Below the pieces are notes generated by a model that saw only the letters and a list, made by a program, of their open reading frames with translations, ran no database searches and was not told the origin of the DNA. From Selaginella moellendorffii (taxonomy: Eukaryota > Plantae > Lycopodiophyta): 64,000 bases of DNA. This document shows, piece after piece, positions 1-64,000 of this stretch (the stretch's first letter is position 1; each line of letters opens with the position of its first letter). The position numbers and the translations under genes were made by a program. The stretch spans positions 602,693 to 666,692 of the forward strand of contig NW_003314284.1 of the NCBI RefSeq assembly GCF_000143415.4, in the 5' to 3' direction.

Positions 1-152
1 TCCGTTGCTCGTGCAGTGAGTAGCTGAGACCAGGTAGGAGCTGGTACCATAGGTGAGAACCTTGGCAAGGGAACTTAGCAAAAGCCAAGGCGGTGTTGGA
101 CAGATAGACGAGGTAAGCTAGCAAGTTGGAAAGGAAAAATCTGTGGCTTACA
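1..152 (+). mobile_element. 3' end of an LTR (family A), inserted into gypsy pol
   Basis: 1-152 aligns with 62255-62406, the end of the solo LTR, and ends ...TTACA. It is followed directly by RT/RNase H coding sequence, not by a PBS. Confidence 0.85.
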
Positions 153-1077
153 ACTCCAAAGTGTATGAATGATGTGCAGTGCTTCTTGGGCAAGGTGTAG
201 TATCTCAGTCGTTTTGTGGATCATCTTTCTGATCGCACTGCACCATTGCGAGCATTGCTGAAGTCATCAACATCATCTTTCATCTGGTCTCCGGATTGTG
301 AGCGGGCATTCGGGGATCTCAAAGAGCTATTGACGACTCTTCCAGTTTTGGCATATCCTAACTACACTCGACTTTTTATTTGGCGCGTGGATGCTTCTGA
401 CATTGGTCTTGGAAGTGTGTTGATACAAAAGAGTTCGAGTGTGCTTAGTTAGCGCCATCCCATTGCATATATAAGCCGTACATTACAACCAGTGGAAATG
501 AACTACTCCACGACAGAGAATGAGTGTTTAGCAGCAGTTTCGGGTTTCGAAAAACTTCATGCATATCTATATGGTTCTCGGACATTACTTGAAGGTGATC
601 ATGCTACTATTACTTCATTATTGAAGAGGAAGAACCTGGTTAGTCGTACTACTTGATAAGCTTCAAATATATGATTTTGATGTTGTTCATCACCCAGGGA
701 GTTCTATAGTTGATGCTAATGCCCTTTTTCGAGCTCTTTTTCTTTCTCCATTCTCTTCTCATGTTTCTGATGAGCCTGTTGTTCTAGCCTCTATGGATTT
801 TCTAAACGAGGATTCTGTGCCGTCAGCAGTTGCTGTCCTTGACGTTCAGTGTCCACAAGGCGCGGAGAAGGATCTACCTTCTCTTGATGAGGTTAGCGAG
901 GCTCAAAAGATTGAACTATGGATTAAAAGGCTTTAAGATGGGTTTGAGAATCCTGCATCACTTGCTGATGACTTGCATTTCCAGCATTTACATTCTCAAT
1001 ATCGCCTTGAAGACGGCCTTTTTTATTTTGTGGGGACAGATCCTGATGATCATTTACGGCTGGTGGTGCCTTCTATC

Positions 1078-4000
1078 TATGAAACACAAAATCCCTAGGC
1101 CCCAAAATGGAGCTGGAAGGGCGCCACATGGTAGTGGCTGAAGCGAAAGCCAAACGAGTGTAACACGTTTGGATTAAAAGCTCCGCCTTGAAAGGTCGAA
1201 AGCGGGAGTGGAACTCCCAACAAAGTGCTCGAGGAATGAGCACGAAGCTAGCAATAAGTGAGGCTCTAAAAAGGGACCCAAAAGGACCAACATATGACAC
1301 GTGGTAGAGTCCAAGATGCAGTCTGAGGTGGACCGAGACGGAGTCTGAAATGGAGTCCGAGATGGAGTCTGAGGTGGAACGAGACAGAGTCTGAAATGGA
1401 GTCCGAGATGGAGTCCGAGATGCACTGAGACGGAGTCCGAGATGCAGTCCGAGATGGAGTCCGAGGTGGACCGAGACGAAGTTTGAGATGGAGTCCGAGA
1501 TGCACCGAGACGGAGTTCGAGATGGAGTCCGAGATGGAGTTCGAGGTGGACCGAGACGAAGTCCGAGATGGAGTCCGAGATGGAGTCTGAGGTGGACCGA
1601 GACGGAGTCCAAGATGGAGTCCAAGATGGAGTCCGAGGTGGACCGAGATGGAGTCCGAGATGGATCTGAGATGGAGTCCAAGGTGGACTGAGACGAAGTC
1701 CAAGATGGACCTGAGATGGAGTCCGAGGTTGAGACCGAGACCGGGACCGGGACCGAGACCAAGACCGAGATTGGGACAGAGACCGAGACCAAGGCTGAGG
1801 CCGAGACCAAGGCCGAGACCGAGGCCGAGGCCAAGTCCGAATTCGAGTCCGAGTCCGAGTCCGAGTCCGAGTCCGAGAGCGTGAAAGCCCAAAGCGTTCG
1901 TCTCCCAAACCCTGGGGGGTTTGGTGAGCTCCAAAAGTATAGTAGGGGGAGGACTGCAGTGGAGCCAATTTGGCCAGGAAAGGCTAGTTTGGCCCAGGAA
2001 GGCTGTACCCAGTGTTGGGTGATGAGCTGCCCACTGGGAAGTCCAAGACTAGAGTGAATACGAACCGATAAGTGGGGTAGCTTGGTGAAGTGTTCAAGAG
2101 CCGGCTCTAGTTCCCCCGGGAGATCAACTGGCTGATGCTCCCAATCCAAGTGTGGGTGGCATTACCTACTTGGATACCAGGCATGGCTCAACGAAACCTC
2201 GCTCTAAGCCCATGGCTAGAGCACCCAAAGGTGGAAGGCGGGGAAAGTACCTACGAGGCTTGCGTAAGGCCACAGTGTTCCGAAATGTTGTCCCAAAGGC
2301 CCAGACTGTGGAAAGGAAGAGGAGCCGTCCTTTGGTGTAGTGACCAAGGATACAGTCGTGTGGTGAGGAAATCCTAAAGGACCGTGGGACTTAGTGGTCG
2401 GGCCTGTGGGCCTTGATTCAGTGGCAATGTTGGCGAACATGCCCATGGGCAGAAAGGGACTTGGTGGGGACTGGAAAAAGGATATTGGGGGAAGCTAATC
2501 TCCATGTCTGTGGGCATCCTAAGGATGCTAAGGAGTGGATCTGGGATAATCACTCATGGACGGATGGCCCAATCTTTGAGAGATGGGACGGTGATGTAGG
2601 TGGTGTCAAACCACCGATGTGACCAAGGTGAATGGGCACGGCTTTAGCGTAACAGGTTGATATGTCAGTGGTACCTTGGGGTGTCGGTCATGGGATCGGA
2701 CACATGAAGCACTTGGACCAAGTGCAAAGGTTGAGTGGCGGGGATGCCATTCTCGGGGCTAGTAAGCCCAAGTCTAAAATAGGACTTATGAAGGTTGTGA
2801 GTGAGACTCCTCCAAGTGGTCAAAGGTGTGGTTAAGTGACTAAAGTAGAATGGAAAAATTAGTCGCTTACAACTTGGTATCGGAGCTGTTCCTTAGTCCG
2901 ACTTTTATTGGTGCTCAAGTATATCACTATTGATATTGGCAACGGAAGGTCCTAGGAGTGGGCCTATCCTTGAGGAGTAGCATGTCGAGAGGACATAGCT
3001 CTCCACTGAAGTTCATGCGGGAACTTGGGCGTGATGTGGTGGATAGAAAAGGGGCCAGTAAGGGAACGACTTTGGGATCTTGGGAGCAATATAAAGGTTT
3101 CCTTAGAGAGTTGAGGATGTGATCCAAATGAGCATTTGACTCAGCAAACTGACTAATGTAGTTATGGTAAACAACTACAATTAGGATCACGGGAAAAATA
3201 GAGACTCCAAAGCAATAAAGGAATCACAAGATTATCCTCATATAGTTGAGGCTGATGCTCATGAATGTGAGACCAGAAATAATGACCGCGGGAGGTCAAA
3301 TACAGAAAAGGACATCAGTCATTGAAATGGTAACCGAAGCTACCTCTAATAAATGCTGGAACAACCTAAGGAGTTGGGGGTACTTAAATACTTAAAGATG
3401 AGTTGCTATTCTCATCACATGGACAAGTGATCCTAAGGGGCAAAGGTTAACCCCAAGAAAATCATCAAGTGTCGAAGTAACACTTGTAAAGATTGTCCTT
3501 GTGGGTAGGACATGAATACAAAAAATTGTATTCCAGTGAGTTGGCACCTCGAAAACTAAGACCTCGTAGGTTGTTGGATTAGTAAAGTCCAAAATGCTAG
3601 ATGACTCAAGTGGAGTCAGAGAATGGTCCTAAGGGATTGGTTGAAGCATTTGGACTGAGGTGTATGGTGCCCTATGAAGTATGGGGAGGATCATAAGATC
3701 CAAGTATGAGAACAGTAGGTATCTCATTGATGGCAGAATGTGCTATATTAAAGTTGTGGGAAAGATGTTCCCAGAAGAAAACAACTTTGGCACAAAGTTG
3801 GGTGCAAACACTATGGTGCGGTGCTAATGGATAGTTAGCATGAAGAACAACTATATTGGTCTTGGCAAAGACCTAGACACTAATAAGTAGTGTTGTAAGG
3901 ATAGGCTCGCGGGGCCAATGGTGTGGAAACACCAAATGTGCCAAGGTGGGATACCTTGAGGCTATGTTGGTGGGTTCATAAGAACCCCTTGCGAAGGGAA

Positions 4001-7000
4001 TCCCAATAGAAATGGGAATGGCATAGCCTAAGCTGGAAGGCATGTGGTAGAGTGTGGTGACCAAAATAATGATGGAGGTGTGGAAGCACCAGCAATGAGT
4101 TGTAGGACTTGACAACTATGAGGCAATTAAGCAAAAGGTGCAAGATAATTGGTTAAACTGGTAGAAGGTAGCTACCCGAAACTTCTTAATGGCATAAAGA
4201 AGTTAAATATACCCTTATGGGGGATAAATTGCTTATGTTGCAATATAGTAAGTCAATGTCGTAAATGAGAATGCTCATTGTCCAAGAGGCCATCATTTGG
4301 GACATCCAAACACTCTAGAACACCAGAAGGTGGTATTTGATGTCGTGAGGGCAATAGATAAAGCCCAAGGGACTAAGTCCCTAGTGAATGATGGATAGAA
4401 GGTGCTATCCAAATGTCCAAGGTTGCGGAGACGGGAGAAGACTGTCTACCCGAATTAGATAAAGCCAAAAATGGAATTTTGGCAAGGCTAGTGATGGGCA
4501 TGTAAGGGCCCATAACCAACAACATTAATCCCAGTATGTGGGATTATAAGGTGAGTATACCTGGATTGAGGAACCACTCCCTAGGCTATCAGATCAGTTC
4601 ATCCTTAAGAATACTTGCTAAGGCATGATAGAAAGTGCAAAGCCATCCTCCTAGTTTAGAGGAGAATGACTGAAGAAAAGGTGTGAAGCCAAAAGCAAGT
4701 AGTAAGGGGATAGAACCAAACCATAAGAATCGAAGGGCATAACCAAGAGTGGTTATGTCAGTTGGGAGTGGAGAATCAAGTGGGGGCTCAAGGGTATTGT
4801 TGCTAGCAACCGTGATGTCATGGAGAGTCTAAAATATGGAATTGTCCATGTTAGACTATATGGCAACTAGAAAGCTTGCCAAAAGGGAGGCCTTAGCAAG
4901 CTAAGGGACAAAGTTCCTTCAAAGTTCCCAAAGACGATTCTAAGTAGCTTAGTACCTAGAAAGCCAAGCGTAAATGGTTCCTAGAACGCATGAAATCAGA
5001 GTGGTGCAGCAGAAGCATGGTCTTGAAGTTGGCCATGAGGCAAGGCCATCAAGGTTGGGGAAGTGGTTCCTGAGTGTTCAAAGAGAGGGCTTTGAATGAA
5101 AGTCAAGGGTTAAGGACTTTCACGCATATGCATGAACCATGTTATGGTGGCCAGATGACTTGCTAAGGGAGATTGGCAAGTCAGGGGGACAAATCCCCTA
5201 ATTGAAGGTGCTAACTTCAAAAGGGGTGGCCCATGGGGCCAAGCATGGAGGAGTCAATGCATGATCACAGACTTGTCAAGTAAGAGGACTTGGCAGTGCG
5301 GAGGAACTAGGTTCCTAAGCTGTGATCTATAGCGCGCTTTAAATATAAGTTGGTGCACCGGTGTGGGGAGTCACGCCAGGCATTTTGGATGATGCCTTCC
5401 GTAAATGCATATACGGAGGTTGGGTTCAAGTCCCGACCCTTTAGTGCTTGGGTTCGAGTCCCAAATCACTAGAGCATGGTGATGGTTTGGAATATGAGGA
5501 CACTTGTATTTCGGTGGTCATGGACTCTCAATGAGGAGATTGGCTTGGGCACACCGCCAAGCAGGGGATGCCTCAGAGTCGTGATGCGCAGTTAGATTGC
5601 TTAGAGTGAAAGTTTGGCATATTTAACTTGAACACTTTGGTGCAAAGGGCACCAAGGACGTGGTGAATGAGATGGGGACACCCAGTCTCAGTTGCTATGG
5701 ATCCTTGGCCGGAAAGGCTGGTTTGGGCGCACCGCCAAGTGTGGGGGATGCCCTCGAGGTCATAGTCAACAACATAGAGGGGCTTAGTTCCTATTAGTAG
5801 ACCTATTAAGGGGTCAAGATGAGATCACTAGGTGATCTTGTGGCTAAACAAGGACAAAGTCTTTATTTGGGTTAAGGAATATGATTCCTAGTTCAAAGTG
5901 TTGATTTGAACTATTGATAATAGTGTAGCTTGGTCAAGGTGACCAAGTAAGGGAAATGAGCTATGTCAATGCTATGGCATAGTAAATCCGAAGAAGGTAG
6001 TCTCTATAAGAGATCCAAGGGAGGATCTCAAAAGTTGGGTTGTGGATAGAGCCCACAACAGAAAATGTTAAAAAGACATACTAGGGGTGAACACCCTCTG
6101 GACTTGGCAAAGCAAAGTGTTTGCTATGGAACTGAAAGGAAACCTTGAAAATGGAGGTAGCAATCCTATGTTGTTGGGTGCAACAATTAAGGATAGGAGT
6201 AAAAGACTAGTGGCTAAGAAAAGAGCCATGGAAATCCTAGGAAAGAATCCAAATGGCAAAGTTAGGCTAGGAACACTATTGTGTTGGGTGCTGACGAATT
6301 GTGGGAAACACAATGTGTTTCCAAGGATGGATTCCCAACTGCTCCGATTTGGCGAAAGTGGGAGCTCCAAGGGAGGGCCATGGACAGCCCTAGCACAAAG
6401 TATGATACCTGGAACTTAGTGCCCAAGGTGGCATGAAATAAAAGAGAGGATGATGATGCCCTCAAAGTAGAGAACTTCCTAAGATGGGGAAGTGGAGTTG
6501 CACAATATGTGCAATGCAAAGTGTTGGAGACACCTAGGAAATTAATTTCAAGAAGTCAAAAAGTAAAAGTTCCAAAGTGCAAATGTTCAATCAATGGAAA
6601 CTGAGACTACTCGAGAAGCAGTAGTGGGATTGAGATAGAGAAGGTGCCTCTAATGGGTTTAGCGATGACTAAACCAATAAATGGAGAAAACCACCACAAG
6701 TGGTCAAATAAGTCTCTAACTTGGAAAGACTATACTCCTTAGAGGATGGACAAGGCATGATGAGCCTTTGGTGTCAAACCATAGACAAACTTTGGTTGGG
6801 TGCCAAGGATGGAAATGGTAATACATGTGGGTGTTACTTTATAAAAGAGGTTTATTGTTCGATGAGGACATCGAACTTCGTCTATGGGTGGTGGAGTTGT
6901 GAGACACAAAATCCCTAGGCCCCAAAGTGGAGCGAGGTAGTGACTGAAGCGAAAGCCAAATAAGCGTAACACATTTGGACTAAAAGCTCCTCCTTGAAAG

Positions 7001-8173
7001 GTCGAGAGCGGGAGTGGAACTCCCAACAAAGTGCTCAAGCAGGCAATAAGTGAGGCTCTAAAAAGGGACCGAGACCGAGACCGAGACCGGGACTAGGACC
7101 GAGACCGAAACCGAGATTGGGACGGAGACCGAGACCGAGACCGAGACCGAGCCCGAGCCCGAGCCCAAGCCCGAGCCCGAGTCTGAGAGGGTGAAAGCCC
7201 AAAGCGTTCGTCTCCCAAACCCTGGGGGGCTCCAAAAGTATAGTAGAGGGAGGACTGCAGTGGAGCTAGTTTGGCCAAGAAAGGTCAGTTTGGCCCAAGA
7301 AGGTTGTACCTAGTGTTGGGTGATGAGCTACCCACTAGGAAGTCCAAGACTAGAGTGAATATGGACCGACAAGCAGGGTAGCTTGGTGAAGTGTTCAAGA
7401 GCCAGCTCTAATTCCCCCAGGAGATCGACTGGCCGATGCTCCCAATCCAAGTGTGGGTGGCACTACCTACTTGGATACTAAGCGTGGCTCAATGGAACCT
7501 CGCTCTAAGCTCATGGCTAGAGCACCCAAAGGCGGAAGGCAGGGAAAGTACCCACGAGGCTTGCGTAAGGCCACAGTGTTCCGAAATGTTGTCCCAAAAG
7601 GCCCAAACTGTGGAAAGGAAGAGGAGTAGTCCTCTGGTGTAGTGACCAAGGATACAGTCGTGCAGTGAGGAAGTCCCAGAGGACCGTGGGACTTAGTGGT
7701 CGGGCTTGTGGGCCTTGATCCAGTGGCAGTATTGGTGAACATGGCTATGGGCAAAAAGGGACTTAGTGGGGACTGAAAAAAGGATATTGGGGAAGGCTAA
7801 TCTCCATGTCTGTAGGCATCCTAAGGATGCTAAGGAGTGGATCTGGGATGATCACTCATGAACAGATGGCCCAATCTTTGAGAGATGGGACGGTGATGTA
7901 GGTGGTGTCAAACCACCGATGTGACCAAGGTGAATGGGCATGGCCTTAGCATAATGGGCTGATATGTCGGTGGTACTTTGGGATGTCGGTCATGGGATCG
8001 GACACATGAAGCACTTGGACCAAGTGCAAAGGTTGAGTGGCGGGGATGCTATTCTCGGGGCTAGTAAGCCCAAGTCCAAAATAGAATTTATGGAGGTTGT
8101 GAGTGAGACTCCTCTAAGTAATTAGAGGTGTGGTTAAGTGACTAAAGTAGCATGGAAAAATTAGTCACATACA
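1078..8173 (+). mobile_element. Full-length LTR retrotransposon (family B) with decayed non-coding internal region; 5' LTR 1078-2871, 3' LTR 6898-8173
   Basis: Two similar LTRs; PBS TGGTATCGGAGC at 2875-2886 (tRNA-iMet type); purine-rich tract before 6898; perfect 5-bp TSD CTATC at 1073-1077 and 8174-8178. Removing it rejoins the host integrase frame LRLVVPSI|FILRF. Confidence 0.93.
1305..1880. repeat. Hexamer/12-mer tandem array (GAGTCC/GAGATG/GAGACC) within the 5' LTR
   Basis: Directly visible; the equivalent array in the 3' LTR (~7068-7185) is much shorter. Confidence 0.9.
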
Positions 8174-10839
8174 CTATCTTTATTCTGCGGTTTCTCCATA
8201 CCTACCATGATTCTCTTGTTCTAGGTGGGCATATGGGACATTGTCGTGTAACCGAGAAGCTGCACAAGTCTTTCTATTGGCCGAAGATGCGACACGATAT
8301 TATCCAGTATGTGCATAGCTGCGTTTGGTGCCAAGCTCGTAATACTCCCCCTTTTGTTGCGGAAGGATAGTTAGAGTCAATTGCAGTTTCCCGTCCGTTT
8401 GAGTTGGTGGCATTTGATCTTATGGGACCTCTTCAATAATCGACTGCTAACAATGAGTATGTTATTATTGCTTTTAATTACTTGACTCGTTGGGTGGAAG
8501 TTGGTGCTTTTGCTAGCACCTCTACAACTGCTGTTGGATACTTCCTCCTCAATCGAGTGGTGTTTCAGCATTCTTGTCCAGAGCGAATTCTTTCGGATAA
8601 TGGTCCCGCATTTATGGCTGAGGCATTTCATGCTTTGATGTCTCAGTTGGGGATACGCCACATTTTCACGAGTGCTTATCATCCACAATCAGACGGTCTG
8701 GTGAAACGGCTCGTTTGGACATTCAAGGGGATGATTGCGAAGTATGTGAACTTTCAACATTTGGATTGAGATGGTTATTTACCGTCTCTTTGGTATGCAT
8801 ATATCACAGGGGTGCAGAATTCTGTTGGTGCTTCACCATATAAACTCCTATATGGTCATGATCTAGTATTACCAACGGAGCTAAGTTTACTTTCGTGATT
8901 GCCACGAGCTACAGATGCTAGGTCATGGGATCAGTATTTGACGAACATTCTTCCACTTGTCCAAGTAGAGTCTGCCAAACACTTAGGCCGCGTACAAGTG
9001 GGACAACAACGGCGGTACAACTCCCATTATCGTGCACTTGCGGAGTACAAAATGGATGATTTGGTGTTAGTCCATTTTCCTCACCTTACAGTAGTTTATC
9101 TAAGAGGCTCCTTACACAGTGGAAAGGACCGTATCGGGTGTTGCGACAGGTTGGATCACAAGTTTATGAGGTTTGGCATGACGTCCAGTAGGACAATCCT
9201 TTAGAGATTGTGCATATGCAGCGGTTGAAACGCTTCATATAAAGGGATCAAGAGCAATTAATACCACCTACAAATCTGCCTCCTCCTAACGTCCCTTTAA
9301 ATCCCAGCCTGTCTACAAAAGAACCCTGATGGTTTTCTATTATTCCAAGAGGGGGGATAATGCGAGGGCCAAGTGTACGGCTATGATGCTATATACTAAT
9401 ATTAGCATAATGGGATTTTGGTAGCCATTGGATTGGTTTCAATGCAGACCACTCGTTCCTCTATATAAGCTAGGGTTTTTGGGATAATTGATATGCACAT
9501 TTTTGTATTCCCTTTCCATATTCCAAGCACTCACAATTGAAGCTACCATATATCAAAATCCTCTAATAAAAATCAAATATATAAAAATTTTTGTTTTCTT
9601 ATAATACAGTATTCTTTAACTTTAATAACTATATTAAAAACTCCTTTGGATGTTAATATTTCTTTAGTATCACTATAATTTACTAAGTATATATGTGTAA
9701 GCTCTATGTTGCAAGTATTTATGAAATATCACATGGATTTAAAACTTGAAAGTTTCCAAATCTTGGATAATATTTTAATTCAGATATGATATATAGTCTT
9801 GATAATAATATAAGCTGTAAAGTTAAATAAAATTTTAATTTTCATATCTAATAAAATTTTATATAAAAATATAAGAAGAAGTATATAGATATATTTTAAT
9901 TTTTATATCTTTATAAATTAAAAAAGAAAAGTTTTAGATCTTCACTTCAGAATTTAATTTTAAATATCACATTAACCTCTGAATTATAAATAGTTACATT
10001 TTTTGTTTGCTTAAGAAAACCTGTAAAGGGTGAGATGGTAGTGGATAGACCTAGAATATGCTTAGATATTCTAGGATATTCTACTCTAACGGTTTTTATT
10101 CATTTAGATTAATCTTGTATTTATAATTTATAGACATATGTATAATTTATAAAATTTCTTAAACCTTTTCTAGTATACTATTTCTTAGTCTATCATCTAA
10201 TGGTTGATATGCAATAAGATTAATCTTGTGTTTATAAATTATAAACATTCTTATAATTATAAACTTTATTTAATCAATTGGATTAATAAGTAAGAATAAC
10301 ACTACTGTTAAGCAAACCATACATGCAACATGTAACAATTTTTTAGTTTTTCACTTTCTAGTTTTTTTAATTTCTAAAACTTTAGTGTCTATCATAATAT
10401 TTATCATGCATATAGGGTGACAAAATAGGTAGTGGTCATGTTTGAAAGATATAAGCTCTTTGCCACTTCTAACTCCACATGTCAATCACCATTCACTTTG
10501 CTATTCTTCCATTCACAATAATCATTGTCTAAAAATAGATATTCCAATTTTTCATATTCAAAATATGGAGGACAATATCAGCTTTCACAAGTTGAAGACA
10601 TCCAATTTGTGGAAAAGCTTGTCTCCCGGATCAGGAGAGCAGCATGCATTGCCGAGGCCACATTGCATGCACTGTCGCAACCAAATACGAATCTGTCTTG
10701 ATGTTCATGATGAATGAACATCACAGGCTTTTTATAGGCTTCAAGTCATGGAACCATGTTTATTATTGTTAAATAATTTAATTGATCAAATAATTATAAA
10801 CATATTTATAATTTATAAATCAACATTAGATAGTTGGCA

Positions 10840-11130
10840 TTCCTGTTGCAACCATGGAAGATATGGTCCATGTAAGGTAGGAGTGTTAAAGCTCTTTGAT
10901 CTTCCTATCAAGGAGAAGATGAAGTATTATACAGATGGAATATTGTGCCTTGGGCAGGATCCAACTATATTTCAAGCATTAAACAAGCATGAAACAGCTG
11001 AGTAAAACTTTGCTATCAACATTGTTTGAAGGACTCAAGCTAGATTCAAGCCACCTACCGAAATTGTTTGGAGACTCGAAAATGATCTTGCAATTGAATT
11101 ATTATCTGCAATGCCCAAATCCCGATGAAT
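10840..11130 (+). pseudogene. 2OG-Fe(II) dioxygenase pseudogene fragment
   Basis: LFDLPIKEKMKYY and LSKTLLSTLFEGLKLDS...FGDSKMILQLNYYLQCPNPD match exons 2 and 3 of the 13472 gene; frameshifts and deletions. Confidence 0.85.
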
Positions 11131-11239
11131 GGCAGCAGCAGATTGACAATCCAGACTCCAGGCTAGAAAGGGTGATCTTTGATATATTTACTAATGCAAA
11201 AGCCTTATAGTGCCTTATAGACATTTCAGCAGCTAACAT

Positions 11240-12910
11240 TTATTTACCAGTTAGTCTCTTTCGAAGAGTGACGCTATAAAACTTTGCTGTTCTAATGCAC
11301 AATATCAAGCTCACAATGGATGCAAACAAGCACACTCCAGCCATGACGAAGAAGGTTGTTCTGTAGCAATGTGGTCCATGGCAAAGGAGTTCATCACCAT
11401 CCAAACTTCCATCGCTTGGTCCAAGCTTACTCTCGCGGTCGTATAAAACTCCTGCCACCCGGACGGACAAAACATAAGTTCCCAGCGCCTTAGCGACGTA
11501 AGTTACGTTTTGGAGCGTCCCATAGAACCTGAGTCCGAAGATCTCCGCTATCATGGTGTAAAGAACCGACCACTGGCCACCGATTGACAGCCCAATCAAA
11601 ACCGAGCTGTAGAAGAGCGCTCCGGGAAGCCCAAGAGCGATTATCAAGCTCCCAAGCGAGAGAAGCAAGAGAACCAGGCACAGGAAGAAGGGCCTTGCGA
11701 CGCCATAGCTGGCGAGGCATATATCCGAGATGAAGCCAACGCCAACGCCACCGATGAAGTCCCAGATGCTAAGGAGGGCGATGAAAGTGTTTGTTCCGGC
11801 CTGGGAGTAGCCAAGGGACGTTCCAATCTGGCCGAAATTGTTGGTCACAGTTAGCACAGCGCCAATGCCACAGGTTGAAGCCACGAAGATGAGAAACATG
11901 TCGATGCTACAGAGCGCCTGGAGGATTGTGAAATCGTCTCCTCGCTTGACGGGCGATCCTTTAATGAAGAAGATCGAAATGTGCGAGGCGATAGCTGGAG
12001 CAGCGGCGTCTGCTTCATGATCCGGAGGATCTACGTCTTGATAATCTATTTGAGGAGTTTCTATCGCTGCGTTTTCCATTAGATCAACATCAACTTCTTC
12101 GCGATGGCGATGCCGGAGGGTTTTGGATTCCTGTCTCAGAACCACAAGAGCTGGGATGGAGAGAATGATCAGCATAATGGAAAAGAAGGCCTTGATGATC
12201 CGAGATTCTAGGCGCACGAAATGCTGGAGGATGATAATAGCCATGAGATATCCAGCCAGGATCAAAGTTACTGACAAGAAGGCGAAGAGCGTTCTCGAGT
12301 CATTGTAGCGGCCGTCGAGTGGGACGGATCGAATGACAAACGCGAATAGAAGGCACAAGAGTGATGGAAACCAGGCCAGCAAGAGAACGAATGAATCGTC
12401 ACTGCGAGAGAAGAAGGCCTGGTAAAGCAGCGTGAACATCGCAACGCTCAATCCCTGCGTACTGTCGAGAAGACTAAGAACCATGCCCTGGTTCTTGGGG
12501 AAATTCTTGGCACAGGCCACAAGAACAGCGGTGGTGGTGAAGGCTGCCGATGCGCCGATCATAAAGAGATAGAAGCACAGTTCCCAGACATGGGGCTGGG
12601 CGATTCTCTGCGTTGTAGCCAGCCATATCGTGAAGTATCCAGCAAAGTTTAGCGCGAATCCAAGGAGGAGCACGACCCAGGGCCCGGTGAGATCATAGAC
12701 GAGGCCGGAGAGAATCCCGACGCTGGTGCCAACGTCCTTAAAGAAGCTTATGGTGTTGATATTCTTTTGGTTGTAGTCGAGGGACAGCTTGAGATGCTGC
12801 GAGAAGAGGCTGAAATTGTTGAGTGATCCTCCGGAGGAGATCATGAGGAAGAAACTTGCCAATGCAACCATCCATCGACTGTTGTAGAGGTGTTTGATCG
12901 TCCCAACCAT
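11240..12910 (-). CDS. Nodulin-like (NFD4-like) major facilitator superfamily transporter, intronless, copy 1
   Basis: 556 aa, multiple TM segments; family motifs KDVGTSVGILSG, KNFPKNQGMV, DFTILQAL, NNFGQIG, EIFGLRFYGTLQN and CHGPHCY. Confidence 0.93.
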   Translation of the reverse strand: MVGTIKHLYNSRWMVALASFFLMISSGGSLNNFSLFSQHLKLSLDYNQKNINTISFFKDVGTSVGILSGLVYDLTGPWVVLLLGFALNFAGYFTIWLATTQRIAQPHVWELCFYLFMIGASAAFTTTAVLVACAKNFPKNQGMVLSLLDSTQGLSVAMFTLLYQAFFSRSDDSFVLLLAWFPSLLCLLFAFVIRSVPLDGRYNDSRTLFAFLSVTLILAGYLMAIIILQHFVRLESRIIKAFFSIMLIILSIPALVVLRQESKTLRHRHREEVDVDLMENAAIETPQIDYQDVDPPDHEADAAAPAIASHISIFFIKGSPVKRGDDFTILQALCSIDMFLIFVASTCGIGAVLTVTNNFGQIGTSLGYSQAGTNTFIALLSIWDFIGGVGVGFISDICLASYGVARPFFLCLVLLLLSLGSLIIALGLPGALFYSSVLIGLSIGGQWSVLYTMIAEIFGLRFYGTLQNVTYVAKALGTYVLSVRVAGVLYDRESKLGPSDGSLDGDELLCHGPHCYRTTFFVMAGVCLFASIVSLILCIRTAKFYSVTLRKRLTGK

Positions 12911-13337
12911 GATCCTATGCTAAACTTTAGATTGACATAAGAGTGGAGAGCATATATTTAAAGTATGGATAGAATTCAAATCGAAAGAGAACATATTCAC
13001 TGTCTTTCTTGTCTCAATGACTAGTTTTTCTACCCGGCCCTTCCAGAAAGAAAATGTGTCCAAGCAGCACACAACAAGGACTGAAGACCAGGAGGCCAGG
13101 AGAGGAAGATCTGCAAGATGTAGCTCTAATTTCAAATCTTGACATCTTTGCATCCATCCTCATGCTTGACAATGGATTATCTATTTATGTTATTTCGATA
13201 ATCTCGTGACTGATGGATGTAGAAAATCGAAGCCGCGATGTCGGCTCCCTCCTTCGCTGCTGCTCCCGGCTTCGTCGCTTAGTATCCAGAGTCTCGAAAA
13301 AGAAAAGACGTGTTGTTTCTAAGGAATTGAGGTGATG

Positions 13338-13418
13338 GCCACGTGGGCTGCCATAGAAAGAAGATCTATCGCGGCCACCAACTTGGACTTTAACATCATG
13401 AAAAATCAACTATATAAA
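13338..13418. promoter_or_regulatory. G-box (GCCACGTGG, 13338-13346) and TATA (13411-13418) in the divergent MFS/2OGD intergenic region
   Basis: Both motifs are visible and are retained in the second copy (CACGTG at 42990-42995). Confidence 0.5.
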
Positions 13419-13471
13419 CCGACCAATTCTATGCCATCTCGTTCATCTTATTTCCTCCTAAGTTTGTAACT

Positions 13472-14696
13472 ATGCCTTCCTTTGTTGCAAATGCCAATCA
13501 GCAGACTGATGTTCTTCCAAAGGGTGTCAAAGCTCTCATGGATAATGGCCTCGTTACCATTCCTGGCCGTTATGTCAAACCTCCCAGCCACCGAGCTGTG
13601 AAGCATTTGATCGTTCCTGGAGTGGAGATCCCTGTGATTGACATGGCTGCATTGGAGAGTGACCGAGAGAAATTTGTTCAAACTTTGTGCAAGGCTTCGA
13701 GTGAATGGGGCATCTTTCAGGTATTTTGATGTGTACCTGCTCAAAAGGATCATTCATAATATGATGTCACATGCAGGTGATCAACCACGGGATTCCTGTT
13801 GCAACCATGCAAGGCATGGTCCATGGAGTGCTTGAGCTCTTTGATCTTCCTATTGAGGAGAAGATGAAGTATTATACGGAGGAGGTGTTTGTGCCCGTGC
13901 GGTACTGCACGAGTATGACACCTTCTCAAGAGACTCATATGGAGTGGCACGATCACTTCCAGCACTACTTTTCAAACAGAGAAAAAGAGCATCCATGGCC
14001 GGAAAAACCAGCCTGCTACAAGTAAATGAGCTTGACTAATCTGGATTTCATGAGATTGCTTGGTTTCTTGGATATTGCAGGAGGCTAGCTTCCAGCTATG
14101 TTTCAAGCGTGAGACATCTGAGTCAGACTCTGATGTCTGCTTTGTCTGAAGGACTCGGGCTGGATTCAAACTGCCTCGCGAAATCGTTTGGAGACTCAGA
14201 GATGATCTTGCGATCAAATTACTATCCGCCGTGCCCAAATCCCGACCTTGCTCTTGGGATGAATGGCCACACCGATAGTGGCGGTTTGACAATCCTGTTT
14301 GAAGATCAAGTTGGCGGACTCCAGGCCAGGAAAGGTGATCTCTGGTACGACTTGAAGCCTATAAAGAATGCATTCATTGTGAACATTGCTGATCAGCTTG
14401 AAGTAAGTGACTTGAATTGATTTTAATCATGGCTTTGTTCGTTTCCATGCCAGATTTTGAGCAATGGAAAATACAAGAGCATTGAGCACCGAGTCCTTGT
14501 CCAGCCTGATCAAACGCGTCTCTCCATCGTGGCATTTTGCAATCCATCACGGGATGCTGTGATAGGACCCCTGCCAGAACTTATTGATGAGCAAAACCCG
14601 CCACTCTACAAGTCAACCTTATACCAAGAGCACATCACAAATGTCTACACAAAATATTTGGATGGCAAGCATTCACAAAAGCTCCAAATAAACTAA
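13472..14696 (+). CDS. 2-oxoglutarate/Fe(II)-dependent dioxygenase (DOXC class), copy 1; exons 13472-13720, 13777-14021, 14081-14402, 14454-14696 (352 aa)
   Basis: GT-AG introns join in frame; motifs IPVIDM, EWGIFQVINHG, NYYPPCPNPD, HTD...H (Fe triad) and RLS (2OG binding). Confidence 0.93.
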
Positions 14697-17600
14697 ACCG
14701 CTCTGGACAACGAGCTGTTACTAAAATAAAATAATACAAATAATAAATCTTCTATTTTATAAGAGAGAACCGTCTCCAAAGATCTCTACAAAGGCAGGAT
14801 GCTCCACAACTCCATTCTTGCTTCCACTCTCTACGTTAGTTCATCTAGTGCTCATGTACGTGGAACTGCAAGAATAATTTAAGAGGCGATTTATATAGGT
14901 TCAAATATAAAAGAAAAAAGCCTATGAACAAAAATAAACTTCATTTTCCAATTAATTAAAAGTGATTAAATGTCCTTATTTTTACATAAAGTATTGGCTA
15001 AATGAAAGTCTAAATTCAGAAAGTTACAAGGTTTCAACAAAAATTAAGTCATTTGATAGCCTAGTCATCAATGAGAGCTTCCTTCACAACACAAGCCATT
15101 AAGGACCTCCAAAGCATAGCCATCAATAAGAGCTTCCTTCATAGCACAATTGTCTAGTCGATGGTAGCTGCTTGAATTTGTGATCACATGTCAAATAATG
15201 CACAAGATTTGGTATCAATGAACTATAATTTATATTAAAAACTATATACTGTCTAAGATATAAAAAATTATGTGAAAACCCATATGAAAGGATATATTAG
15301 TGTGCAAGAAAAACAAACCATATATATTTCTAAACATAATGCTGGAATTAACTATACATCAATTAAATGTAACAAACATACCAAATCCAAAAACCACATC
15401 AGCAGCTATTGTGACCTTGGTATGGTGTGCAATTTGTAAAAAACGTAGCTTTGTATATGTAGATTTCTATGGGCACACCATAGGTCAAATCTAATATCCA
15501 TTAGTGGATTTCTCACACCAAAAAATATTCTAGAGTATACTTTATTGTCAGATAAATTTTCAGCAGTACTATAATGCCCATTCTAATGTATTCATTCATG
15601 CCAATAATATGTAGATCAGAACTTCTGTTGCAGGCACTTGGCCTGGGGTATTTGCTCCCTAGCTGTGAATAAGTTGTAGCAAACTCATTGTGTAGGTGGA
15701 ATAGGGTTTGTTCAAATATGCAATGGTATGCAAGAGATGGAAAGTGTTGGTTGTGGTGGTGTTGGTCTTCTAGAGCAAATGTTAAATGTTTTGATCATGA
15801 AAGCTAAAAATCATGAAGGTTGCCACCTAATCAATCTTCTCCTAAGCATGCTACAAGGCTGGATCTTATTCTATGGCTTATTTGATCCTCTTGCTGGCAA
15901 TTCCTTGTTTATGAGTACTACCAAATCAACAACAGGAAGCATTTCAATTTGTATTGATAAAGGCTTTTTCCACTGCTGTTCCACGGGAGTTTACGTGACC
16001 AAGAGGAAGTTGACGAAGGCAGCTGCATGGAGGAAGACAAGATGTTGCCTTGAGAAATCATTATGCAGCTCAACGTTGGCGACAAGAGCCGCCACAAGCA
16101 TTGCCAGGATGATTTTCAGCATTGCCTCCATCTGCAGCAAAGCTAGAAGAGGAGAGATTTCACTCGCAATTGATCGGAAACACCAGGTTGTGTATTGTCC
16201 AGGCACCAGAAACACCATGGTGGAAGTTAGCTTCTAATACAATACATGAGAGCTTAGAATCTTGCTAAGTGACAAAATTTTGCAACTTTCTTGTGCTTTG
16301 CCGGAAGTGAGAGCTGAGAGGTTCGAGCAAGTGAAAGTACACTGAGTGACAATATTCCTAGCAGAAAGCCATCAGGTGTCCAAGCTAGATATCACATGCC
16401 CAAGTCAGGCATATGATTAAAGGATGGCGGGCAGATCCCTGCACAGCTTGGTCATGGTGGGATTGTTCTTGCCAAGGAGGAGCCGAAGGTTCTAGAGTTG
16501 GAAAACCTCCTTGGACTGTCACGAGTTATCTATCGAGCAGCTTGCTGGCCTTCGTGATAACTGAAGCTTGAGGATGATGCTCTTGAGGTCTTGGCAATCG
16601 CCAATCACGCTGTAGATCTTCAGGACCTCTCCAGGAACAGGAAGGATGGATTGTTGAGTGCTTGATCGTGCACTACCAGGCTTAGCTTGTCGCAATCCCT
16701 AACTTGCAATACTTGGCCCTTGGCATCAACAATCCAAGTATTGCTATGGTTCTTGGTGAGTTCTCCTCCCAGCTTGAGGCTGGTCTGATCACTTGTGCAT
16801 GATGCTCTTGAGCTTGCTCACCGCAAGCACCCCAAGCCATTCCTGAGCCATGTGTAACCCACATTCAGAAGTTATGTAGTCATTGATGGACGTGAAAAAA
16901 ATTTACGCATGCAAAGTTACGTTTTTTACAAATTGCACGCCATACCATACATACCTTAAGCACAGCTTGGACATAAAAATTCGTGTAACACTAGAATGCG
17001 GTCGTTCACACGTATGACATGCAAACGAAACAGAAAAGAAAGAGAGAAAGAGTACCTGGTTTGATGTACTGCAAAAGCTTCGGGGTTTATAATCTGGACA
17101 GTGTCGTTGGTGTGTGGGCAGTGAAGGCAAACCACATCACTTTGAAAACCAGACTTTCCACTTTGGTAGCAAACGGAAGAAAAGAGCCTGTTCTTTCACC
17201 CAGCTTGCCCTCGGCAATCTGTGCGAAATCCCGGCCAGGGCACCCGCATTGCGAATCTGCCAATCTTCCCGGCCACTGACTTGACAATCTTGCTGCTGTT
17301 GCCCCGGATTCTGCGAGCCGGGGGAGCTCATATCGACCTTGGTCATCCTTGCTTGCAAATCTCCCACGTACCTACGCTCTGGAATTCCCCCGCATTTTCT
17401 CCCGGATACATCTTAATCGAATAATCTCAGCTTTTGAAACCTCAGAGCCGCGGATCAGGCTTCCAATCTGGTTTCTGGCAATAATCAAGAAGTAAAAAAG
17501 ACCCGGCGAGACACAAATATCTCCATTTATTCTCTCTTTGCTAGAAAGGTGGTATCACCTGAAACAGAGCATTTGCTCCACATTTTTAGGACTTGAGATT

Positions 17601-17922
17601 ATTCTTGAAATATTCGGTATTCACGATCGATTGTCATTGCAGCTGGAATCCAATTTCTGTCTCGCCCAGCGGAGATACACCACCAAGGGAACTCGCGAGC
17701 TTCTTGAGCGTTTCCACCCTCACATACATCCAGAGAGCAGTGATGGTCCGCATCAAGCATCCTGGAAGAGGCGATCGAGCGCAAGATCGATCCATCTTAT
17801 GGATAGAATAAAGTAAAGAATATTCATGATCCGTTGAGGTGCGGAGATTCTCTCTCTCTCACTCGAGGTCCAAGGTTCGATATATGAATTTTCTTGGATT
17901 TTAGGTCAGAGCAAAGCGAGCT

Positions 17923-18153
17923 ATGGCGGTGCCGGCTGGGGGCTTTGTTCCAAATCCTCCCGATCCTGTCAATCCGGATCCGCAGACACTGCGCGAGCAG
18001 TGGCGCTACGCTACCAGGACATACGCCAAGTACTACAGCAATGCTTGGGGCAGCGCGCTGCTAGCAGGGTTCTTCTTCTTCTCCCTCGGCTGGTATATCA
18101 AGGGCGGGAATCCCACCTCCGGTGGATCATCATCGCCGAAGAAGAAGAAGTAG
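17923..18153 (+). CDS. Small single-TM protein of a conserved uncharacterised plant family
   Basis: 76 aa; EQWRYA.R.Y..YYSNAWG.ALLAG..FF.LGW.IKGGNP resembles small plant TM proteins as I recall them (not verified). Confidence 0.7.
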   Translation: MAVPAGGFVPNPPDPVNPDPQTLREQWRYATRTYAKYYSNAWGSALLAGFFFFSLGWYIKGGNPTSGGSSSPKKKK

Positions 18154-18923
18154 CTGTCCATACATCGATCGATCGATCGATCGATCTTCTACTGTCGATT
18201 GAGAGAGTGTAAGTTTTACTGGGTTCTCTCTTTTAGGTCTTTTGCCGAGTTTCTTTTCCCATTGTAGGTTGTTTCTTGGTTTCCACCACTCGAGAAGAAA
18301 ACAAACCATGTCTCCTGTGATTTAAGAACCAGGTGTCAGGAAAGAAGCGCGCGACGATCGATGCATTGTTTGGAGATAAGAAAACAAGGAACGAATCGAA
18401 GATTCACAGGTTTTTCGAGCACAGCGACTGTGGATCTGACCACCAAAGCTTAAAGCTTTTCCAATTTTCGGGCAGACGTGGAAGAACACCCCAGTGCCGT
18501 GCTCGTGAAAACACGTAGTCACATTCCTCCCATGCGAATGCGAAGAGAGAGAGGTGGCCATTCCGCCCTTTGGGCCGCACGGAATGGGCCAGAGCCGTAC
18601 GACAGTTAGCTGCTTAGCAACAAGAAAAAATAGAAATTAATCCAATCTCCGTTTAGATGATAGAGAGCGCCATTTTTCCAAAACTTTTGCTCTTGTCTCT
18701 GGGCGCCCAGTTTCTAGGGCTTCGAGTGATCGCTTTCCGTGACTGCCGGAGCCGATCGATCGATCGCCGCGCGGATCGCCAGCAAGAAGAGGAAGCAAGA
18801 TCGAGCGCGTCGGATTGTGTCTGTGTTGCTGGATCTTGATCGGGAGCGGATGATCGGCGGTAAATTTGAGGATTCTCTGGAAATTTCTCTCCCTGAGAGC
18901 GCACTGTCACAGATTTCGCAGCG

Positions 18924-19421
18924 ATGCATGGCACAAATCTCCTCAAGAAGGTGCTCAAGCCTCGAAATCTCACGCCGACGCCCGGGCAGAGCTCCAGCAA
19001 GAAGGACAGTGTGCCGTCGAGGAGGAGCTCTTCCGCCGGAGCCACGGATTCCAGCAGTGGCGCGCGATCGCCTGGAGGCAAGCCGACATGCACTTGCTCG
19101 CCGACGACACACGCGGGATCCTTTCGCTGCCGCCTCCACCGCGCCGGGAATGGCCGATCGCATGGCCTGACGCCCTCCGCGATGCCCAAGTCCGACGGCC
19201 CCAAGAAGCCCTTCAAGGGGAGTAGCAGCTACACGATTTCATCGGTGGATATCCATGCGCCACAGTCGAGGCCAGCGGTTCCAAGGCCGGCTCCAGCGGC
19301 GGCGGCGGCCAAGAACAAGCACCGGGGCAAGCCCAGCCGGCTCAGTCGCATGGCCAAGGCCTCGCCAGTCTCAACCACGGAAGAGATCGCTACTGGTATT
19401 GGTGACAAACTAGACGAGTAA
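18924..19421 (+). CDS. Plant serine-rich protein family member
   Basis: Family motifs CTCSPTTHAGSFRCRLHR and C-terminal PSRLSRM. Confidence 0.8.
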   Translation: MHGTNLLKKVLKPRNLTPTPGQSSSKKDSVPSRRSSSAGATDSSSGARSPGGKPTCTCSPTTHAGSFRCRLHRAGNGRSHGLTPSAMPKSDGPKKPFKGSSSYTISSVDIHAPQSRPAVPRPAPAAAAAKNKHRGKPSRLSRMAKASPVSTTEEIATGIGDKLDE

Positions 19422-19494
19422 GCTCTCTCTTTCCCAGTGATTGGATGCTTTGTTTGGATGCTCTAAACGGTAAACTGTCGCTATTGTGTGGCAG

Positions 19495-20606
19495 GAAAAT
19501 GTCAGGCTTTGTGGATGATGCCATGGCTGCTGGAAACGGGGGGTTGGTTCGTCCAGGCTGCCAACAACGGTGCCAGAACTCCGAGGGTGTATACTCTTTC
19601 GACTCGGGTACTTCTTCTCTTTTGCTCTTCACGTAGGAGTAGTATAGCGCTTGACTAGGCATGTCCCTGCCTTGATTTTCTCTTTGGTAGTATTGATTTT
19701 TTGTTTGAGGTGTGTTCTAAGGAATGATCAAACAAATTGGCAACAACAATTTTCCATGGGAATCAGGTTTTTTCGCAAACTCTGGGATTCTTGTCAGTAA
19801 ACAAACGTTCTCGGCCTGTGGCAGAGTTGTATCCTTTTCAGAAACACAGGGAGACTGAGAGTCCTCGTAGCGGCAGCCAGTCGCCCAAGCTTACTCCTCG
19901 AGGCAGCGATTTCCAGTGCGATGTGACGGAATTGTACACGCGCTTGTATGCTGCTCAGCAGACCACGGACTTCATAAGCTCAACCGAGGTGGACGCCTTG
20001 TACGATGCAAATCCGAAGATCCACAAAACCAGAGACGCCGCTGCTCTAAGAGATCGAAGTAAGAGCTTTCCCTTTGAATGATTTCTTATAGCCAGATCTT
20101 TTCGCTGCATAGAATTCACTGCCGAGGTGATTGACGACGATTCGATCCCGGCCTTTGATCTGGTCTCGGAGGTCGTAGAGGAAAGCAAGCTCTACGTCGA
20201 GCCACTCCGGATCATCGACTTCAAGCAGGAGTTCTTCCCAAGCTCGACGTGCACGTCGTTCCTCGTGCAGTGGGAGAACCTGTCCGTGAGGGATGCAACC
20301 TGGGAGAGCTCCCACTTCATCAGCGGCTATCCGCAGCTCCTCCAGGACTTCCTCCAGCGCAGGTCGGAGCAAGGCGACAGCGTCGAGTTTTTCCGCGCCA
20401 TGGAAAACGTCAAGAACTTGAAAGGATTCCTGGACGATCGAAAGCAAGAAGATGTCGCAGTAGAAACTCCGGAAGATCATCAGCGAGCCAACGCTCCGGA
20501 GGGAAAAATATCTAAAGAGAATCACGATCAAGACGAGGAGGACGAGGAGAACTTTAGCAGCAGCAGCGACGATGAAGAACAAGACGAAGAAGAAGAAGAA
20601 TTTTAA
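19495..20606 (+). CDS. Chromodomain-containing protein with acidic tail; exons ~19495-19607, 19825-20058, 20113-20606
   Basis: Chromodomain pattern YVEPLRII...FLVQWENLSVRDATWE; phase-compatible GT-AG introns; D/E-rich C-terminus. The 5' end is uncertain (own ATG at 19499, or spliced to the 18924 ORF). Confidence 0.6.
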
Positions 20607-20651
20607 ACGAAGTATATTCGAGTAAATATTCACCCTCCCGCCCTAAGGAAT

Positions 20652-22724
20652 ATGCTACTGGATCGGGGCAAATGCCTCGATCTTCTCCAATCTTGCAAGA
20701 CCCTCCCGGCGGCGGAGGTAATCCAGTCTAGAATCGAGAAGGATAGGGCTCTAATCGACGCCTTCGTCTCCAACAAGCTCATCGAGGCCTACGGGCGATG
20801 CGGCAGCGCAGCCCTCGCGCGCCAGATCTTCGACGACGAGACATGGCCCAAGGACGCGCTCTCCTGGCAAGTGATGCTCGTCGCCTACTCGCGCAATGGG
20901 CACCTCCGCGAGGCCCAGCGCGTCTTCGAATCCATGCCACACCGGGGACTCAATTCCTGGACCGCGATGCTCAATCTCTACGCGCGCAATGGGCAGCTCG
21001 AGCGCGCGATGGATCTCTTTGCCCGGATGCCGACCCACGACGTAGTGTGCTGGAATTCGGTGCTAGCAGCGCATGCCGCGAATGGGCATCTGGAGGAGGC
21101 AGGGGAGATTTTTGAGAGGGCGATGCCGAGGCGCGACACTGCGTCTTGGAACACGATGCTTGCGGGATTTGGGCAGAATGATAATGTCGAGCAGATGGAG
21201 TGGATATTCCAAGGAATGCCGCAGTGGAACCTTGTTTCGTGGAACGCCAAGCTCGCAGCATATGCCGAACATGGGTATCTTGAGGAGACTAGATGGGTGT
21301 TTGATTCCATGCCAGAGGCGGATCTTTTCTCCTGGAACACACTTCTCAGCGCGTTTGCGCAAGAAGGGAGTTTGCAAAGAGCAAAATTCATCTTTGACAC
21401 TATGCCGGAGAGGGATCTTGTGTCATGGACGGCTCTCATCACAGAATTCGCCAAAACTGGGCATCTTGTGCAGTCTCGGGCGCTGTTTGACGAGATTCCA
21501 GAGAGAAACCTTGTCTGCTGGAACGCGATGATCAGTGGCTACTGCCAAAACGGAAGCCTTTCGCAAGCGCAGGCGTTGTTTGACGAAATGCCGCAGAGAG
21601 ATCTCGTCTCCTGGACAGCCATGGTTGCAGCGTATGGGGAAAACGGGCATCTTAGTAAAGCAAAAGAGATGTTTGATCGTATGCCCCACAAGGGCTTGGT
21701 TCCGTGGATCACGATGCTTTCCTCCCATGCTCACAGCGGCGATCTCTCCACCGCCCTAGTCATGTTTGATTCCATGCCACACCACAACCTCGTCGCGTGG
21801 AACGTAATAATCTCCGCGCACGCCCAAGCCGGGCATCTCCAGCAGACGCGCAAGATCTTCGCCGCCATGCCGCAGCGCAACCTCGTCTCGTGGAACGCGA
21901 TGCTGCTGGCGTGCTCCCAACACGCCGACAACCCCCGCGAATCCAGGGCCGTGTTCGACGGGATGCCGCAGCACGACCTCGTGTCGTGGAACGCAATGCT
22001 GGGGGCATATTCGCGGCTCGGGCATGTGGAGGACGCCAGATGTCTGTTTGATTCCATGAGGCGGCGCGAGCGGCTCGACTTGGTCTCACTAAACGTGATG
22101 CTGGCGGCATATACCCAGCGCGGGCATATCAGCGAAGCTCTTCTTCTCTTCAATGGTATGGCCCAGCAGGACATACACTCGTGGACCAACATTCTTGCGG
22201 TGTATGCCCAAGCCGGGCATCTGGAGCTTGCGGTAGCATTTTTCCAGAGAATGCCCGAGCACGACACGGTCTCCTGGAACGTTTTGCTGGCTTCCCATTG
22301 CTACACCACTGGAAGATTTAAAAGTTCCACCGTTTTGGATAAAACTTTAGAGACCTCCTCGACGATGAGACTCACGCAAGTGCCCGATGGGGCTTGCTTC
22401 GTGTCGCTGCTCAGCGCCTATAGCTCCCAAGGCAAGGTTTTCGATGCTATGCGCGTTTTCAGGTCCATGGTTGTGGATTTCGAGCTCCAGCCTTGTAAGC
22501 AGCACTACAGTTGCATGGTGGACGTGCTCAGCCGGGCTGGACGTCTCGACGATGTACAAGACTTGGTCGATAGCATGCCGTTTGTGCCTGATGCATCAGA
22601 TTCGAGGTGCTTGTTAGCGAATTGTAGGAATCAGAGTGCCAACCTTGGATATCTGAAACCTCCATCTGAGTTTGAGGAAGGAGCGTCCTTCGTGCTCCTT
22701 GCAAATGCGTACAAAAGTGTGTAA
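20652..22724 (+). CDS. PLS-class pentatricopeptide repeat protein (array of ~31-aa short repeats, partial E domain, no DYW)
   Basis: Repeated A..LFD.MP.RDLVSWNAM..AYA..GH units; E-type end KQHYSCMVDVLSRAGRL...MPF.PD. Confidence 0.93.
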   Translation: MLLDRGKCLDLLQSCKTLPAAEVIQSRIEKDRALIDAFVSNKLIEAYGRCGSAALARQIFDDETWPKDALSWQVMLVAYSRNGHLREAQRVFESMPHRGLNSWTAMLNLYARNGQLERAMDLFARMPTHDVVCWNSVLAAHAANGHLEEAGEIFERAMPRRDTASWNTMLAGFGQNDNVEQMEWIFQGMPQWNLVSWNAKLAAYAEHGYLEETRWVFDSMPEADLFSWNTLLSAFAQEGSLQRAKFIFDTMPERDLVSWTALITEFAKTGHLVQSRALFDEIPERNLVCWNAMISGYCQNGSLSQAQALFDEMPQRDLVSWTAMVAAYGENGHLSKAKEMFDRMPHKGLVPWITMLSSHAHSGDLSTALVMFDSMPHHNLVAWNVIISAHAQAGHLQQTRKIFAAMPQRNLVSWNAMLLACSQHADNPRESRAVFDGMPQHDLVSWNAMLGAYSRLGHVEDARCLFDSMRRRERLDLVSLNVMLAAYTQRGHISEALLLFNGMAQQDIHSWTNILAVYAQAGHLELAVAFFQRMPEHDTVSWNVLLASHCYTTGRFKSSTVLDKTLETSSTMRLTQVPDGACFVSLLSAYSSQGKVFDAMRVFRSMVVDFELQPCKQHYSCMVDVLSRAGRLDDVQDLVDSMPFVPDASDSRCLLANCRNQSANLGYLKPPSEFEEGASFVLLANAYKSV

Positions 22725-22754
22725 TGTCTTAAAGGATTTGAGACTTCTTCGGCT

Positions 22755-25700
22755 TTACACAGAGACGCACAAGGAGCTCATTTGAACCCAGCGGTAAGCG
22801 CACCTGTCGCGGATGTTTTTGATCTCTTGGGCTGGAAGATCGACCAGAGGCCTCAGGTTGTTCACGGCTACAGCGGCCTTCAAGTTTCTTTCTGGGATCT
22901 GCTGGAAAAGTCGTCGTTAGAAGAGGCTTGGAACCATGCTAAACTACCTTCTGAAGGACGCGGTTGACATCCAACAAGCGGAAGAAATGCGTGAGCTGAT
23001 TGTACAAGTCCACTTGCGAGTACTGCTTCACGTGCAGCGTTAAGAGAAAATGAAGCATGAAAAGGTGCTGGGATGCTAACCTGGCGGACAAGACGACCAT
23101 TGCATCTTGGAAAGTTTGGGCACACTGCACCTCGCTCGGCATCCCCTACTATTCTCAAGATCGTGTCCCTCGACGTGTGGTTGCACATCTCATCGTCGCA
23201 CTTGAGAAATAAAGATAAAGAAAATGTCAGTTGCGCTCTTTCAGTTCAAGGAGCATACGTACCACCATCCAACAATCATAGTACCGTTGAATAAACTCTG
23301 CTGCGCGGTCCAGGACCTGAGGAGAAACAATCGATAAAGGCTCATCGGAAGTACAAAAAATGAAAGAAGTACCAGATTGGTGAGCTTTGGAGCAGTAACG
23401 TTTTGAGATTGTCCAACGGAACAATGAGGACACACTAGAAGCTTACTGAGAAGAGACTGAGTGCCGGCATTCTCGTCCTCCGATTGATCCTCTCCAACCA
23501 AAGTAAGAACGTGACTTACTCCAGGAAATGGATATCTAGCAGCACAACTCGAACACAACAGTTCCAAAGCCTCGCACCGGTTATATCTGTCAGATCGAAG
23601 TGAGATCTTCCACAGCATAACAAAAAACACTACCTGTCCTCATCATCAAGAACAGATGTGGCCACAAGCGCATCTTCTTTATCAAGTGTGGTTGACACTG
23701 AGCGTTGTTGAAACTGTCAGCGTGAGAAATGTGAGCACCTAAAGAGAAAAGACGCGTAGAATATGACCTTGGATGGATCCAGACCCAGACAATCGGCAAT
23801 GTGACTTGGATCGGTACCTTCAATGGGTGTACATAGTCTTGAGACTACGGGATGAATCTAGAAATTGCCAGTTTTCGATAGTAGAAAAATATTAACGAAC
23901 TAGCGAACCTGTTGAGATAAATAGTAGTCTACGTCGATAATGCATCCACCACCTCCAGCTTTTAACTCGTCTGGATGCCTTGCCCTCTCAGCCAGTGGAA
24001 CACCAAGCACACCCTGCAGTTCTATTTATGTTGATGTATTGAGAAAAATAGATTTCGTACCTCTTGACAACATATGACATATGGAATAGTATCTCCAGGG
24101 AAACATTTATGGCCTTCCTGTTTTCGTCTTAGAGCAACCTGAAAAATACAATTTCCATAGGACAAAAGAAAAGAGAGAGATTTAAGAGATGCCAACCTGA
24201 ACATGAGGCTGGTTTTTACTGTCAGGGTAGTCCTCTGGTCGTTTGCTTAAGCTCTTTGTGATGACATACTTTTCAAGTTCAATTCTGCCATTTCTCATAT
24301 CATCTTGCAACTATGAGAAGAAAAACTAATTAGAAAAAAGAAAAACAAACAAGAACGCACCTTTCTTAATTTATCGTGGATAGCGTCAACAACATCCTCC
24401 CGTGAACTGTAAAATTCGTCGCGATATGAATTTTTGTTAAAGAAAAAGAAACTTACCCTTCCGATAAAATCTGCTCGAGAATAAAGTTTCCCACATCTTT
24501 CGATAGAAGGCTCCAGTCTCTTCGAACTATATCCAGTCCTCTTTGCTCTATTACCTGCACCGCAACTTCCTAGAGCTCACAATCAAAGAAAAACTTGCTT
24601 ACCTCTCGAAGTTTTCCGTCAGCACTGGTTTCAACTTTCACGCAGGCATACTTCTTCTTTTTAAGTAGAAGCATTCTTTTGAAAACGCCATCTAAGTCGA
24701 TTTCCAGTAGTTTGTACTTTTTGTTAACCTGAACTTCGAAGAGTCAAATTCAAGATAATCTAATCAAATCTTACCTCCTTAATAACTTGCGCGGCAATGC
24801 TTTTGGCCTTTAAAAGATCGTCCAGCCCCGTATTGATCATTATTGAATCAGTATCCCCATAGATCACCTGGTCACAGAGATAACTGTAATATCTTAAGTA
24901 GATAAAACATTTAGTACCTCTAAATTCAAGACGTTTTGGACAAGATCCACTGTACTTTGAAGTATTTCGCGTCCCTATCACAGTATGCATAAGAACAAGT
25001 TCTTTCAGAAAGAATAAAATACCTGTGAAGTTATCAATTCGGCAATGAACTTGGCATAAAACCTCGAGTTGGGAAATCCCAAACAACCGTACATACTGAT
25101 TGCTTCTGCATTTGAGAATCTTGTACAGAAGCTAAGATCCATACCTGTTAGCAGTAAGTTTAAGAGCTTGCTGCTGTATGTCCATCTGCTGGTATTTCAA
25201 GACATCCGTTGTTTTCTTAAGCCATTGCTTCACCTGTTTCCTGCGATCAACCAATGCTTTCAAGACCTGACAAAGACAGCAGATGAGAGGAGTCCCCTGT
25301 ACAAGCATACCGGCGTACCTGCGGGAGTACACCAGGTGCATCCGCATTTGGCAAAGAGGATATTGAACCATCTGAGGACCGCTCAACAGTAGTAAAACAT
25401 ATATTGTATTCCTACGGCATTTCATGAAAAAGAAAACGAAACCGTGAGCTTTTGAATACTAACGACAAAATACCTGGATTATAGATGGATAAAGACTATT
25501 GAAATCCAGAAGCAAAATATACTTGTCGTAAAGCCCCTTTTTCGGTTCGAGAACCAAGCCGCCAGTGTAAGCCGGAGCTTTCTTGTTCTTTGCCTCGACT
25601 GCAGAATCCGGCTCAAAGTCTTCATCTTGTTGTGCTTTTTTCCTCTTTTTCTCGTTGTCTTTCTCTTTTTCACTAGCAGATACTTTGTCAGGAACAATAT

Positions 25701-28700
25701 ATTTACGTCCATAAAACTCATGCAAGAGCAGATATTCAACTCTTTGTGCCCTTGCACCCTGTTGTTCATAACATGAGATAAGAATGGCAGTTGGCATCTG
25801 TAACTTACTTGTAAGGTTTTACTCCACAAATTACCGCTAATGTTAGTGAGTTGCCGTGTAAGCGGTAAAACACTAAGGTGAAACATCAAACTCAACGACA
25901 ACCAAGCGTCGGTTTCACCAGATTGAATCTGTAAATATATACCGTAAACGCAAAACCACTGCGAAAGAGAAACTCATACCAGTTCAAACAGGGTGGACGA
26001 CGTTTGGAACATGTTTGGAATCTCTGATGGGGAGATTTCTTTTCTTTCTTTTCCCAGCTGAGATTTCGACAATTGCGTTAAAGTATAGCTCACCTGCACA
26101 ATTCAAATGCTCAGTATGATAGAAATTATGTCACAAAAGCTTACTTCCTTCACAAGCTCTCTAGAAGAAAGATATGTGTCACATAGTAACCGGCCGGCAA
26201 CACACGACATTACTCCTGGACCCGCTCCTCCTCCAAAATTATTTCCACCACCAACCAGCCTAGGCATCTGAGACCTTTTCAGCCGCCCGACTCGAGACCA
26301 CACGTTGCTTGGAACTTTGCACGCCTGATACACATCAATGAGCAAATGTCGTAATCGCATAGCTTTCGTACTTGCAAGCGATGCAGGAGGACGTCGAGAT
26401 CAAACCCCGAAATGTTATGTCCAACTAGCACGTCAGGGTCTAGTTGATGAAGCTTGATCATCAGACAATTCAATAGGGCACGCTCACTGCAGGAAACAAA
26501 GAAATCAGGATAAGTGGCTCACGTTGCCAAGCTTACCTCCCCTCACAGCTCAAAACGCTGCACCCGCTCTTGTTATTGATGAGTGATACCTCAGAAGAAA
26601 ATCCCATCGGATATACTCCGCCATCGAGCTTGCGGACGATGCTAAAATGTTCTAGCATCTCTTGCTTGTTCCACTCGGACTGCGGCATGGGTGCATCTAC
26701 CTGCAGAAAAACCATGTCACAAGTTCATCACAAAATCAAATGTGACAAGTATACCTTTACGCGCTCGCAAAACACTACCGATGCAGAGACAATCTCATTT
26801 AGATTTTGTTTCTGATTGACTACCGTCTTCAGACTGATGCTAGCAACAATCAGCCTCGGGATCTCAAACGCAGGTTTCAAAGTTGATATATTAGCTACGT
26901 CTTTCGGAGAATCCACGGAAACCTCCACTTTGCACCAGCTGATCTGAAACAACAGGATAGTGTCAAGATAATCTATCTTTCGTCATTACCAACCTGAGAA
27001 GAGCATGGTATTTGGTGCGGGTTCGAGATGGACAGCCAACAAGGTCCCTTGATTCTTCTTTTAATGAGAAAAGTTTCCAGCGCACTATGCAATATTGAAA
27101 GAAACTGTCAAAACTAACAGTACTCATAATTAAAGCATGCCTTCACCTTGTCCGTGTTCCGAATAAGCTGGTGAAGTGCGCTCCTCTCAGATCACCCGGA
27201 AGCGTCGGATCCTACGGGATACGAAACTAACTAATTAAAACTAAATGGAAAGCAAACCTTGAAGGGATAACTTAATTTTAAATAATAATGAGCGCCTGAT
27301 CGCACATCCATTCTGTCGAAGGCATATGACCTCTGGAGAAAAGAAAATATTTGTGATTTGAAGATACTGAACTATGTTATACCTTCACAGGTATCATGCT
27401 AAACTTCGAAACGTTGAGCTCCATCAACTTTTCTGAGAGCTCCATTTTCATTTCTCTAGCCATTTCCTGGAATCTGCATTGTCAGAGCAGGAACAATGTC
27501 TAAAATTCAAGGTCCCACCTGAAGCTTCAACTTCAGTTCGGATGATGTTGCTTCTTGTTCCAGAGTGTTGACGAGGCCGTCTGGAAATACCGACGGACCA
27601 GGAACTGCAAAAACACACCGCTGGATATTTCTCACGGCAACACAACAGCTGACATATTTTCCACCTCTTTGAACCTGCATCGCAACCAATCCTGAGACGT
27701 AAGTTTATAGCTGAACTACGTACCTTTCCAAAGAGGAAAACAGTCCCGGAGTTTGCACCGAACGCCTCCTCGTAGGCATCAAGGAAGAAAAATGAAAGGT
27801 TTCCCATCTCGTCAGCCGGGAGGGCTGACATTTCTCCTAGGCCAAAAGAATCTTCAGCCGCTTTGATTCGTTCATTTTCACTCGTGCTATGATCCGCGTT
27901 GAACGGCAGTGGTGGAAGCTCTCGACTTGGCTCCTCCACCTTGATTTTTACTTCCGCATCAGCTACAAGAGAAGTGGAAACCGCAGAGTCTTCTGCCTGC
28001 TTCTCTGATGTAGAAGGTGGTGGTGGAAGTGAGTCCTCCTCCACCTTGGCAGCTATTTCCATATCAGCCATAAGAGATGGCATTTCCCTGGAAAAGTGAC
28101 TGTCTTCCTTTGCCTCCGATGTTTGTCGGTGCTTCTTCTTCCTCTCCCGATGAACACTGTCCGCGCCTACAGCAGCGAGAACGTCATCCAGCACCTGGTC
28201 CGCTCCATCGAAGTCTCTAGCTTTGGAGGATTTGACGCTCATTCCCGACCCAGCAGCAGCAAACATACTGGAGACACTCTGCTTCCCCATGAGCGAAGCT
28301 GCTGCCATGAGCTCCCTCTCCTTTCTACTGGGCACATCTCTCTTCTTCTTCGGATCTACAACACAACACCACAATTCCTTCATCTGAAAGAGGGAAAAGA
28401 ACAAGACTCTTACCAGCAATCTTTTTCTTTTTGGCAGCACCGTCCTCCTCGTCAGAAGATTCCGGCATTGCCCCAACATCCCAATTCTCCTCCTCGCCAA
28501 TATCAGCATAGCCGAGACCATCGTCATCCACCACAAAATCCTGAGACTCGAGCCGCCGCTTGGCCACCAGCAGCGCGTAATCCTTCTCGTCTAGCCTATC
28601 GAAGATCTGCTCCTCTACCTTGAGCTCGAAAGTGTCGACGCGGCGCCCTCCTCCCTCGCGCAGCCTCTTGAGCTGCTCCAATGCCGCAGATCGAGCTGAT

Positions 28701-28750
28701 GCCTGCCCGGCCGCTCCCGCAGCCCTCCTCGCATTCTCCCGGGAACCCAT
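22755..28750 (-). CDS. POLA1: DNA polymerase alpha catalytic subunit (multi-exon)
   Basis: Family-B motifs [31 protein letters not shown] and [10 protein letters not shown]; N-terminal [11 protein letters not shown]; C-terminal Zn-finger exons ending [19 protein letters not shown] (stop 22755-22757). Confidence 0.96.
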
Positions 28751-28802
28751 AAACCCTAAGAAGAATCTCCCGGGACCTAAAATCCCAAAAATTGGCGGGA
28801 AA
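28751..28802 (-). promoter_or_regulatory. E2F site (TTTCCCGCC, 28794-28802) and telo-box (AAACCCTAA, 28751-28759) upstream of POLA1
   Basis: Canonical E2F consensus just upstream of a replication gene ATG. Confidence 0.7.
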
Positions 28803-28829
28803 GTTTAAAGCTCGAGAGCTTTTTTTAAT

Positions 28830-30981
28830 TCATTCATCTTCGAGGATTCGGCGGTGAGCATTGACGCAAGCAACACTGCAGTACTTAAACTCAAACTTGT
28901 AGAATGGTACCTTGTTTGCGAGAGAGCTCGCACAGCACGAGCACAACTCCGACGATCCGGCGCTTGTCATCGAAGCCTTCATCCTCGATTCGGCAGCAGC
29001 AGCTCGCAACTCTCTTTGCGTCGCATTCATCGCCTGATTGATCATCAACGCAAAGTTAGTCCAGGGCAATTCCTTTCTGTTTTATACCTCTTGTGTTGGA
29101 ACTTCCTTAGGGGCACTCGTCCCTGGTTTCTTCGAGACCTGTGCAAGATGTGATTTGTTTCGGGCATCTACATGTAACATTGCATTTAGAGAACGAGTAC
29201 CTCTGCTGCCGCGGCTGCTTTTTGTTGTGCTTTTCTTTCAAGTTTGCGTTCCTTTTCCTTAGCCCTGCGTTTCGCAGTCTTCTCAGCCTGCAAAAACCAT
29301 AGATCTGAGCAGGGAGAACCGGAGGAATTGTTTAGTTTTTTCACCTGTTTCGCAGCTTGGGCTGCTTCCATCTCGTCTGTCAATGGACTTGGCACGTTGG
29401 CAGCATTCCAATCCCACATGTCCAAGTGAGAGGCCATGAACTTTCGAAACGCGTTCCTGGTTTCCTTGTGGCTTGCAGCCGCATAAGCTGTTCGTCCCCG
29501 ATGCTTAACACAAGGATCCGCGCCGCTCTCCAGGAGATCCATCACTAGAGCCGCGTTTCCAGCCACTACAGCCTCGTGCAATGGCGGCGGCGGCACCTGA
29601 GCGGCGGCGTTTTCCTCGGCAGCCGCATCCAAGTCTGTGTTGCTCCTTTCGTGTTGAACCGTGACTTTTTTCTCGCTTTTCTCAGTAGAAGGTGGCGGTG
29701 CTTCGTCGGGAACACTTAAAACTTCTTCCTTCTCCTTGTACTGTAAAGAGGAGAGGCGTCCATATACTCGTCTCGCTTCTTTGTACGTTGGCCTCCTGGT
29801 TGGAAATGGAATGGATCGAAGTCGACTGTCCTCCCGGCTTAGTAGAGGTTTGTCTCCAACGATCGACTGGCTATTCCGTGATGGAGCGAACACGAAAATG
29901 CAGCTAGCTTCTTGCAAGTAGTCTCTCCAGGACTCGAGCAATGTTTTGATTTCCTAAAACAAACGCATCTAAGAAATTGGAACATTATCACAAAGTCATG
30001 CCCACCTTCTGCAAAGCCATTTCGTTGTAGCGCCTGAGAGAAGCCCCAGCGGATTTGGGAGCTCTACCAGTAGCATCTCGATTAGCCTGTTTGCCACCAG
30101 CCTTTGCCCGCACCACGTATCTACAAGGAAAAACAGAAAATCCATGAAACACGTCCAGAAAACCAACAAAAACGAAAGCAAACCTGTGATAAGTCTGATG
30201 TGCTTGAACCACGCCAGTCTTTATGTCCACCACCACGCCAGCAAAGTGACCCCCGACTGCGAGCAGTACGACCCAAACGAGCTTGGGCGAAGAAACAAGA
30301 GATTTTAATCGTGAGAGGAACACCGTTTCCGTGACCACTCCAGCTTCTTGTTGATCGTCTTTCTGCTTCTCCAGTTTCTCGCCGCTATTCAAAACCAGGC
30401 AGCTCCAGACCTCGACGATCGAGCCAGAGCCAAGCAGCAAAGGAATGATTACTTTGCCAGCCACATTCTTACTGCTGTGTTTCTCTTCGTCTTCCACATC
30501 GCTCTCCGAGCCGGATACGCTGGAAACATCAGTGTCACCCGCAATGTCTCCGCCAGCGAATCTCTCAAACTCCTCTTCAGTGAAACAAGCCTTCCCAGCA
30601 ATCTTTCGCTTCACCTAAAAGTAAAAAAGCTCCTTGAACAAAGCAAGAAAAAACTCTAAGAACTACACAAACCAAACAAGAGAGACTACTTACATTCAAG
30701 CGATGGAAATCGGATTTGAAATGGCCCCTTTGATCCTCCCCGTTCTGAAACTTCATACCACAGGCTCCACACGTCCACTTGCTCAGCCTTGAATCCTCCA
30801 GATCCTCATCCCCGGCGGCAGCCTCGCCCAGTTCCACAGCGCGCTCCTCAGCTCCATCCGGCCGCAATGCGCCTTGGCCACTTCCATCCGCGTCACAATC
30901 CACGCTGAAGGCGTAGATCCGAGCGCCATCGAAGAATCCCGGCGCCAAGGCAAACAGAGACTCTGCATGAACCCTAGGCAT
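28830..30981 (-). CDS. ANKZF1: Ankyrin repeat and zinc finger protein / Vms1 (VLRF1 domain), multi-exon
   Basis: C2H2 motif CGACG..F.....QRGHFKSDFHRLN; VLRF1 motifs GGHFAG and HQTYHRYVVRAKAGGKQ...KSAGASLRRYNE; ankyrin repeat; C-terminal CSCC...PF....FKYCS..C..H. Confidence 0.93.
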
Positions 30982-31090
30982 TTCTCACAAAATTAGGGTG
31001 CTTGACCAAAAGGCTTTTAAAAGTCAACTTTTTCATTGACCGAATAGATAAATAACTTTGTTAATCAGATATCAGATAATTTTCTAATAA

Positions 31091-31469
31091 TTATGCAAAC
31101 TGGACATAATTGCCCACTTTGTTAAAATGACCCATCATAACCCAGTTTTGGTACCCATACCATCCTGTGGTCTTGAAAACACCCTCTCCATCAAAGCTCA
31201 TGGCTATGAATTCCACGCCGTTTATCATCCTGGAGCAATTCGAGGCTGCGCTGCGGTTGTAAGTTTGCACCTCCCAGCTGTTGCCCGCCCTCCACACAAT
31301 CGCATTCCCATGTTCACGGCAGTTGTATAGGAATTTGAAAAGCGGAATGCTCCAATCGTCCTCGCCTGGAGATTCAACATGAGAGCAAGCAATAGAGGAA
31401 TTATATACTTGAGTTTGGGAGGATGAGAAGAGCTAGTGTGATCAATTGTAGCAGGCGCTGATTTCTCAT
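31091..31469 (-). CDS. Small secreted protein (111 aa, exons 31469-31409 and 31365-31091) with YvgO-like C-terminus
   Basis: ATG plus hydrophobic leader MRNQRLLQLITLALLILPNS; 43-nt GT-AG intron joins in frame; C-terminus FDGEGVFKTTGWYGYQNWVMMGHFNKVGNYVQF; a decayed paralog lies at ~37.4-37.7 kb. Confidence 0.7.
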
Positions 31470-31770
31470 ACTGCAAAACCTTCTCACCCGTCGAAATGGG
31501 GCAGATCCTAAAACAATGTTGTTTGTAGTGAACAGTGCTATTGATGCTGAATCGATTCGAAGACTATGTCCAAAGCGCGTTGATAATAGTAGAAACTGAT
31601 CCAAACAGCAAGTCTGTCAAAGTCAGTCTTTTGGAAAGGACATGAATTGATTGATAACAGTGATACAAGGGAGAAAATGAAGTCTGTAACGACATGCGTT
31701 TCTCTCTACTTAGTCAACACAGCGACTAGGTTCTCATTGTTTCTAACTAGAGTTCTAGCGCTTTACAAGA

Positions 31771-34440
31771 ATGGCGGCGCCTCTCTATTGTTTGTGCCTC
31801 CTCTTAACTGTGTTCCAGGGTGGTCATTCTCAATCATCTCAGTCATCTATTCTCGAGGCCAGTGCTCTTCTCGAATTCAAGCGAGGTGTCAAGGCATTTT
31901 CTCCACCATGGATCTTGGATGTGCTTCCAGACCCTCTAGCGAATTGGGACGTGAGTAGCACAAGCTTGTGTAACTGGACAGGAATAGCTTGCAATCCACA
32001 AGGCCGGGTGGTATCCCTTGCTCTTTCCAATATTCCTTTGACGGGGCAAATATCATCCTCTCTCGGTTCCCTCGAGTTTCTGGAGCTGCTCAATCTGTCG
32101 TACAACTATTTGTCCGGGGAGATTCCATCGACCTTGGGTAACTGCGCCAGGCTACAGTCCCTTGATCTCACGCTCAACAATCTAAACGGAAAGATCCCGG
32201 AGTCCCTGGGCCAGCTCTCCATGCTGCAAAGCCTAATTCTTGATGCGAACTTACTTGGTGGTGAGATTCCCTCGAGCCTAGCGCGGTGCTCAAGGCTTCA
32301 GAAGCTTTCCTGCTGTTGCAATCGTCTCAGTGGACAGCTTCCAAGCTTCTTGGGACAGCTTCGCAATCTCACGCTCCTGGATCTCAGTCACAACTCTCTC
32401 AATGGTTCCATACCAAGGGGCTTTGCAAATCTCTCTAGTTTGGAAGAGCTGAACCTTGAAGGGAATGACCTCGAAGGAGAAATTCCTACGTTTCTCCTGG
32501 TGAGCAAGACTCTTGTTGGTTTGCACTTGCATGCGAACAACTTGGAATCATTTAGCTCTGAGTTTCAGGAGATTTCTCCCGAGAACAACCAGGGTCGCAT
32601 GGAAGTTTTGGAACTAGGCTACAATCAGATAACAGGCAGCATTCCATCGCAATTCTTCAGCTACTTGCCAGGTCTGAAGTTCATCTCCCTCCGGAACAAC
32701 AATCTCACAGGTGGCATCCCAGAATTTGGAGACCACTGTGTCCTGGAAACCATTAATCTGAGCACCAACACCTTAACAGGAGAGATCCCCGAATCTGTGC
32801 TACACTGCTCACAGGTCACAAAGCTGGATCTTTCGAGGAACAGGCTCACCGGAGTAATTCCATCAGAACTAGGCCGAAATTTGAGCACTTTGACAAACTT
32901 TGACGTGGCATTCAACACGCTGCATGGGGAAATCCCTGTTTCCTTGTCATTGTGCGTCAACATGAGCCGCATTGACATGGGTGTGAACAACTTCACTGGC
33001 CAGCTTCTTCCCGAAATTTCCAAGCTTGAGCAGCTTAGTTACTTTCTTATTTCGACCAACAAGTTGGTGGGGACCATACCGGTGGAATATTTCAACATGG
33101 CGAACCTTGGCACTTTGGACTTAGCGAGAAATAACCTCTGGGGCTCTCTCCCACGAGCTTGCAACCTGGCGGGCATTAGCAAGCTTGATTTGTCCTTCAA
33201 CTCACTCACGGGGAGCATTCCATCTTGCCTTGGAAACTCAAGCTCGCTGTGGACGCTGGATCTCTCGGGAAACCAGATCTCAGGAGAGATACCTTCTAGC
33301 CTGGGCGCCAATGCTTCACAGCTCTACTATTTGGACTTGTCACAAAATCGTCTGGTTGGCAGCCTTCCTGCCTCTCTAGGCAATTGCTCCAGCCTCTCCA
33401 TTCTCATGGTGGCAAGGAACCAGCTTGGAAAAATAGACATGGATTTCAGCCAGATCCATAGTCTGGTTCACTTGGATCTTTCCCATAACGAGTTCGAAGG
33501 AGATCTAGTCCTCAGTTCCAACACCAGCAACATCAGGATTGCCAACTTCCGGGATAACAGGTTCTCCATGACGATTCCAGAATCGATCTGCAGGTGGACT
33601 GCATTGACTCTGTTGTCATTCTCGTACAATCAGATCCACGGGTTCATTCCCAGCTGCATTTGGTCCAGCCTCCCGCAGCTCAAGGTTGTTGACCTGTCCC
33701 AGAACCGGCTGACTGGCAACATCCCCGGTAGCATAGGTGAGTTGATCTCCTTCAAGGACGTGAATTCCAGACCTGACGATCCCGAAGGATGGCACAACAT
33801 CCCTGGCCTGGCATGCCCAGAATGCCCCGGCGGCATGCGGTTTGAGATGATCATCAAGGGCTCGAGGCTTCCTTTCGCCCAGTATTTCAACGGTTTGACC
33901 CTGTTTGACTTGTCGTCAAACTTGCTTGAGGGCGCGATCCCGGACGATATTGGTCTACTTGTGGGTATGAAGTACTTGAACCTTTCGTTCAATGGGCTGA
34001 CTGGCAGTATCCCCCTGGCATTGACCAGGCTCGTCAAGCTCGAGTCTCTCGACTTGTCGAGCAACAAGCTCCAGGGAACCATCCCGGCCCAGATCAGTGA
34101 CTTGAGCCAGCTTGGGAGTTTCAACGTTTCCCACAACCATCTCAGTGGAATGGTTTTGGCATCAGAGCTCTTCTACACCAAGTTCGGCCCCAGTTCTTTC
34201 GAGGGAAACAATCTTTGTGGAGGATTTTATCCGTTGCAACCCTGTTCCAACACTTCTACTTCTACTCAAGCTGGCCGTGAGACGTCTTGGCTCTCCGAGA
34301 ATGTGTCCACGAAAGGCTTCTTGCTTGGCGCTCTTCTGGGTTTCTTCGGTACAATCCATTTGGTGGTTTTTGTAGACTGGAAGCAACGCCTGCAGCAAAT
34401 CAATTGGATCATCAACCACATATCTAAGCCTCGCCGCTGA
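31771..34440 (+). CDS. LRR receptor-like protein (signal peptide, LRRNT, plant LRRs with island, TM, short tail, no kinase)
   Basis: 889-aa intronless ORF; CNWTGIAC cap; LxxLxxLDLSxNxLxGxIP repeats; FEGNNLCG cap; TM segment GFLLGALLGFFG. Confidence 0.95.
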   Translation: MAAPLYCLCLLLTVFQGGHSQSSQSSILEASALLEFKRGVKAFSPPWILDVLPDPLANWDVSSTSLCNWTGIACNPQGRVVSLALSNIPLTGQISSSLGSLEFLELLNLSYNYLSGEIPSTLGNCARLQSLDLTLNNLNGKIPESLGQLSMLQSLILDANLLGGEIPSSLARCSRLQKLSCCCNRLSGQLPSFLGQLRNLTLLDLSHNSLNGSIPRGFANLSSLEELNLEGNDLEGEIPTFLLVSKTLVGLHLHANNLESFSSEFQEISPENNQGRMEVLELGYNQITGSIPSQFFSYLPGLKFISLRNNNLTGGIPEFGDHCVLETINLSTNTLTGEIPESVLHCSQVTKLDLSRNRLTGVIPSELGRNLSTLTNFDVAFNTLHGEIPVSLSLCVNMSRIDMGVNNFTGQLLPEISKLEQLSYFLISTNKLVGTIPVEYFNMANLGTLDLARNNLWGSLPRACNLAGISKLDLSFNSLTGSIPSCLGNSSSLWTLDLSGNQISGEIPSSLGANASQLYYLDLSQNRLVGSLPASLGNCSSLSILMVARNQLGKIDMDFSQIHSLVHLDLSHNEFEGDLVLSSNTSNIRIANFRDNRFSMTIPESICRWTALTLLSFSYNQIHGFIPSCIWSSLPQLKVVDLSQNRLTGNIPGSIGELISFKDVNSRPDDPEGWHNIPGLACPECPGGMRFEMIIKGSRLPFAQYFNGLTLFDLSSNLLEGAIPDDIGLLVGMKYLNLSFNGLTGSIPLALTRLVKLESLDLSSNKLQGTIPAQISDLSQLGSFNVSHNHLSGMVLASELFYTKFGPSSFEGNNLCGGFYPLQPCSNTSTSTQAGRETSWLSENVSTKGFLLGALLGFFGTIHLVVFVDWKQRLQQINWIINHISKPRR

Positions 34441-34705
34441 TCACATAAGCTGTACACAATCAAACATACTTTTCTAAATGCTTTGAAGTGTTTTTGCTAG
34501 CAGCACCCTTTACCCATACACACTCAGGCCTACCCTGCAATCTTCTCATCCCTCATGAAATGTATCCAAGGTTGTTCCAGCTTGCGAACAACAGGAGCTT
34601 GTTCTTGAGTTTCTTCAAAACCCTGTTTTTGCGGTAACGAAAGAATATTCCATAAAATATTCGGGTATATAGAATATTCGGACATTTTAGGGTTTATTGT
34701 CGGGA

Positions 34706-37293
34706 ATGCGCCTGGTAAGCGATGGATCGTTGTCTAGAGCTCAGTGGATCGAGATGTCTTTCTTCTCTGTAGATTTCGCTCCAGAGGCCATCCAGTGGTG
34801 CCGCCGTCGACAGCAATCTGCTGGAGATTTGCGATTTGCAGCTTCTCCTCGAGTGCCCTCTCGATTTGTCCAGTCTTTCGCTCTTTCTCCCGACAGAGGA
34901 GGCGCTCTCGGAGAATGCCAGGCGCAAGAAGCCGAAGAAAGGGGACTCAAGTGAGCTGGTCGTCAAGGCTCCTTTCAGGAGAGCCGGCGACGGTGTGGTG
35001 ATTGATGCCGAGCCATGGTACCAAAGTGCCGACTTGAGCGTTTTGGATGTGGCTCTGATCAATGCGGTGGTGATCTCGAGACCAGAATCCATGCTCGCTC
35101 TACCATTTCTCACTCGCAATCCAGATTTCACCGCAAAGGTTCGTCGTTCTGGTTTGGTTTCTTACAGTTCCTCCTTTCTTTCTTCTTCCCAGATCTTTGC
35201 AACGTATCCAACAGCAACTGTTGGGAAGCTTTTGATGCAAGAGCTTGTTTCTTCCCACCGCGACTTTCTAAAACTCTATGGAGCAAGCTCTCTTGAGAAC
35301 CATCCGGAGTTCACGCAGTGTGAAGTTCCGGAGGCTCTCAAAGATTGTCTTCTCGGGGAGCACAACTCAGGCATCTTAAACTGGCACAAGCTTTACAGGT
35401 GACCACCTTTGCATTGGTTTTCTTTCCTCCCAGATTTAAAACGCTCTTTCTGTGCAGTGCAGAAGACGTGCTTGGCTGCATGGAAAGAATCCAAACTCTT
35501 CGTTATGGTGAAGAGGCCCCCATTGATGGGTGTGTGGTCTTGACACCTTATAGCTCCGGCCAAGGCATTGGTGCTTCGAACTGGGTGATTAAAGGACCTT
35601 GCTCGAGCGTGACATACGTTTCGTCTTGCGATGTAGCAGCGGCCGCAGCTAGTTGTGCGAGCCAGGATTTGACTTCTTTAGATGGAAGCCAAGTTCTCCT
35701 TGTTTCGGCCAAGCAGCCAACTTCTTCTGTGGAGAAACTCGAGATGGATACTGAAGCTGAACCCCGCAGTAGACTTACGACTCGGCCATGGGTAAATGCT
35801 CGTGTGGAATTCATCACTTCGCACAACGCCAAGCCACGGATGGCCAACAGCGTACTCAGTGAGAAACGGGAGCCTCAGCAGAGATCCTTGCTAGCGCAAG
35901 TCGCAAACGCTGCCGCAGATGCTTTAAGCAAGGGAGGCTCGGTGTTGATACCCACCAGTGTTTCAGACACAGTCCTCGAGCTCATCGAGACGATCTCTCA
36001 AGAAGTTTCTTGTGCAAAAGTGTAAGCATATCTTGGTTTTGTTTCAGTTTGTTTTGACAAGCGTGTGACAGCTCGGGAAGGATTTTATACGTATCGCCGA
36101 GTGCTCAGGAATTCCTGGCTTTTACCAACACTGTTCCGGAGTGGCTCTCATCGGCACGGCAAGAGAAGGTATTGATGCTCCTTACAGTGAACTCTCATCT
36201 ATTCATCTCCTTCAGCTATATAACGGGGAGTCATTGTTTGGACACGTCGAGCTTCTAAAGGAGGGAAAGCTCTCTTACTTTCCAAGCCTGTCGCCAGAAG
36301 TTGTGTAAGTCTTTCGTTGTGTTCGTCTGTCAAACTTAGAAATTCTTTGTAGGGAGTCTGGTCCCTGCGTGATACTGGCTTCCCATGTAAGCCTTCGAAT
36401 GGGACCGTCTGTACATATACTAAATCGTTGGCGCCAGCATTCGAGTAACTTGCTCATACTGACAGAAGTAAGGAATAAAAATATAACTGGTAGAGCTCTT
36501 TCACTTTGTACTAATCTCTGGTTTGTTCTTTCAGCCAGATATTGATGTAGAGAGGTTTTTACTCCCATTCAAGCCATTGTCCATACAAGTAAAACATTTT
36601 CCCCTAGCCACTAGCGCGAGGTAAATAAATTACAAAACAAAACCATTGTCTTCGCTTAACGGCAGATCTTTGCAGGTCACGAGGAGCTTTGTCCTCCTTG
36701 ATAGATCGCTTGCAACCCAAATTTGCAGTGGTGAGTAGATTAGATTGATGACATTGTTCCTTCTTTTACATTCTTTGCTCCAGGTGCCAGAACGCTTGAA
36801 ATCCGTGGTGACGTCGGATTGTGACACAAAAATATTGTTCTACGTGCACAGAGCTCCACTAAAGATCCCGAGCTTGGAGGAAGAGCTCAACATGGAACTA
36901 TCAGCGGATTTAGCCAGCCGGATCAAGCCCAAGCAAACTCGAAGCGGAAACAATGCAGCCTTGGCTCGGCTCTCTGCAGAGATGCACTTCCACGACGGGA
37001 ACTTCTACCTGGAAATGCCGAGAGTGTCGAGAATGATACAAGCGCCCCAAAGATTCTGTGGCACACCCGACGTGGACGCTCTGTTGAGAGCTCTGAGGGA
37101 GAAAGGCCTGGTGGACATCCAGCAGAGCTTTGCGGAGCAACCCGATGGATCCAAAGTTCCTGTCATATCCGTGACCTTCCAAACTAGTGCTTCTATTGAG
37201 CTCAATGGCAGTGAAACCATTATCAAGACAAGCGATGCAGTGCTCCGGCGTCTCATCGCAGATGCGGTGATAAGCTGCCTGCAAATCATATAA
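34706..37293 (+). CDS. INTS9: Integrator complex subunit 9 (MBL/beta-CASP fold, CPSF100-like), multi-exon
   Basis: LLLECPLDLS, MLALPFLT, IFATYPT...GKLLMQEL, SSGQGIGASNWVI, GGSVLIP, PEWLS..RQEK and SLRMGP; micro-exon ATGCGCCTG|GT at 34706. Confidence 0.88.
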
Positions 37294-37439
37294 TTACTTG
37301 TTCTCCCACCAACAAAGCTCACATTCAACTTAAATGTTATATTCCAAATAGGGAGCTAGAAGTGATAACAATGTATCAGCCTCTTCAAGCTTTAAGCTAG
37401 TCAAAACCATGCTCTCCAAACTCTTCCACCCAATGTGTA

Positions 37440-37730
37440 AACTTGACATAGTTGCCCATCTAGTAGTCTTGAAAACACCCTGTTCATCAAAACTCACGCC
37501 TTTGAATTCTATGCCATTTATCATCCTGGAGCAATTCGAGTCTGCGCTGCGGTTGTAGGTTTGCAACTCTCAGCTGTTGCCCACCACATTGCATTCCCAT
37601 GTTCACGGCAGTTAAATAAGAATTTCAAAAGCTCACCTAAAGATCTCAACGTCAGAGTATGTAATAGAGGCTTTGAGGATCAGCAGAGCAAGCGTGATCA
37701 ATTGTAGCAGGCTCTGCTTTCTCACCTCAC
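37440..37730 (-). pseudogene. Pseudogene copy of the 31091-31469 secreted protein gene
   Basis: Direct-repeat similarity; ATG replaced by GTG, TGG changed to TGA, indels, deleted 3' motif. Confidence 0.8.
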
Positions 37731-38699
37731 CACTTATTGAAATGGCAGATCCCACACAACTTTTGCGGTATTGATGTTGAATCGATTCGAAAGCTCCAAA
37801 GAGCCCAAACTATAAAAATAATATCAAACGAAGAAAGTTGATCACATCCTCCATTTTAAATTTCACTTACTCTACAAATCTTTCCATATTCCTGAGATTT
37901 CTTCTCATGCTTTGTAGAGTTTACACTCTACTAAAGAAAAATGAATGAGATTGTACTGGACAAACTCGTAAATGATCAAACAAGTGGCACAGTGGCGCAG
38001 TTATAGTTCGTGTAGGGGATTTCAAGATCCTGAGAATCTCAGAACTGGAAAATAAAAATGGGAAACAATGGCTGAGCCTCACTCGGGGATTCTGTGTTTA
38101 CCAGCATTTCTTGGAGTGTGCTTTAAAGTAGGAAGTGTTTTGTTATTTGTGAGCATCTTGAGTTGAAATACACTCACATTTGTTTTGTGTGAGTTCTGTG
38201 TTTTTATGAATGTCCCGAGTGAGGTCCCATGTAGTGTGTTACAAGGCTACATCATGCACACACACTTGTTTCGTGTTGTGAGGGCAAATAAAGAGTGACC
38301 AAGCTGTATCAGCATGAAATTGATAAAGCATTGCCAAACTAGCATGTTAGATATTATGTGCCACATAATTTGAGTGATGATTTTGATGTGTGCTTTCTTG
38401 GTAGAGGAATTGTATGACAATTCTTGCAGGTGGGGAGCAAACTAGCTTTAAGGGTGCAATTTATTTTTTGCTAATCTTTTAACTTGATATTATTACAGGA
38501 TCTTCTTGAAGAATTGAATGCATGAAAATGGCAATTGGTGGATCTAATTTAGGATCTGGTAAATCTTTTGCAAAGCCTGGAGTTGGACTAACATTATTGA
38601 GTGTGCTTAAGGAAAACACCAATAATAACATCTCTAATGCACAAAAGGGTGGTGGTACATATTTAGGGCTTTTTATATCTCTATGAAATTACTACTTCA

Positions 38700-39199
38700 T
38701 AGTACTCAAGTGGGGCACCATTCCATAGCACCAAAGTGGGAATTGCTTTTAAGCACTTCCTTGGGTGGTTTTTTTAGCATTACCTAAGTCCATGCTCACT
38801 CCCACCTAAAGCCCTTAACCCCCAATCCCAACCTTAAGTTGGTTTAGAAGCACCACTAGAGTGTTCCTTTAAGATTAATTCCTAAATCTCACTATCCCTA
38901 TTATACTCAATTTTGGACTTGATTTCGGACTTGACTTTAGATTTACTTTCGGATTCAATTTCAGACCCAATGTAAAACTTGATCTTGAACTTAGTCTCAG
39001 ACTCAGTTTCAGACTTGGTCTTAGACTCAGTTTTAAACTCGGTTTCAAACTCGGTCTTGGACTTGGTCTTGGACTCAGTCTTGAACTTGGTCTTGAACTT
39101 GATCTCGAACTCAGTCTCATTTTATGAACTCTTTATCATTTCGATTGTGGTTTTAGGGATCCTTTAGTTTACAACACCTTGGGGAGTTGGTTCCTTATA
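38700..39199 (-). mobile_element. Degenerate, truncated family A LTR (inverted)
   Basis: Reverse complement matches the first part of 61267-62406, including the TxTAAGGAACCAACTC start and the hexamer array; heavily AT-shifted. Confidence 0.75.
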
Positions 39200-39345
39200 A
39201 CTCCACAACCTATAAAAGAAGTTCAATATTCATATCAAACATCTCTTTTTAATTTTATGACTTGTTGACCATGTTTGGGGGCATCCCCCCACTTAACAAT
39301 ATGCCTAAGTCATCCTCCCTAGATAAGAGCCCATGAAAACAAGAT

Positions 39346-40116
39346 TGTAAAAAACCAACTCTTTGAGGTGTCAAAGGCTAAAAGATCCCTAAAAGCATGA
39401 CCAAAATAATAAAGAGTTTATCAAATGAGACTGAGTCTAAGATCGAGTCAAAGACCAACTCTAAGACCGAGTTCGGGGCCAAGTCCGAGATCAAGTTCGA
39501 GACTGACTCCAAGACCGAGTTTAAGACTGAGTTCGAGACCGAGTCCGAGATCCGAGATTAGGTCCGAGATCAAGTCCGAGACCGAGTCCAAGATTGAGTC
39601 TGAGACAAAGTTTGAGGTTAGATCCGAGTTCGAGTCCGAGACAAAGTCCGAGGTCGGGTCTGAGATTGAGTCCAAGGTTGAGTCTGAGATCAAGTCTGAG
39701 ATTGACTCCAAATACTAATATGGGGTGAAAGCCCAAAGCATATGTCTCCCGAGGGGGGGCAGAGCTGCAGAGGGTTCCAAAAGTATAGTAGGGATAGTGA
39801 GGTTCAGGAACCAGTTTTGAAGGAACTCTTTAGTGGTGCTTTTAAACTGACTTGAGGTTGAGACTGAGGCTGAGGGGCCCTTGGGTGGGAGTGAGCATGG
39901 ACTTGAGGGGCCACCCAAGGAAATGCTTAAAAGTAACTCCCACTTCCTAAAAGGAAACCGACTGCAGTGCTCTTGGCTCATGTTGAGAGATGCCCCATTT
40001 GAGTACTTTGTGGTTTATTGGTCCTTGCCCTCCTTAAGGACTTGGGCCTTCCCTTTATGATGGAAATGGGGGAATAGAGGTACCCATACCAGGCTGTTAA
40101 GCCATGGTGTTTCGCC
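39346..40116 (+). mobile_element. Truncated family A LTR
   Basis: Aligns with 61267-~62043: TGTAA start, hexamer array, GTGAAAGCCCAAAGC motif. Confidence 0.8.
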
Positions 40117-40119
40117 ATG

Positions 40120-40910
40120 GTGAAATACTTCTCGAGGATTGACCTAAGAGGAAGATATTAAGAAGACAATCTATTAGGCAAGGTATGGAAGTTTTGAGTT
40201 TCTAATGATGCCCTTTGGGCTGTGCAATGCACCAGCAATGTTCTTAGCATTGATGAACCATATTTTTGTACCTTACTTAGAGCATTTTGTGGTCATCTAC
40301 ATTGATGGATATCTTGATTTATAGCAAAACGCTAGAAAAGCATGTCGAACACTTGACGAAGGTGTTTGAGAAACTAAAGGAACACCAGCTGTATACTAAA
40401 AAGAGCAAATATAACTTTGCTCAACAAAAGGTAAAATTTCTCGGGCATGTGGTAGGCAAAGATGGGCTCAAGGTGGACCCTGAAAAGGTCCAAACAATCT
40501 AGGAATGGGAATGACTATTGAATGTACACAAGTTAAGGGCATTGTTAGGACTATGTAATTACTACTGAAAGTTTTCAAACACTATTTGAGAGTACCTCTA
40601 CCTTTAACGGACTAAACAAGAAAAGAAAAGATAGTATAGTATGGATAACAGAATGCGAGGTGGCATTTATCCATCTTAAAAGAAGTTGAGGAAGGCTCCC
40701 GTGTTGGCATTACTAAACTATGGTAAAGATTTTGAGGTAGAAATGGATACTTCAGACTTTGTGTTGAACGCAGTTTTGAAGCAAAATAACCATCTAATAG
40801 TGTTCTTCTCAAAGAAGTTGAACAAAGTTTAACAAAAATGGTTTACCCACGAGAAGAAATTGTTTGCGGTGATCAAAACACTCAAGGAGTGGTGACATTA
40901 CTTTGGGAGA
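40120..40910 (+). mobile_element. Ty3/gypsy RT-RNase H remnant
   Basis: [24 protein letters not shown]...HL..VF..L, FLGHVV...G...DPEKV; many stops. Confidence 0.85.
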
Positions 40911-41049
40911 CACTTCAAAATTTACACAAATAATATGGCAATGAAACACTTGTTGTCATAGCCCGACCTGAGAGGGAAATAGGGTCGGTGGGCCAATGTT
41001 TTAGATGAGTTTGATTGTGAGATTCTCCAAAGATTTTGGAATCTCTTTG

Positions 41050-41460
41050 TTGATAATCTTGCAGATTTAGTTGAGCATCAAGATTCAAGGTCTTCCATAG
41101 CATTGGAATATCACCCAGCGATCCAGGGATTGTGCCAAAGAGTGAATTGGTGCTGACATTCAGTGAGATGAGGTGGCCAAGTGATGCCAAGCAATTCATA
41201 TAGACAACTAGTGCACTGTCCATGACTGTTGATTCGCAGCTGGGTTGCCTCGGGCTGTGGACCTGTCCACCAATGTACTCTTGGACTTGCTTCACTTTGG
41301 CGCTTCCAGGGCCTCTAGAGCTAGGACCTCTTCCATGCATCACTGATCCGTGATTGCAAAGCTTCACGGATGCTTGAAGGGTCTTCGATGTGATAATGGG
41401 GTGTCTCGGCCTGGAGAGTTTGGGAACATGATAGATCTTTCAAGCTAGTAGATATTGAAG
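41050..41460 (-). pseudogene. LRR receptor N-terminal pseudogene fragment
   Basis: LRR pattern LASLGHLISLNVSTNSLFGTIPGSLG; broken reading frame. Confidence 0.55.
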
Positions 41461-41636
41461 ATCTCCAGGCCTGCTGCAGTTCCACGTACATGAGCACTAA
41501 ATGAACTTAGCAACGGCAAAGCAAGAATGGAGCTGTGGAGCATCCTGCCTTTGTAGAGATCTTTGGAGACCGTTCTCTCTTATAAAATAGAAGATTTATT
41601 ATTTGTATTATTTTATTTAGTTAACAGCTCGTTGGT

Positions 41637-42861
41637 TTAGTTTATTTGGAGCTTTTGTGAATGCTTGCCATCCAAATATTTTGTGTAGACATTTGTGATG
41701 TGCTCTTGGTATAAGGTTGACTTGTAGAGTGGCGGGTTTTGCTCATCAATAAGTTCTGGCAGGGGTCCTATCACAGCATCCCGTGATGGATTGCAAAATG
41801 CCACGATGGAGAGACGAGTTTGATCAGGCTGGACAAGGACTCGGTGCTCAATGCTCTTGTATTTTCCATTGCTCAAAATCTGGCATGGAAACGAACAAAG
41901 CCATGATAAAAATCAATCCAAGTCACTTACTTCAAGCTGATCAGCGATGTTCACAATGAATGCATTCTTTATAGGCTTCAAGTCGTACCAGAGATCACCC
42001 TTCCTGGCCTGGAGTCCGCCAACTTGATCTTCAAACAGGATTGTCAAACCGCCACTATCGGTGTGGCCATTCATCCCAAGAGCAAGGTCGGGATTTGGGC
42101 ACGGCGGATAGTAATTTGATCGCAAGATCATCTCCGAGTCTCCAAACGATTTCGCGAGGCAGTTTGAATCCAGCCCGAGTCCTTCAGACAAAGCAGACAT
42201 CAGAGTCTGACTCAGATGTCTCACGCTTGAAACATAGCTGGAAGCGAGCCTCCTGCAGTATCCAAGAAACCAAGCAATCTCATGAAATCCAGATTAGTCA
42301 AGCTCATTTACTTGTAGCAGGCTGGTTTTTCCGGCCACGGATGCTCTTTTTCTGTGTTTGAAAAGTAGTGCTGGAAGTGATCGTGCCACTCCATATGAGT
42401 CTCTTGAGAAGGTGTCATACTCGTGCAGTACCGCACGGGCACAAACACCTCCTCCGTATAATACTTCATCTTCTCCTCAATAGGAAGATCAAAGAGCTCA
42501 AGCACTCCATAGACCATGCCTTGCATGGTTGCAACAGGAATCCCGTGGTTGATCACCTGCATGTGACATCATATTATGAATGATCCTTTTGAGCAGGTAC
42601 ACATCAAAATACCTGAAAGATGCCCCATTCACTCGAAGCCTTGCACAAAGTTTGAACAAATTTCTCTTGGTCACTCTCCAATGCAGCCATGTCAATCACA
42701 GGGATCTCCACTCCAGGAACGATCAAATGCTTCACAGCTCGGTGGCTGGGAGGTTTGATATAACGGCCAGGAATGGTAACGAGGCCATTATCCATGAGAG
42801 CTTTGACACCCTTTGGAAGAACATCAGTCTGCTGATTGACATTTGCAACAAAGGAAGGCAT
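41637..42861 (-). CDS. 2OG-Fe(II) dioxygenase, copy 2 (4 exons)
   Basis: Near-identical inverted copy of 13472-14696 with intact splice sites and HTD/H/RLS motifs. Confidence 0.93.
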
Positions 42862-43387
42862 AGCTACAAAATTAGGAGGAAACAAGATGAACGAGGTTGC
42901 ATAGAATTGGTGGGTTTATATAGTTGATTTTTCATGATGTTAAAGTCCAAGTTGGTGGCCGCGAAAGATCTTCTTTCTAGGTGGCAGCCCACGTGGCCAT
43001 CGCCTCAATTCCTTAAAACATCACGTCTTTTCTTTTTCGAGACTCTGGATAGTAAGCGACGAAGCCAGCAGCAGCAGCGAAGGAGGGAGCCGACATCGCG
43101 GCTTCGATTTTCTACATCCATCAGTCACGAGATTACCGAAATAACATAAATAGATAGTTGTAAGCATGAGACCGATGGATGCGATTGAAAATTAGAGCTA
43201 CATCTTGCAGATCTTCCTGGTCTTCAGTCCTTGTTGTGCGCTGCTTGGACACAATTTCTTTCTGGAAGAGCCGGGTAGAAAAACTAAGAAAGACTGTGAA
43301 TATGTTCTCTTTCGATTTGAATTTCTTCCATACTTTAAATATATATGCTCTCCACTCTTATTTCAATCTAAAGTTTAGCTTAGGATC

Positions 43388-45055
43388 ATGGTTGGGACGA
43401 TCAAACACCTCTACAACAGTCAATGGATGGTTGCATTGGCAAGTTTCTTCCTCATGATCTCCACGGGAGGAGCACTCAACAATTTCAGCCTCTTCTCGCA
43501 GCATCTCAAGCTGTCCCTCGACTACAACCAAAAAAATATCAACACCATAAGCTTATTTAAGGACGTTGGCACCAGCGTCGGGATTCTCTCCGGCCTCGTC
43601 TATGATCTCACCGGGCCCTGGGTCGTGCTCCTCCTTGGATTTGCGCTAAACTTTGCTGGATACTTCACGATATGGCTGGCTACAACGCAGAGAATCGCAC
43701 ACCCCCATGTCTGGGAACTGTGCTTCTATCTCTTTATGATCGGCGCATCGGCAGCCTTCACCACCACCGCTGTTCTTGTGGCCTGTGCCAAGAATTTCCC
43801 CAAGAACCAGGGCATGGTTCTTAGTCTTCTCGACAGTACGCAGGGATTGAGCGTTGCGATATTCACGCTGCTTTACCAGGCCTTCTTCTCTCACAGTGAC
43901 GATTCATTCGTTCTCTTGCTGGCCTGGTTTCCATCGCTCTTGTGCCTTCTCTTCGCGTTTTTCATTCGATCCGTCCCACTCGACGGCCGCTACAATGACT
44001 CGAGAACGCTCTTCGTCTTCGTGTCAGTAACTTTGATCCTGGCTGGATATCTCATGGCTATTATCATCCTCCAGCACTTCGTGCGCCTAGAATCTCGGAT
44101 CATCAAGGCCTTCTTTTCCATTATGCTGATCATTCTCTCCATCCCAGTTCTTGTGGTTCTGAGACAGGAATCCAAAACCCTCCGGCATCGCCATCGCGAA
44201 GAAGTTGATGTTGATCTAGTGGAGAACGCAGCGATAGAAACTCCTCAAACAGATTATCAAGACGTAGATCCTCCGGATCATGGGGCAGACGCCGCTGCTC
44301 CAGCTATCGCCTCGCACATTTCGATCTTCTTCTTTAAAGGATCGCCCGTCAAGCGAGGAGACGATTTCACAATCTTCCAGGCGCTCTGTAGCATCGACAT
44401 GTTTCTCATCTTCGTGGCTTCAACCTGTGGCATTGGCGCTGTGCTAACAGTGACCAACAATTTCGGCCAGATTGGAACGTCCCTTGGCTACTCCCAGGCC
44501 GGAACAAACACTTTCATCGCCCTCCTTAGCATCTGGGACTTCATCGGTGGCGTTGGCGTTGGCTTCATCTCGGATATATGCCTCGCCAGCTATGGCGTCG
44601 CAAGGCCCTTCTTCCTGTGCCTGGTTCTCTTGCTTCTGTCGCTTGGGAGCTTGATAATCGCTCTTGGGCTTCCCGGAGCGCTCTTCTACGGCTCGGTTTT
44701 GATTGGGTTGTCAATCGGTGGCCAGTGGTCGGTTCTTTACACCATGATAGCGGAGATCTTCGGGCTCAGGTTCTATGGGACGCTCCAAAATGTAACTTAC
44801 GTCGCTAAGGCGCTGGGAACTTATGTTTTGTCCGTCCGGGTGGCAGGAGTTTTATACGACCGCGAGAGTAAGCTTGGACCGAGCAATGGAAGTCTGGATG
44901 GTGATGAGCTCCTTTGCCATGGACCACATTGCTACAGAACAACCTTCTTTGTCATGGCTGGAGTGTGCTTGTTTGCATCCATTGTGAGCTTGATCTTGTC
45001 CATTAGAACAACAAAGTTTTATAGTGTCACTCTTCGAAAGAGATTAACTGGTTAA
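43388..45055 (+). CDS. Nodulin-like MFS transporter, copy 2
   Basis: 555-aa near-identical paralog of 11240-12910. Confidence 0.93.
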   Translation: MVGTIKHLYNSQWMVALASFFLMISTGGALNNFSLFSQHLKLSLDYNQKNINTISLFKDVGTSVGILSGLVYDLTGPWVVLLLGFALNFAGYFTIWLATTQRIAHPHVWELCFYLFMIGASAAFTTTAVLVACAKNFPKNQGMVLSLLDSTQGLSVAIFTLLYQAFFSHSDDSFVLLLAWFPSLLCLLFAFFIRSVPLDGRYNDSRTLFVFVSVTLILAGYLMAIIILQHFVRLESRIIKAFFSIMLIILSIPVLVVLRQESKTLRHRHREEVDVDLVENAAIETPQTDYQDVDPPDHGADAAAPAIASHISIFFFKGSPVKRGDDFTIFQALCSIDMFLIFVASTCGIGAVLTVTNNFGQIGTSLGYSQAGTNTFIALLSIWDFIGGVGVGFISDICLASYGVARPFFLCLVLLLLSLGSLIIALGLPGALFYGSVLIGLSIGGQWSVLYTMIAEIFGLRFYGTLQNVTYVAKALGTYVLSVRVAGVLYDRESKLGPSNGSLDGDELLCHGPHCYRTTFFVMAGVCLFASIVSLILSIRTTKFYSVTLRKRLTG

Positions 45056-45925
45056 TAAATGTTAGCTGCTGAAATGAACAGTAAACTTCTATAAGGCCAT
45101 AAATATTTTAAGCAATTACTCACTTGAGTTATTATTTTAAATGCAAAGTCAAACCAGCCTATTGATGGTTGATGTTTTATGGAATAATTTCTCAATAAGA
45201 CAGATAATCATGCAAAAGAAAGACCATGAGATTCTCTTGTATGCAATGGATATTAATATATATGATCAAAAAGTAAAAAATTGTAACAATCATTAGCAAA
45301 TATTTACTATTTAATTTGGTGAAATTAAATACAGTGTAAGACTTCTTTTGGTAGATAAAGTGATTAGAAGCAGTATACAATAATCTTCATGATAATAAAT
45401 TACATGAAAAATTAGAAACTCAAAAAGTAAATAATAATTAACTAACTATAAAATAGAGAGAGCATAGGAAAAAAATTATAATGAAGATTGCCACATGGCA
45501 AGTTGCCCAAAGACAAATACAAAATCTATTTACTAACACTAATGCTTTAGTTTTAAAGTATATTATCTTGAATATTAAACAGACCTTTGAAATTTTCATT
45601 ATTTTGCATTTTTAATAAGAAAAATCATTTGCTGCACTTTGCATGTAGCAATGTTTGGTTATAATAGTGTCATTCCTGTTTACTATTATTGAATAATCTA
45701 AATGATCAATAATTATAAATACATTTATAACTTACAGGTTTGCTCAAGCAATCCAAAGTATTCAATTATAATAATTTACTCTTTATAAACTCTTTAATTA
45801 TAAATTTAGGTTGTAATAGCTAAAGGGCTATTTAATTTTACCATTATCTAAGACTCTTAATTGATGTATATTTCATAATGACAATTTGGTTCCATTCTTC
45901 AGACAAAATCTATAAACAAAGTTCA

Positions 45926-46594
45926 TCATTGAAATTTCTGTTTGTAATCGCTCCACAACTGATCCACACTCTTTCCAGTCAGATCCTGGAAGTAGTTTTC
46001 ACTCCACCCGTCATAGAGCTTCTTGTTAAGCTCTGCCACAAAGCTCGGATGGAGATCGTTGACATAGTTTAGAAACAGTGCAGTCACGGTATACCCCTCG
46101 TCCCAGTGGCTCCCCGACCCCACAAACCCATTGGTCGACACACCTAGCTTAGCCTTGAGCCTCATAAAGTCGGCAATCCCCTCGATCAGTCCCTGCGGCG
46201 CCCGGCTCCCGTCCTTGCCGAACCACTGCCAAATGTGAGTCATCTCGTGGTACAAGACGCCTCGGAGCTCAAAAACCAAGTCTCCAGTGAAAGTAGCAAC
46301 AAACTGTGCGCTGAGATGGATCTCCACACCAATGGCGTAGGCCACCCCAGCCATGTCGTCCACTGTGAAGTGGATGGTGTCAATCTCCTTCTTAGGTGTG
46401 TCGGGGCTCCTATACTCGAAGCCAAGCTGGACGAAGGCCATGGCGTCGGCGAGGATGGAGAGGGCTCCATCTACTCCCATGACAGAGTTGAAGCGCTGGC
46501 CTCCTGGGGATTCTGGGGTTGTGTTGGCGCCTGTGATGGAGGTGCCTTGAGTTACCTGGAATGTTGCTAGGATAATGAGGAGAAAAATTGCCAT
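45926..46594 (-). CDS. PR-17 / basic secretory protein (BSP) family, zincin-like
   Basis: Signal peptide; GVAYA; GVLYHEMTHIWQW (HExxH); GLIEGIADFMRL; WDEGY..TA.FL.Y; LTGKSVDQLWSDYK. Confidence 0.93.
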   Translation of the reverse strand: MAIFLLIILATFQVTQGTSITGANTTPESPGGQRFNSVMGVDGALSILADAMAFVQLGFEYRSPDTPKKEIDTIHFTVDDMAGVAYAIGVEIHLSAQFVATFTGDLVFELRGVLYHEMTHIWQWFGKDGSRAPQGLIEGIADFMRLKAKLGVSTNGFVGSGSHWDEGYTVTALFLNYVNDLHPSFVAELNKKLYDGWSENYFQDLTGKSVDQLWSDYKQKFQ

Positions 46595-46959
46595 TTTCTT
46601 TATGTTTTTCTTTTCCTTCTTATATCATTTGAGTTATTATTTCAAATGTAGAGTCAAACTCGCCCATTGAATAATTGTCTATGTTTCCTGGGATAGTTTC
46701 TCAATAAGACAGATGATAAAACAGTTATTTACTTTATTTTTCCGGCATCTTTCCTAAGGGTAGACCCCATTGTTAATCAAAACGATGAGAAAAACAAAGG
46801 GTGGCACCTGCAAACAAAAGAAAGTTTTAGAAACAAATCGCAAAAGGGAGAAAACTTTCGGGACAAAGAGAAAATCTCACCACCAAGTCTACTAGAGCGC
46901 TCAATTAGCATGCGAGAGGCACTAGGATTGATACTCTCTACATTCCTTTTCTTTCTCTT

Positions 46960-48930
46960 CTTTGTTTTCGTATGCCCTTAATCTTTGCCAGATCGCCTGG
47001 AGCCGGAAGAGCTCATCCATCTCCTCCTCACCTGCACATCCCTGCGATTGGTCGATGGTGGTAGGAAGCTCCACGCCCATATCTCCCGTCTGGGCCGCCT
47101 TGAAAGGGATGGGCGTCTCGCGAGTCACCTCATCGACATGTATGGCAAGTGCGGGCATTTGGACGATGCCAAGGCTGTGTTCTAAAGCCTTGACGCGAGT
47201 AAGGGGAGCTCTCTCTCGTGGAGCGCGCTCATCACGGCTTACGGCTCATGTGGATCGATCGGAGGGGCTGTTGGCCTGCTGGACGAGATGGAGGAGCAGG
47301 GAATTCTCCCGGATCAAACCGCCCTCTTGACAGCGCTCAATCTTTGCTCCACACACGGCGCTCTCGCGGGGGCATTGTGGTACACAAAATAATAGCGGAT
47401 CGTGGGCTGGAGAAGAATGTGATCATCTCAAATGCGATTATCAACATGTATGGAAAATGCGGCCAAATCGACCAAGCCAGAGCTTTCTTAGATAGAATGT
47501 ATTTCCGAGACACAGTGTCTTGGAACGCCATTGTTTCTGCATATGCCCAAAATGGGCATCAGTCGGATGCAGTGAAAATGCTCTTTGTCATGCAGCTCGA
47601 GGGTGTCAAGATTGGAAAAATCGGATTCGTTACACTCCTCAAGACTTGCTGCGACCCAATGTTCCTGCAGACCGGCAGACTCATTCACTCTTGTCTTGCG
47701 GAGGATGGTCTCCATGAGACGGACGTCACCACCGGAACGAGCCTCGTTCATATGTATGCAAAGTGTGGCAGAAGCGCGAGAGATTTTTTAGCGGATGAGC
47801 TGCAAGAACAAGTTTGCATGGTCTGCCTCCCCATTTGTAGGAAACACGCTGATAACCATGTATGGGAGGTGTGGCAGCGCAGATGAATCGAGGAGAGTTT
47901 TCCAGAGCATGGATTGTCCAGACGCAGTCGCCTGGTCGTCGATCATTGCAGTTCTCGCGGAGCAAGGCAATGGAAAAGGACTGGAGGCGATGGTGTTTCT
48001 TTGGCGCATGCAGCTAGAGAGCGTGAGGCCGAACAACGTAACTCTCGTGGCGGCGCTCAATGCGTGCCCGTCCCCGGCGTTTCTGCGCGGGGGGCGGGGG
48101 GGGGGGGGGGGGGGACAGATTCACCGTGGAGTCCGGCTATGACTCCTCTGACAAGATCGTGGGGAACGCGCTCGTCAACATGTTTGCAAAGTGTGGGAGC
48201 TTGCTTGATGCACTTCGCCAAGATCTCTCACAAGGATGCGACGTCGTGGAAAGCCTTGATCACGATCTACGCACAGAACCAGCATGGAAAAATCGCACTC
48301 GATTCGCTAAAACACATGCAGCTAGAAGGATTCCGGATGAACAAGCACACTTCCGTAAACGCTATCATTGCCTGCACGGAGATCTACTCCTTGAACGATG
48401 GCAAGCGAGTCCACGGCTGGATTCGCGAGAGGGGAAGGGAGCTGGACGTTCTACTCGGCAACGCAGTGGTCAATCTCTACAGCAAATGCGGGAGCCTGGA
48501 CGCTGCGTACGCGATGTTCTTCCAGCTGCGAAGAGAAGACGTGATAACCTGGAGTGCAATGGTGGGAGCCTACGCTCGCCACGGCCACGCGGTGTGAGCT
48601 CTCACGCTCTTCGGAGTGATGCAAATGGGATCCGGCACCATGCCAAACTCCATCAACTTCGTCAGCGTCCTCTCGGCGTGTAGCCACGCCGGGCTCTAGG
48701 ACGCTCACTGCAGCTTTGTGTCGATGAGGAGCGACTATGGGATCCCCCCCGCTGCGAAGTACTACGTGTGCATGGCCGATCTTCTCGGGCGATCGAGGAG
48801 ATGGTACGTTTCGTGGTATGCTCTCCAGTGGAGGGCGATGCCGTGGTGTGGAGGGCCGTGCTGGCGGCTTGCAGAAGCCTCGGCAAAGTTGAGATTGGGA
48901 ACCGAGCTGTTAAGCGGACTCGTGATTTAG
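46960..48930 (+). pseudogene. PLS-class PPR pseudogene
   Basis: Repeated N.LI.MYGKCG....A / VSWNA...AYAQNGH units spread over several frames, with stops and a poly-G run at ~48091-48114. Confidence 0.85.
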
Positions 48931-50109
48931 AAAACAAGCGGAAAAGAGAAGATAAGCGAAGCAATCCTGACATACCCGGTATGAGAACGTCTGAGTTCCA
49001 ACGTACGTAGAAGAGTTCCACTTCTTCTTTTGCACGAGCATCCAGCTCTCTCTGAATTTAGTGCTATCGGGCCGTAAGTTTGGATCTGAAAACAGCGTCA
49101 AGTCAGCGTGCTCTTTCAACACAGTGCAACAAGACGAAACAAGTCATATCGTCTTCTATTTCAATACCAGGATGTTCGTTTGTATTTGAGATCATCCTTG
49201 AGACTTGTCAGTTGACTGATCGCTGGGTCCGCTCCTTCTGCATCCATGCTGGACGCTCTTTTAAGAAGAACAAAGGAAGCAAGCTGGAAGCATTCACCAG
49301 AATTGCTCCAGCTTCTCTTTTTGTTGCTTGATGGTCACCCATAGTTGCACCAGCACAGCAAGCTCCATGAGCAGCAAAGATCCTACAATCAGACGAATCC
49401 TGAGGAGCTTTACACTCAAGTCCATGTCTGCGGATGAGAAATGCAGATAATTGAAGCACATACCAGTAGAGTGAGCTCGTGGGAGATTATTTTGTTGCCC
49501 GCATGAAGCGCAGATCTTGAAACGGTGACCCTTTGGGCAGGACACGAAGGCACCCAGCATTGGACACAGCACAGCCGCTTCCAGCAGCACGAAGCCAAAT
49601 GCAGCTACCTGGATCCGCCATATTCGAGATTTACAAGTCTGCTCGTTAAGCCCTAGGGATGGCAGGCTTCTCATTCTCATTCGGATATTCGTTGGGGCGG
49701 GCGGAGCAATAGCTTGAAGCCGGAGAGCCGGCTGCTGGTCTGGGCCTTGCCAGAACTAAAAGAGATACAGTTTATTTGAAAAGCCGAATGCAGCAGCGTC
49801 TGGGCTGAGGTTCGATTTCATCCAATTGTTTGCATATGTTTGTAACTTGACTTTCGATTTTCTTCAGGATCAAGACGCCTGAGAGTCGCTTGGCATCTCT
49901 ATATTCGCAGCAATTTCGAACCGGTTCGTGAGGCAAAGGCCAAGACTTGTTATTTAAGGCGTTCTCGAGCCAGCCGGATCCACAGAGCTGTGACAGCTAG
50001 CATCTGGTGCATTGTCAATCCATACTGAAGAATCTCAATTGAGGCTATGGTGTTCCAGCTCCCCATTTAACCATGTACATACCCTATAAAATCTCTCTCC
50101 TGATCTTGT

Positions 50110-50265
50110 TCCAGGGTACTGCAGCTGGCGGCACACCTGAGATTGTTGCGGATAGAACCACCGGATTGCTTAGCCCGGTTGGGAAAGAAGGCGTTTCCGC
50201 TTCAAATGGCACAGTTAAAAACGAGCATGGGTGCAGCCGGGTCCGGCAACGGTTCCTCGTATTGC
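50110..50265 (+). pseudogene. Glycosyltransferase family 4 last-exon fragment
   Basis: GTAAGGTPEIV...TGLL.PVGKEGV...RVRQRFL after an AG acceptor; internal deletion; no intact upstream exons seen. Confidence 0.6.
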
Positions 50266-51115
50266 AAATGCACTGAGACAGATATTACAGCAGCAGCAGT
50301 GAGCACATTTGGCTTCTGCTTCTCGAGCATCACGTACATATTAGTGCTGGGCCAGCATGTTTGTACAGGAGGCGGGTAGGGTCTCCCAGGCATAGATATC
50401 CTTTGGGAACAAACAGAAGTCGTGTTGTACCGAACAGATCGACCATGCAGAACCAATTCGGTTGAATGTGGATGTCGGCTGTCATACTTTGGAAGGTTTC
50501 TCAGGCGGCTGCAACAGGCGCACAAAGACCATAGCATCCCTTCCCTTGGAAGATTAATATAGCCTTCTGCTTATGCCCAGCCAGGGCATAGCATGAGAAT
50601 GGTCTAGGAAGAGGTTACGAGCCCAGCATGGTTCGGTTGGCTTCAGCCATATGTATGCTGCCAGCATTGCATTTGCAGTCTACATTTTCCGTAACTTGCT
50701 TGCTCTGAGCGTAGCCACCTGACATGCTGCATTGTCGAATTCTCCGCAGCGATTCACATACAGAGTTTCCATTATTTTTATCTGCAACCAAATTTCCAGG
50801 TTCGTTTTGATGATTTGATTTTTTGGATAATCAAGGAAATTTATCTAGGACAGCTTATATACTTATTAATTTCACACGTTTCCTTATGGAATTAAGACCA
50901 CACCATATACGCAATTAGTGTTTTGGTTTTGGGCGCGGAGGTTCATCAGATCCATCGATTGCACATGGTGTAGCCTGGCTCATGCTGAGGTCGTGCCAAA
51001 CTTGGAGGTACGGGAATAGCCGGAGTACACGGGCACGCTCACTCTCCCTCAAAGCGCGAAACACAGACCTGTATAAACAAAAGCATATATAGAACGCTTA
51101 CAAACAGCGGGAGAT

Positions 51116-51805
51116 TCACCTGATAAACACCATCACGGGCATGGTGTTGATGGGAACACTTAAGCCAGCGATGCTGTCATGGTCCGTCACTATGGCTCCC
51201 AGACGTGGAGTCTCTCCGAAAGGTCCTCCACTGCTACTACTTGCACCTCCAGCTTTGAGACAGTTTACACATCGTTTGACGCACACGACATTAGATTCGC
51301 CTTTCTTCTTCTGGTGCTTCTGCACGGCGTAAGTTGTATCAGCCGACTCATTCACTCGTGCCAGCTTCTCGAACACAACATGCTCCGCACAGTTCTCGAA
51401 GTCGCGGCCCTTACTGGGCTTGGCCTCTTTATCCTCGTCGAGAAGTGCCAAGTGGAGCCTGGAATGGGTGTCATCATCAAAAGCTGAGACTTGAACTCCC
51501 AGCCTCTTCTCCACATCCTTGATGCTTACTGGATTTGGCCTACCGCCTGCCATGTCCATCCTCAAACGAACGTTAGCACCCACAACTCTCGTTCCTTGTT
51601 CCGTGATTCCACAGCACAACACATCGCTCACTTGCCCCTTCTTTGCATGCTCAATAGGAGCCTGGCGAACCAACATCCCCAAGTGCAAAATGCGCAGGAA
51701 ATGGATGAATGCGTCCCCATCGCCGAGACCTGGAATACCTTGCAATGCATTCCACAGCTTCTGAGCATCGGCAAGGTTCACCTGCTCAGAATCCTTTGAG
51801 GCCAT
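51116..51805 (-). CDS. Intronless orphan protein, putative zinc-dependent (cytidine-deaminase-fold) deaminase
   Basis: 229-aa ATG-initiated ORF; strand pair VLCCGITEQGTRVVGANV, then C139-A-E141, strand TTYAV and C179-x-x-C182. Confidence 0.6.
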   Translation of the reverse strand: MASKDSEQVNLADAQKLWNALQGIPGLGDGDAFIHFLRILHLGMLVRQAPIEHAKKGQVSDVLCCGITEQGTRVVGANVRLRMDMAGGRPNPVSIKDVEKRLGVQVSAFDDDTHSRLHLALLDEDKEAKPSKGRDFENCAEHVVFEKLARVNESADTTYAVQKHQKKKGESNVVCVKRCVNCLKAGGASSSSGGPFGETPRLGAIVTDHDSIAGLSVPINTMPVMVFIR

Positions 51806-52966
51806 GGCTTTTTGAGAAACGCCGTCCTGCTGAAGGTTTATTTATCAGATGACTCGGCGATCGTAAAGAGAGGGAGAAAAATAAAAAGAAATGTTTGACA
51901 CGTCTCATGCACAAATTGACATTCCATCAGAAAGCTATTATGTCACGCTTGAAGTTGTGATGGCGATTGAGGCCTCCAACTTGTCAGTTGATGATCTACT
52001 TCTTTAGTTCCGTCTCTGACTGCAGAAAGGTCGAGTGCTACGATGCTCCACTCAGTTTTGTGCCAATGAAAAATAAAAACTTTTAACTCATGTGCTTACC
52101 CTACAATGCTTAGCATGATCGATCTAGCTTAAAGTTCGTCAGCTGGATTTTGGAGAGGCGAAGACGGAACCTTTCTCGCGTTAAACGCACCTCTAAATCT
52201 TGAAATGCTGGGCAGACCTTGAATGAGCTTCGAAAAATTTCTAGTACCTGTTTTTGCTAATGCTCACTCTTTGAAGCTTGCACTTCTCCTCTTTGTTTAT
52301 CATTTCCTTTTCTTTTTGAATTTGCCATGCATTAGTTTCCTGAAATCTGTGGTAAGTGAATAGCAAACCTTGGTTTTCTATATGCCCAGGCCCTTCTTGC
52401 CCAATCTTGGTTTCTTTTTCTTTGGTGCAGAAACACCAGATCTGCTCGTTGAGTCTCCATCTTCCACTCCCACATCTAGTCAAAATCGACATAAACACAA
52501 ATGTCCACTGTCACTGGCCATGTGAAAGTCTCTCTCTCTCTCTAAATATAATCTTCTAACAACAGCAACGACGACTTTGTGAGTACCTCACTGCCACCAC
52601 AAACCTGCACGATGTTCTTGCCATCGTTGAACCCGTCCCCAATTCTGCCTAGTGGTAGATAAGATGATGCCCTTAGTGGGTCCTTATGGCGTGTTATTAT
52701 TGTATATATGGCAACTGAACGAGGGTCAGTATAATCAATCTACGCTGTCCAGGCTATATATTGTTATTGCAGCCCTCCAGGGGCTTTCTATCCGGCATCT
52801 CTTGACTTTGCTTGTTGTCTCCAGTGTGAGTTTGTGGTTCGCCCACTGTCCTCAAGGCTCTCAATGTTGGAGAGAAGCTGACTATGAATGAAGTGCTTGT
52901 GTCCCCAAACGCGCGCTACAAGGCTTGCTCTTGCTCATGAGCAATGACGGCGATGTCATAGCAAGT

Positions 52967-53280
52967 AGTTGGCTTAGGGTGTAAGGGATAGGATCCTAAC
53001 AATGGTATTGGAGCCCAGTTCGATTCTCGTGGCTGACGAGTGGGGCAGGAATATTCTGAAGGAATATTCAACATGGTGGATCTAGAGGGAGAACCAAGGT
53101 TTGGTAGACCCTAAGAGAAGGACCATGGTGACTAAGTATGATCGCGGACAATCATTCCCTGACGAGGGGGAAGATTGTTAGGCACCAGGTCAGAATAATA
53201 AGATAAAGAAAGGTAATGATCACCCCTTTAGCCAGTTGACTTAGGGTGTAAGGGATAGGATCTTAACATTGGTATCAGAG
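52967..53280 (+). mobile_element. TRIM-like miniature LTR element in tandem arrangement
   Basis: Partial LTR ending CCTAACA (53001); PBS TGGTATTGGAGC; ~170-bp internal region; PPT GAGGGGGAAGAT; 93-bp LTR TGTTAG...TTAACA (53176-53268); second PBS TGGTATCAGAG. Confidence 0.8.
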
Positions 53281-54715
53281 AAGAAGGTTGAAGACGCCAG
53301 TGGTGGCTACTATTTAACACTGCATGAGGACGCCACTGATTGAAAAGGAGACCATTGATATTGTTCTGTGGCAGAATGGGATTAGCGAGGCAGAAAGACC
53401 TGAATATCAGCTGGTTGTTACCAATGATCCCATGCTCTATGTCATGGTGGATGGCAAAACTGTGAACATCATTCTGGAATGAGTGCCTGACTCGAATATG
53501 TGTATGTACTTTGGGCAATGTCAAGATCTCGACATTGCAGAATTTGGACGTTTACATATATATGGTCTACCTGTTCTTTTCGTTGCTGGCCAAGATCAGC
53601 ACAAAAGAGAAGAAATCTTAAGGTATGGCCTCTCCATGTACTCTTCAATATTTTGTTTCTTTATTCCTTCACTACGATCTGCTCATATCTATCTGTAGGC
53701 AGCAGGGGGAACAACCACTGCTTGGATGTTGGACATTAGTTTGGGGACTGGGTTGCTTCAAGCATCACTCTAGACTATGGCGAGGAAGAGACAGACATTT
53801 TTCCATTCCATCTCAGTTAAAAACCACATGCCTATTCATCTAGAACAGAATTTGAACAACTCCTGGTCATTTCAGAAATAGAGGCAACGAGAGTCAATAG
53901 CTATCTCAATCGATTTCACCAGAGCAGCCAGACCTGGAGACCATCCCAGTTAAGGAGACAATGCTACACTGAGACCATTGGCCCCAATGATAGAATTGAG
54001 TTTTGTCACCCATGCGCCTGAAAGGTTTTGGATTAGGGAAAGAAATAGGCAAACTGCCTAGAGTTTCGAGATCAAGGATCTACATCGGAATTTAAATAGA
54101 ATCAAAACACCGTGTACCTGAGAGTTCAAGGGTCGGGATGAGAAACGTCTAGACTGCCCTCCACGGTTGCTTCAGAACGATATGCCAAACTTTGCTTGTA
54201 GCCATTCCTGAAGAGCTGCATCAAACCTAAACGTTGGATACAGTATAACCTGAAAGCTATTTGAACACGTATTAAATTAAAGAAGAGCGGGCCAAGTAGC
54301 CCCCGGTGATCAAACATGTTGTTATAAGCTTTCAAGGATTACTGGCCAATTGCAAGGCTATGGCGAGGAAGAGACGAAGATATTGTTCCATATCTACAGA
54401 GGGTGTGAATCCACACACACTCACACACATACGCTGTTAATTGAAAGAGGTTGTTTTCTTCTTTTTTCTTTTGGAAGCTAAGCATTAACTAACTGTAGCA
54501 ATTGCAGCATTTTTTGTCATTAAAATCTTTAAGAGATATACACTAGGTTGGTAATAAAACACAGTTGTCCATTGCCACTGGCCATGTGAAGCTTAGATGT
54601 CTGATGTTACCTCCTTGGTTGCTTTGGTGTATGACAGTACACACTTCACCCACTGACCGATGTTCAATATCATGTGGTTTTTTTCTTTAAAATAATCCTC
54701 GATCATGTCTGATTT

Positions 54716-55432
54716 TTGTCGGGGGAGATTCCATCGACCCTGGGTAACTGCCCGAGGCTACAGTCGCTCGATCTCACGCTCAACGATCTCCAAGGAAAGA
54801 TCCCGGATTCTCTGGGCCAGCCCTCCATGCTGCAAAGTCTTTCTCTTGATGTGAACTTACTTGATGGTGAGATTCCCTCGAGCCTAGCACGGTGCTCAAG
54901 GCTTGAGAAGCTTTCCTGCTGTGGCAATCGTCTCACTGGCCAGCTTCCAAGCTCCTTGGGACACGCCTCTTAATCTCAGCTACAATGGTTCCATACCAAG
55001 GGACGTTGTGAATCTCTCAAATTTGGTAGAGCTGCTCCTGGAAGAGGAATGACATCGAAGGAAAAGTTCCAACTTTTCTCTTTCCGCACGACTTGCTGCG
55101 AACAAGTTGGAATCATTTAGCTACGATTTCCAGGCCGATGGAGTCGTATGGAGGTTCTGGAACTAGGCTTCCACCAGATAACAGGCAGCATTCCATCGCA
55201 AAACTTCATCTACTTGCCAGGTTTTTGAAGCCTCATCCCAGGAATGAAATTTGAGCGCGTTGACAAACTTTGACATGGCATTCAACATGCTGCATGGGAA
55301 GTTCCTGTTTCTTTGTCCTTGTGCGTCAACATGAGCCGCATTGACATGGGCGTGAACAATTTCAGTGGCCAGCTTCTGCTGGAAATTTCCAAGCCTGAGC
55401 AGCTTCAGTTCTTTCTTATTTCGACCAACAAG
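54716..55432 (+). pseudogene. Deleted and frameshifted copy of part of the LRR-RLP (source ~32109-33063)
   Basis: SGEIPSTLGNC.RLQSLDLTLN and following sequence match at nucleotide level, with internal deletions and an abrupt 3' truncation. Confidence 0.9.
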
Positions 55433-55880
55433 CTATACAAGCTTTATTTCGTTAAAGTGAAAATTGTCATTATCCCACTTGTAAAATAAGGTTTCCAAAC
55501 CTTTATATAGTATATAAATATAACAAAATTCAACTGCATTGAGGCACATGCCATTTTATTTTAAATAAGGAAATGTCTACTCAATCACTTCTTCTCCCCC
55601 TGCCACTGCTTCACCTCTCTCTTCTCCTTGTCATCGTTGTTCAATTTCTTTCCATCCTTTTAATATTGGCTCAGTTGCTTCGAGTCTAGGTGGAGCCCAA
55701 GTCCCCATTCAATCTTTACTTTCCCCTTATTAATAAAAGAACTACGTAGACTTCCAATAACATGCTGTAACACTTCTAGTATAATGCAAATCCTCTCAAA
55801 GAATTGTCTTTTAATATTAATACAATGGCATGGAACCCCATGCCATAATAAGTTACATTTTTAAATAAATACATGCCATC

Positions 55881-58800
55881 TCAGACTGTTATTTTTTGCC
55901 TCCAACGCCTATACAATAATCTTGGAATTTCATCACTCTCCACACTATCAGGATTTAAACTCAATAGTAATGCCATCTCTTCTCTAATACGTCCACGCTC
56001 ATGTTCAGTGGTCGAAGAACCCATCCGGTTGAGCAGATTATGGAGATGCGGATAGTGCTTGGCTAGACAATATACATGCCATAAATGATGACTGGTGTCT
56101 GTCCGATCAAATGGCTTTTGATATACCATTCCATCTGCCATTTGGTTGATTTCTGCAGCCACCTCCTGGACTGGCCAGTTCTCTATCACCATCGCTCCAA
56201 GCCGTTTTGCAAGGTCCCCCAGAACATACGGTTTCTTCTCCCTAGTTTCCATACTGCAAGAGATGGGTTGCACTGCATATGTGTGCGTGTTCGCTGCAGT
56301 TTTAATCGGCGAGTCATCGATGATGAGGATTTCACTTGACCTAGCAGTCCGGTTCATCACTACAGCCTCTGGCTTGACGAAGATGGGCTTGCTACCCCTC
56401 ACATGGACCATAGTCAAGCAATCCTCCTGCGTTAGGAGAAAGTCAAATGGTAATATTACTCGCGTCTGATCGTGCATCATCTGTAGCAACGTTAATGCAT
56501 TGTGGCGCATCATGGATGTCCAAACTCCCAATTGCAAATTGAACCCGGCCCTCTGTTTTAAGTGTCGCATGGTCATTATTAGATCCCGCAGTTTCTCCCG
56601 TGTGATTAATGTGAATCTGTCTCTTTTGACCAACTTGCGACCGCAGACTTTGGAGGGTGTAGTGACATTCGAGGACGAGCCACGCTCATGGGAGAAAAGG
56701 ACATCGTTCAGATAAAAAATGATACAGTACCTTCGCCGTGACTCTGAAATGAAATGCGTCAGCATAAAAAATGGTACAAGTCAATTTTACCATCTACAAT
56801 ATTAGCGAATGGTGCTCCCGATGGTCGTTGAGAGGGTTTTGGTCGAGGAAACGTGAAGGGCGGAAATACTCTCCTCTGCAATGTGGGGTCAATCGCATCC
56901 GATGGCGTGTGGGCACATGCCATTTCAGCTGTAGACTCTGGTATAACTGGCTCAACAGTGGCATGGGGTGGTTTCGATGGCGTGTGATCACACGCCATTT
57001 CAGCTGGTGCCTCCATTGGCAAAGTGGACATGACCGAACAGGCAGTAGGGGTGGTGTAGGGAGGTTCCAACGGCGCGTAGTCAGACGATTGGGCACACGT
57101 TGAGTCCGTTGGAAATGAGGATACGACCGGCTCGGCGGCTGGGGCGGCCTCATGCGGGTCCAATGGCGCCTGGTCACCATCAGTTGGATACGTGGACAAG
57201 ATTGACTCAGTGGTATGGGCAGCATCAAGTGGAGTGTGGTCAGCTTGCTTGGCGTTGATATGGATAGTAGCCTCCACCAGCTTTGATGACTCTTGCAGGC
57301 AAGTAGAGCCCACTGGCGGATCCATATGCATGTCCAAATATCTCCCTTCGATTGAGATGGTATCCTCCCTACTGGCTACTAAAAACAAACTCATTAGCAC
57401 ATTGAATCGACTATACTGTATTTACCATCAACTGCTATTGAGGAACTAGGACCGATATCACTTGGGCGCACTGCTGATTCTGAAGGATTGGACATACGTT
57501 TCGACCCTTGATTGGCACTATCCTTCCTCGACACTAAAGGCTAGAGTTTGTATCTTAATTCAACTGAATAATCTCTACTTACTATTTGCTTTGCAACCTA
57601 CATGGACAATGTTAGAAATGGTAAAAGGTTAGGAATGGATGTACTATTATTTACCTGATGGTTTGTCTTGTATGACCTTCCTCCGTTGCTCTTTGGCCAT
57701 CTCAGGCTGGCCATCGTCGTCATCATCGTCGTCGTCGTTATTGTGATCATCACCATTGTGAGGACCATCCAAGTCCTCTTCGTCCTTCTCTTCTTCGTCC
57801 TCCTCTTCTTTGTCCTCCTCTTCGTCCTTCTGCTCTTCCTGCTCATTATCTTTCTCTGGCTCCTCATCCCCCTCCTGCATTTCTTCCATAGGCTGCTCAG
57901 GCTGGATGGCTTGTTCTTCCAGGACCATCTTGGGAAAATCATCTGGCCGAGTCTCCATCTCAAAATACAAGACATCCATAGTCTGTTTTAGTGCGTGACC
58001 TAGGACCGTATCCTCACCCGACTGTCTTAACATGGTTTCTGCACGTTCTTGCACCCTTCGAAGATGACGAGATGAGAAAAACGTGGCCCTGACTTGAAAA
58101 GCATCCCTCATCCATTGTACCTTTCCATTGAGATTGGGGAAGGGGAGTTTGCCATAGGAATCTGAGTCAGGAGGTGGTGACTGGCTGCTTTCACTCAGCC
58201 CTTGATTTGCAATGAATGGCATGAGCACACACGCCATAACTGCGAGGCATTACCTATCATCTTTTCGTTGCCCTTCTTCCTTTTCGAATCAAACGCCTCT
58301 GATCCCGACAACTGTCCAACGTGCTTTCGCTTTTTATGACCACTGTCAGTTTGAGCTTGGCTGGTGCTTGCCTGTTTTGCCTTTGAAGAAGTGTCTCTTG
58401 CAAGGAATGGCATGAGACCACACGCCATTGCAAATATAATTTGTACCTCCTTTTTTCCTATTGCTTGTCTGTTTGTCCTTCTTCGACGCACCACCAGTGC
58501 GCTTTTCAGTCCTCGTGTCTGAATATTCACAACGATCTATAATCAAAATGGCGTGAGGCCTCACGTGACCTTACCTTGTGCAAGTTGAGCTCGGCCCAAC
58601 ATGGGTATCTTCAACAGTAGCTGTTAACGCCGTTTCAGCATCTGGGGGTGGCCACGCTCCTGCATATAGAGCTTGTGAGATAACATTTAAACTTAAAGTG
58701 CGTACTCACCAAGTTCGCAGAGAAGATACTATTTTTCTTTGGCAACTGTAATTATATGCTCCATTGAAGTCACCTCTTCAATGGAGTTTGTCACCGCAAC

Positions 58801-61800
58801 ACACGGGACACCCTTGAGTAGTGCGGCTCGAAAGAATAGTCCGCCGCAGTTGTACTCGACAACGCATTTGCCCTTGGAGTCGGAAGCAGGTGACTCACCC
58901 GCTATTGCGTTGAAGACCCAGCTGAGCATTTCCCATGCTGCACCTGGAGCTTTCTCTGGATTCGAAAGCTCCATAGCCGTCTTCAGTTCCTCAGGCACGG
59001 GTAAATTGACCTCCCTCAGATCAATTCGATCGGCCTTGTCGAACGAAGCTGGGAAGTCACTCCAGTCCCACTCTACTGTAGGACCAATAACAAGGGCGAG
59101 TGTGAAGATGTGGACATTCGTCAGTATCTTCTTCTTAGCCATTATCCCATGGATCTCCTGCATCTCCTTGCCTTTCAACCGAGCCTTCACCTCGTTCAAG
59201 GCCTTCTAGAACTTGTGATAGGATTCGGAGTCGTAGATCATATAGTGGATTGAAGATTCCACCTTCGCAAGTCCCACCATTAAGTCAATGATGGAGCTGA
59301 CTTCGTCTGCATGAGTGATCTCCTCGTTTGTGAAGTCCATCACACAAAAGATGTTCTTGATCTGCTCATCTCCGCGGGAAACGATGCTCCTCCACCTTTG
59401 ATCCTCATCCGAATTCATGTATACCCAGTAAGGTTCTCGATAGGCCTCTGCTGCGGGGTCGAGTTGTTTCTGAAGCCGGCGGTCGACATCCCTCTTAATG
59501 AAATTTGGATACTGATCCAACTTCTCAGCTTTACTTTTCGTGGCATCCCGCAGCAGATCGATGAACTTGGGGGCCCCCTTCACGTACTCGTCGATGTCTT
59601 CATTTGACAACTCCAGCTCTTCCATCATCTCTTGTGTGGTGTCGATGCTCACCCTCTCCACGGCCACTTGCTCGAAGATCCAATCCTTCAATATCGCACG
59701 AGCTCTCAGAGTCGTGCACAAGTCCTCATATGTCACAATATGGCCGGGAGTCATTTTGGTCTTGTTGAAGACTACTTCACCACGTAGAAGAGCATTAGCC
59801 ACTATCAGAAAGTCGTTGTCGTCTAGAGACCGCGAGAAACGGAAGGCGTTGAGCTTCAAATCATTGGGCTTCCGGCCGTCCTCCACACCCATTGAGTTTA
59901 GCAACTCCCCGTCATGGTACCTCCTCAGCACATCTACCCATTTGTCAAAAACAACTTTTGTCGCGAGTAGAATGTTATGGATGCTGAGTGTGTCATTGAC
60001 CCCCAGTGTTTTTGAGAGAAGACTCGAGAATTCCTGCAATGGAAATGGCGTGAGGCCACATGCTATGCCACATGCAACGAGGCTTACCTGCCAGGCGCTA
60101 GTTGCTAGTGCACGTCCTTGTCCTGGTTTTTGTGGCTTCTTCAGTTGAACCCAGAGCTTCCGTGTTCGTGCCAATGTCTCGTGCAGACCCGATTTGTAGC
60201 ACGTTTCTTGCTTGACATTCTGCGCATGGGAGATGTATATGATAGATCGGAGGGGCGAGTTGCCTTTTATCAGGCGGACAACTCTTGTCTTGAAGACTTT
60301 CTTCACCTCCTCGCCCACCATAATATCCACAACTATCTCTTGCATCGCCAAGCTAGAATGCTGCCCGGAGACAGCATAGAACTGGATGTTCTGATCGTCC
60401 AACACCTTCCTATTGATCAAGTCTGGAAACCTCGTCTCGCCCTTCATTGTTCGGTAGTAGGGGATCACGTCTGCGATGTCGGGTGTTACTGGACTTGCCA
60501 GCATCTTCTGCTTCAGTTTCTCCACCCACTCATCAGATACTAGCCTGTGGTTGTATTTGCTTTGGATGTCGATACGGCTCACGTCAATTGTATATACTTT
60601 GTTGGAATAGTAACAAGTACTATTATCTGCGATGATTTTTGCTGCCTCTTCTTGCTCTTTCTACTCTTTGCAGCTCTTCTTTTTGGTGGGTGTAGTGTTT
60701 GAACCCGAGGCAATGGCATCACCGAGTAGCTTATTTTTTGGAGCAGGAGAGTCGGACGTCGGCTTGAGCTTGACCACCCTTTTCTGCTTCGGGGTAGTTT
60801 CCAGATCGACCCCCTTCCCCTTCGCTTCGCGAACTGGAGGCACTCTCAACGGCTCAATGTTGGAATATAGTTTTTGAACATCGCCATAGGTGAGGTCCGT
60901 GGATTCCATGTGATCTTCATAGACCCGCAGCATCTTTGAAATTGTGGGCCTCCTGGACAACCTCTCCCTAGCTCCCTCTAGGAATTCCTCATAGCCGCTG
61001 CCCCCCTCCGGGAAGCCGCTAGGATGTGCAAGGTGGATCTTGAAGGCGGACGCTGTCTCTACCACAAGTGCCAGTCCATATTCTTGCATGGAACTGCATG
61101 GAGTGTCTGTCACTTGGATGAGGATCCCCATGCATTCTTTTCTCCCACCATCTGTGTTGTATAGCCTCAGATCCTCGCCTTCCATCCCGAAAGTCCAATT
61201 GGTGAGCTCCTCCCCCTTCTCTGCATCCACATTGACAGTGGCTGGAAGAAGAACGCAATTCCTCGCTGTAAGGAACCAACTCGCCAAGGTGTCGTAGGCT
61301 AAAGGAACCCCGAAAGAATGACCAAAATGACAAAGAGTTCATCGGATGGGACCAAGTCGAAGATCGAGTCCAAGACCGACTCTAGGACCGAGTTCGAGAT
61401 AGAGTCCGGAATCGAGTCCAAGACCGACTCGGGGACCGAGTTCGAGTCCGAGTTCGAGACCGAGTTCGAGACGGAGTCCGAGATCCGAAATCGGGTCCGA
61501 GACCGAGTCCGAGGTCGAGTCCGAGGTCGGGTCCGAGATCGAGTCCGAGATCGAGTCCGAGACCGAATCCAAAGTCGGATCCGAAATCGGGTTCGAGATC
61601 GAGCCAGAGACTAAGTCCAAATACTAATATGGGTCAAGGGGTGAAAGCCCAAAGCGTGCGTCTCCCAGGGGGGGGGGGGGGGCTGCAGGGGGTTCCAAAA
61701 GTATAGTAGGGATAGTGAGGTCCAGGAACCAGTTTAGAAGGGACTCTCCAGTGGGGCTCCCAAACTGACTTGAGGTTGGGACTGAGACCGAGGGGCCTTG

Positions 61801-62450
61801 GGTGGGAGTGAGCATGGACTTGGTTGGTGCCGGAGGGGCCATCCAAGGAAGTGCTCAAGAGCAGCTCCCACTCCCGAAAGGGAAACCGATTGCGGTGCTC
61901 CCGGCTCATGTGGAGTGGTGCCCCACTTGAGTACCATGTGGCTCATTGGTCCTCGCCCTTCCTAGGGGCTTGGGCCTTCCTTCGGGATGGAAGTGGGGGG
62001 CGAGAGGTACCCATACCGGGCCGCTAGGCCACGGTGTTTCGCCCCGGCGTCCCGAAGCAAGTGTTGCACTCAAGACTTGGGATTTAGAGGGTCCCATGAT
62101 CAAGTCTTGTGGTACCAAAGGATGTTAGGAACCTGGAAGCTTGGTGTGCTTGGCTGCTTGTGCTTGCGGGGAGTGTAGCCAAACCTTAAGTCCAGTCTAA
62201 CCCGGGGAGGGGGATTGGGAGTGATTTGGGAATCCATGGATGGATGGCTAACACTCCGTTGCTCGTGCAGTGAGTAGCTGAGACCAAGTAGGAGCTGGTA
62301 CCATAGGCGAGAACCTTGGCAAGGGAACTTAGCAAAAGCCAAGGCGGTGTTGGGCGGATAGACGAGGTAAGCTGGCAAATTGGAAAGGAAAAATTTGTGG
62401 TTTACACTTGCCTGTTCAGAAATGCACAACAATTAGAGCTGACAGATGAA
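55881..62450 (-). pseudogene. Large multi-exon, probably TE-borne gene: N-terminal region, ParB/Srx-like, degenerate N6A/N4C-methyltransferase-like, acidic/repetitive linker, FCP1/SCP (HAD)-like
   Basis: ORFs 60661-61287, 59206-60582 and 58729-59199 share one frame broken only by TAGs. Downstream ORFs link mostly via phase-1 GT-AG introns (one junction needs a frameshift). Motifs FYAVSGQHSSLA; NPEKAP...GKCVVEYNCGG...AALLKG..CVAV; LGVWTS...TQEDC...LIIDDSPIK. Confidence 0.6.
61267..62406 (+). mobile_element. Solo LTR, family A (1140 bp)
   Basis: TGTAA...TTACA termini; flanks CTCGC (61262-61266) and CTTGC (62407-62411) form a 5-bp TSD with one C/T mismatch; homologous to 1-152 and 39346-40116. 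Confidence 0.88.
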
Positions 62451-64000
62451 AAGCTAGCAGCTGGAAATAACGTGAGGCCACACGCCATTCACCACTGCAT
62501 CAGATGTCTTGAGGCTGCATCCTAAGATGGCGTGAGGCTACACGCCATCTGTAACCGGACTGCACTCGAGAGCCCAATCGGTGCATGCCAATGTTGCTAC
62601 TGAATGGCATGTGGCCTCATGCCATTTTCTACTTGGCCTAAAAGACTTACCATTTGAAGCCGAATGAAGGCGTGACAATCGAGGCCAGACTCGCTGGCGA
62701 ATGTGCACTGTGTGTGCAGCGGATCGTAGCAGCAAGGCTACTCTACCACTTACAGTTGGAGAGTGGCGCTGAAATCTCCCGGGATGCCAAGTGGGCTGTG
62801 TGTGGGTGGCGGAGTGGGCGGCGGAGTTGGCGGCGAAGTTACAAATTGGGTGTGTCTTGAAGTGGACGCCGATGCACACGAGCGCGATGCGAGCGCGAGT
62901 GTGATGCAAGCGCGAGTGGACGCCGATGCACACGAGAAACCTGTAGAGAAGGTAGATGAGTGCGAATGTGAGCGTGATCGCGAGTGGGAGCGCGATGCGA
63001 GCGCGAGTACGATGCAAAACCTAACCTCACACGCGTGAAATGTCACGACGGTTGGTAATCCCGCCACATCATCATTCCTCGGACTTGGGGGCCACCATTA
63101 ATTTCTGGATCGCCGCGCGCATGCATGCACATGAAATCCAAAAGAAATCCGCAACGTCATCATTCCTCGGACTGCATGCACGCGAAATCCAAAAGAAAGA
63201 TCATGATTGAGATATCATTTAATACCCTCGCTATATTTATACCATGCATGATTGGATATTCCAAAGCATCTTGTATTTCCAAAAATGCCAGATGTTCAGC
63301 TAAATAAAGAATGGTATACAATGTCCTTCTTGATGACCCTGCAAAGAAGCATCTCGATCGGACATCACATGAGACCACACGAGCCTTACAATGTTTCAGG
63401 GGCATTTGCCATAGATCCGACCGTTATTTTGCTCCAAGATTCTATAGTTTGGTGTGCATTGACCTTTCCATCGACACTGCAAAGGGACATCACAATCAGA
63501 TGCGGGATCACAAGAAACCAACTTCACTAACTCTGGTTTCACCAAGATCTACGTAAGGAGTTATGAAATGAAAGGACCCTCTCTATTGAAATGTGTTTAT
63601 GGTCCTAGGGGCATTGTGACATATCAAAGGATTTTGCATCAAGTTCTGTATTTACATGTTTATCAAGCTACTGAATTGCTAAACCCTAAACCCTCCCTAA
63701 ATATGTGGCAAATGTTGCGTGAAGAAAGATGCCCTTTCTGGGCAAATGCTGTAAGAGGCAAATGCCGAGCAGTTACACGGCGAATAATCTTGGCGCGGAT
63801 CGCTGATATGGCATGGCAAAGTTCGAATCATTGACATGGCATAGCTGGATCGAGGCAAGGACATGATGTGACAAAGTTCAACGTCTGACAGCAAAGTTTA
63901 GAAGGTACTCAGTTTGAAATTTGTCAGAGGAATTATAAAATCTGGTTTGTCAGAGGATTTGATGTGACGTTCAAGCGTGTGGGCTCATGCAATTTTGATC

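Follow-up and report, generated by a model that had tools for sequence, protein, structure and literature searches.

What does the open reading frame (ORF) at 51116–51805 of a Selaginella moellendorffii contig encode and, if its product is a deaminase, what would it deaminate? The frame lies on the minus strand of a 64,000-nt window (the whole stretch of DNA analysed here, from contig NW_003314284.1 of assembly GCF_000143415.4) and specifies 229 amino acids, in which an arrangement of motifs like that of the cytidine deaminase (CDA) fold had been noticed. We know of no characterised free-standing nucleic-acid deaminase in land plants besides the organellar PPR-DYW editors and the housekeeping CDA, TadA and dCMP deaminases.

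Gene structure, expression and surroundings

The 229-aa frame is intact, as the original prediction had stated: in the sequence and the ORF list, an in-frame stop is followed by the first ATG, which is the start. The gene is not intronless, however. Between the ORF and a second coding exon lies a 51-nt, phase-2 GT..AG intron (51069–51119, minus strand), and RNA contigs from three studies carry the junction. The GT donor overlaps the TGA stop codon of the ORF (..ATC AG|GTGAAT), and the TGA (51116–51118) is contained in the intron. Exon 1 (51120–51805, minus strand) begins with Met1, breaks off two bases into the Arg229 codon and holds the entire predicted deaminase core, while the 154-nt exon 2 (50915–51068, minus strand) encodes residues 229–279 and the stop codon TAA (50915–50917). 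The 3′ UTR of about 320 nt (50594–50914, minus strand) extends to the limit reached by the transcript contigs. Translation of the joined exons yielded a polypeptide of 279 amino acids, identical to XP_024534727.1 (LOC9656643; P0005).

The contigs of runs X1, X2 and X3, which come from three studies, lack precisely these 51 nt, whose plus-strand ends are CT..AC; the X1 contig covers 50594–51066 and then continues across the splice junction. The total contig sizes of 5–37 Mb, together with the presence of the spliced form, indicate that these runs are transcriptomes. Since spliced contigs occur in the transcriptomes of three studies, the Selaginella gene is expressed and spliced, with two exons. 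An apparent G-to-A "editing" site at 51286 was rejected as such, as an intron-retaining contig has the same base and the change looks like an allele or reference difference.

The surroundings had been described as pseudogene debris, which is accurate for a frame-broken PPR gene at 47218–49010, but not for the intact, ordinary plant genes a few kb away, encoding a nodulin-like MFS transporter and a BSP peptidase. All three lie upstream of the deaminase-like gene. The short ORFs on both of its flanks had no family match, and the gene is present as a single copy within the window.

A family in lycophytes and ferns

We searched for relatives with the exon 1 ORF and with database proteins identical to the full two-exon product. 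The protein, which had been regarded as an orphan, turned out to have four near-identical loci in S. moellendorffii (LOC9656643, LOC9662428, LOC112351202 and LOC112351222), a paralogue in the same genome (SELMODRAFT_430527, 37% identical), and homologues in Lycopodiaceae and ferns. A HMMER profile run against 1.84 billion representative proteins retrieved only nine proteins, and none of these representatives from seed plants, bryophytes, algae, fungi or bacteria was a member. The members outside Selaginella are from the clubmoss Diphasiastrum complanatum and the ferns Adiantum capillus-veneris and A. nelumboides. With three further sets of transcript contigs from Logan, the family comprises about a dozen members, transcripts included; neither the family profile nor P0009, used as queries in word-index searches, brought in any more. 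As far as searched, these sequences define a previously unnamed family confined to lycophytes and ferns, and it exemplifies the loss of a gene family in the lineage leading to seed plants.

The order of motifs originally read from the ORF was found in full: a β-hairpin (VLCCGITEQGTRVVG...), an insert of about 60 amino acids, NCAE, the strand TTYAV, a basic loop and KRCVNC. In the family alignment, C139, E141, R178, C179 and C182 are kept in every member covering these columns, so that conservation in homologues, which had been proposed as a check, bears out the motifs wherever they are covered. About 30 positions are invariant among the members covering them, at identities between groups of only 25–44%. 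They include E146, K147 and R150, which share a helix with CAE, as well as Y159, Q162, G203, V206, T207, D208, V217 and P218. The first motif is CAE in 10 of the 11 members covering the site (CSE in the remaining one), and the second has the form R-C-x-[NK]-C, in which a conserved Arg replaces Pro and no conserved Arg follows the second Cys. One element of the proposed signature failed: of the "GxN" at the end of the hairpin, the family conserves G76, but most members have Ser in place of N78, and GxN is not a feature of the family.

Seven Arg/Lys residues are conserved, and the members are mildly basic (pI 7.7–9.3). A C-terminal segment (..FPxLxVW..) is kept in P0003, P0009 and P0014. The N-terminus is a conserved acidic helix that contains neither a signal peptide nor a transit peptide, from which we infer a cytosolic or nuclear location for the protein.

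The same phase-2 intron is present in Selaginella, Diphasiastrum and Adiantum: at all three genomic loci that could be read, the boundary ..AG|GT at the end of exon 1 splits the same Arg codon. A maximum-likelihood tree divided the family into two subfamilies (split support 100/99), with ferns and lycophytes represented in both, and the Gly/Ser-rich loop after the CxxC helix differs between them. The shared intron and the composition of the subfamilies suggest that the family is older than the lycophyte–fern split and was inherited vertically, and the latter also implies that the protein has been under selection since before that divergence. Old vertical inheritance, and not a recent bacterial import, is thus the probable history of the gene. 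The proposed horizontal acquisition by Selaginella is contradicted by the intron shared with Diphasiastrum and Adiantum and by the two old subfamilies, which together rule out a recent transfer into this genus; an ancient transfer into the vascular-plant ancestor is conceivable, although nothing supports it.

Predicted fold and zinc site

An AlphaFold2 model built from an alignment of 12 sequences reached a mean pLDDT of 76.3 and a pTM of 0.79. It begins with two helices, strands 59–68 and 73–77 and a poorly modelled helical insert, and continues with a helix at 140–150 that starts from CAE, strands 155–167 and 170–175, a helix at 180–186 that starts from CxxC, a strand at 203–205 and C-terminal helices. 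V217-P218 is a candidate for the strand 5 segment, in which the model has no clear strand and the family no conserved Glu. The first insert (residues 79–138; 51392–51571, minus strand) is variable except for the conserved A108, R116 and L117, and pLDDT is low at 87–133.

VIA-align, run against 48,161 representative chains, ranked blasticidin-S deaminase (BSD) first (Z 7.6, rmsd 3.2 Å, 109 residues), followed by a B. anthracis CDA (Z 6.4), the T6S toxin deaminase SsdA (5.5) and ADAT2/3 (5.1). The BSD chains aligned with Z 7.4–7.7, the top value being "middling" on the program's own scale, where Z below 8 may reflect a common arrangement; 108–109 of their approximately 125 residues were superimposed at an rmsd of 3.0–3.2 Å and 16–19% identity. 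Tetrameric CDAs gave Z 5–6.5. Among the best 50 PDB chains from Foldseek, nearly all were cytidine or blasticidin-S deaminases, at weak scores (E of about 0.2–0.9, probability up to 0.84). When the chains listed by Foldseek were realigned with VIA-align, 38 had a Z of at least 5; all 38 are deaminases, and BSD was aligned over residues 2–114. A shape search of the ESM Atlas led to CDA-family clusters (TM by target 0.56–0.62), and Foldseek against viral models gave no significant match. The best matches in the PDB and the ESM Atlas are thus almost all deaminases of the CDA superfamily, in agreement with the fold proposed from the motifs. In a language-model search, the nearest named clusters were YwqJ, MsddA-like, OTT_1508 and Toxin-deaminase, with scores of 0.75–0.88, all below 0.9; neighbours from Ascomycota, so far unexplained, also appeared.

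The two motifs occupy the places expected of a zinc site in this superfamily. C139-A140-E141 (codons 51383–51391, minus strand), predicted to supply a zinc ligand and the catalytic Glu, lies at the start of helix 2 (helix 140–150 of the model) and conforms to the [H/C/D]xE found at the N-terminus of that helix. R178-C179-V-N-C182 (codons 51260–51274, minus strand) carries predicted ligands 2 and 3 and lies at the start of helix 3 (helix 180–186), with C179 and C182 forming its CxxC. The core order strand 1–strand 2–helix 2–strand 3–helix 3–strand 4 is seen in the model, at moderate scores, and neither Pfam (nine members, E up to 10) nor the PDB profile search provided a sequence-profile match to a CDA-clan model. 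The fold assignment has three grounds: the methods agree with one another, a small deaminase domain is covered almost completely, and both motifs lie at helix N-termini at a spacing like that of CDA.

Given the sequence conservation and the model, the product of the gene is probably a soluble hydrolytic deaminase of 279 aa that depends on zinc and has the CDA fold, and it belongs to an unnamed lycophyte and fern family. From the fold and the conservation, one zinc ion would be held by Cys139, where helix 2 begins, and by Cys179 and Cys182, where helix 3 begins. The zinc-bound water would attack the amino-bearing carbon of a base, with Glu141 shuttling protons from this water. The shape of the pocket would likely be influenced by the hairpin preceding CxxC, by the two N-terminal helices and by the C-terminal helical extension. 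The description of the protein as undescribed, with an intact zinc and catalytic signature, also stands, since the motifs are kept in all homologues covering them. Expressed, strongly conserved and equipped with all of the predicted catalytic residues, this unnamed lycophyte and fern family is a candidate for a new deaminase activity, be it in editing, defence or nucleoside metabolism.

Related deaminases and the candidate substrate

We compared the family with the clade signatures of deaminases in Table 1 of Iyer et al. 2011 (PMC3239186). The closest structures, BSD and the tetrameric CDAs (for example 3oj6, 2z3g and 3b8f; BSD at Z 7.4–7.7 and the CDAs at 5–6.5, with 100–110 residues aligned), belong to the CDD/CDA-BSD clade, with which the family shares CAE at the start of helix 2, three (here predicted) Cys zinc ligands and a spacing of about 40 residues. 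Other traits of that clade are a Glu ending strand 5 and a compact homotetramer of about 130 aa. The three Cys ligands had been read as evidence of a toxin-type enzyme; they are instead a hallmark of the tetrameric CDA/BSD clade, which provides the best structural matches, and point to this side and not to a toxin origin. A divergent offshoot of the clade might be considered, deaminating a free cytosine nucleoside, a nucleotide or a nucleoside-like secondary metabolite or antibiotic and serving metabolism or detoxification in seed-free vascular plants. BSD (Z up to 7.7) and CDA (tetrameric forms at Z 5–6.5) act on free nucleosides, the shape matches in the ESM Atlas are CDA families, and the same Table 1 (PMC3239186) gives CAE plus three Cys ligands as the signature of CDD/CDA. 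Against these likenesses, the family has a conserved RCxNC where the clade has PCxxCR, it does not keep the Asn of "GxN" that follows strand 2, and PF00383 and PF08211 match no member. Moreover, the family protein, at 279 aa, has double the length of CDA or BSD and carries a 60-aa insert as well as extensions at both termini. The family is also restricted to lycophytes and ferns, and in the language-model search it lies near toxin-type deaminases and not near CDA. Weighing both sides, we regard a small-molecule substrate as possible but rather unlikely.

We lean slightly and tentatively towards a polynucleotide substrate, which may be cytosine in RNA or single-stranded DNA. Four features suggest this: the CDA-like Asn of "GxN" is not retained; inserts at the pocket are placed as in the YwqJ-group toxin deaminases (PMC3239186); seven Arg/Lys residues are conserved in mildly basic proteins; and the gene has undergone lineage-specific duplication, to four loci and a paralogue. 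A more specific version, in which a nuclear or cytosolic polynucleotide cytosine deaminase acts as an APOBEC-like editor or mutator of RNA or of viral or transposon nucleic acids, having arisen independently of DYW and AID/APOBEC, persisted in lycophytes and ferns for over 400 million years and disappeared from seed plants, is conceivable but doubtful. The defence or anti-TE role and the base-editing use put forward in the original prediction are speculative. If the more specific version is true, the family would offer a new compact deaminase scaffold; if the substrate is an ordinary nucleoside, it would be a modest addition to the CDA superfamily.

The CDA-like model could also be an artefact of a shallow alignment, the motifs being coincidental and the protein having another fold and an unrelated function. 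A model from 3 sequences reached a pLDDT of just 48, which made it unusable, and the better one was built from an alignment of 12 sequences. Searches at the sequence level matched no known family: Pfam, NCBIfam, PHROG and PADLOC models gave no relevant family for the ORF and nine family members with E allowed up to 10, the PDB returned only chance matches when queried by sequence with the ORF or the family profile, and hhalign of the family with a single E. coli Cdd sequence gave no match. Structural Z values below 8 may, by VIA-align's own note, reflect a common arrangement. Even so, the 12-sequence model reaches the pTM given above, deaminases emerged from three different search methods and libraries and likewise from the independent language-model search, nearly the whole BSD chain was aligned (at the 16–19% identity noted), and CxE and CxxC each fall at a predicted helix N-terminus, approximately 40 residues apart, as in CDA/BSD. 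We therefore consider an artefact improbable.

A protein that has the CDA fold and binds zinc but is catalytically dead, serving a structural, regulatory or nucleic-acid-binding role like the inactive ADAT3/Tad3 or other inactive deaminase domains, is a further alternative, since inactive CDA-fold paralogues are common (Table 1, PMC3239186) and ADAT2/3 chains are among the structural matches. Inactive domains have usually lost the Glu or a ligand, whereas Glu141 and all three Cys are kept in every member covering them, in both subfamilies, and such a protein appears quite improbable here. An active zinc deaminase thus continues to be the reading that we prefer.

Several known enzyme types were set aside. 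TadA and ADAT2 matched the model at Z 4.1–5.2, but their first ligand is His where the family has Cys, and the C-terminal half is different. In a local hhalign comparison with a TadA profile built from 80 enterobacterial loci, the family core aligned in register, with RCxNC on PCxxC, LGHVVT on strand 4 and, at a relaxed threshold, CAE on HAE; the score was reached by 9 of 200 column shuffles, which is consistent with a relationship but not significant. A DYW domain (9kfx) matched at Z 4.5, but a DYW-type editor was rejected: the family has no HxE(K), PG box, CxDCH, DYW tail, PPR tract or organellar presequence, and no PPR or DYW Pfam match. The ordinary plant CDA, a dimeric enzyme with His-Cys-Cys ligands and Pfam matches, is likewise unlike the family. 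The best reading of the sequences and the model is a new family inside the CDA superfamily, filed without a clade and set apart by the Table 1 signatures of PMC3239186.

The original prediction placed the protein near the toxin-type deaminases. In the YwqJ / BURPS668_1122 / SCP1.201 toxin group, a CxE variant occurs (Iyer et al. 2011, PMC3239186). The family resembles the YwqJ (PF14431) group in its first insert (79–138) and in the extra residues between strand 3 and CxxC, where the strand pair 155–167/170–175 precedes C179, and clusters bearing PF14431 are its nearest named language-model neighbours (0.86–0.88). It differs in that the Gly of Gx[CH]xE is found only in P0012 and P0016, the insert has no conserved His, PF14431 gives no match, and there is no secretion, repeat or immunity context; the protein stands alone, and its plant gene has a spliceosomal intron. 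The alternative of a bacterial polymorphic-toxin deaminase that was acquired recently and domesticated to act in defence or on transposons would accord with the YwqJ, MsddA-like, OTT_1508 or Toxin-deaminase domains of the nearest named clusters, with the T6S toxin SsdA (9c63, Z 5.5) among the structural matches and with the divergent OTT_1508-like deaminase reported from Selaginella (PMC3239186), but it is very unlikely, given zero bacterial relatives among the 1.84 billion representatives, zero toxin-clade Pfam matches (YwqJ, OTT_1508 and others) for any member at E up to 10, the lack of conservation of the YwqJ motif Gx[CH]xE and the OTT_1508 motif GxxK, and a phase-2 intron and two old lycophyte and fern subfamilies that exclude recent transfer into Selaginella.

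The OTT_1508 group belongs to the same superfamily, has a reported Selaginella member and contributes a cluster to the language-model neighbours (0.75–0.76). The family departs from it in that GxxK before CxxC is present only in one Selaginella allele (GESK, P0001), the strand-4 loop is LxxLxVP with no aromatic residue at the axxP position, and PF14441 gives no match. Iyer et al. described the Selaginella member, SELMODRAFT_427619, as a "strongly divergent" OTT_1508-like deaminase (PMC3239186). This accession occurs in none of the clusters of the present family, and SELMODRAFT_427619 is probably a different gene.

A base difference and an intron-retaining contig

The contig comparison revealed that the window carries C at position 51286 (+ strand), whereas the contigs from all four sequencing runs covering the gene (X1, X2, X3 and X7) carry T. 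In the mRNA of the putative deaminase gene, this corresponds to a G>A change that converts codon GTG to ATG (V174M). At each of the four genomic Selaginella loci, the annotated protein has Val at residue 174. RNA editing was considered as the source of the G>A change and rejected, since an X7 contig in which the intron is retained has the same base as the contigs of the other runs. Therefore, the difference looks like an allele or reference difference.

The X7 contig spans window positions 50932-51801, keeps the 51-nt intron, and shows 10 differences from the window, two of which (G28S and E198Q) agree with the paralogous loci LOC9662428 and LOC112351202. The contig is either unspliced RNA or the DNA of another copy.

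Gene models, N termini and language-model neighbours

The 90% clusters of the putative deaminase family also contain older gene models far exceeding 279 a.a.; the longer models are P0004 (SELMODRAFT_445532, 635 a.a.), P0006 (419 a.a.) and P0017 from Adiantum nelumboides (623 a.a.). In these models, the gene has probably been fused with tandem copies of itself or with adjacent genes. A single scaffold carries both LOC112351222 and LOC112351202.

Two members of the Selaginella-type subfamily, P0003 (L001) and P0009 (SELMODRAFT_430527), start with MGSGxS, the N-myristoylation consensus (Gly2, Ser6), a sequence feature hinting that some paralogues may be membrane-associated. The window's copy starts with MASKDS, which lacks this consensus.

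In the unfiltered language-model search with whole P0001, a Selaginella protein of the same family, the top neighbours were unnamed clusters of Ascomycota hypothetical proteins (225-259 a.a.; score 0.91-0.92, 180-184 features in common). The HMMER profile search of 1.84 billion representative proteins found no fungal relatives.

Neighbouring genes

PPR repeats occupy 47218-49010 (+) in at least three reading frames, including ORFs at 47218-47886 and 47914-48597. The translation of 48768-49010 (+) may include an E-domain-like tail; a Pfam search returned no match there. The region probably represents a PLS-type PPR pseudogene with a broken frame, and is likely the source of the "pseudogene debris" mentioned in the original prediction. 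Two other neighbours, each a single ORF, look intact: a nodulin-like/MFS/NFD4_C transporter (43388-45055, +) and a BSP "peptidase of plants and bacteria" (45926-46594, -).

Follow-up and report, generated by a model that had tools for sequence, protein, structure and literature searches.

A decayed copy of a multi-copy Selaginella element with a predicted ParB-like, methylase-like and FCP1-like gene and a dispersed 22-bp palindrome

In Ectocarpus, the element Sola1-1_Ec32 is reported to carry an accessory gene with ParB and N4C/N6A methyltransferase parts, whose product is proposed to bind and modify its own element (PMC12477816). In Bostrychia, the Plavaka accessory genes PAG2/PAG3 place a ParB-like protein beside inverted repeats, its proposed target, and accessory genes, including an adenine-methylase-like one, move between transposon superfamilies (bioRxiv 10.1101/2025.02.11.637652). 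According to this preprint, no transposons other than VANDAL/VANC are known both to bind their own sequence and to modify it. ParB-HTH-fused Dam methylases are described from chlorophytes and chytrids in a paper that does not mention Selaginella (Iyer et al., 2016; PMC4738411), and DUF3723 is a conserved cargo gene of the fungal Starship elements (bioRxiv 10.1101/2021.12.13.472469). A preliminary description of the locus treated here had called it an undescribed system, a claim overtaken by the published ParB plus N4C/N6A methylase gene of Sola1-1 (PMC12477816) and by the Bostrychia accessory genes that set ParB next to arrays of inverted repeats (bioRxiv 10.1101/2025.02.11.637652). What is new is a land-plant member of this published type of accessory gene, with three domains in one predicted chain, all without key catalytic residues, and with a 22-bp palindrome dispersed through its element. 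A literature search gave no relevant record of a Selaginella ParB-methylase transposon gene, a DUF3723-ParB link or a ParB-FCP1-methylase element; repeat catalogues may list the family.

The locus lies in a 64,000-nt stretch of the S. moellendorffii genome (the window; NW_003314284.1, positions 602,693 to 666,692), of which 55452-64000 belongs to a multi-copy element with its right end beyond the window. The depth of contigs from run X7 is 73.7-80.2 on the element versus 2.4 on the flank, with the first contig starting at 55452, and corresponds to roughly 30 copies. Divergence is about 1.5% (36/2326 and 50/~3470 letters differ from the X7 contigs). Multi-copy status, as expected from the preliminary description, low divergence and a sharp boundary are all found in the contigs, whose depth is a measure of copies and not of where they sit in the genome. 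We favor, with somewhat better than even confidence, the reading that the element is a young multi-copy one of plants, probably a DNA transposon of the cut-and-paste type, and that the window holds a decayed copy of it. Its large gene, predicted to be spliced, would then likely encode a non-catalytic reader of the element's own 22-bp palindrome.

To the left of the element is host flank, a pseudogene fragment of an LRR gene (54715-55432, plus strand; Pfam LRR_1, E 1.7e-11) with low contig depth. It matches the LRR gene at 32109-33063 at 78-90%, and this paralog goes on past 33063, at the point where the fragment breaks off; the gene is indeed cut at 55432, as had been proposed. The insertion-like start proposed for the same point is not a clean end: the 19 nt at 55433-55451 repeat two short pieces of the LRR flank (ACAAGCT and TTATTTCG), and the family contig of run X7 begins only at 55452. 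We interpret this junction as likely repair filler. Nor does the element end at 62625, since repeat-level depth persists to 64000. Further element DNA of unassigned content occupies 62654-63981, and a Pfam search of the six frames of 63079-63980 gave no significant match. At 63981, as loose ends in runs X1 and X7 indicate, the copy leaves the family sequence, joining into a half palindrome (63972-63993), and this junction is likely an internal deletion.

The gene itself is real, and the copy in the window is dead. Three in-frame TAG stops interrupt it (60663-61, 59208-06 and 58731-29), where most copies have sense codons. The suggested restoration of TAG to CAG suits the two that are Gln in most copies and not the third, which is Trp. 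Two nucleotides present in the X7 consensus contig and in one X3 contig are lost at 58585/6; without them the joined exons have 51-70 stops in each of the three frames, and with two N in their place one of the frames is open apart from the three premature stops and the terminal stop. The LTR previously noticed in the gene region is a solo LTR (61267-62406, TGTAA...TTACA) at a predicted 3' splice site, flanked by a 5-bp target duplication (61262-66 and 62407-11; CTCGC/CTTGC). It is missing from the family majority, and the LTR-less joint is present in runs X1, X7 and X20. Of 20 differences from the family majority 19 are C-to-T, 17 of them at CG/CHG sites, which for comparison make up 203 of 601 cytosine sites. 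This bias is transposon-type methylation decay, a sign of silencing pressure.

The gene model has ten predicted exons on the minus strand (61266-55881), encoding 1,640 residues, with nine GT-AG introns of 47-57 nt. The splicing is predicted, a single intron having homolog support. The minus-strand frame from 61266 to 58710 and its motifs were found as described earlier; the frame runs through, but with the three TAG stops and an in-frame 54-nt intron. Its link through short introns to 55881 is likewise present, but requires the two lost nucleotides. The first of the ten exons (60088-61266) would encode an N-terminal domain, a basic linker and the ParB/Srx-fold core, and includes the first TAG. 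The 54-nt intron (60087-60034) holds a palindrome with one mismatch (60045-60066); it is where homolog fragments stop or start, and the annotated proteins of Calypogeia, Riccia and Selaginella have no corresponding insert. The next exon (58710-60033), with the other two stops, would encode a helical domain followed by a domain like beta-class methyltransferases. Seven predicted exons (56791-58659), the site of the 2-nt loss, make up a low-complexity basic, acidic and Pro-rich linker of about 500 residues, and the predicted last exon (55881-56743), in phase with those upstream, an FCP1/SCP (NIF)-like HAD domain. Upstream, sequence and phase point to a putative start ATG (62653-51) and a 239-nt first intron (within 62412-62653). 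Run X20, RNA by guess and possibly DNA, crosses two predicted introns uncut. In run X23 (about 12% of the raw run) the only matches are partial reads that fall on the LTR or on simple repeats, and run X24, which has no control for the organism, has 0 reads on 58150-59400; neither says anything on expression.

The ParB/Srx reading of the N-terminal core, first made from a motif, is supported by structure prediction. In an AF2 model the core blocks mostly have pLDDT 70-92, and the best ten Foldseek rows against the PDB are nine Noc/ParB structures and one sulfiredoxin (prob 0.77-1.00; best E 4e-3, prob 0.99), neither this core nor the methylase model reaching E 0.001. The alignments to Noc/ParB cover 211-315 columns, extending past the core, and four of the five viral structure matches at E<=1e-3 are ParB-like by name (E 2.6e-4 to 9.6e-4). 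The predicted core is thus of the ParB/Noc/sulfiredoxin type, like bacterial ParB/Noc and sulfiredoxin (PDB 7ol9, 7nfu, 6t1f, 1yzs). It shares about 12% identity with these, no ParA gene was seen, and the Box II arginine is replaced by Ser or Thr. The GxxR motif reads GQHS in the window copy (60366-60355), and the arginine is Ser in 15/17 and Thr in 2/17 homologs. This arginine is reported to be required for NTP binding (PMC12704722), and as judged from sequence the protein lacks this mark of the ParB CTPase clamp. Searched directly, the window protein has no ParB or methylase match in Pfam, PHROGs, NCBIfam, PDB sequences or phage genomes.

A feature overlooked in the preliminary description is a 22-bp palindrome, ATGGCRTGWG-NN-CWCAYGCCAT. 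It has nine sites within two mismatches versus 0.04 expected, all at 55825-62625, and is nearly absent from the window outside the element. In the 3' non-coding part are one exact site (55825-55846) and one degenerate site with three mismatches (55533-55554), both <400 bp from the left end. Two exact sites are in the Pro-rich exon (56902-56923 and 56977-56998). Three more lie one per predicted intron within 58216-58569 (58216 and 58407 exact, 58548 with three mismatches), and three in the putative first intron (62467, 62527 and 62604). A metagenome search for one palindrome with a nearby half site found no match. The protein likely grips this palindrome of its own element, a candidate parS-like site.

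Such binding could also serve transposition itself, in which case the protein would have no epigenetic role and would pair the element, or give it shape, for the transposase to act on. CACTA TnpA acts in this way via subterminal repeats, and ParB-family proteins bridge DNA. The spread of the sites through the element, the two near its left end and the internal junction of the window copy within a palindrome would fit. However, predicted introns contain 7 of the 11 sites, the sites do not cluster at the ends, and the presence of methylase-like and phosphatase-like parts suggests a role in chromatin or transcription. We regard this alternative as unlikely.

The nature of the vehicle bears on a further alternative, that the gene is multi-copy cargo of something other than a DNA transposon, namely a Helitron-type element, a non-autonomous giant repeat or a recently amplified host locus. 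The left end starts with TTAAAG, from which no superfamily can be read. No Helitron 3' end (CTRR) was seen there, no inverted match to the left end was found downstream within the window, and no target-site duplication was seen with one end only in the window. There is no transposase gene in 55452-64000, the element continuing beyond, and of the marks of Sola elements neither the transposase nor terminal repeats nor a 4-bp target duplication was found in the window. No tyrosine recombinase, such as the DUF3435 protein at the 5' end of Starships, was seen within the window, the 5' end lying outside. Because of these negative results the term transposon is our inference. Another vehicle would also fit a shorter S. 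moellendorffii relative that has no ParB core and is on record from two scaffolds only. Yet depth jumps where a host gene is cut, divergence is about 1.5% and the methylation decay is of the transposon type, all of which argue against another vehicle, and the published relatives reside on DDE transposons (PMC12477816; bioRxiv 10.1101/2025.02.11.637652), which makes this alternative quite unlikely.

That the C-terminal block is related to beta-class amino-methyltransferases, as proposed earlier from motifs, is supported in three ways. The family profile has M.RsrI as its top match (E 6.4e-4), a profile of six homologs, the window protein left out, scores the window protein at 27.0 bits versus <=2.8 for 200 shuffles, and the Riccia relative R1sor_025532 matches N6_N4_Mtase (PF01555; E 5.8e-4, below the cut-off). 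The model of this part is poor (pLDDT 54, pTM 0.59); its Foldseek matches with the top probabilities (0.60) and TM-scores (0.34 and 0.39) are M.BceJIV and Mbo45V Mod, those with the best E-values are TIM barrels, and methylases rank 13, 32 and 35. The catalytic motifs are replaced, DFTN (59337-59326) standing for DPPY and EYNCGG (58857-58840) for FxGxG. The loss of DPPY noted earlier extends to the family majority, which is identical at both motifs, and to all six aligned homologs. NPEKAP may or may not be the HPxxKP motif, since it falls one motif upstream in the family alignment. The domain might still be active through a non-canonical site and, as has been proposed for the algal elements, mark its own element with m6A or m4C. 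In favor of this, the Asp at the DPPY place is retained in 7/7 rows (window protein plus six homologs) and the GG turn at the SAM loop in the 5/5 rows reaching it, but PPY is present in 0/7 rows and FxGxG is altered, and an active methylase appears improbable.

For the FCP1/NIF-like reading of the last exon there is a Pfam NIF match below the cut-off (E 7.7e-4; 19.6 bits, cut-off 21.8) and a fused NIF part in a Riccia model. As noted earlier, the catalytic DxD of this HAD part is missing: DxDx(T/V) is replaced by YLNDV in the window copy. The first Asp is more than one C-to-T type change away from YLNDV, and the family-majority state at this place is not among the 40 of 277 rows listed. The NIF-like part has no significant alignment to the Riccia NIF part (E 1.2) and no PDB relative was found for it. 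A PDB match to DndE (E 1) was dismissed as noise, as was a match of cytochrome c555 to a family profile (E 1e-4, from three short stretches, none above 9 bits). In R1sor_025532 the ParB core (E 2e-12 to the window protein), N6_N4_Mtase and NIF (E 1.9e-5, 24.8 bits) follow one another in one chain and in the same order. Although the joins rest on prediction across a long low-complexity linker, and the S. moellendorffii homolog P0002 stops after the methylase part, it is highly improbable that the NIF-like exon is a separate gene, given nine canonical short introns holding one frame, a last exon without its own start, a sense codon in most copies at the stop after the methylase part, and the Riccia model with all three parts.

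A full phmmer scan gave 15 homolog matches at E<=0.001, one of which (P0008, repetitive and low-complexity) was excluded from all alignments and counts. These homologs bear out the suggested presence in liverworts and a lycophyte; in Riccia there are three related models on three long contigs. Word-indexed homolog searches with the 484-aa ORF, the homolog alignment and homolog P0020 gave no match, the six-homolog alignment without the window protein found no relatives in metagenome and viral contigs, and phage tblastn gave no match for the window or the Riccia protein.

The predicted protein thus lacks key residues of all three domains (GQHS for GxxR, DFTN for DPPY, YLN for DxD). As a non-catalytic reader, it would bind the palindrome as a dimer, using the helical domain that follows the ParB core, in the manner of ParB and Noc on palindromic sites. 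It would stay on, or bridge, dispersed sites, and would not load or slide as an NTP clamp because the Box II arginine is missing. The methylase-like domain would be a scaffold touching DNA or its methylation and writing no mark, and the FCP1/SCP-like domain, catalytically dead, would hold on to a phosphoprotein, the simplest candidate being the tail of RNA polymerase II. In this way the family may specifically shield itself from CG/CHG silencing by the host, or tune it, much as VANDAL elements do through VANC. The window copy failed, with the LTR insertion, C-to-T decay at CG/CHG and the likely internal deletion.

Like Sola1-1_Ec32, the Selaginella gene is a predicted fusion of ParB-like and amino-methyltransferase-like parts on a large eukaryotic repeat; unlike it, as far as the published description goes, it has a land-plant host, lost methylase motifs and a fused FCP1/NIF-like domain. 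It also has the dispersed palindrome, while "palindrom" occurs 0 times in the main text of PMC12477816. With PAG2/PAG3 it shares a ParB-like protein, adjoining inverted repeats and a methylase-like component. In the Bostrychia preprint's account, ParB goes with a 2OG oxygenase, methylase plus SET forms a separate gene and the repeats are tandem arrays, whereas the Selaginella gene is predicted to join ParB, methylase-like and HAD-like parts in a single chain, and its repeats lie scattered, for the most part singly in introns. As in the Arabidopsis VANC model, an element-encoded protein is paired with a family-specific motif mostly in non-coding parts of the element (PMC5735166). The VANC21 motif is a 9-bp word in arrays of one orientation, and hypomethylation is experimentally shown (PMC5735166). 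The likeness would be in mode of action.

The best language-model look-alike of the 484-residue ORF is DUF3723 (PF12520; score 0.96, 189-192/256 features), which like this gene is a passenger of large mobile elements. Its atlas recognition value of 2157 is under the 2300 mark, Pfam gave no PF12520 match at E<=1, and it is a lead only. A bolder and rather unlikely reading is a triple pseudo-enzyme on non-seed-plant transposons, with three folds kept and three chemistries dropped, that would read the palindrome in its own introns, tether phosphorylated RNA polymerase II and keep the family active under CG/CHG methylation, and whose ParB-derived ancestor would be common with Starship DUF3723 and algal PAG3. 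If true, giant mobile elements in fungi, algae and plants would all share one self-recognition module. The family also gives a lead on DUF3723, a Starship gene so far without a name. The palindrome and the protein occur together in a young family with an open majority frame, and the self-recognition idea is therefore testable by gel shift and methylation assays. The ParB-type accessory genes of algae are so far proposals, with no site put to the test, while the Selaginella family supplies a concrete candidate pair of protein and site. It extends the ParB-methylase type of module to land plants and indicates that such a module can persist without its catalytic motifs.

The gene lies on the minus strand, where the preliminary description had read 61266 to 58710 as one reading frame. 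That frame is real, but it is interrupted by three TAG stops and, at 60087-60034, by a 54-nt intron that stays in frame. The joining of downstream ORFs to 55881 through short introns held: ten exons are separated by nine GT-AG introns of 47-57 nt, lengths compatible with Selaginella, and the stop is at 55881. The splicing is predicted, save for the 54-nt intron, which has independent support: raw-contig homolog fragments begin or end there, and the insert is missing from the annotated Calypogeia, Riccia, and Selaginella proteins. Once two N are inserted at 58585/6, the exons form one frame of 1,640 residues in which the three stops are the only premature ones; without them, the three frames of the joined exons contain 51-70 stops. 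In public DNA runs, the 2 nt absent at 58585/6 in the window copy are present in an X7 contig and one X3 contig; no X1 contig has them, and X1 coverage of that place is low. The majority of family copies in public DNA runs differs from the window copy at 60663, 59207, and 58731, which turns all three stops into sense codons.

At the 5' end of the gene sits a solo LTR (61267-62406), with a 5-bp target duplication bearing one mismatch, which contigs of X1, X7, and X20 skip. An ATG directly 5' of the splice donor at 62650 could be the protein start. Further LTRs of the same family occur at 1-152 (95% alike to 62255-62406 of the solo LTR), about 1100-8000, and 38700-40116 (its part 39346-40116 being 77% alike to 61267-62043). 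A minor share of DNA contigs (X1, also X3) skips 60-63 nt at 58181-58245, over most of a palindrome-bearing intron; their depth in X1 is about 7,200 of about 750,000, and they are likely deletion variants because their ends are not splice sites.

Single X7 contigs across the element have depths of 73.7-80.2, and the contig on the LRR flank has 2.4; though depth is not copy number, the ratio suggests roughly 30 copies. The window copy differs from the X7 element contigs at about 1.5% of letters. In 58150-59400, 19 of 20 differences from the majority are C-to-T changes on either strand; 17 of the 19 fall at CG or CHG, contexts that account for 203 of the 601 cytosine sites there. This bias is a trace of host methylation. 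The X7 family contig starts at 55452, and the 19 bases between the cut LRR gene and that point repeat two pieces of the LRR flank, so the left junction appears repaired, without target duplication. Repeat-level depth goes on to 64000, and the window copy departs from the family sequence at 63981, joining half of a palindrome; the size of the element thus exceeds the 55432-62625 span first assigned to it. The element is multi-copy, and no transposase was found in its part within the window (55452-64000).

Near the right edge, X7 contigs have loose ends on both sides of four bases (63308-63311), as if some copies carry a further insertion with a 4-bp duplication. Telomere-like CTAAACCCTAAACCC lies within the element at 63680-63700, with X1 loose ends bearing similar repeats near 63694. 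An intron-like stretch (63355-63390, GTAAGG...CAG) contains a degenerate palindrome core and hints at a further spliced minus-strand gene, of which it would be the 3' end, upstream of the ParB-like gene; the region has no significant Pfam match. The window as a whole is plant DNA that carries ORFs of PPR, LRR, and transporter-like types along with pieces of LTR retrotransposons. It includes a large inverted duplication (11222-14870 and 41475-45076, main arms 94-98%) in which a transporter-like ORF of 558-559 aa occurs twice, at a distance of about 27-30 kb, and a stop-free minus-strand frame of 241 aa (51116-51841) without a Pfam match.

The system was thought undescribed. However, Ectocarpus Sola1-1 bears a gene for ParB plus an N4C/N6A methylase, for which self-modification is proposed (PMC12477816), and the ParB-type PAG3 of Bostrychia adjoins inverted-repeat arrays (bioRxiv 10.1101/2025.02.11.637652), so the kind is already known. 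No land-plant version, NIF fusion, or loss of motifs was found in a literature search that left Repbase and bioRxiv supplements aside. A different kind of vehicle for the window gene is quite improbable.

For the ParB-like part, an AF2 model of 643 residues has a mean pLDDT of 65. Its ten best PDB rows in Foldseek are Noc, ParB, and sulfiredoxin (best E 4e-3), and four of the five viral rows at E<=1e-3 are phage ParB-like proteins. Box II reads GQHS, and its arginine place holds Ser or Thr in 17/17 stored homologs, several being near-identical cluster mates. Loss of this arginine abolishes NTP binding in the ParB-fold proteins tested (PMC12704722).

For the methylase-like part, a six-row family profile has M.RsrI as its first PDB match (E 6.4e-4), and a profile built without the window protein gives that protein 27 bits, 200 shuffles reaching at most 2.8. 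The model of this part (pLDDT 54) has TIM barrels at the top by E-value and beta-class methylases at the top by probability and TM-score; in the language-model atlas, a region of one homolog is weakly like phage N6_N4_Mtase clusters (0.86). At the DPPY place Asp is kept in 7/7 rows and PPY in none, and the family majority has DFTN and EYNCGG as the window copy does, in agreement with the earlier reading that DPPY is absent. A methylase still active in a non-canonical way is very doubtful. The last exon matches NIF just below the Pfam cut-off and has YLNDV at the DxDx(T/V) place, in line with the FCP1/SCP-like features without the catalytic DxD noted earlier.

Neither the ParB nor the methylase part of the protein is recognized by any HMM library searched, and comparing its sequence with PDB and phage entries gave no match. 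A full phmmer scan gave 15 matches (E 5e-10 to 9e-4), one rejected as low-complexity noise; the named homologs are from Selaginella moellendorffii, Calypogeia fissa, and Riccia sorocarpa. The annotated relatives SELMODRAFT_409495 and 416075 (P0002/P0017-P0019), on two S. moellendorffii scaffolds, start just past the ParB core and stop past the methylase-like part, and are possibly a domesticated or truncated form. DUF3723, with an atlas likeness to the window protein of 0.96, is a lead only. Riccia R1sor_025532, an automatic gene model, has the three parts in one chain and in the same order, its NIF part giving no significant alignment with that of the window protein. That the parts of the window protein are separate genes has hardly any likelihood.

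The palindrome ATGGCRTG-N6-CAYGCCAT occurs nine times within 2 mismatches, seven of them exact, all in 55825-62625, against 0.04 expected from shuffles; the pattern was derived from the same sites, which makes the chance figure generous, and the excess is too large for this to matter. Two more inside the element have 3 mismatches and one perfect half, and since two such matches also fall outside it, this level is near noise. The spacer is symmetric too (WG-NN-CW in 9/11 sites). Seven of the 11 palindromes fall in predicted introns; in the modelled coding span, 4/6 are intronic, with about 5% of positions there permitting such a placement (p 1e-4).

On the simplest reading, a protein with a ParB fold whose gene sits among copies of a single long palindrome would bind that palindrome as a dimer. 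Because all three catalytic signatures are gone, its sequence points to a likely sequence-specific scaffold rather than an enzyme. A helper role for the protein in transposition is unlikely. By analogy to VANC, and given the methylation pressure on the window copy, we lean slightly toward a putative role for this scaffold in family-specific anti-silencing or transcriptional support.
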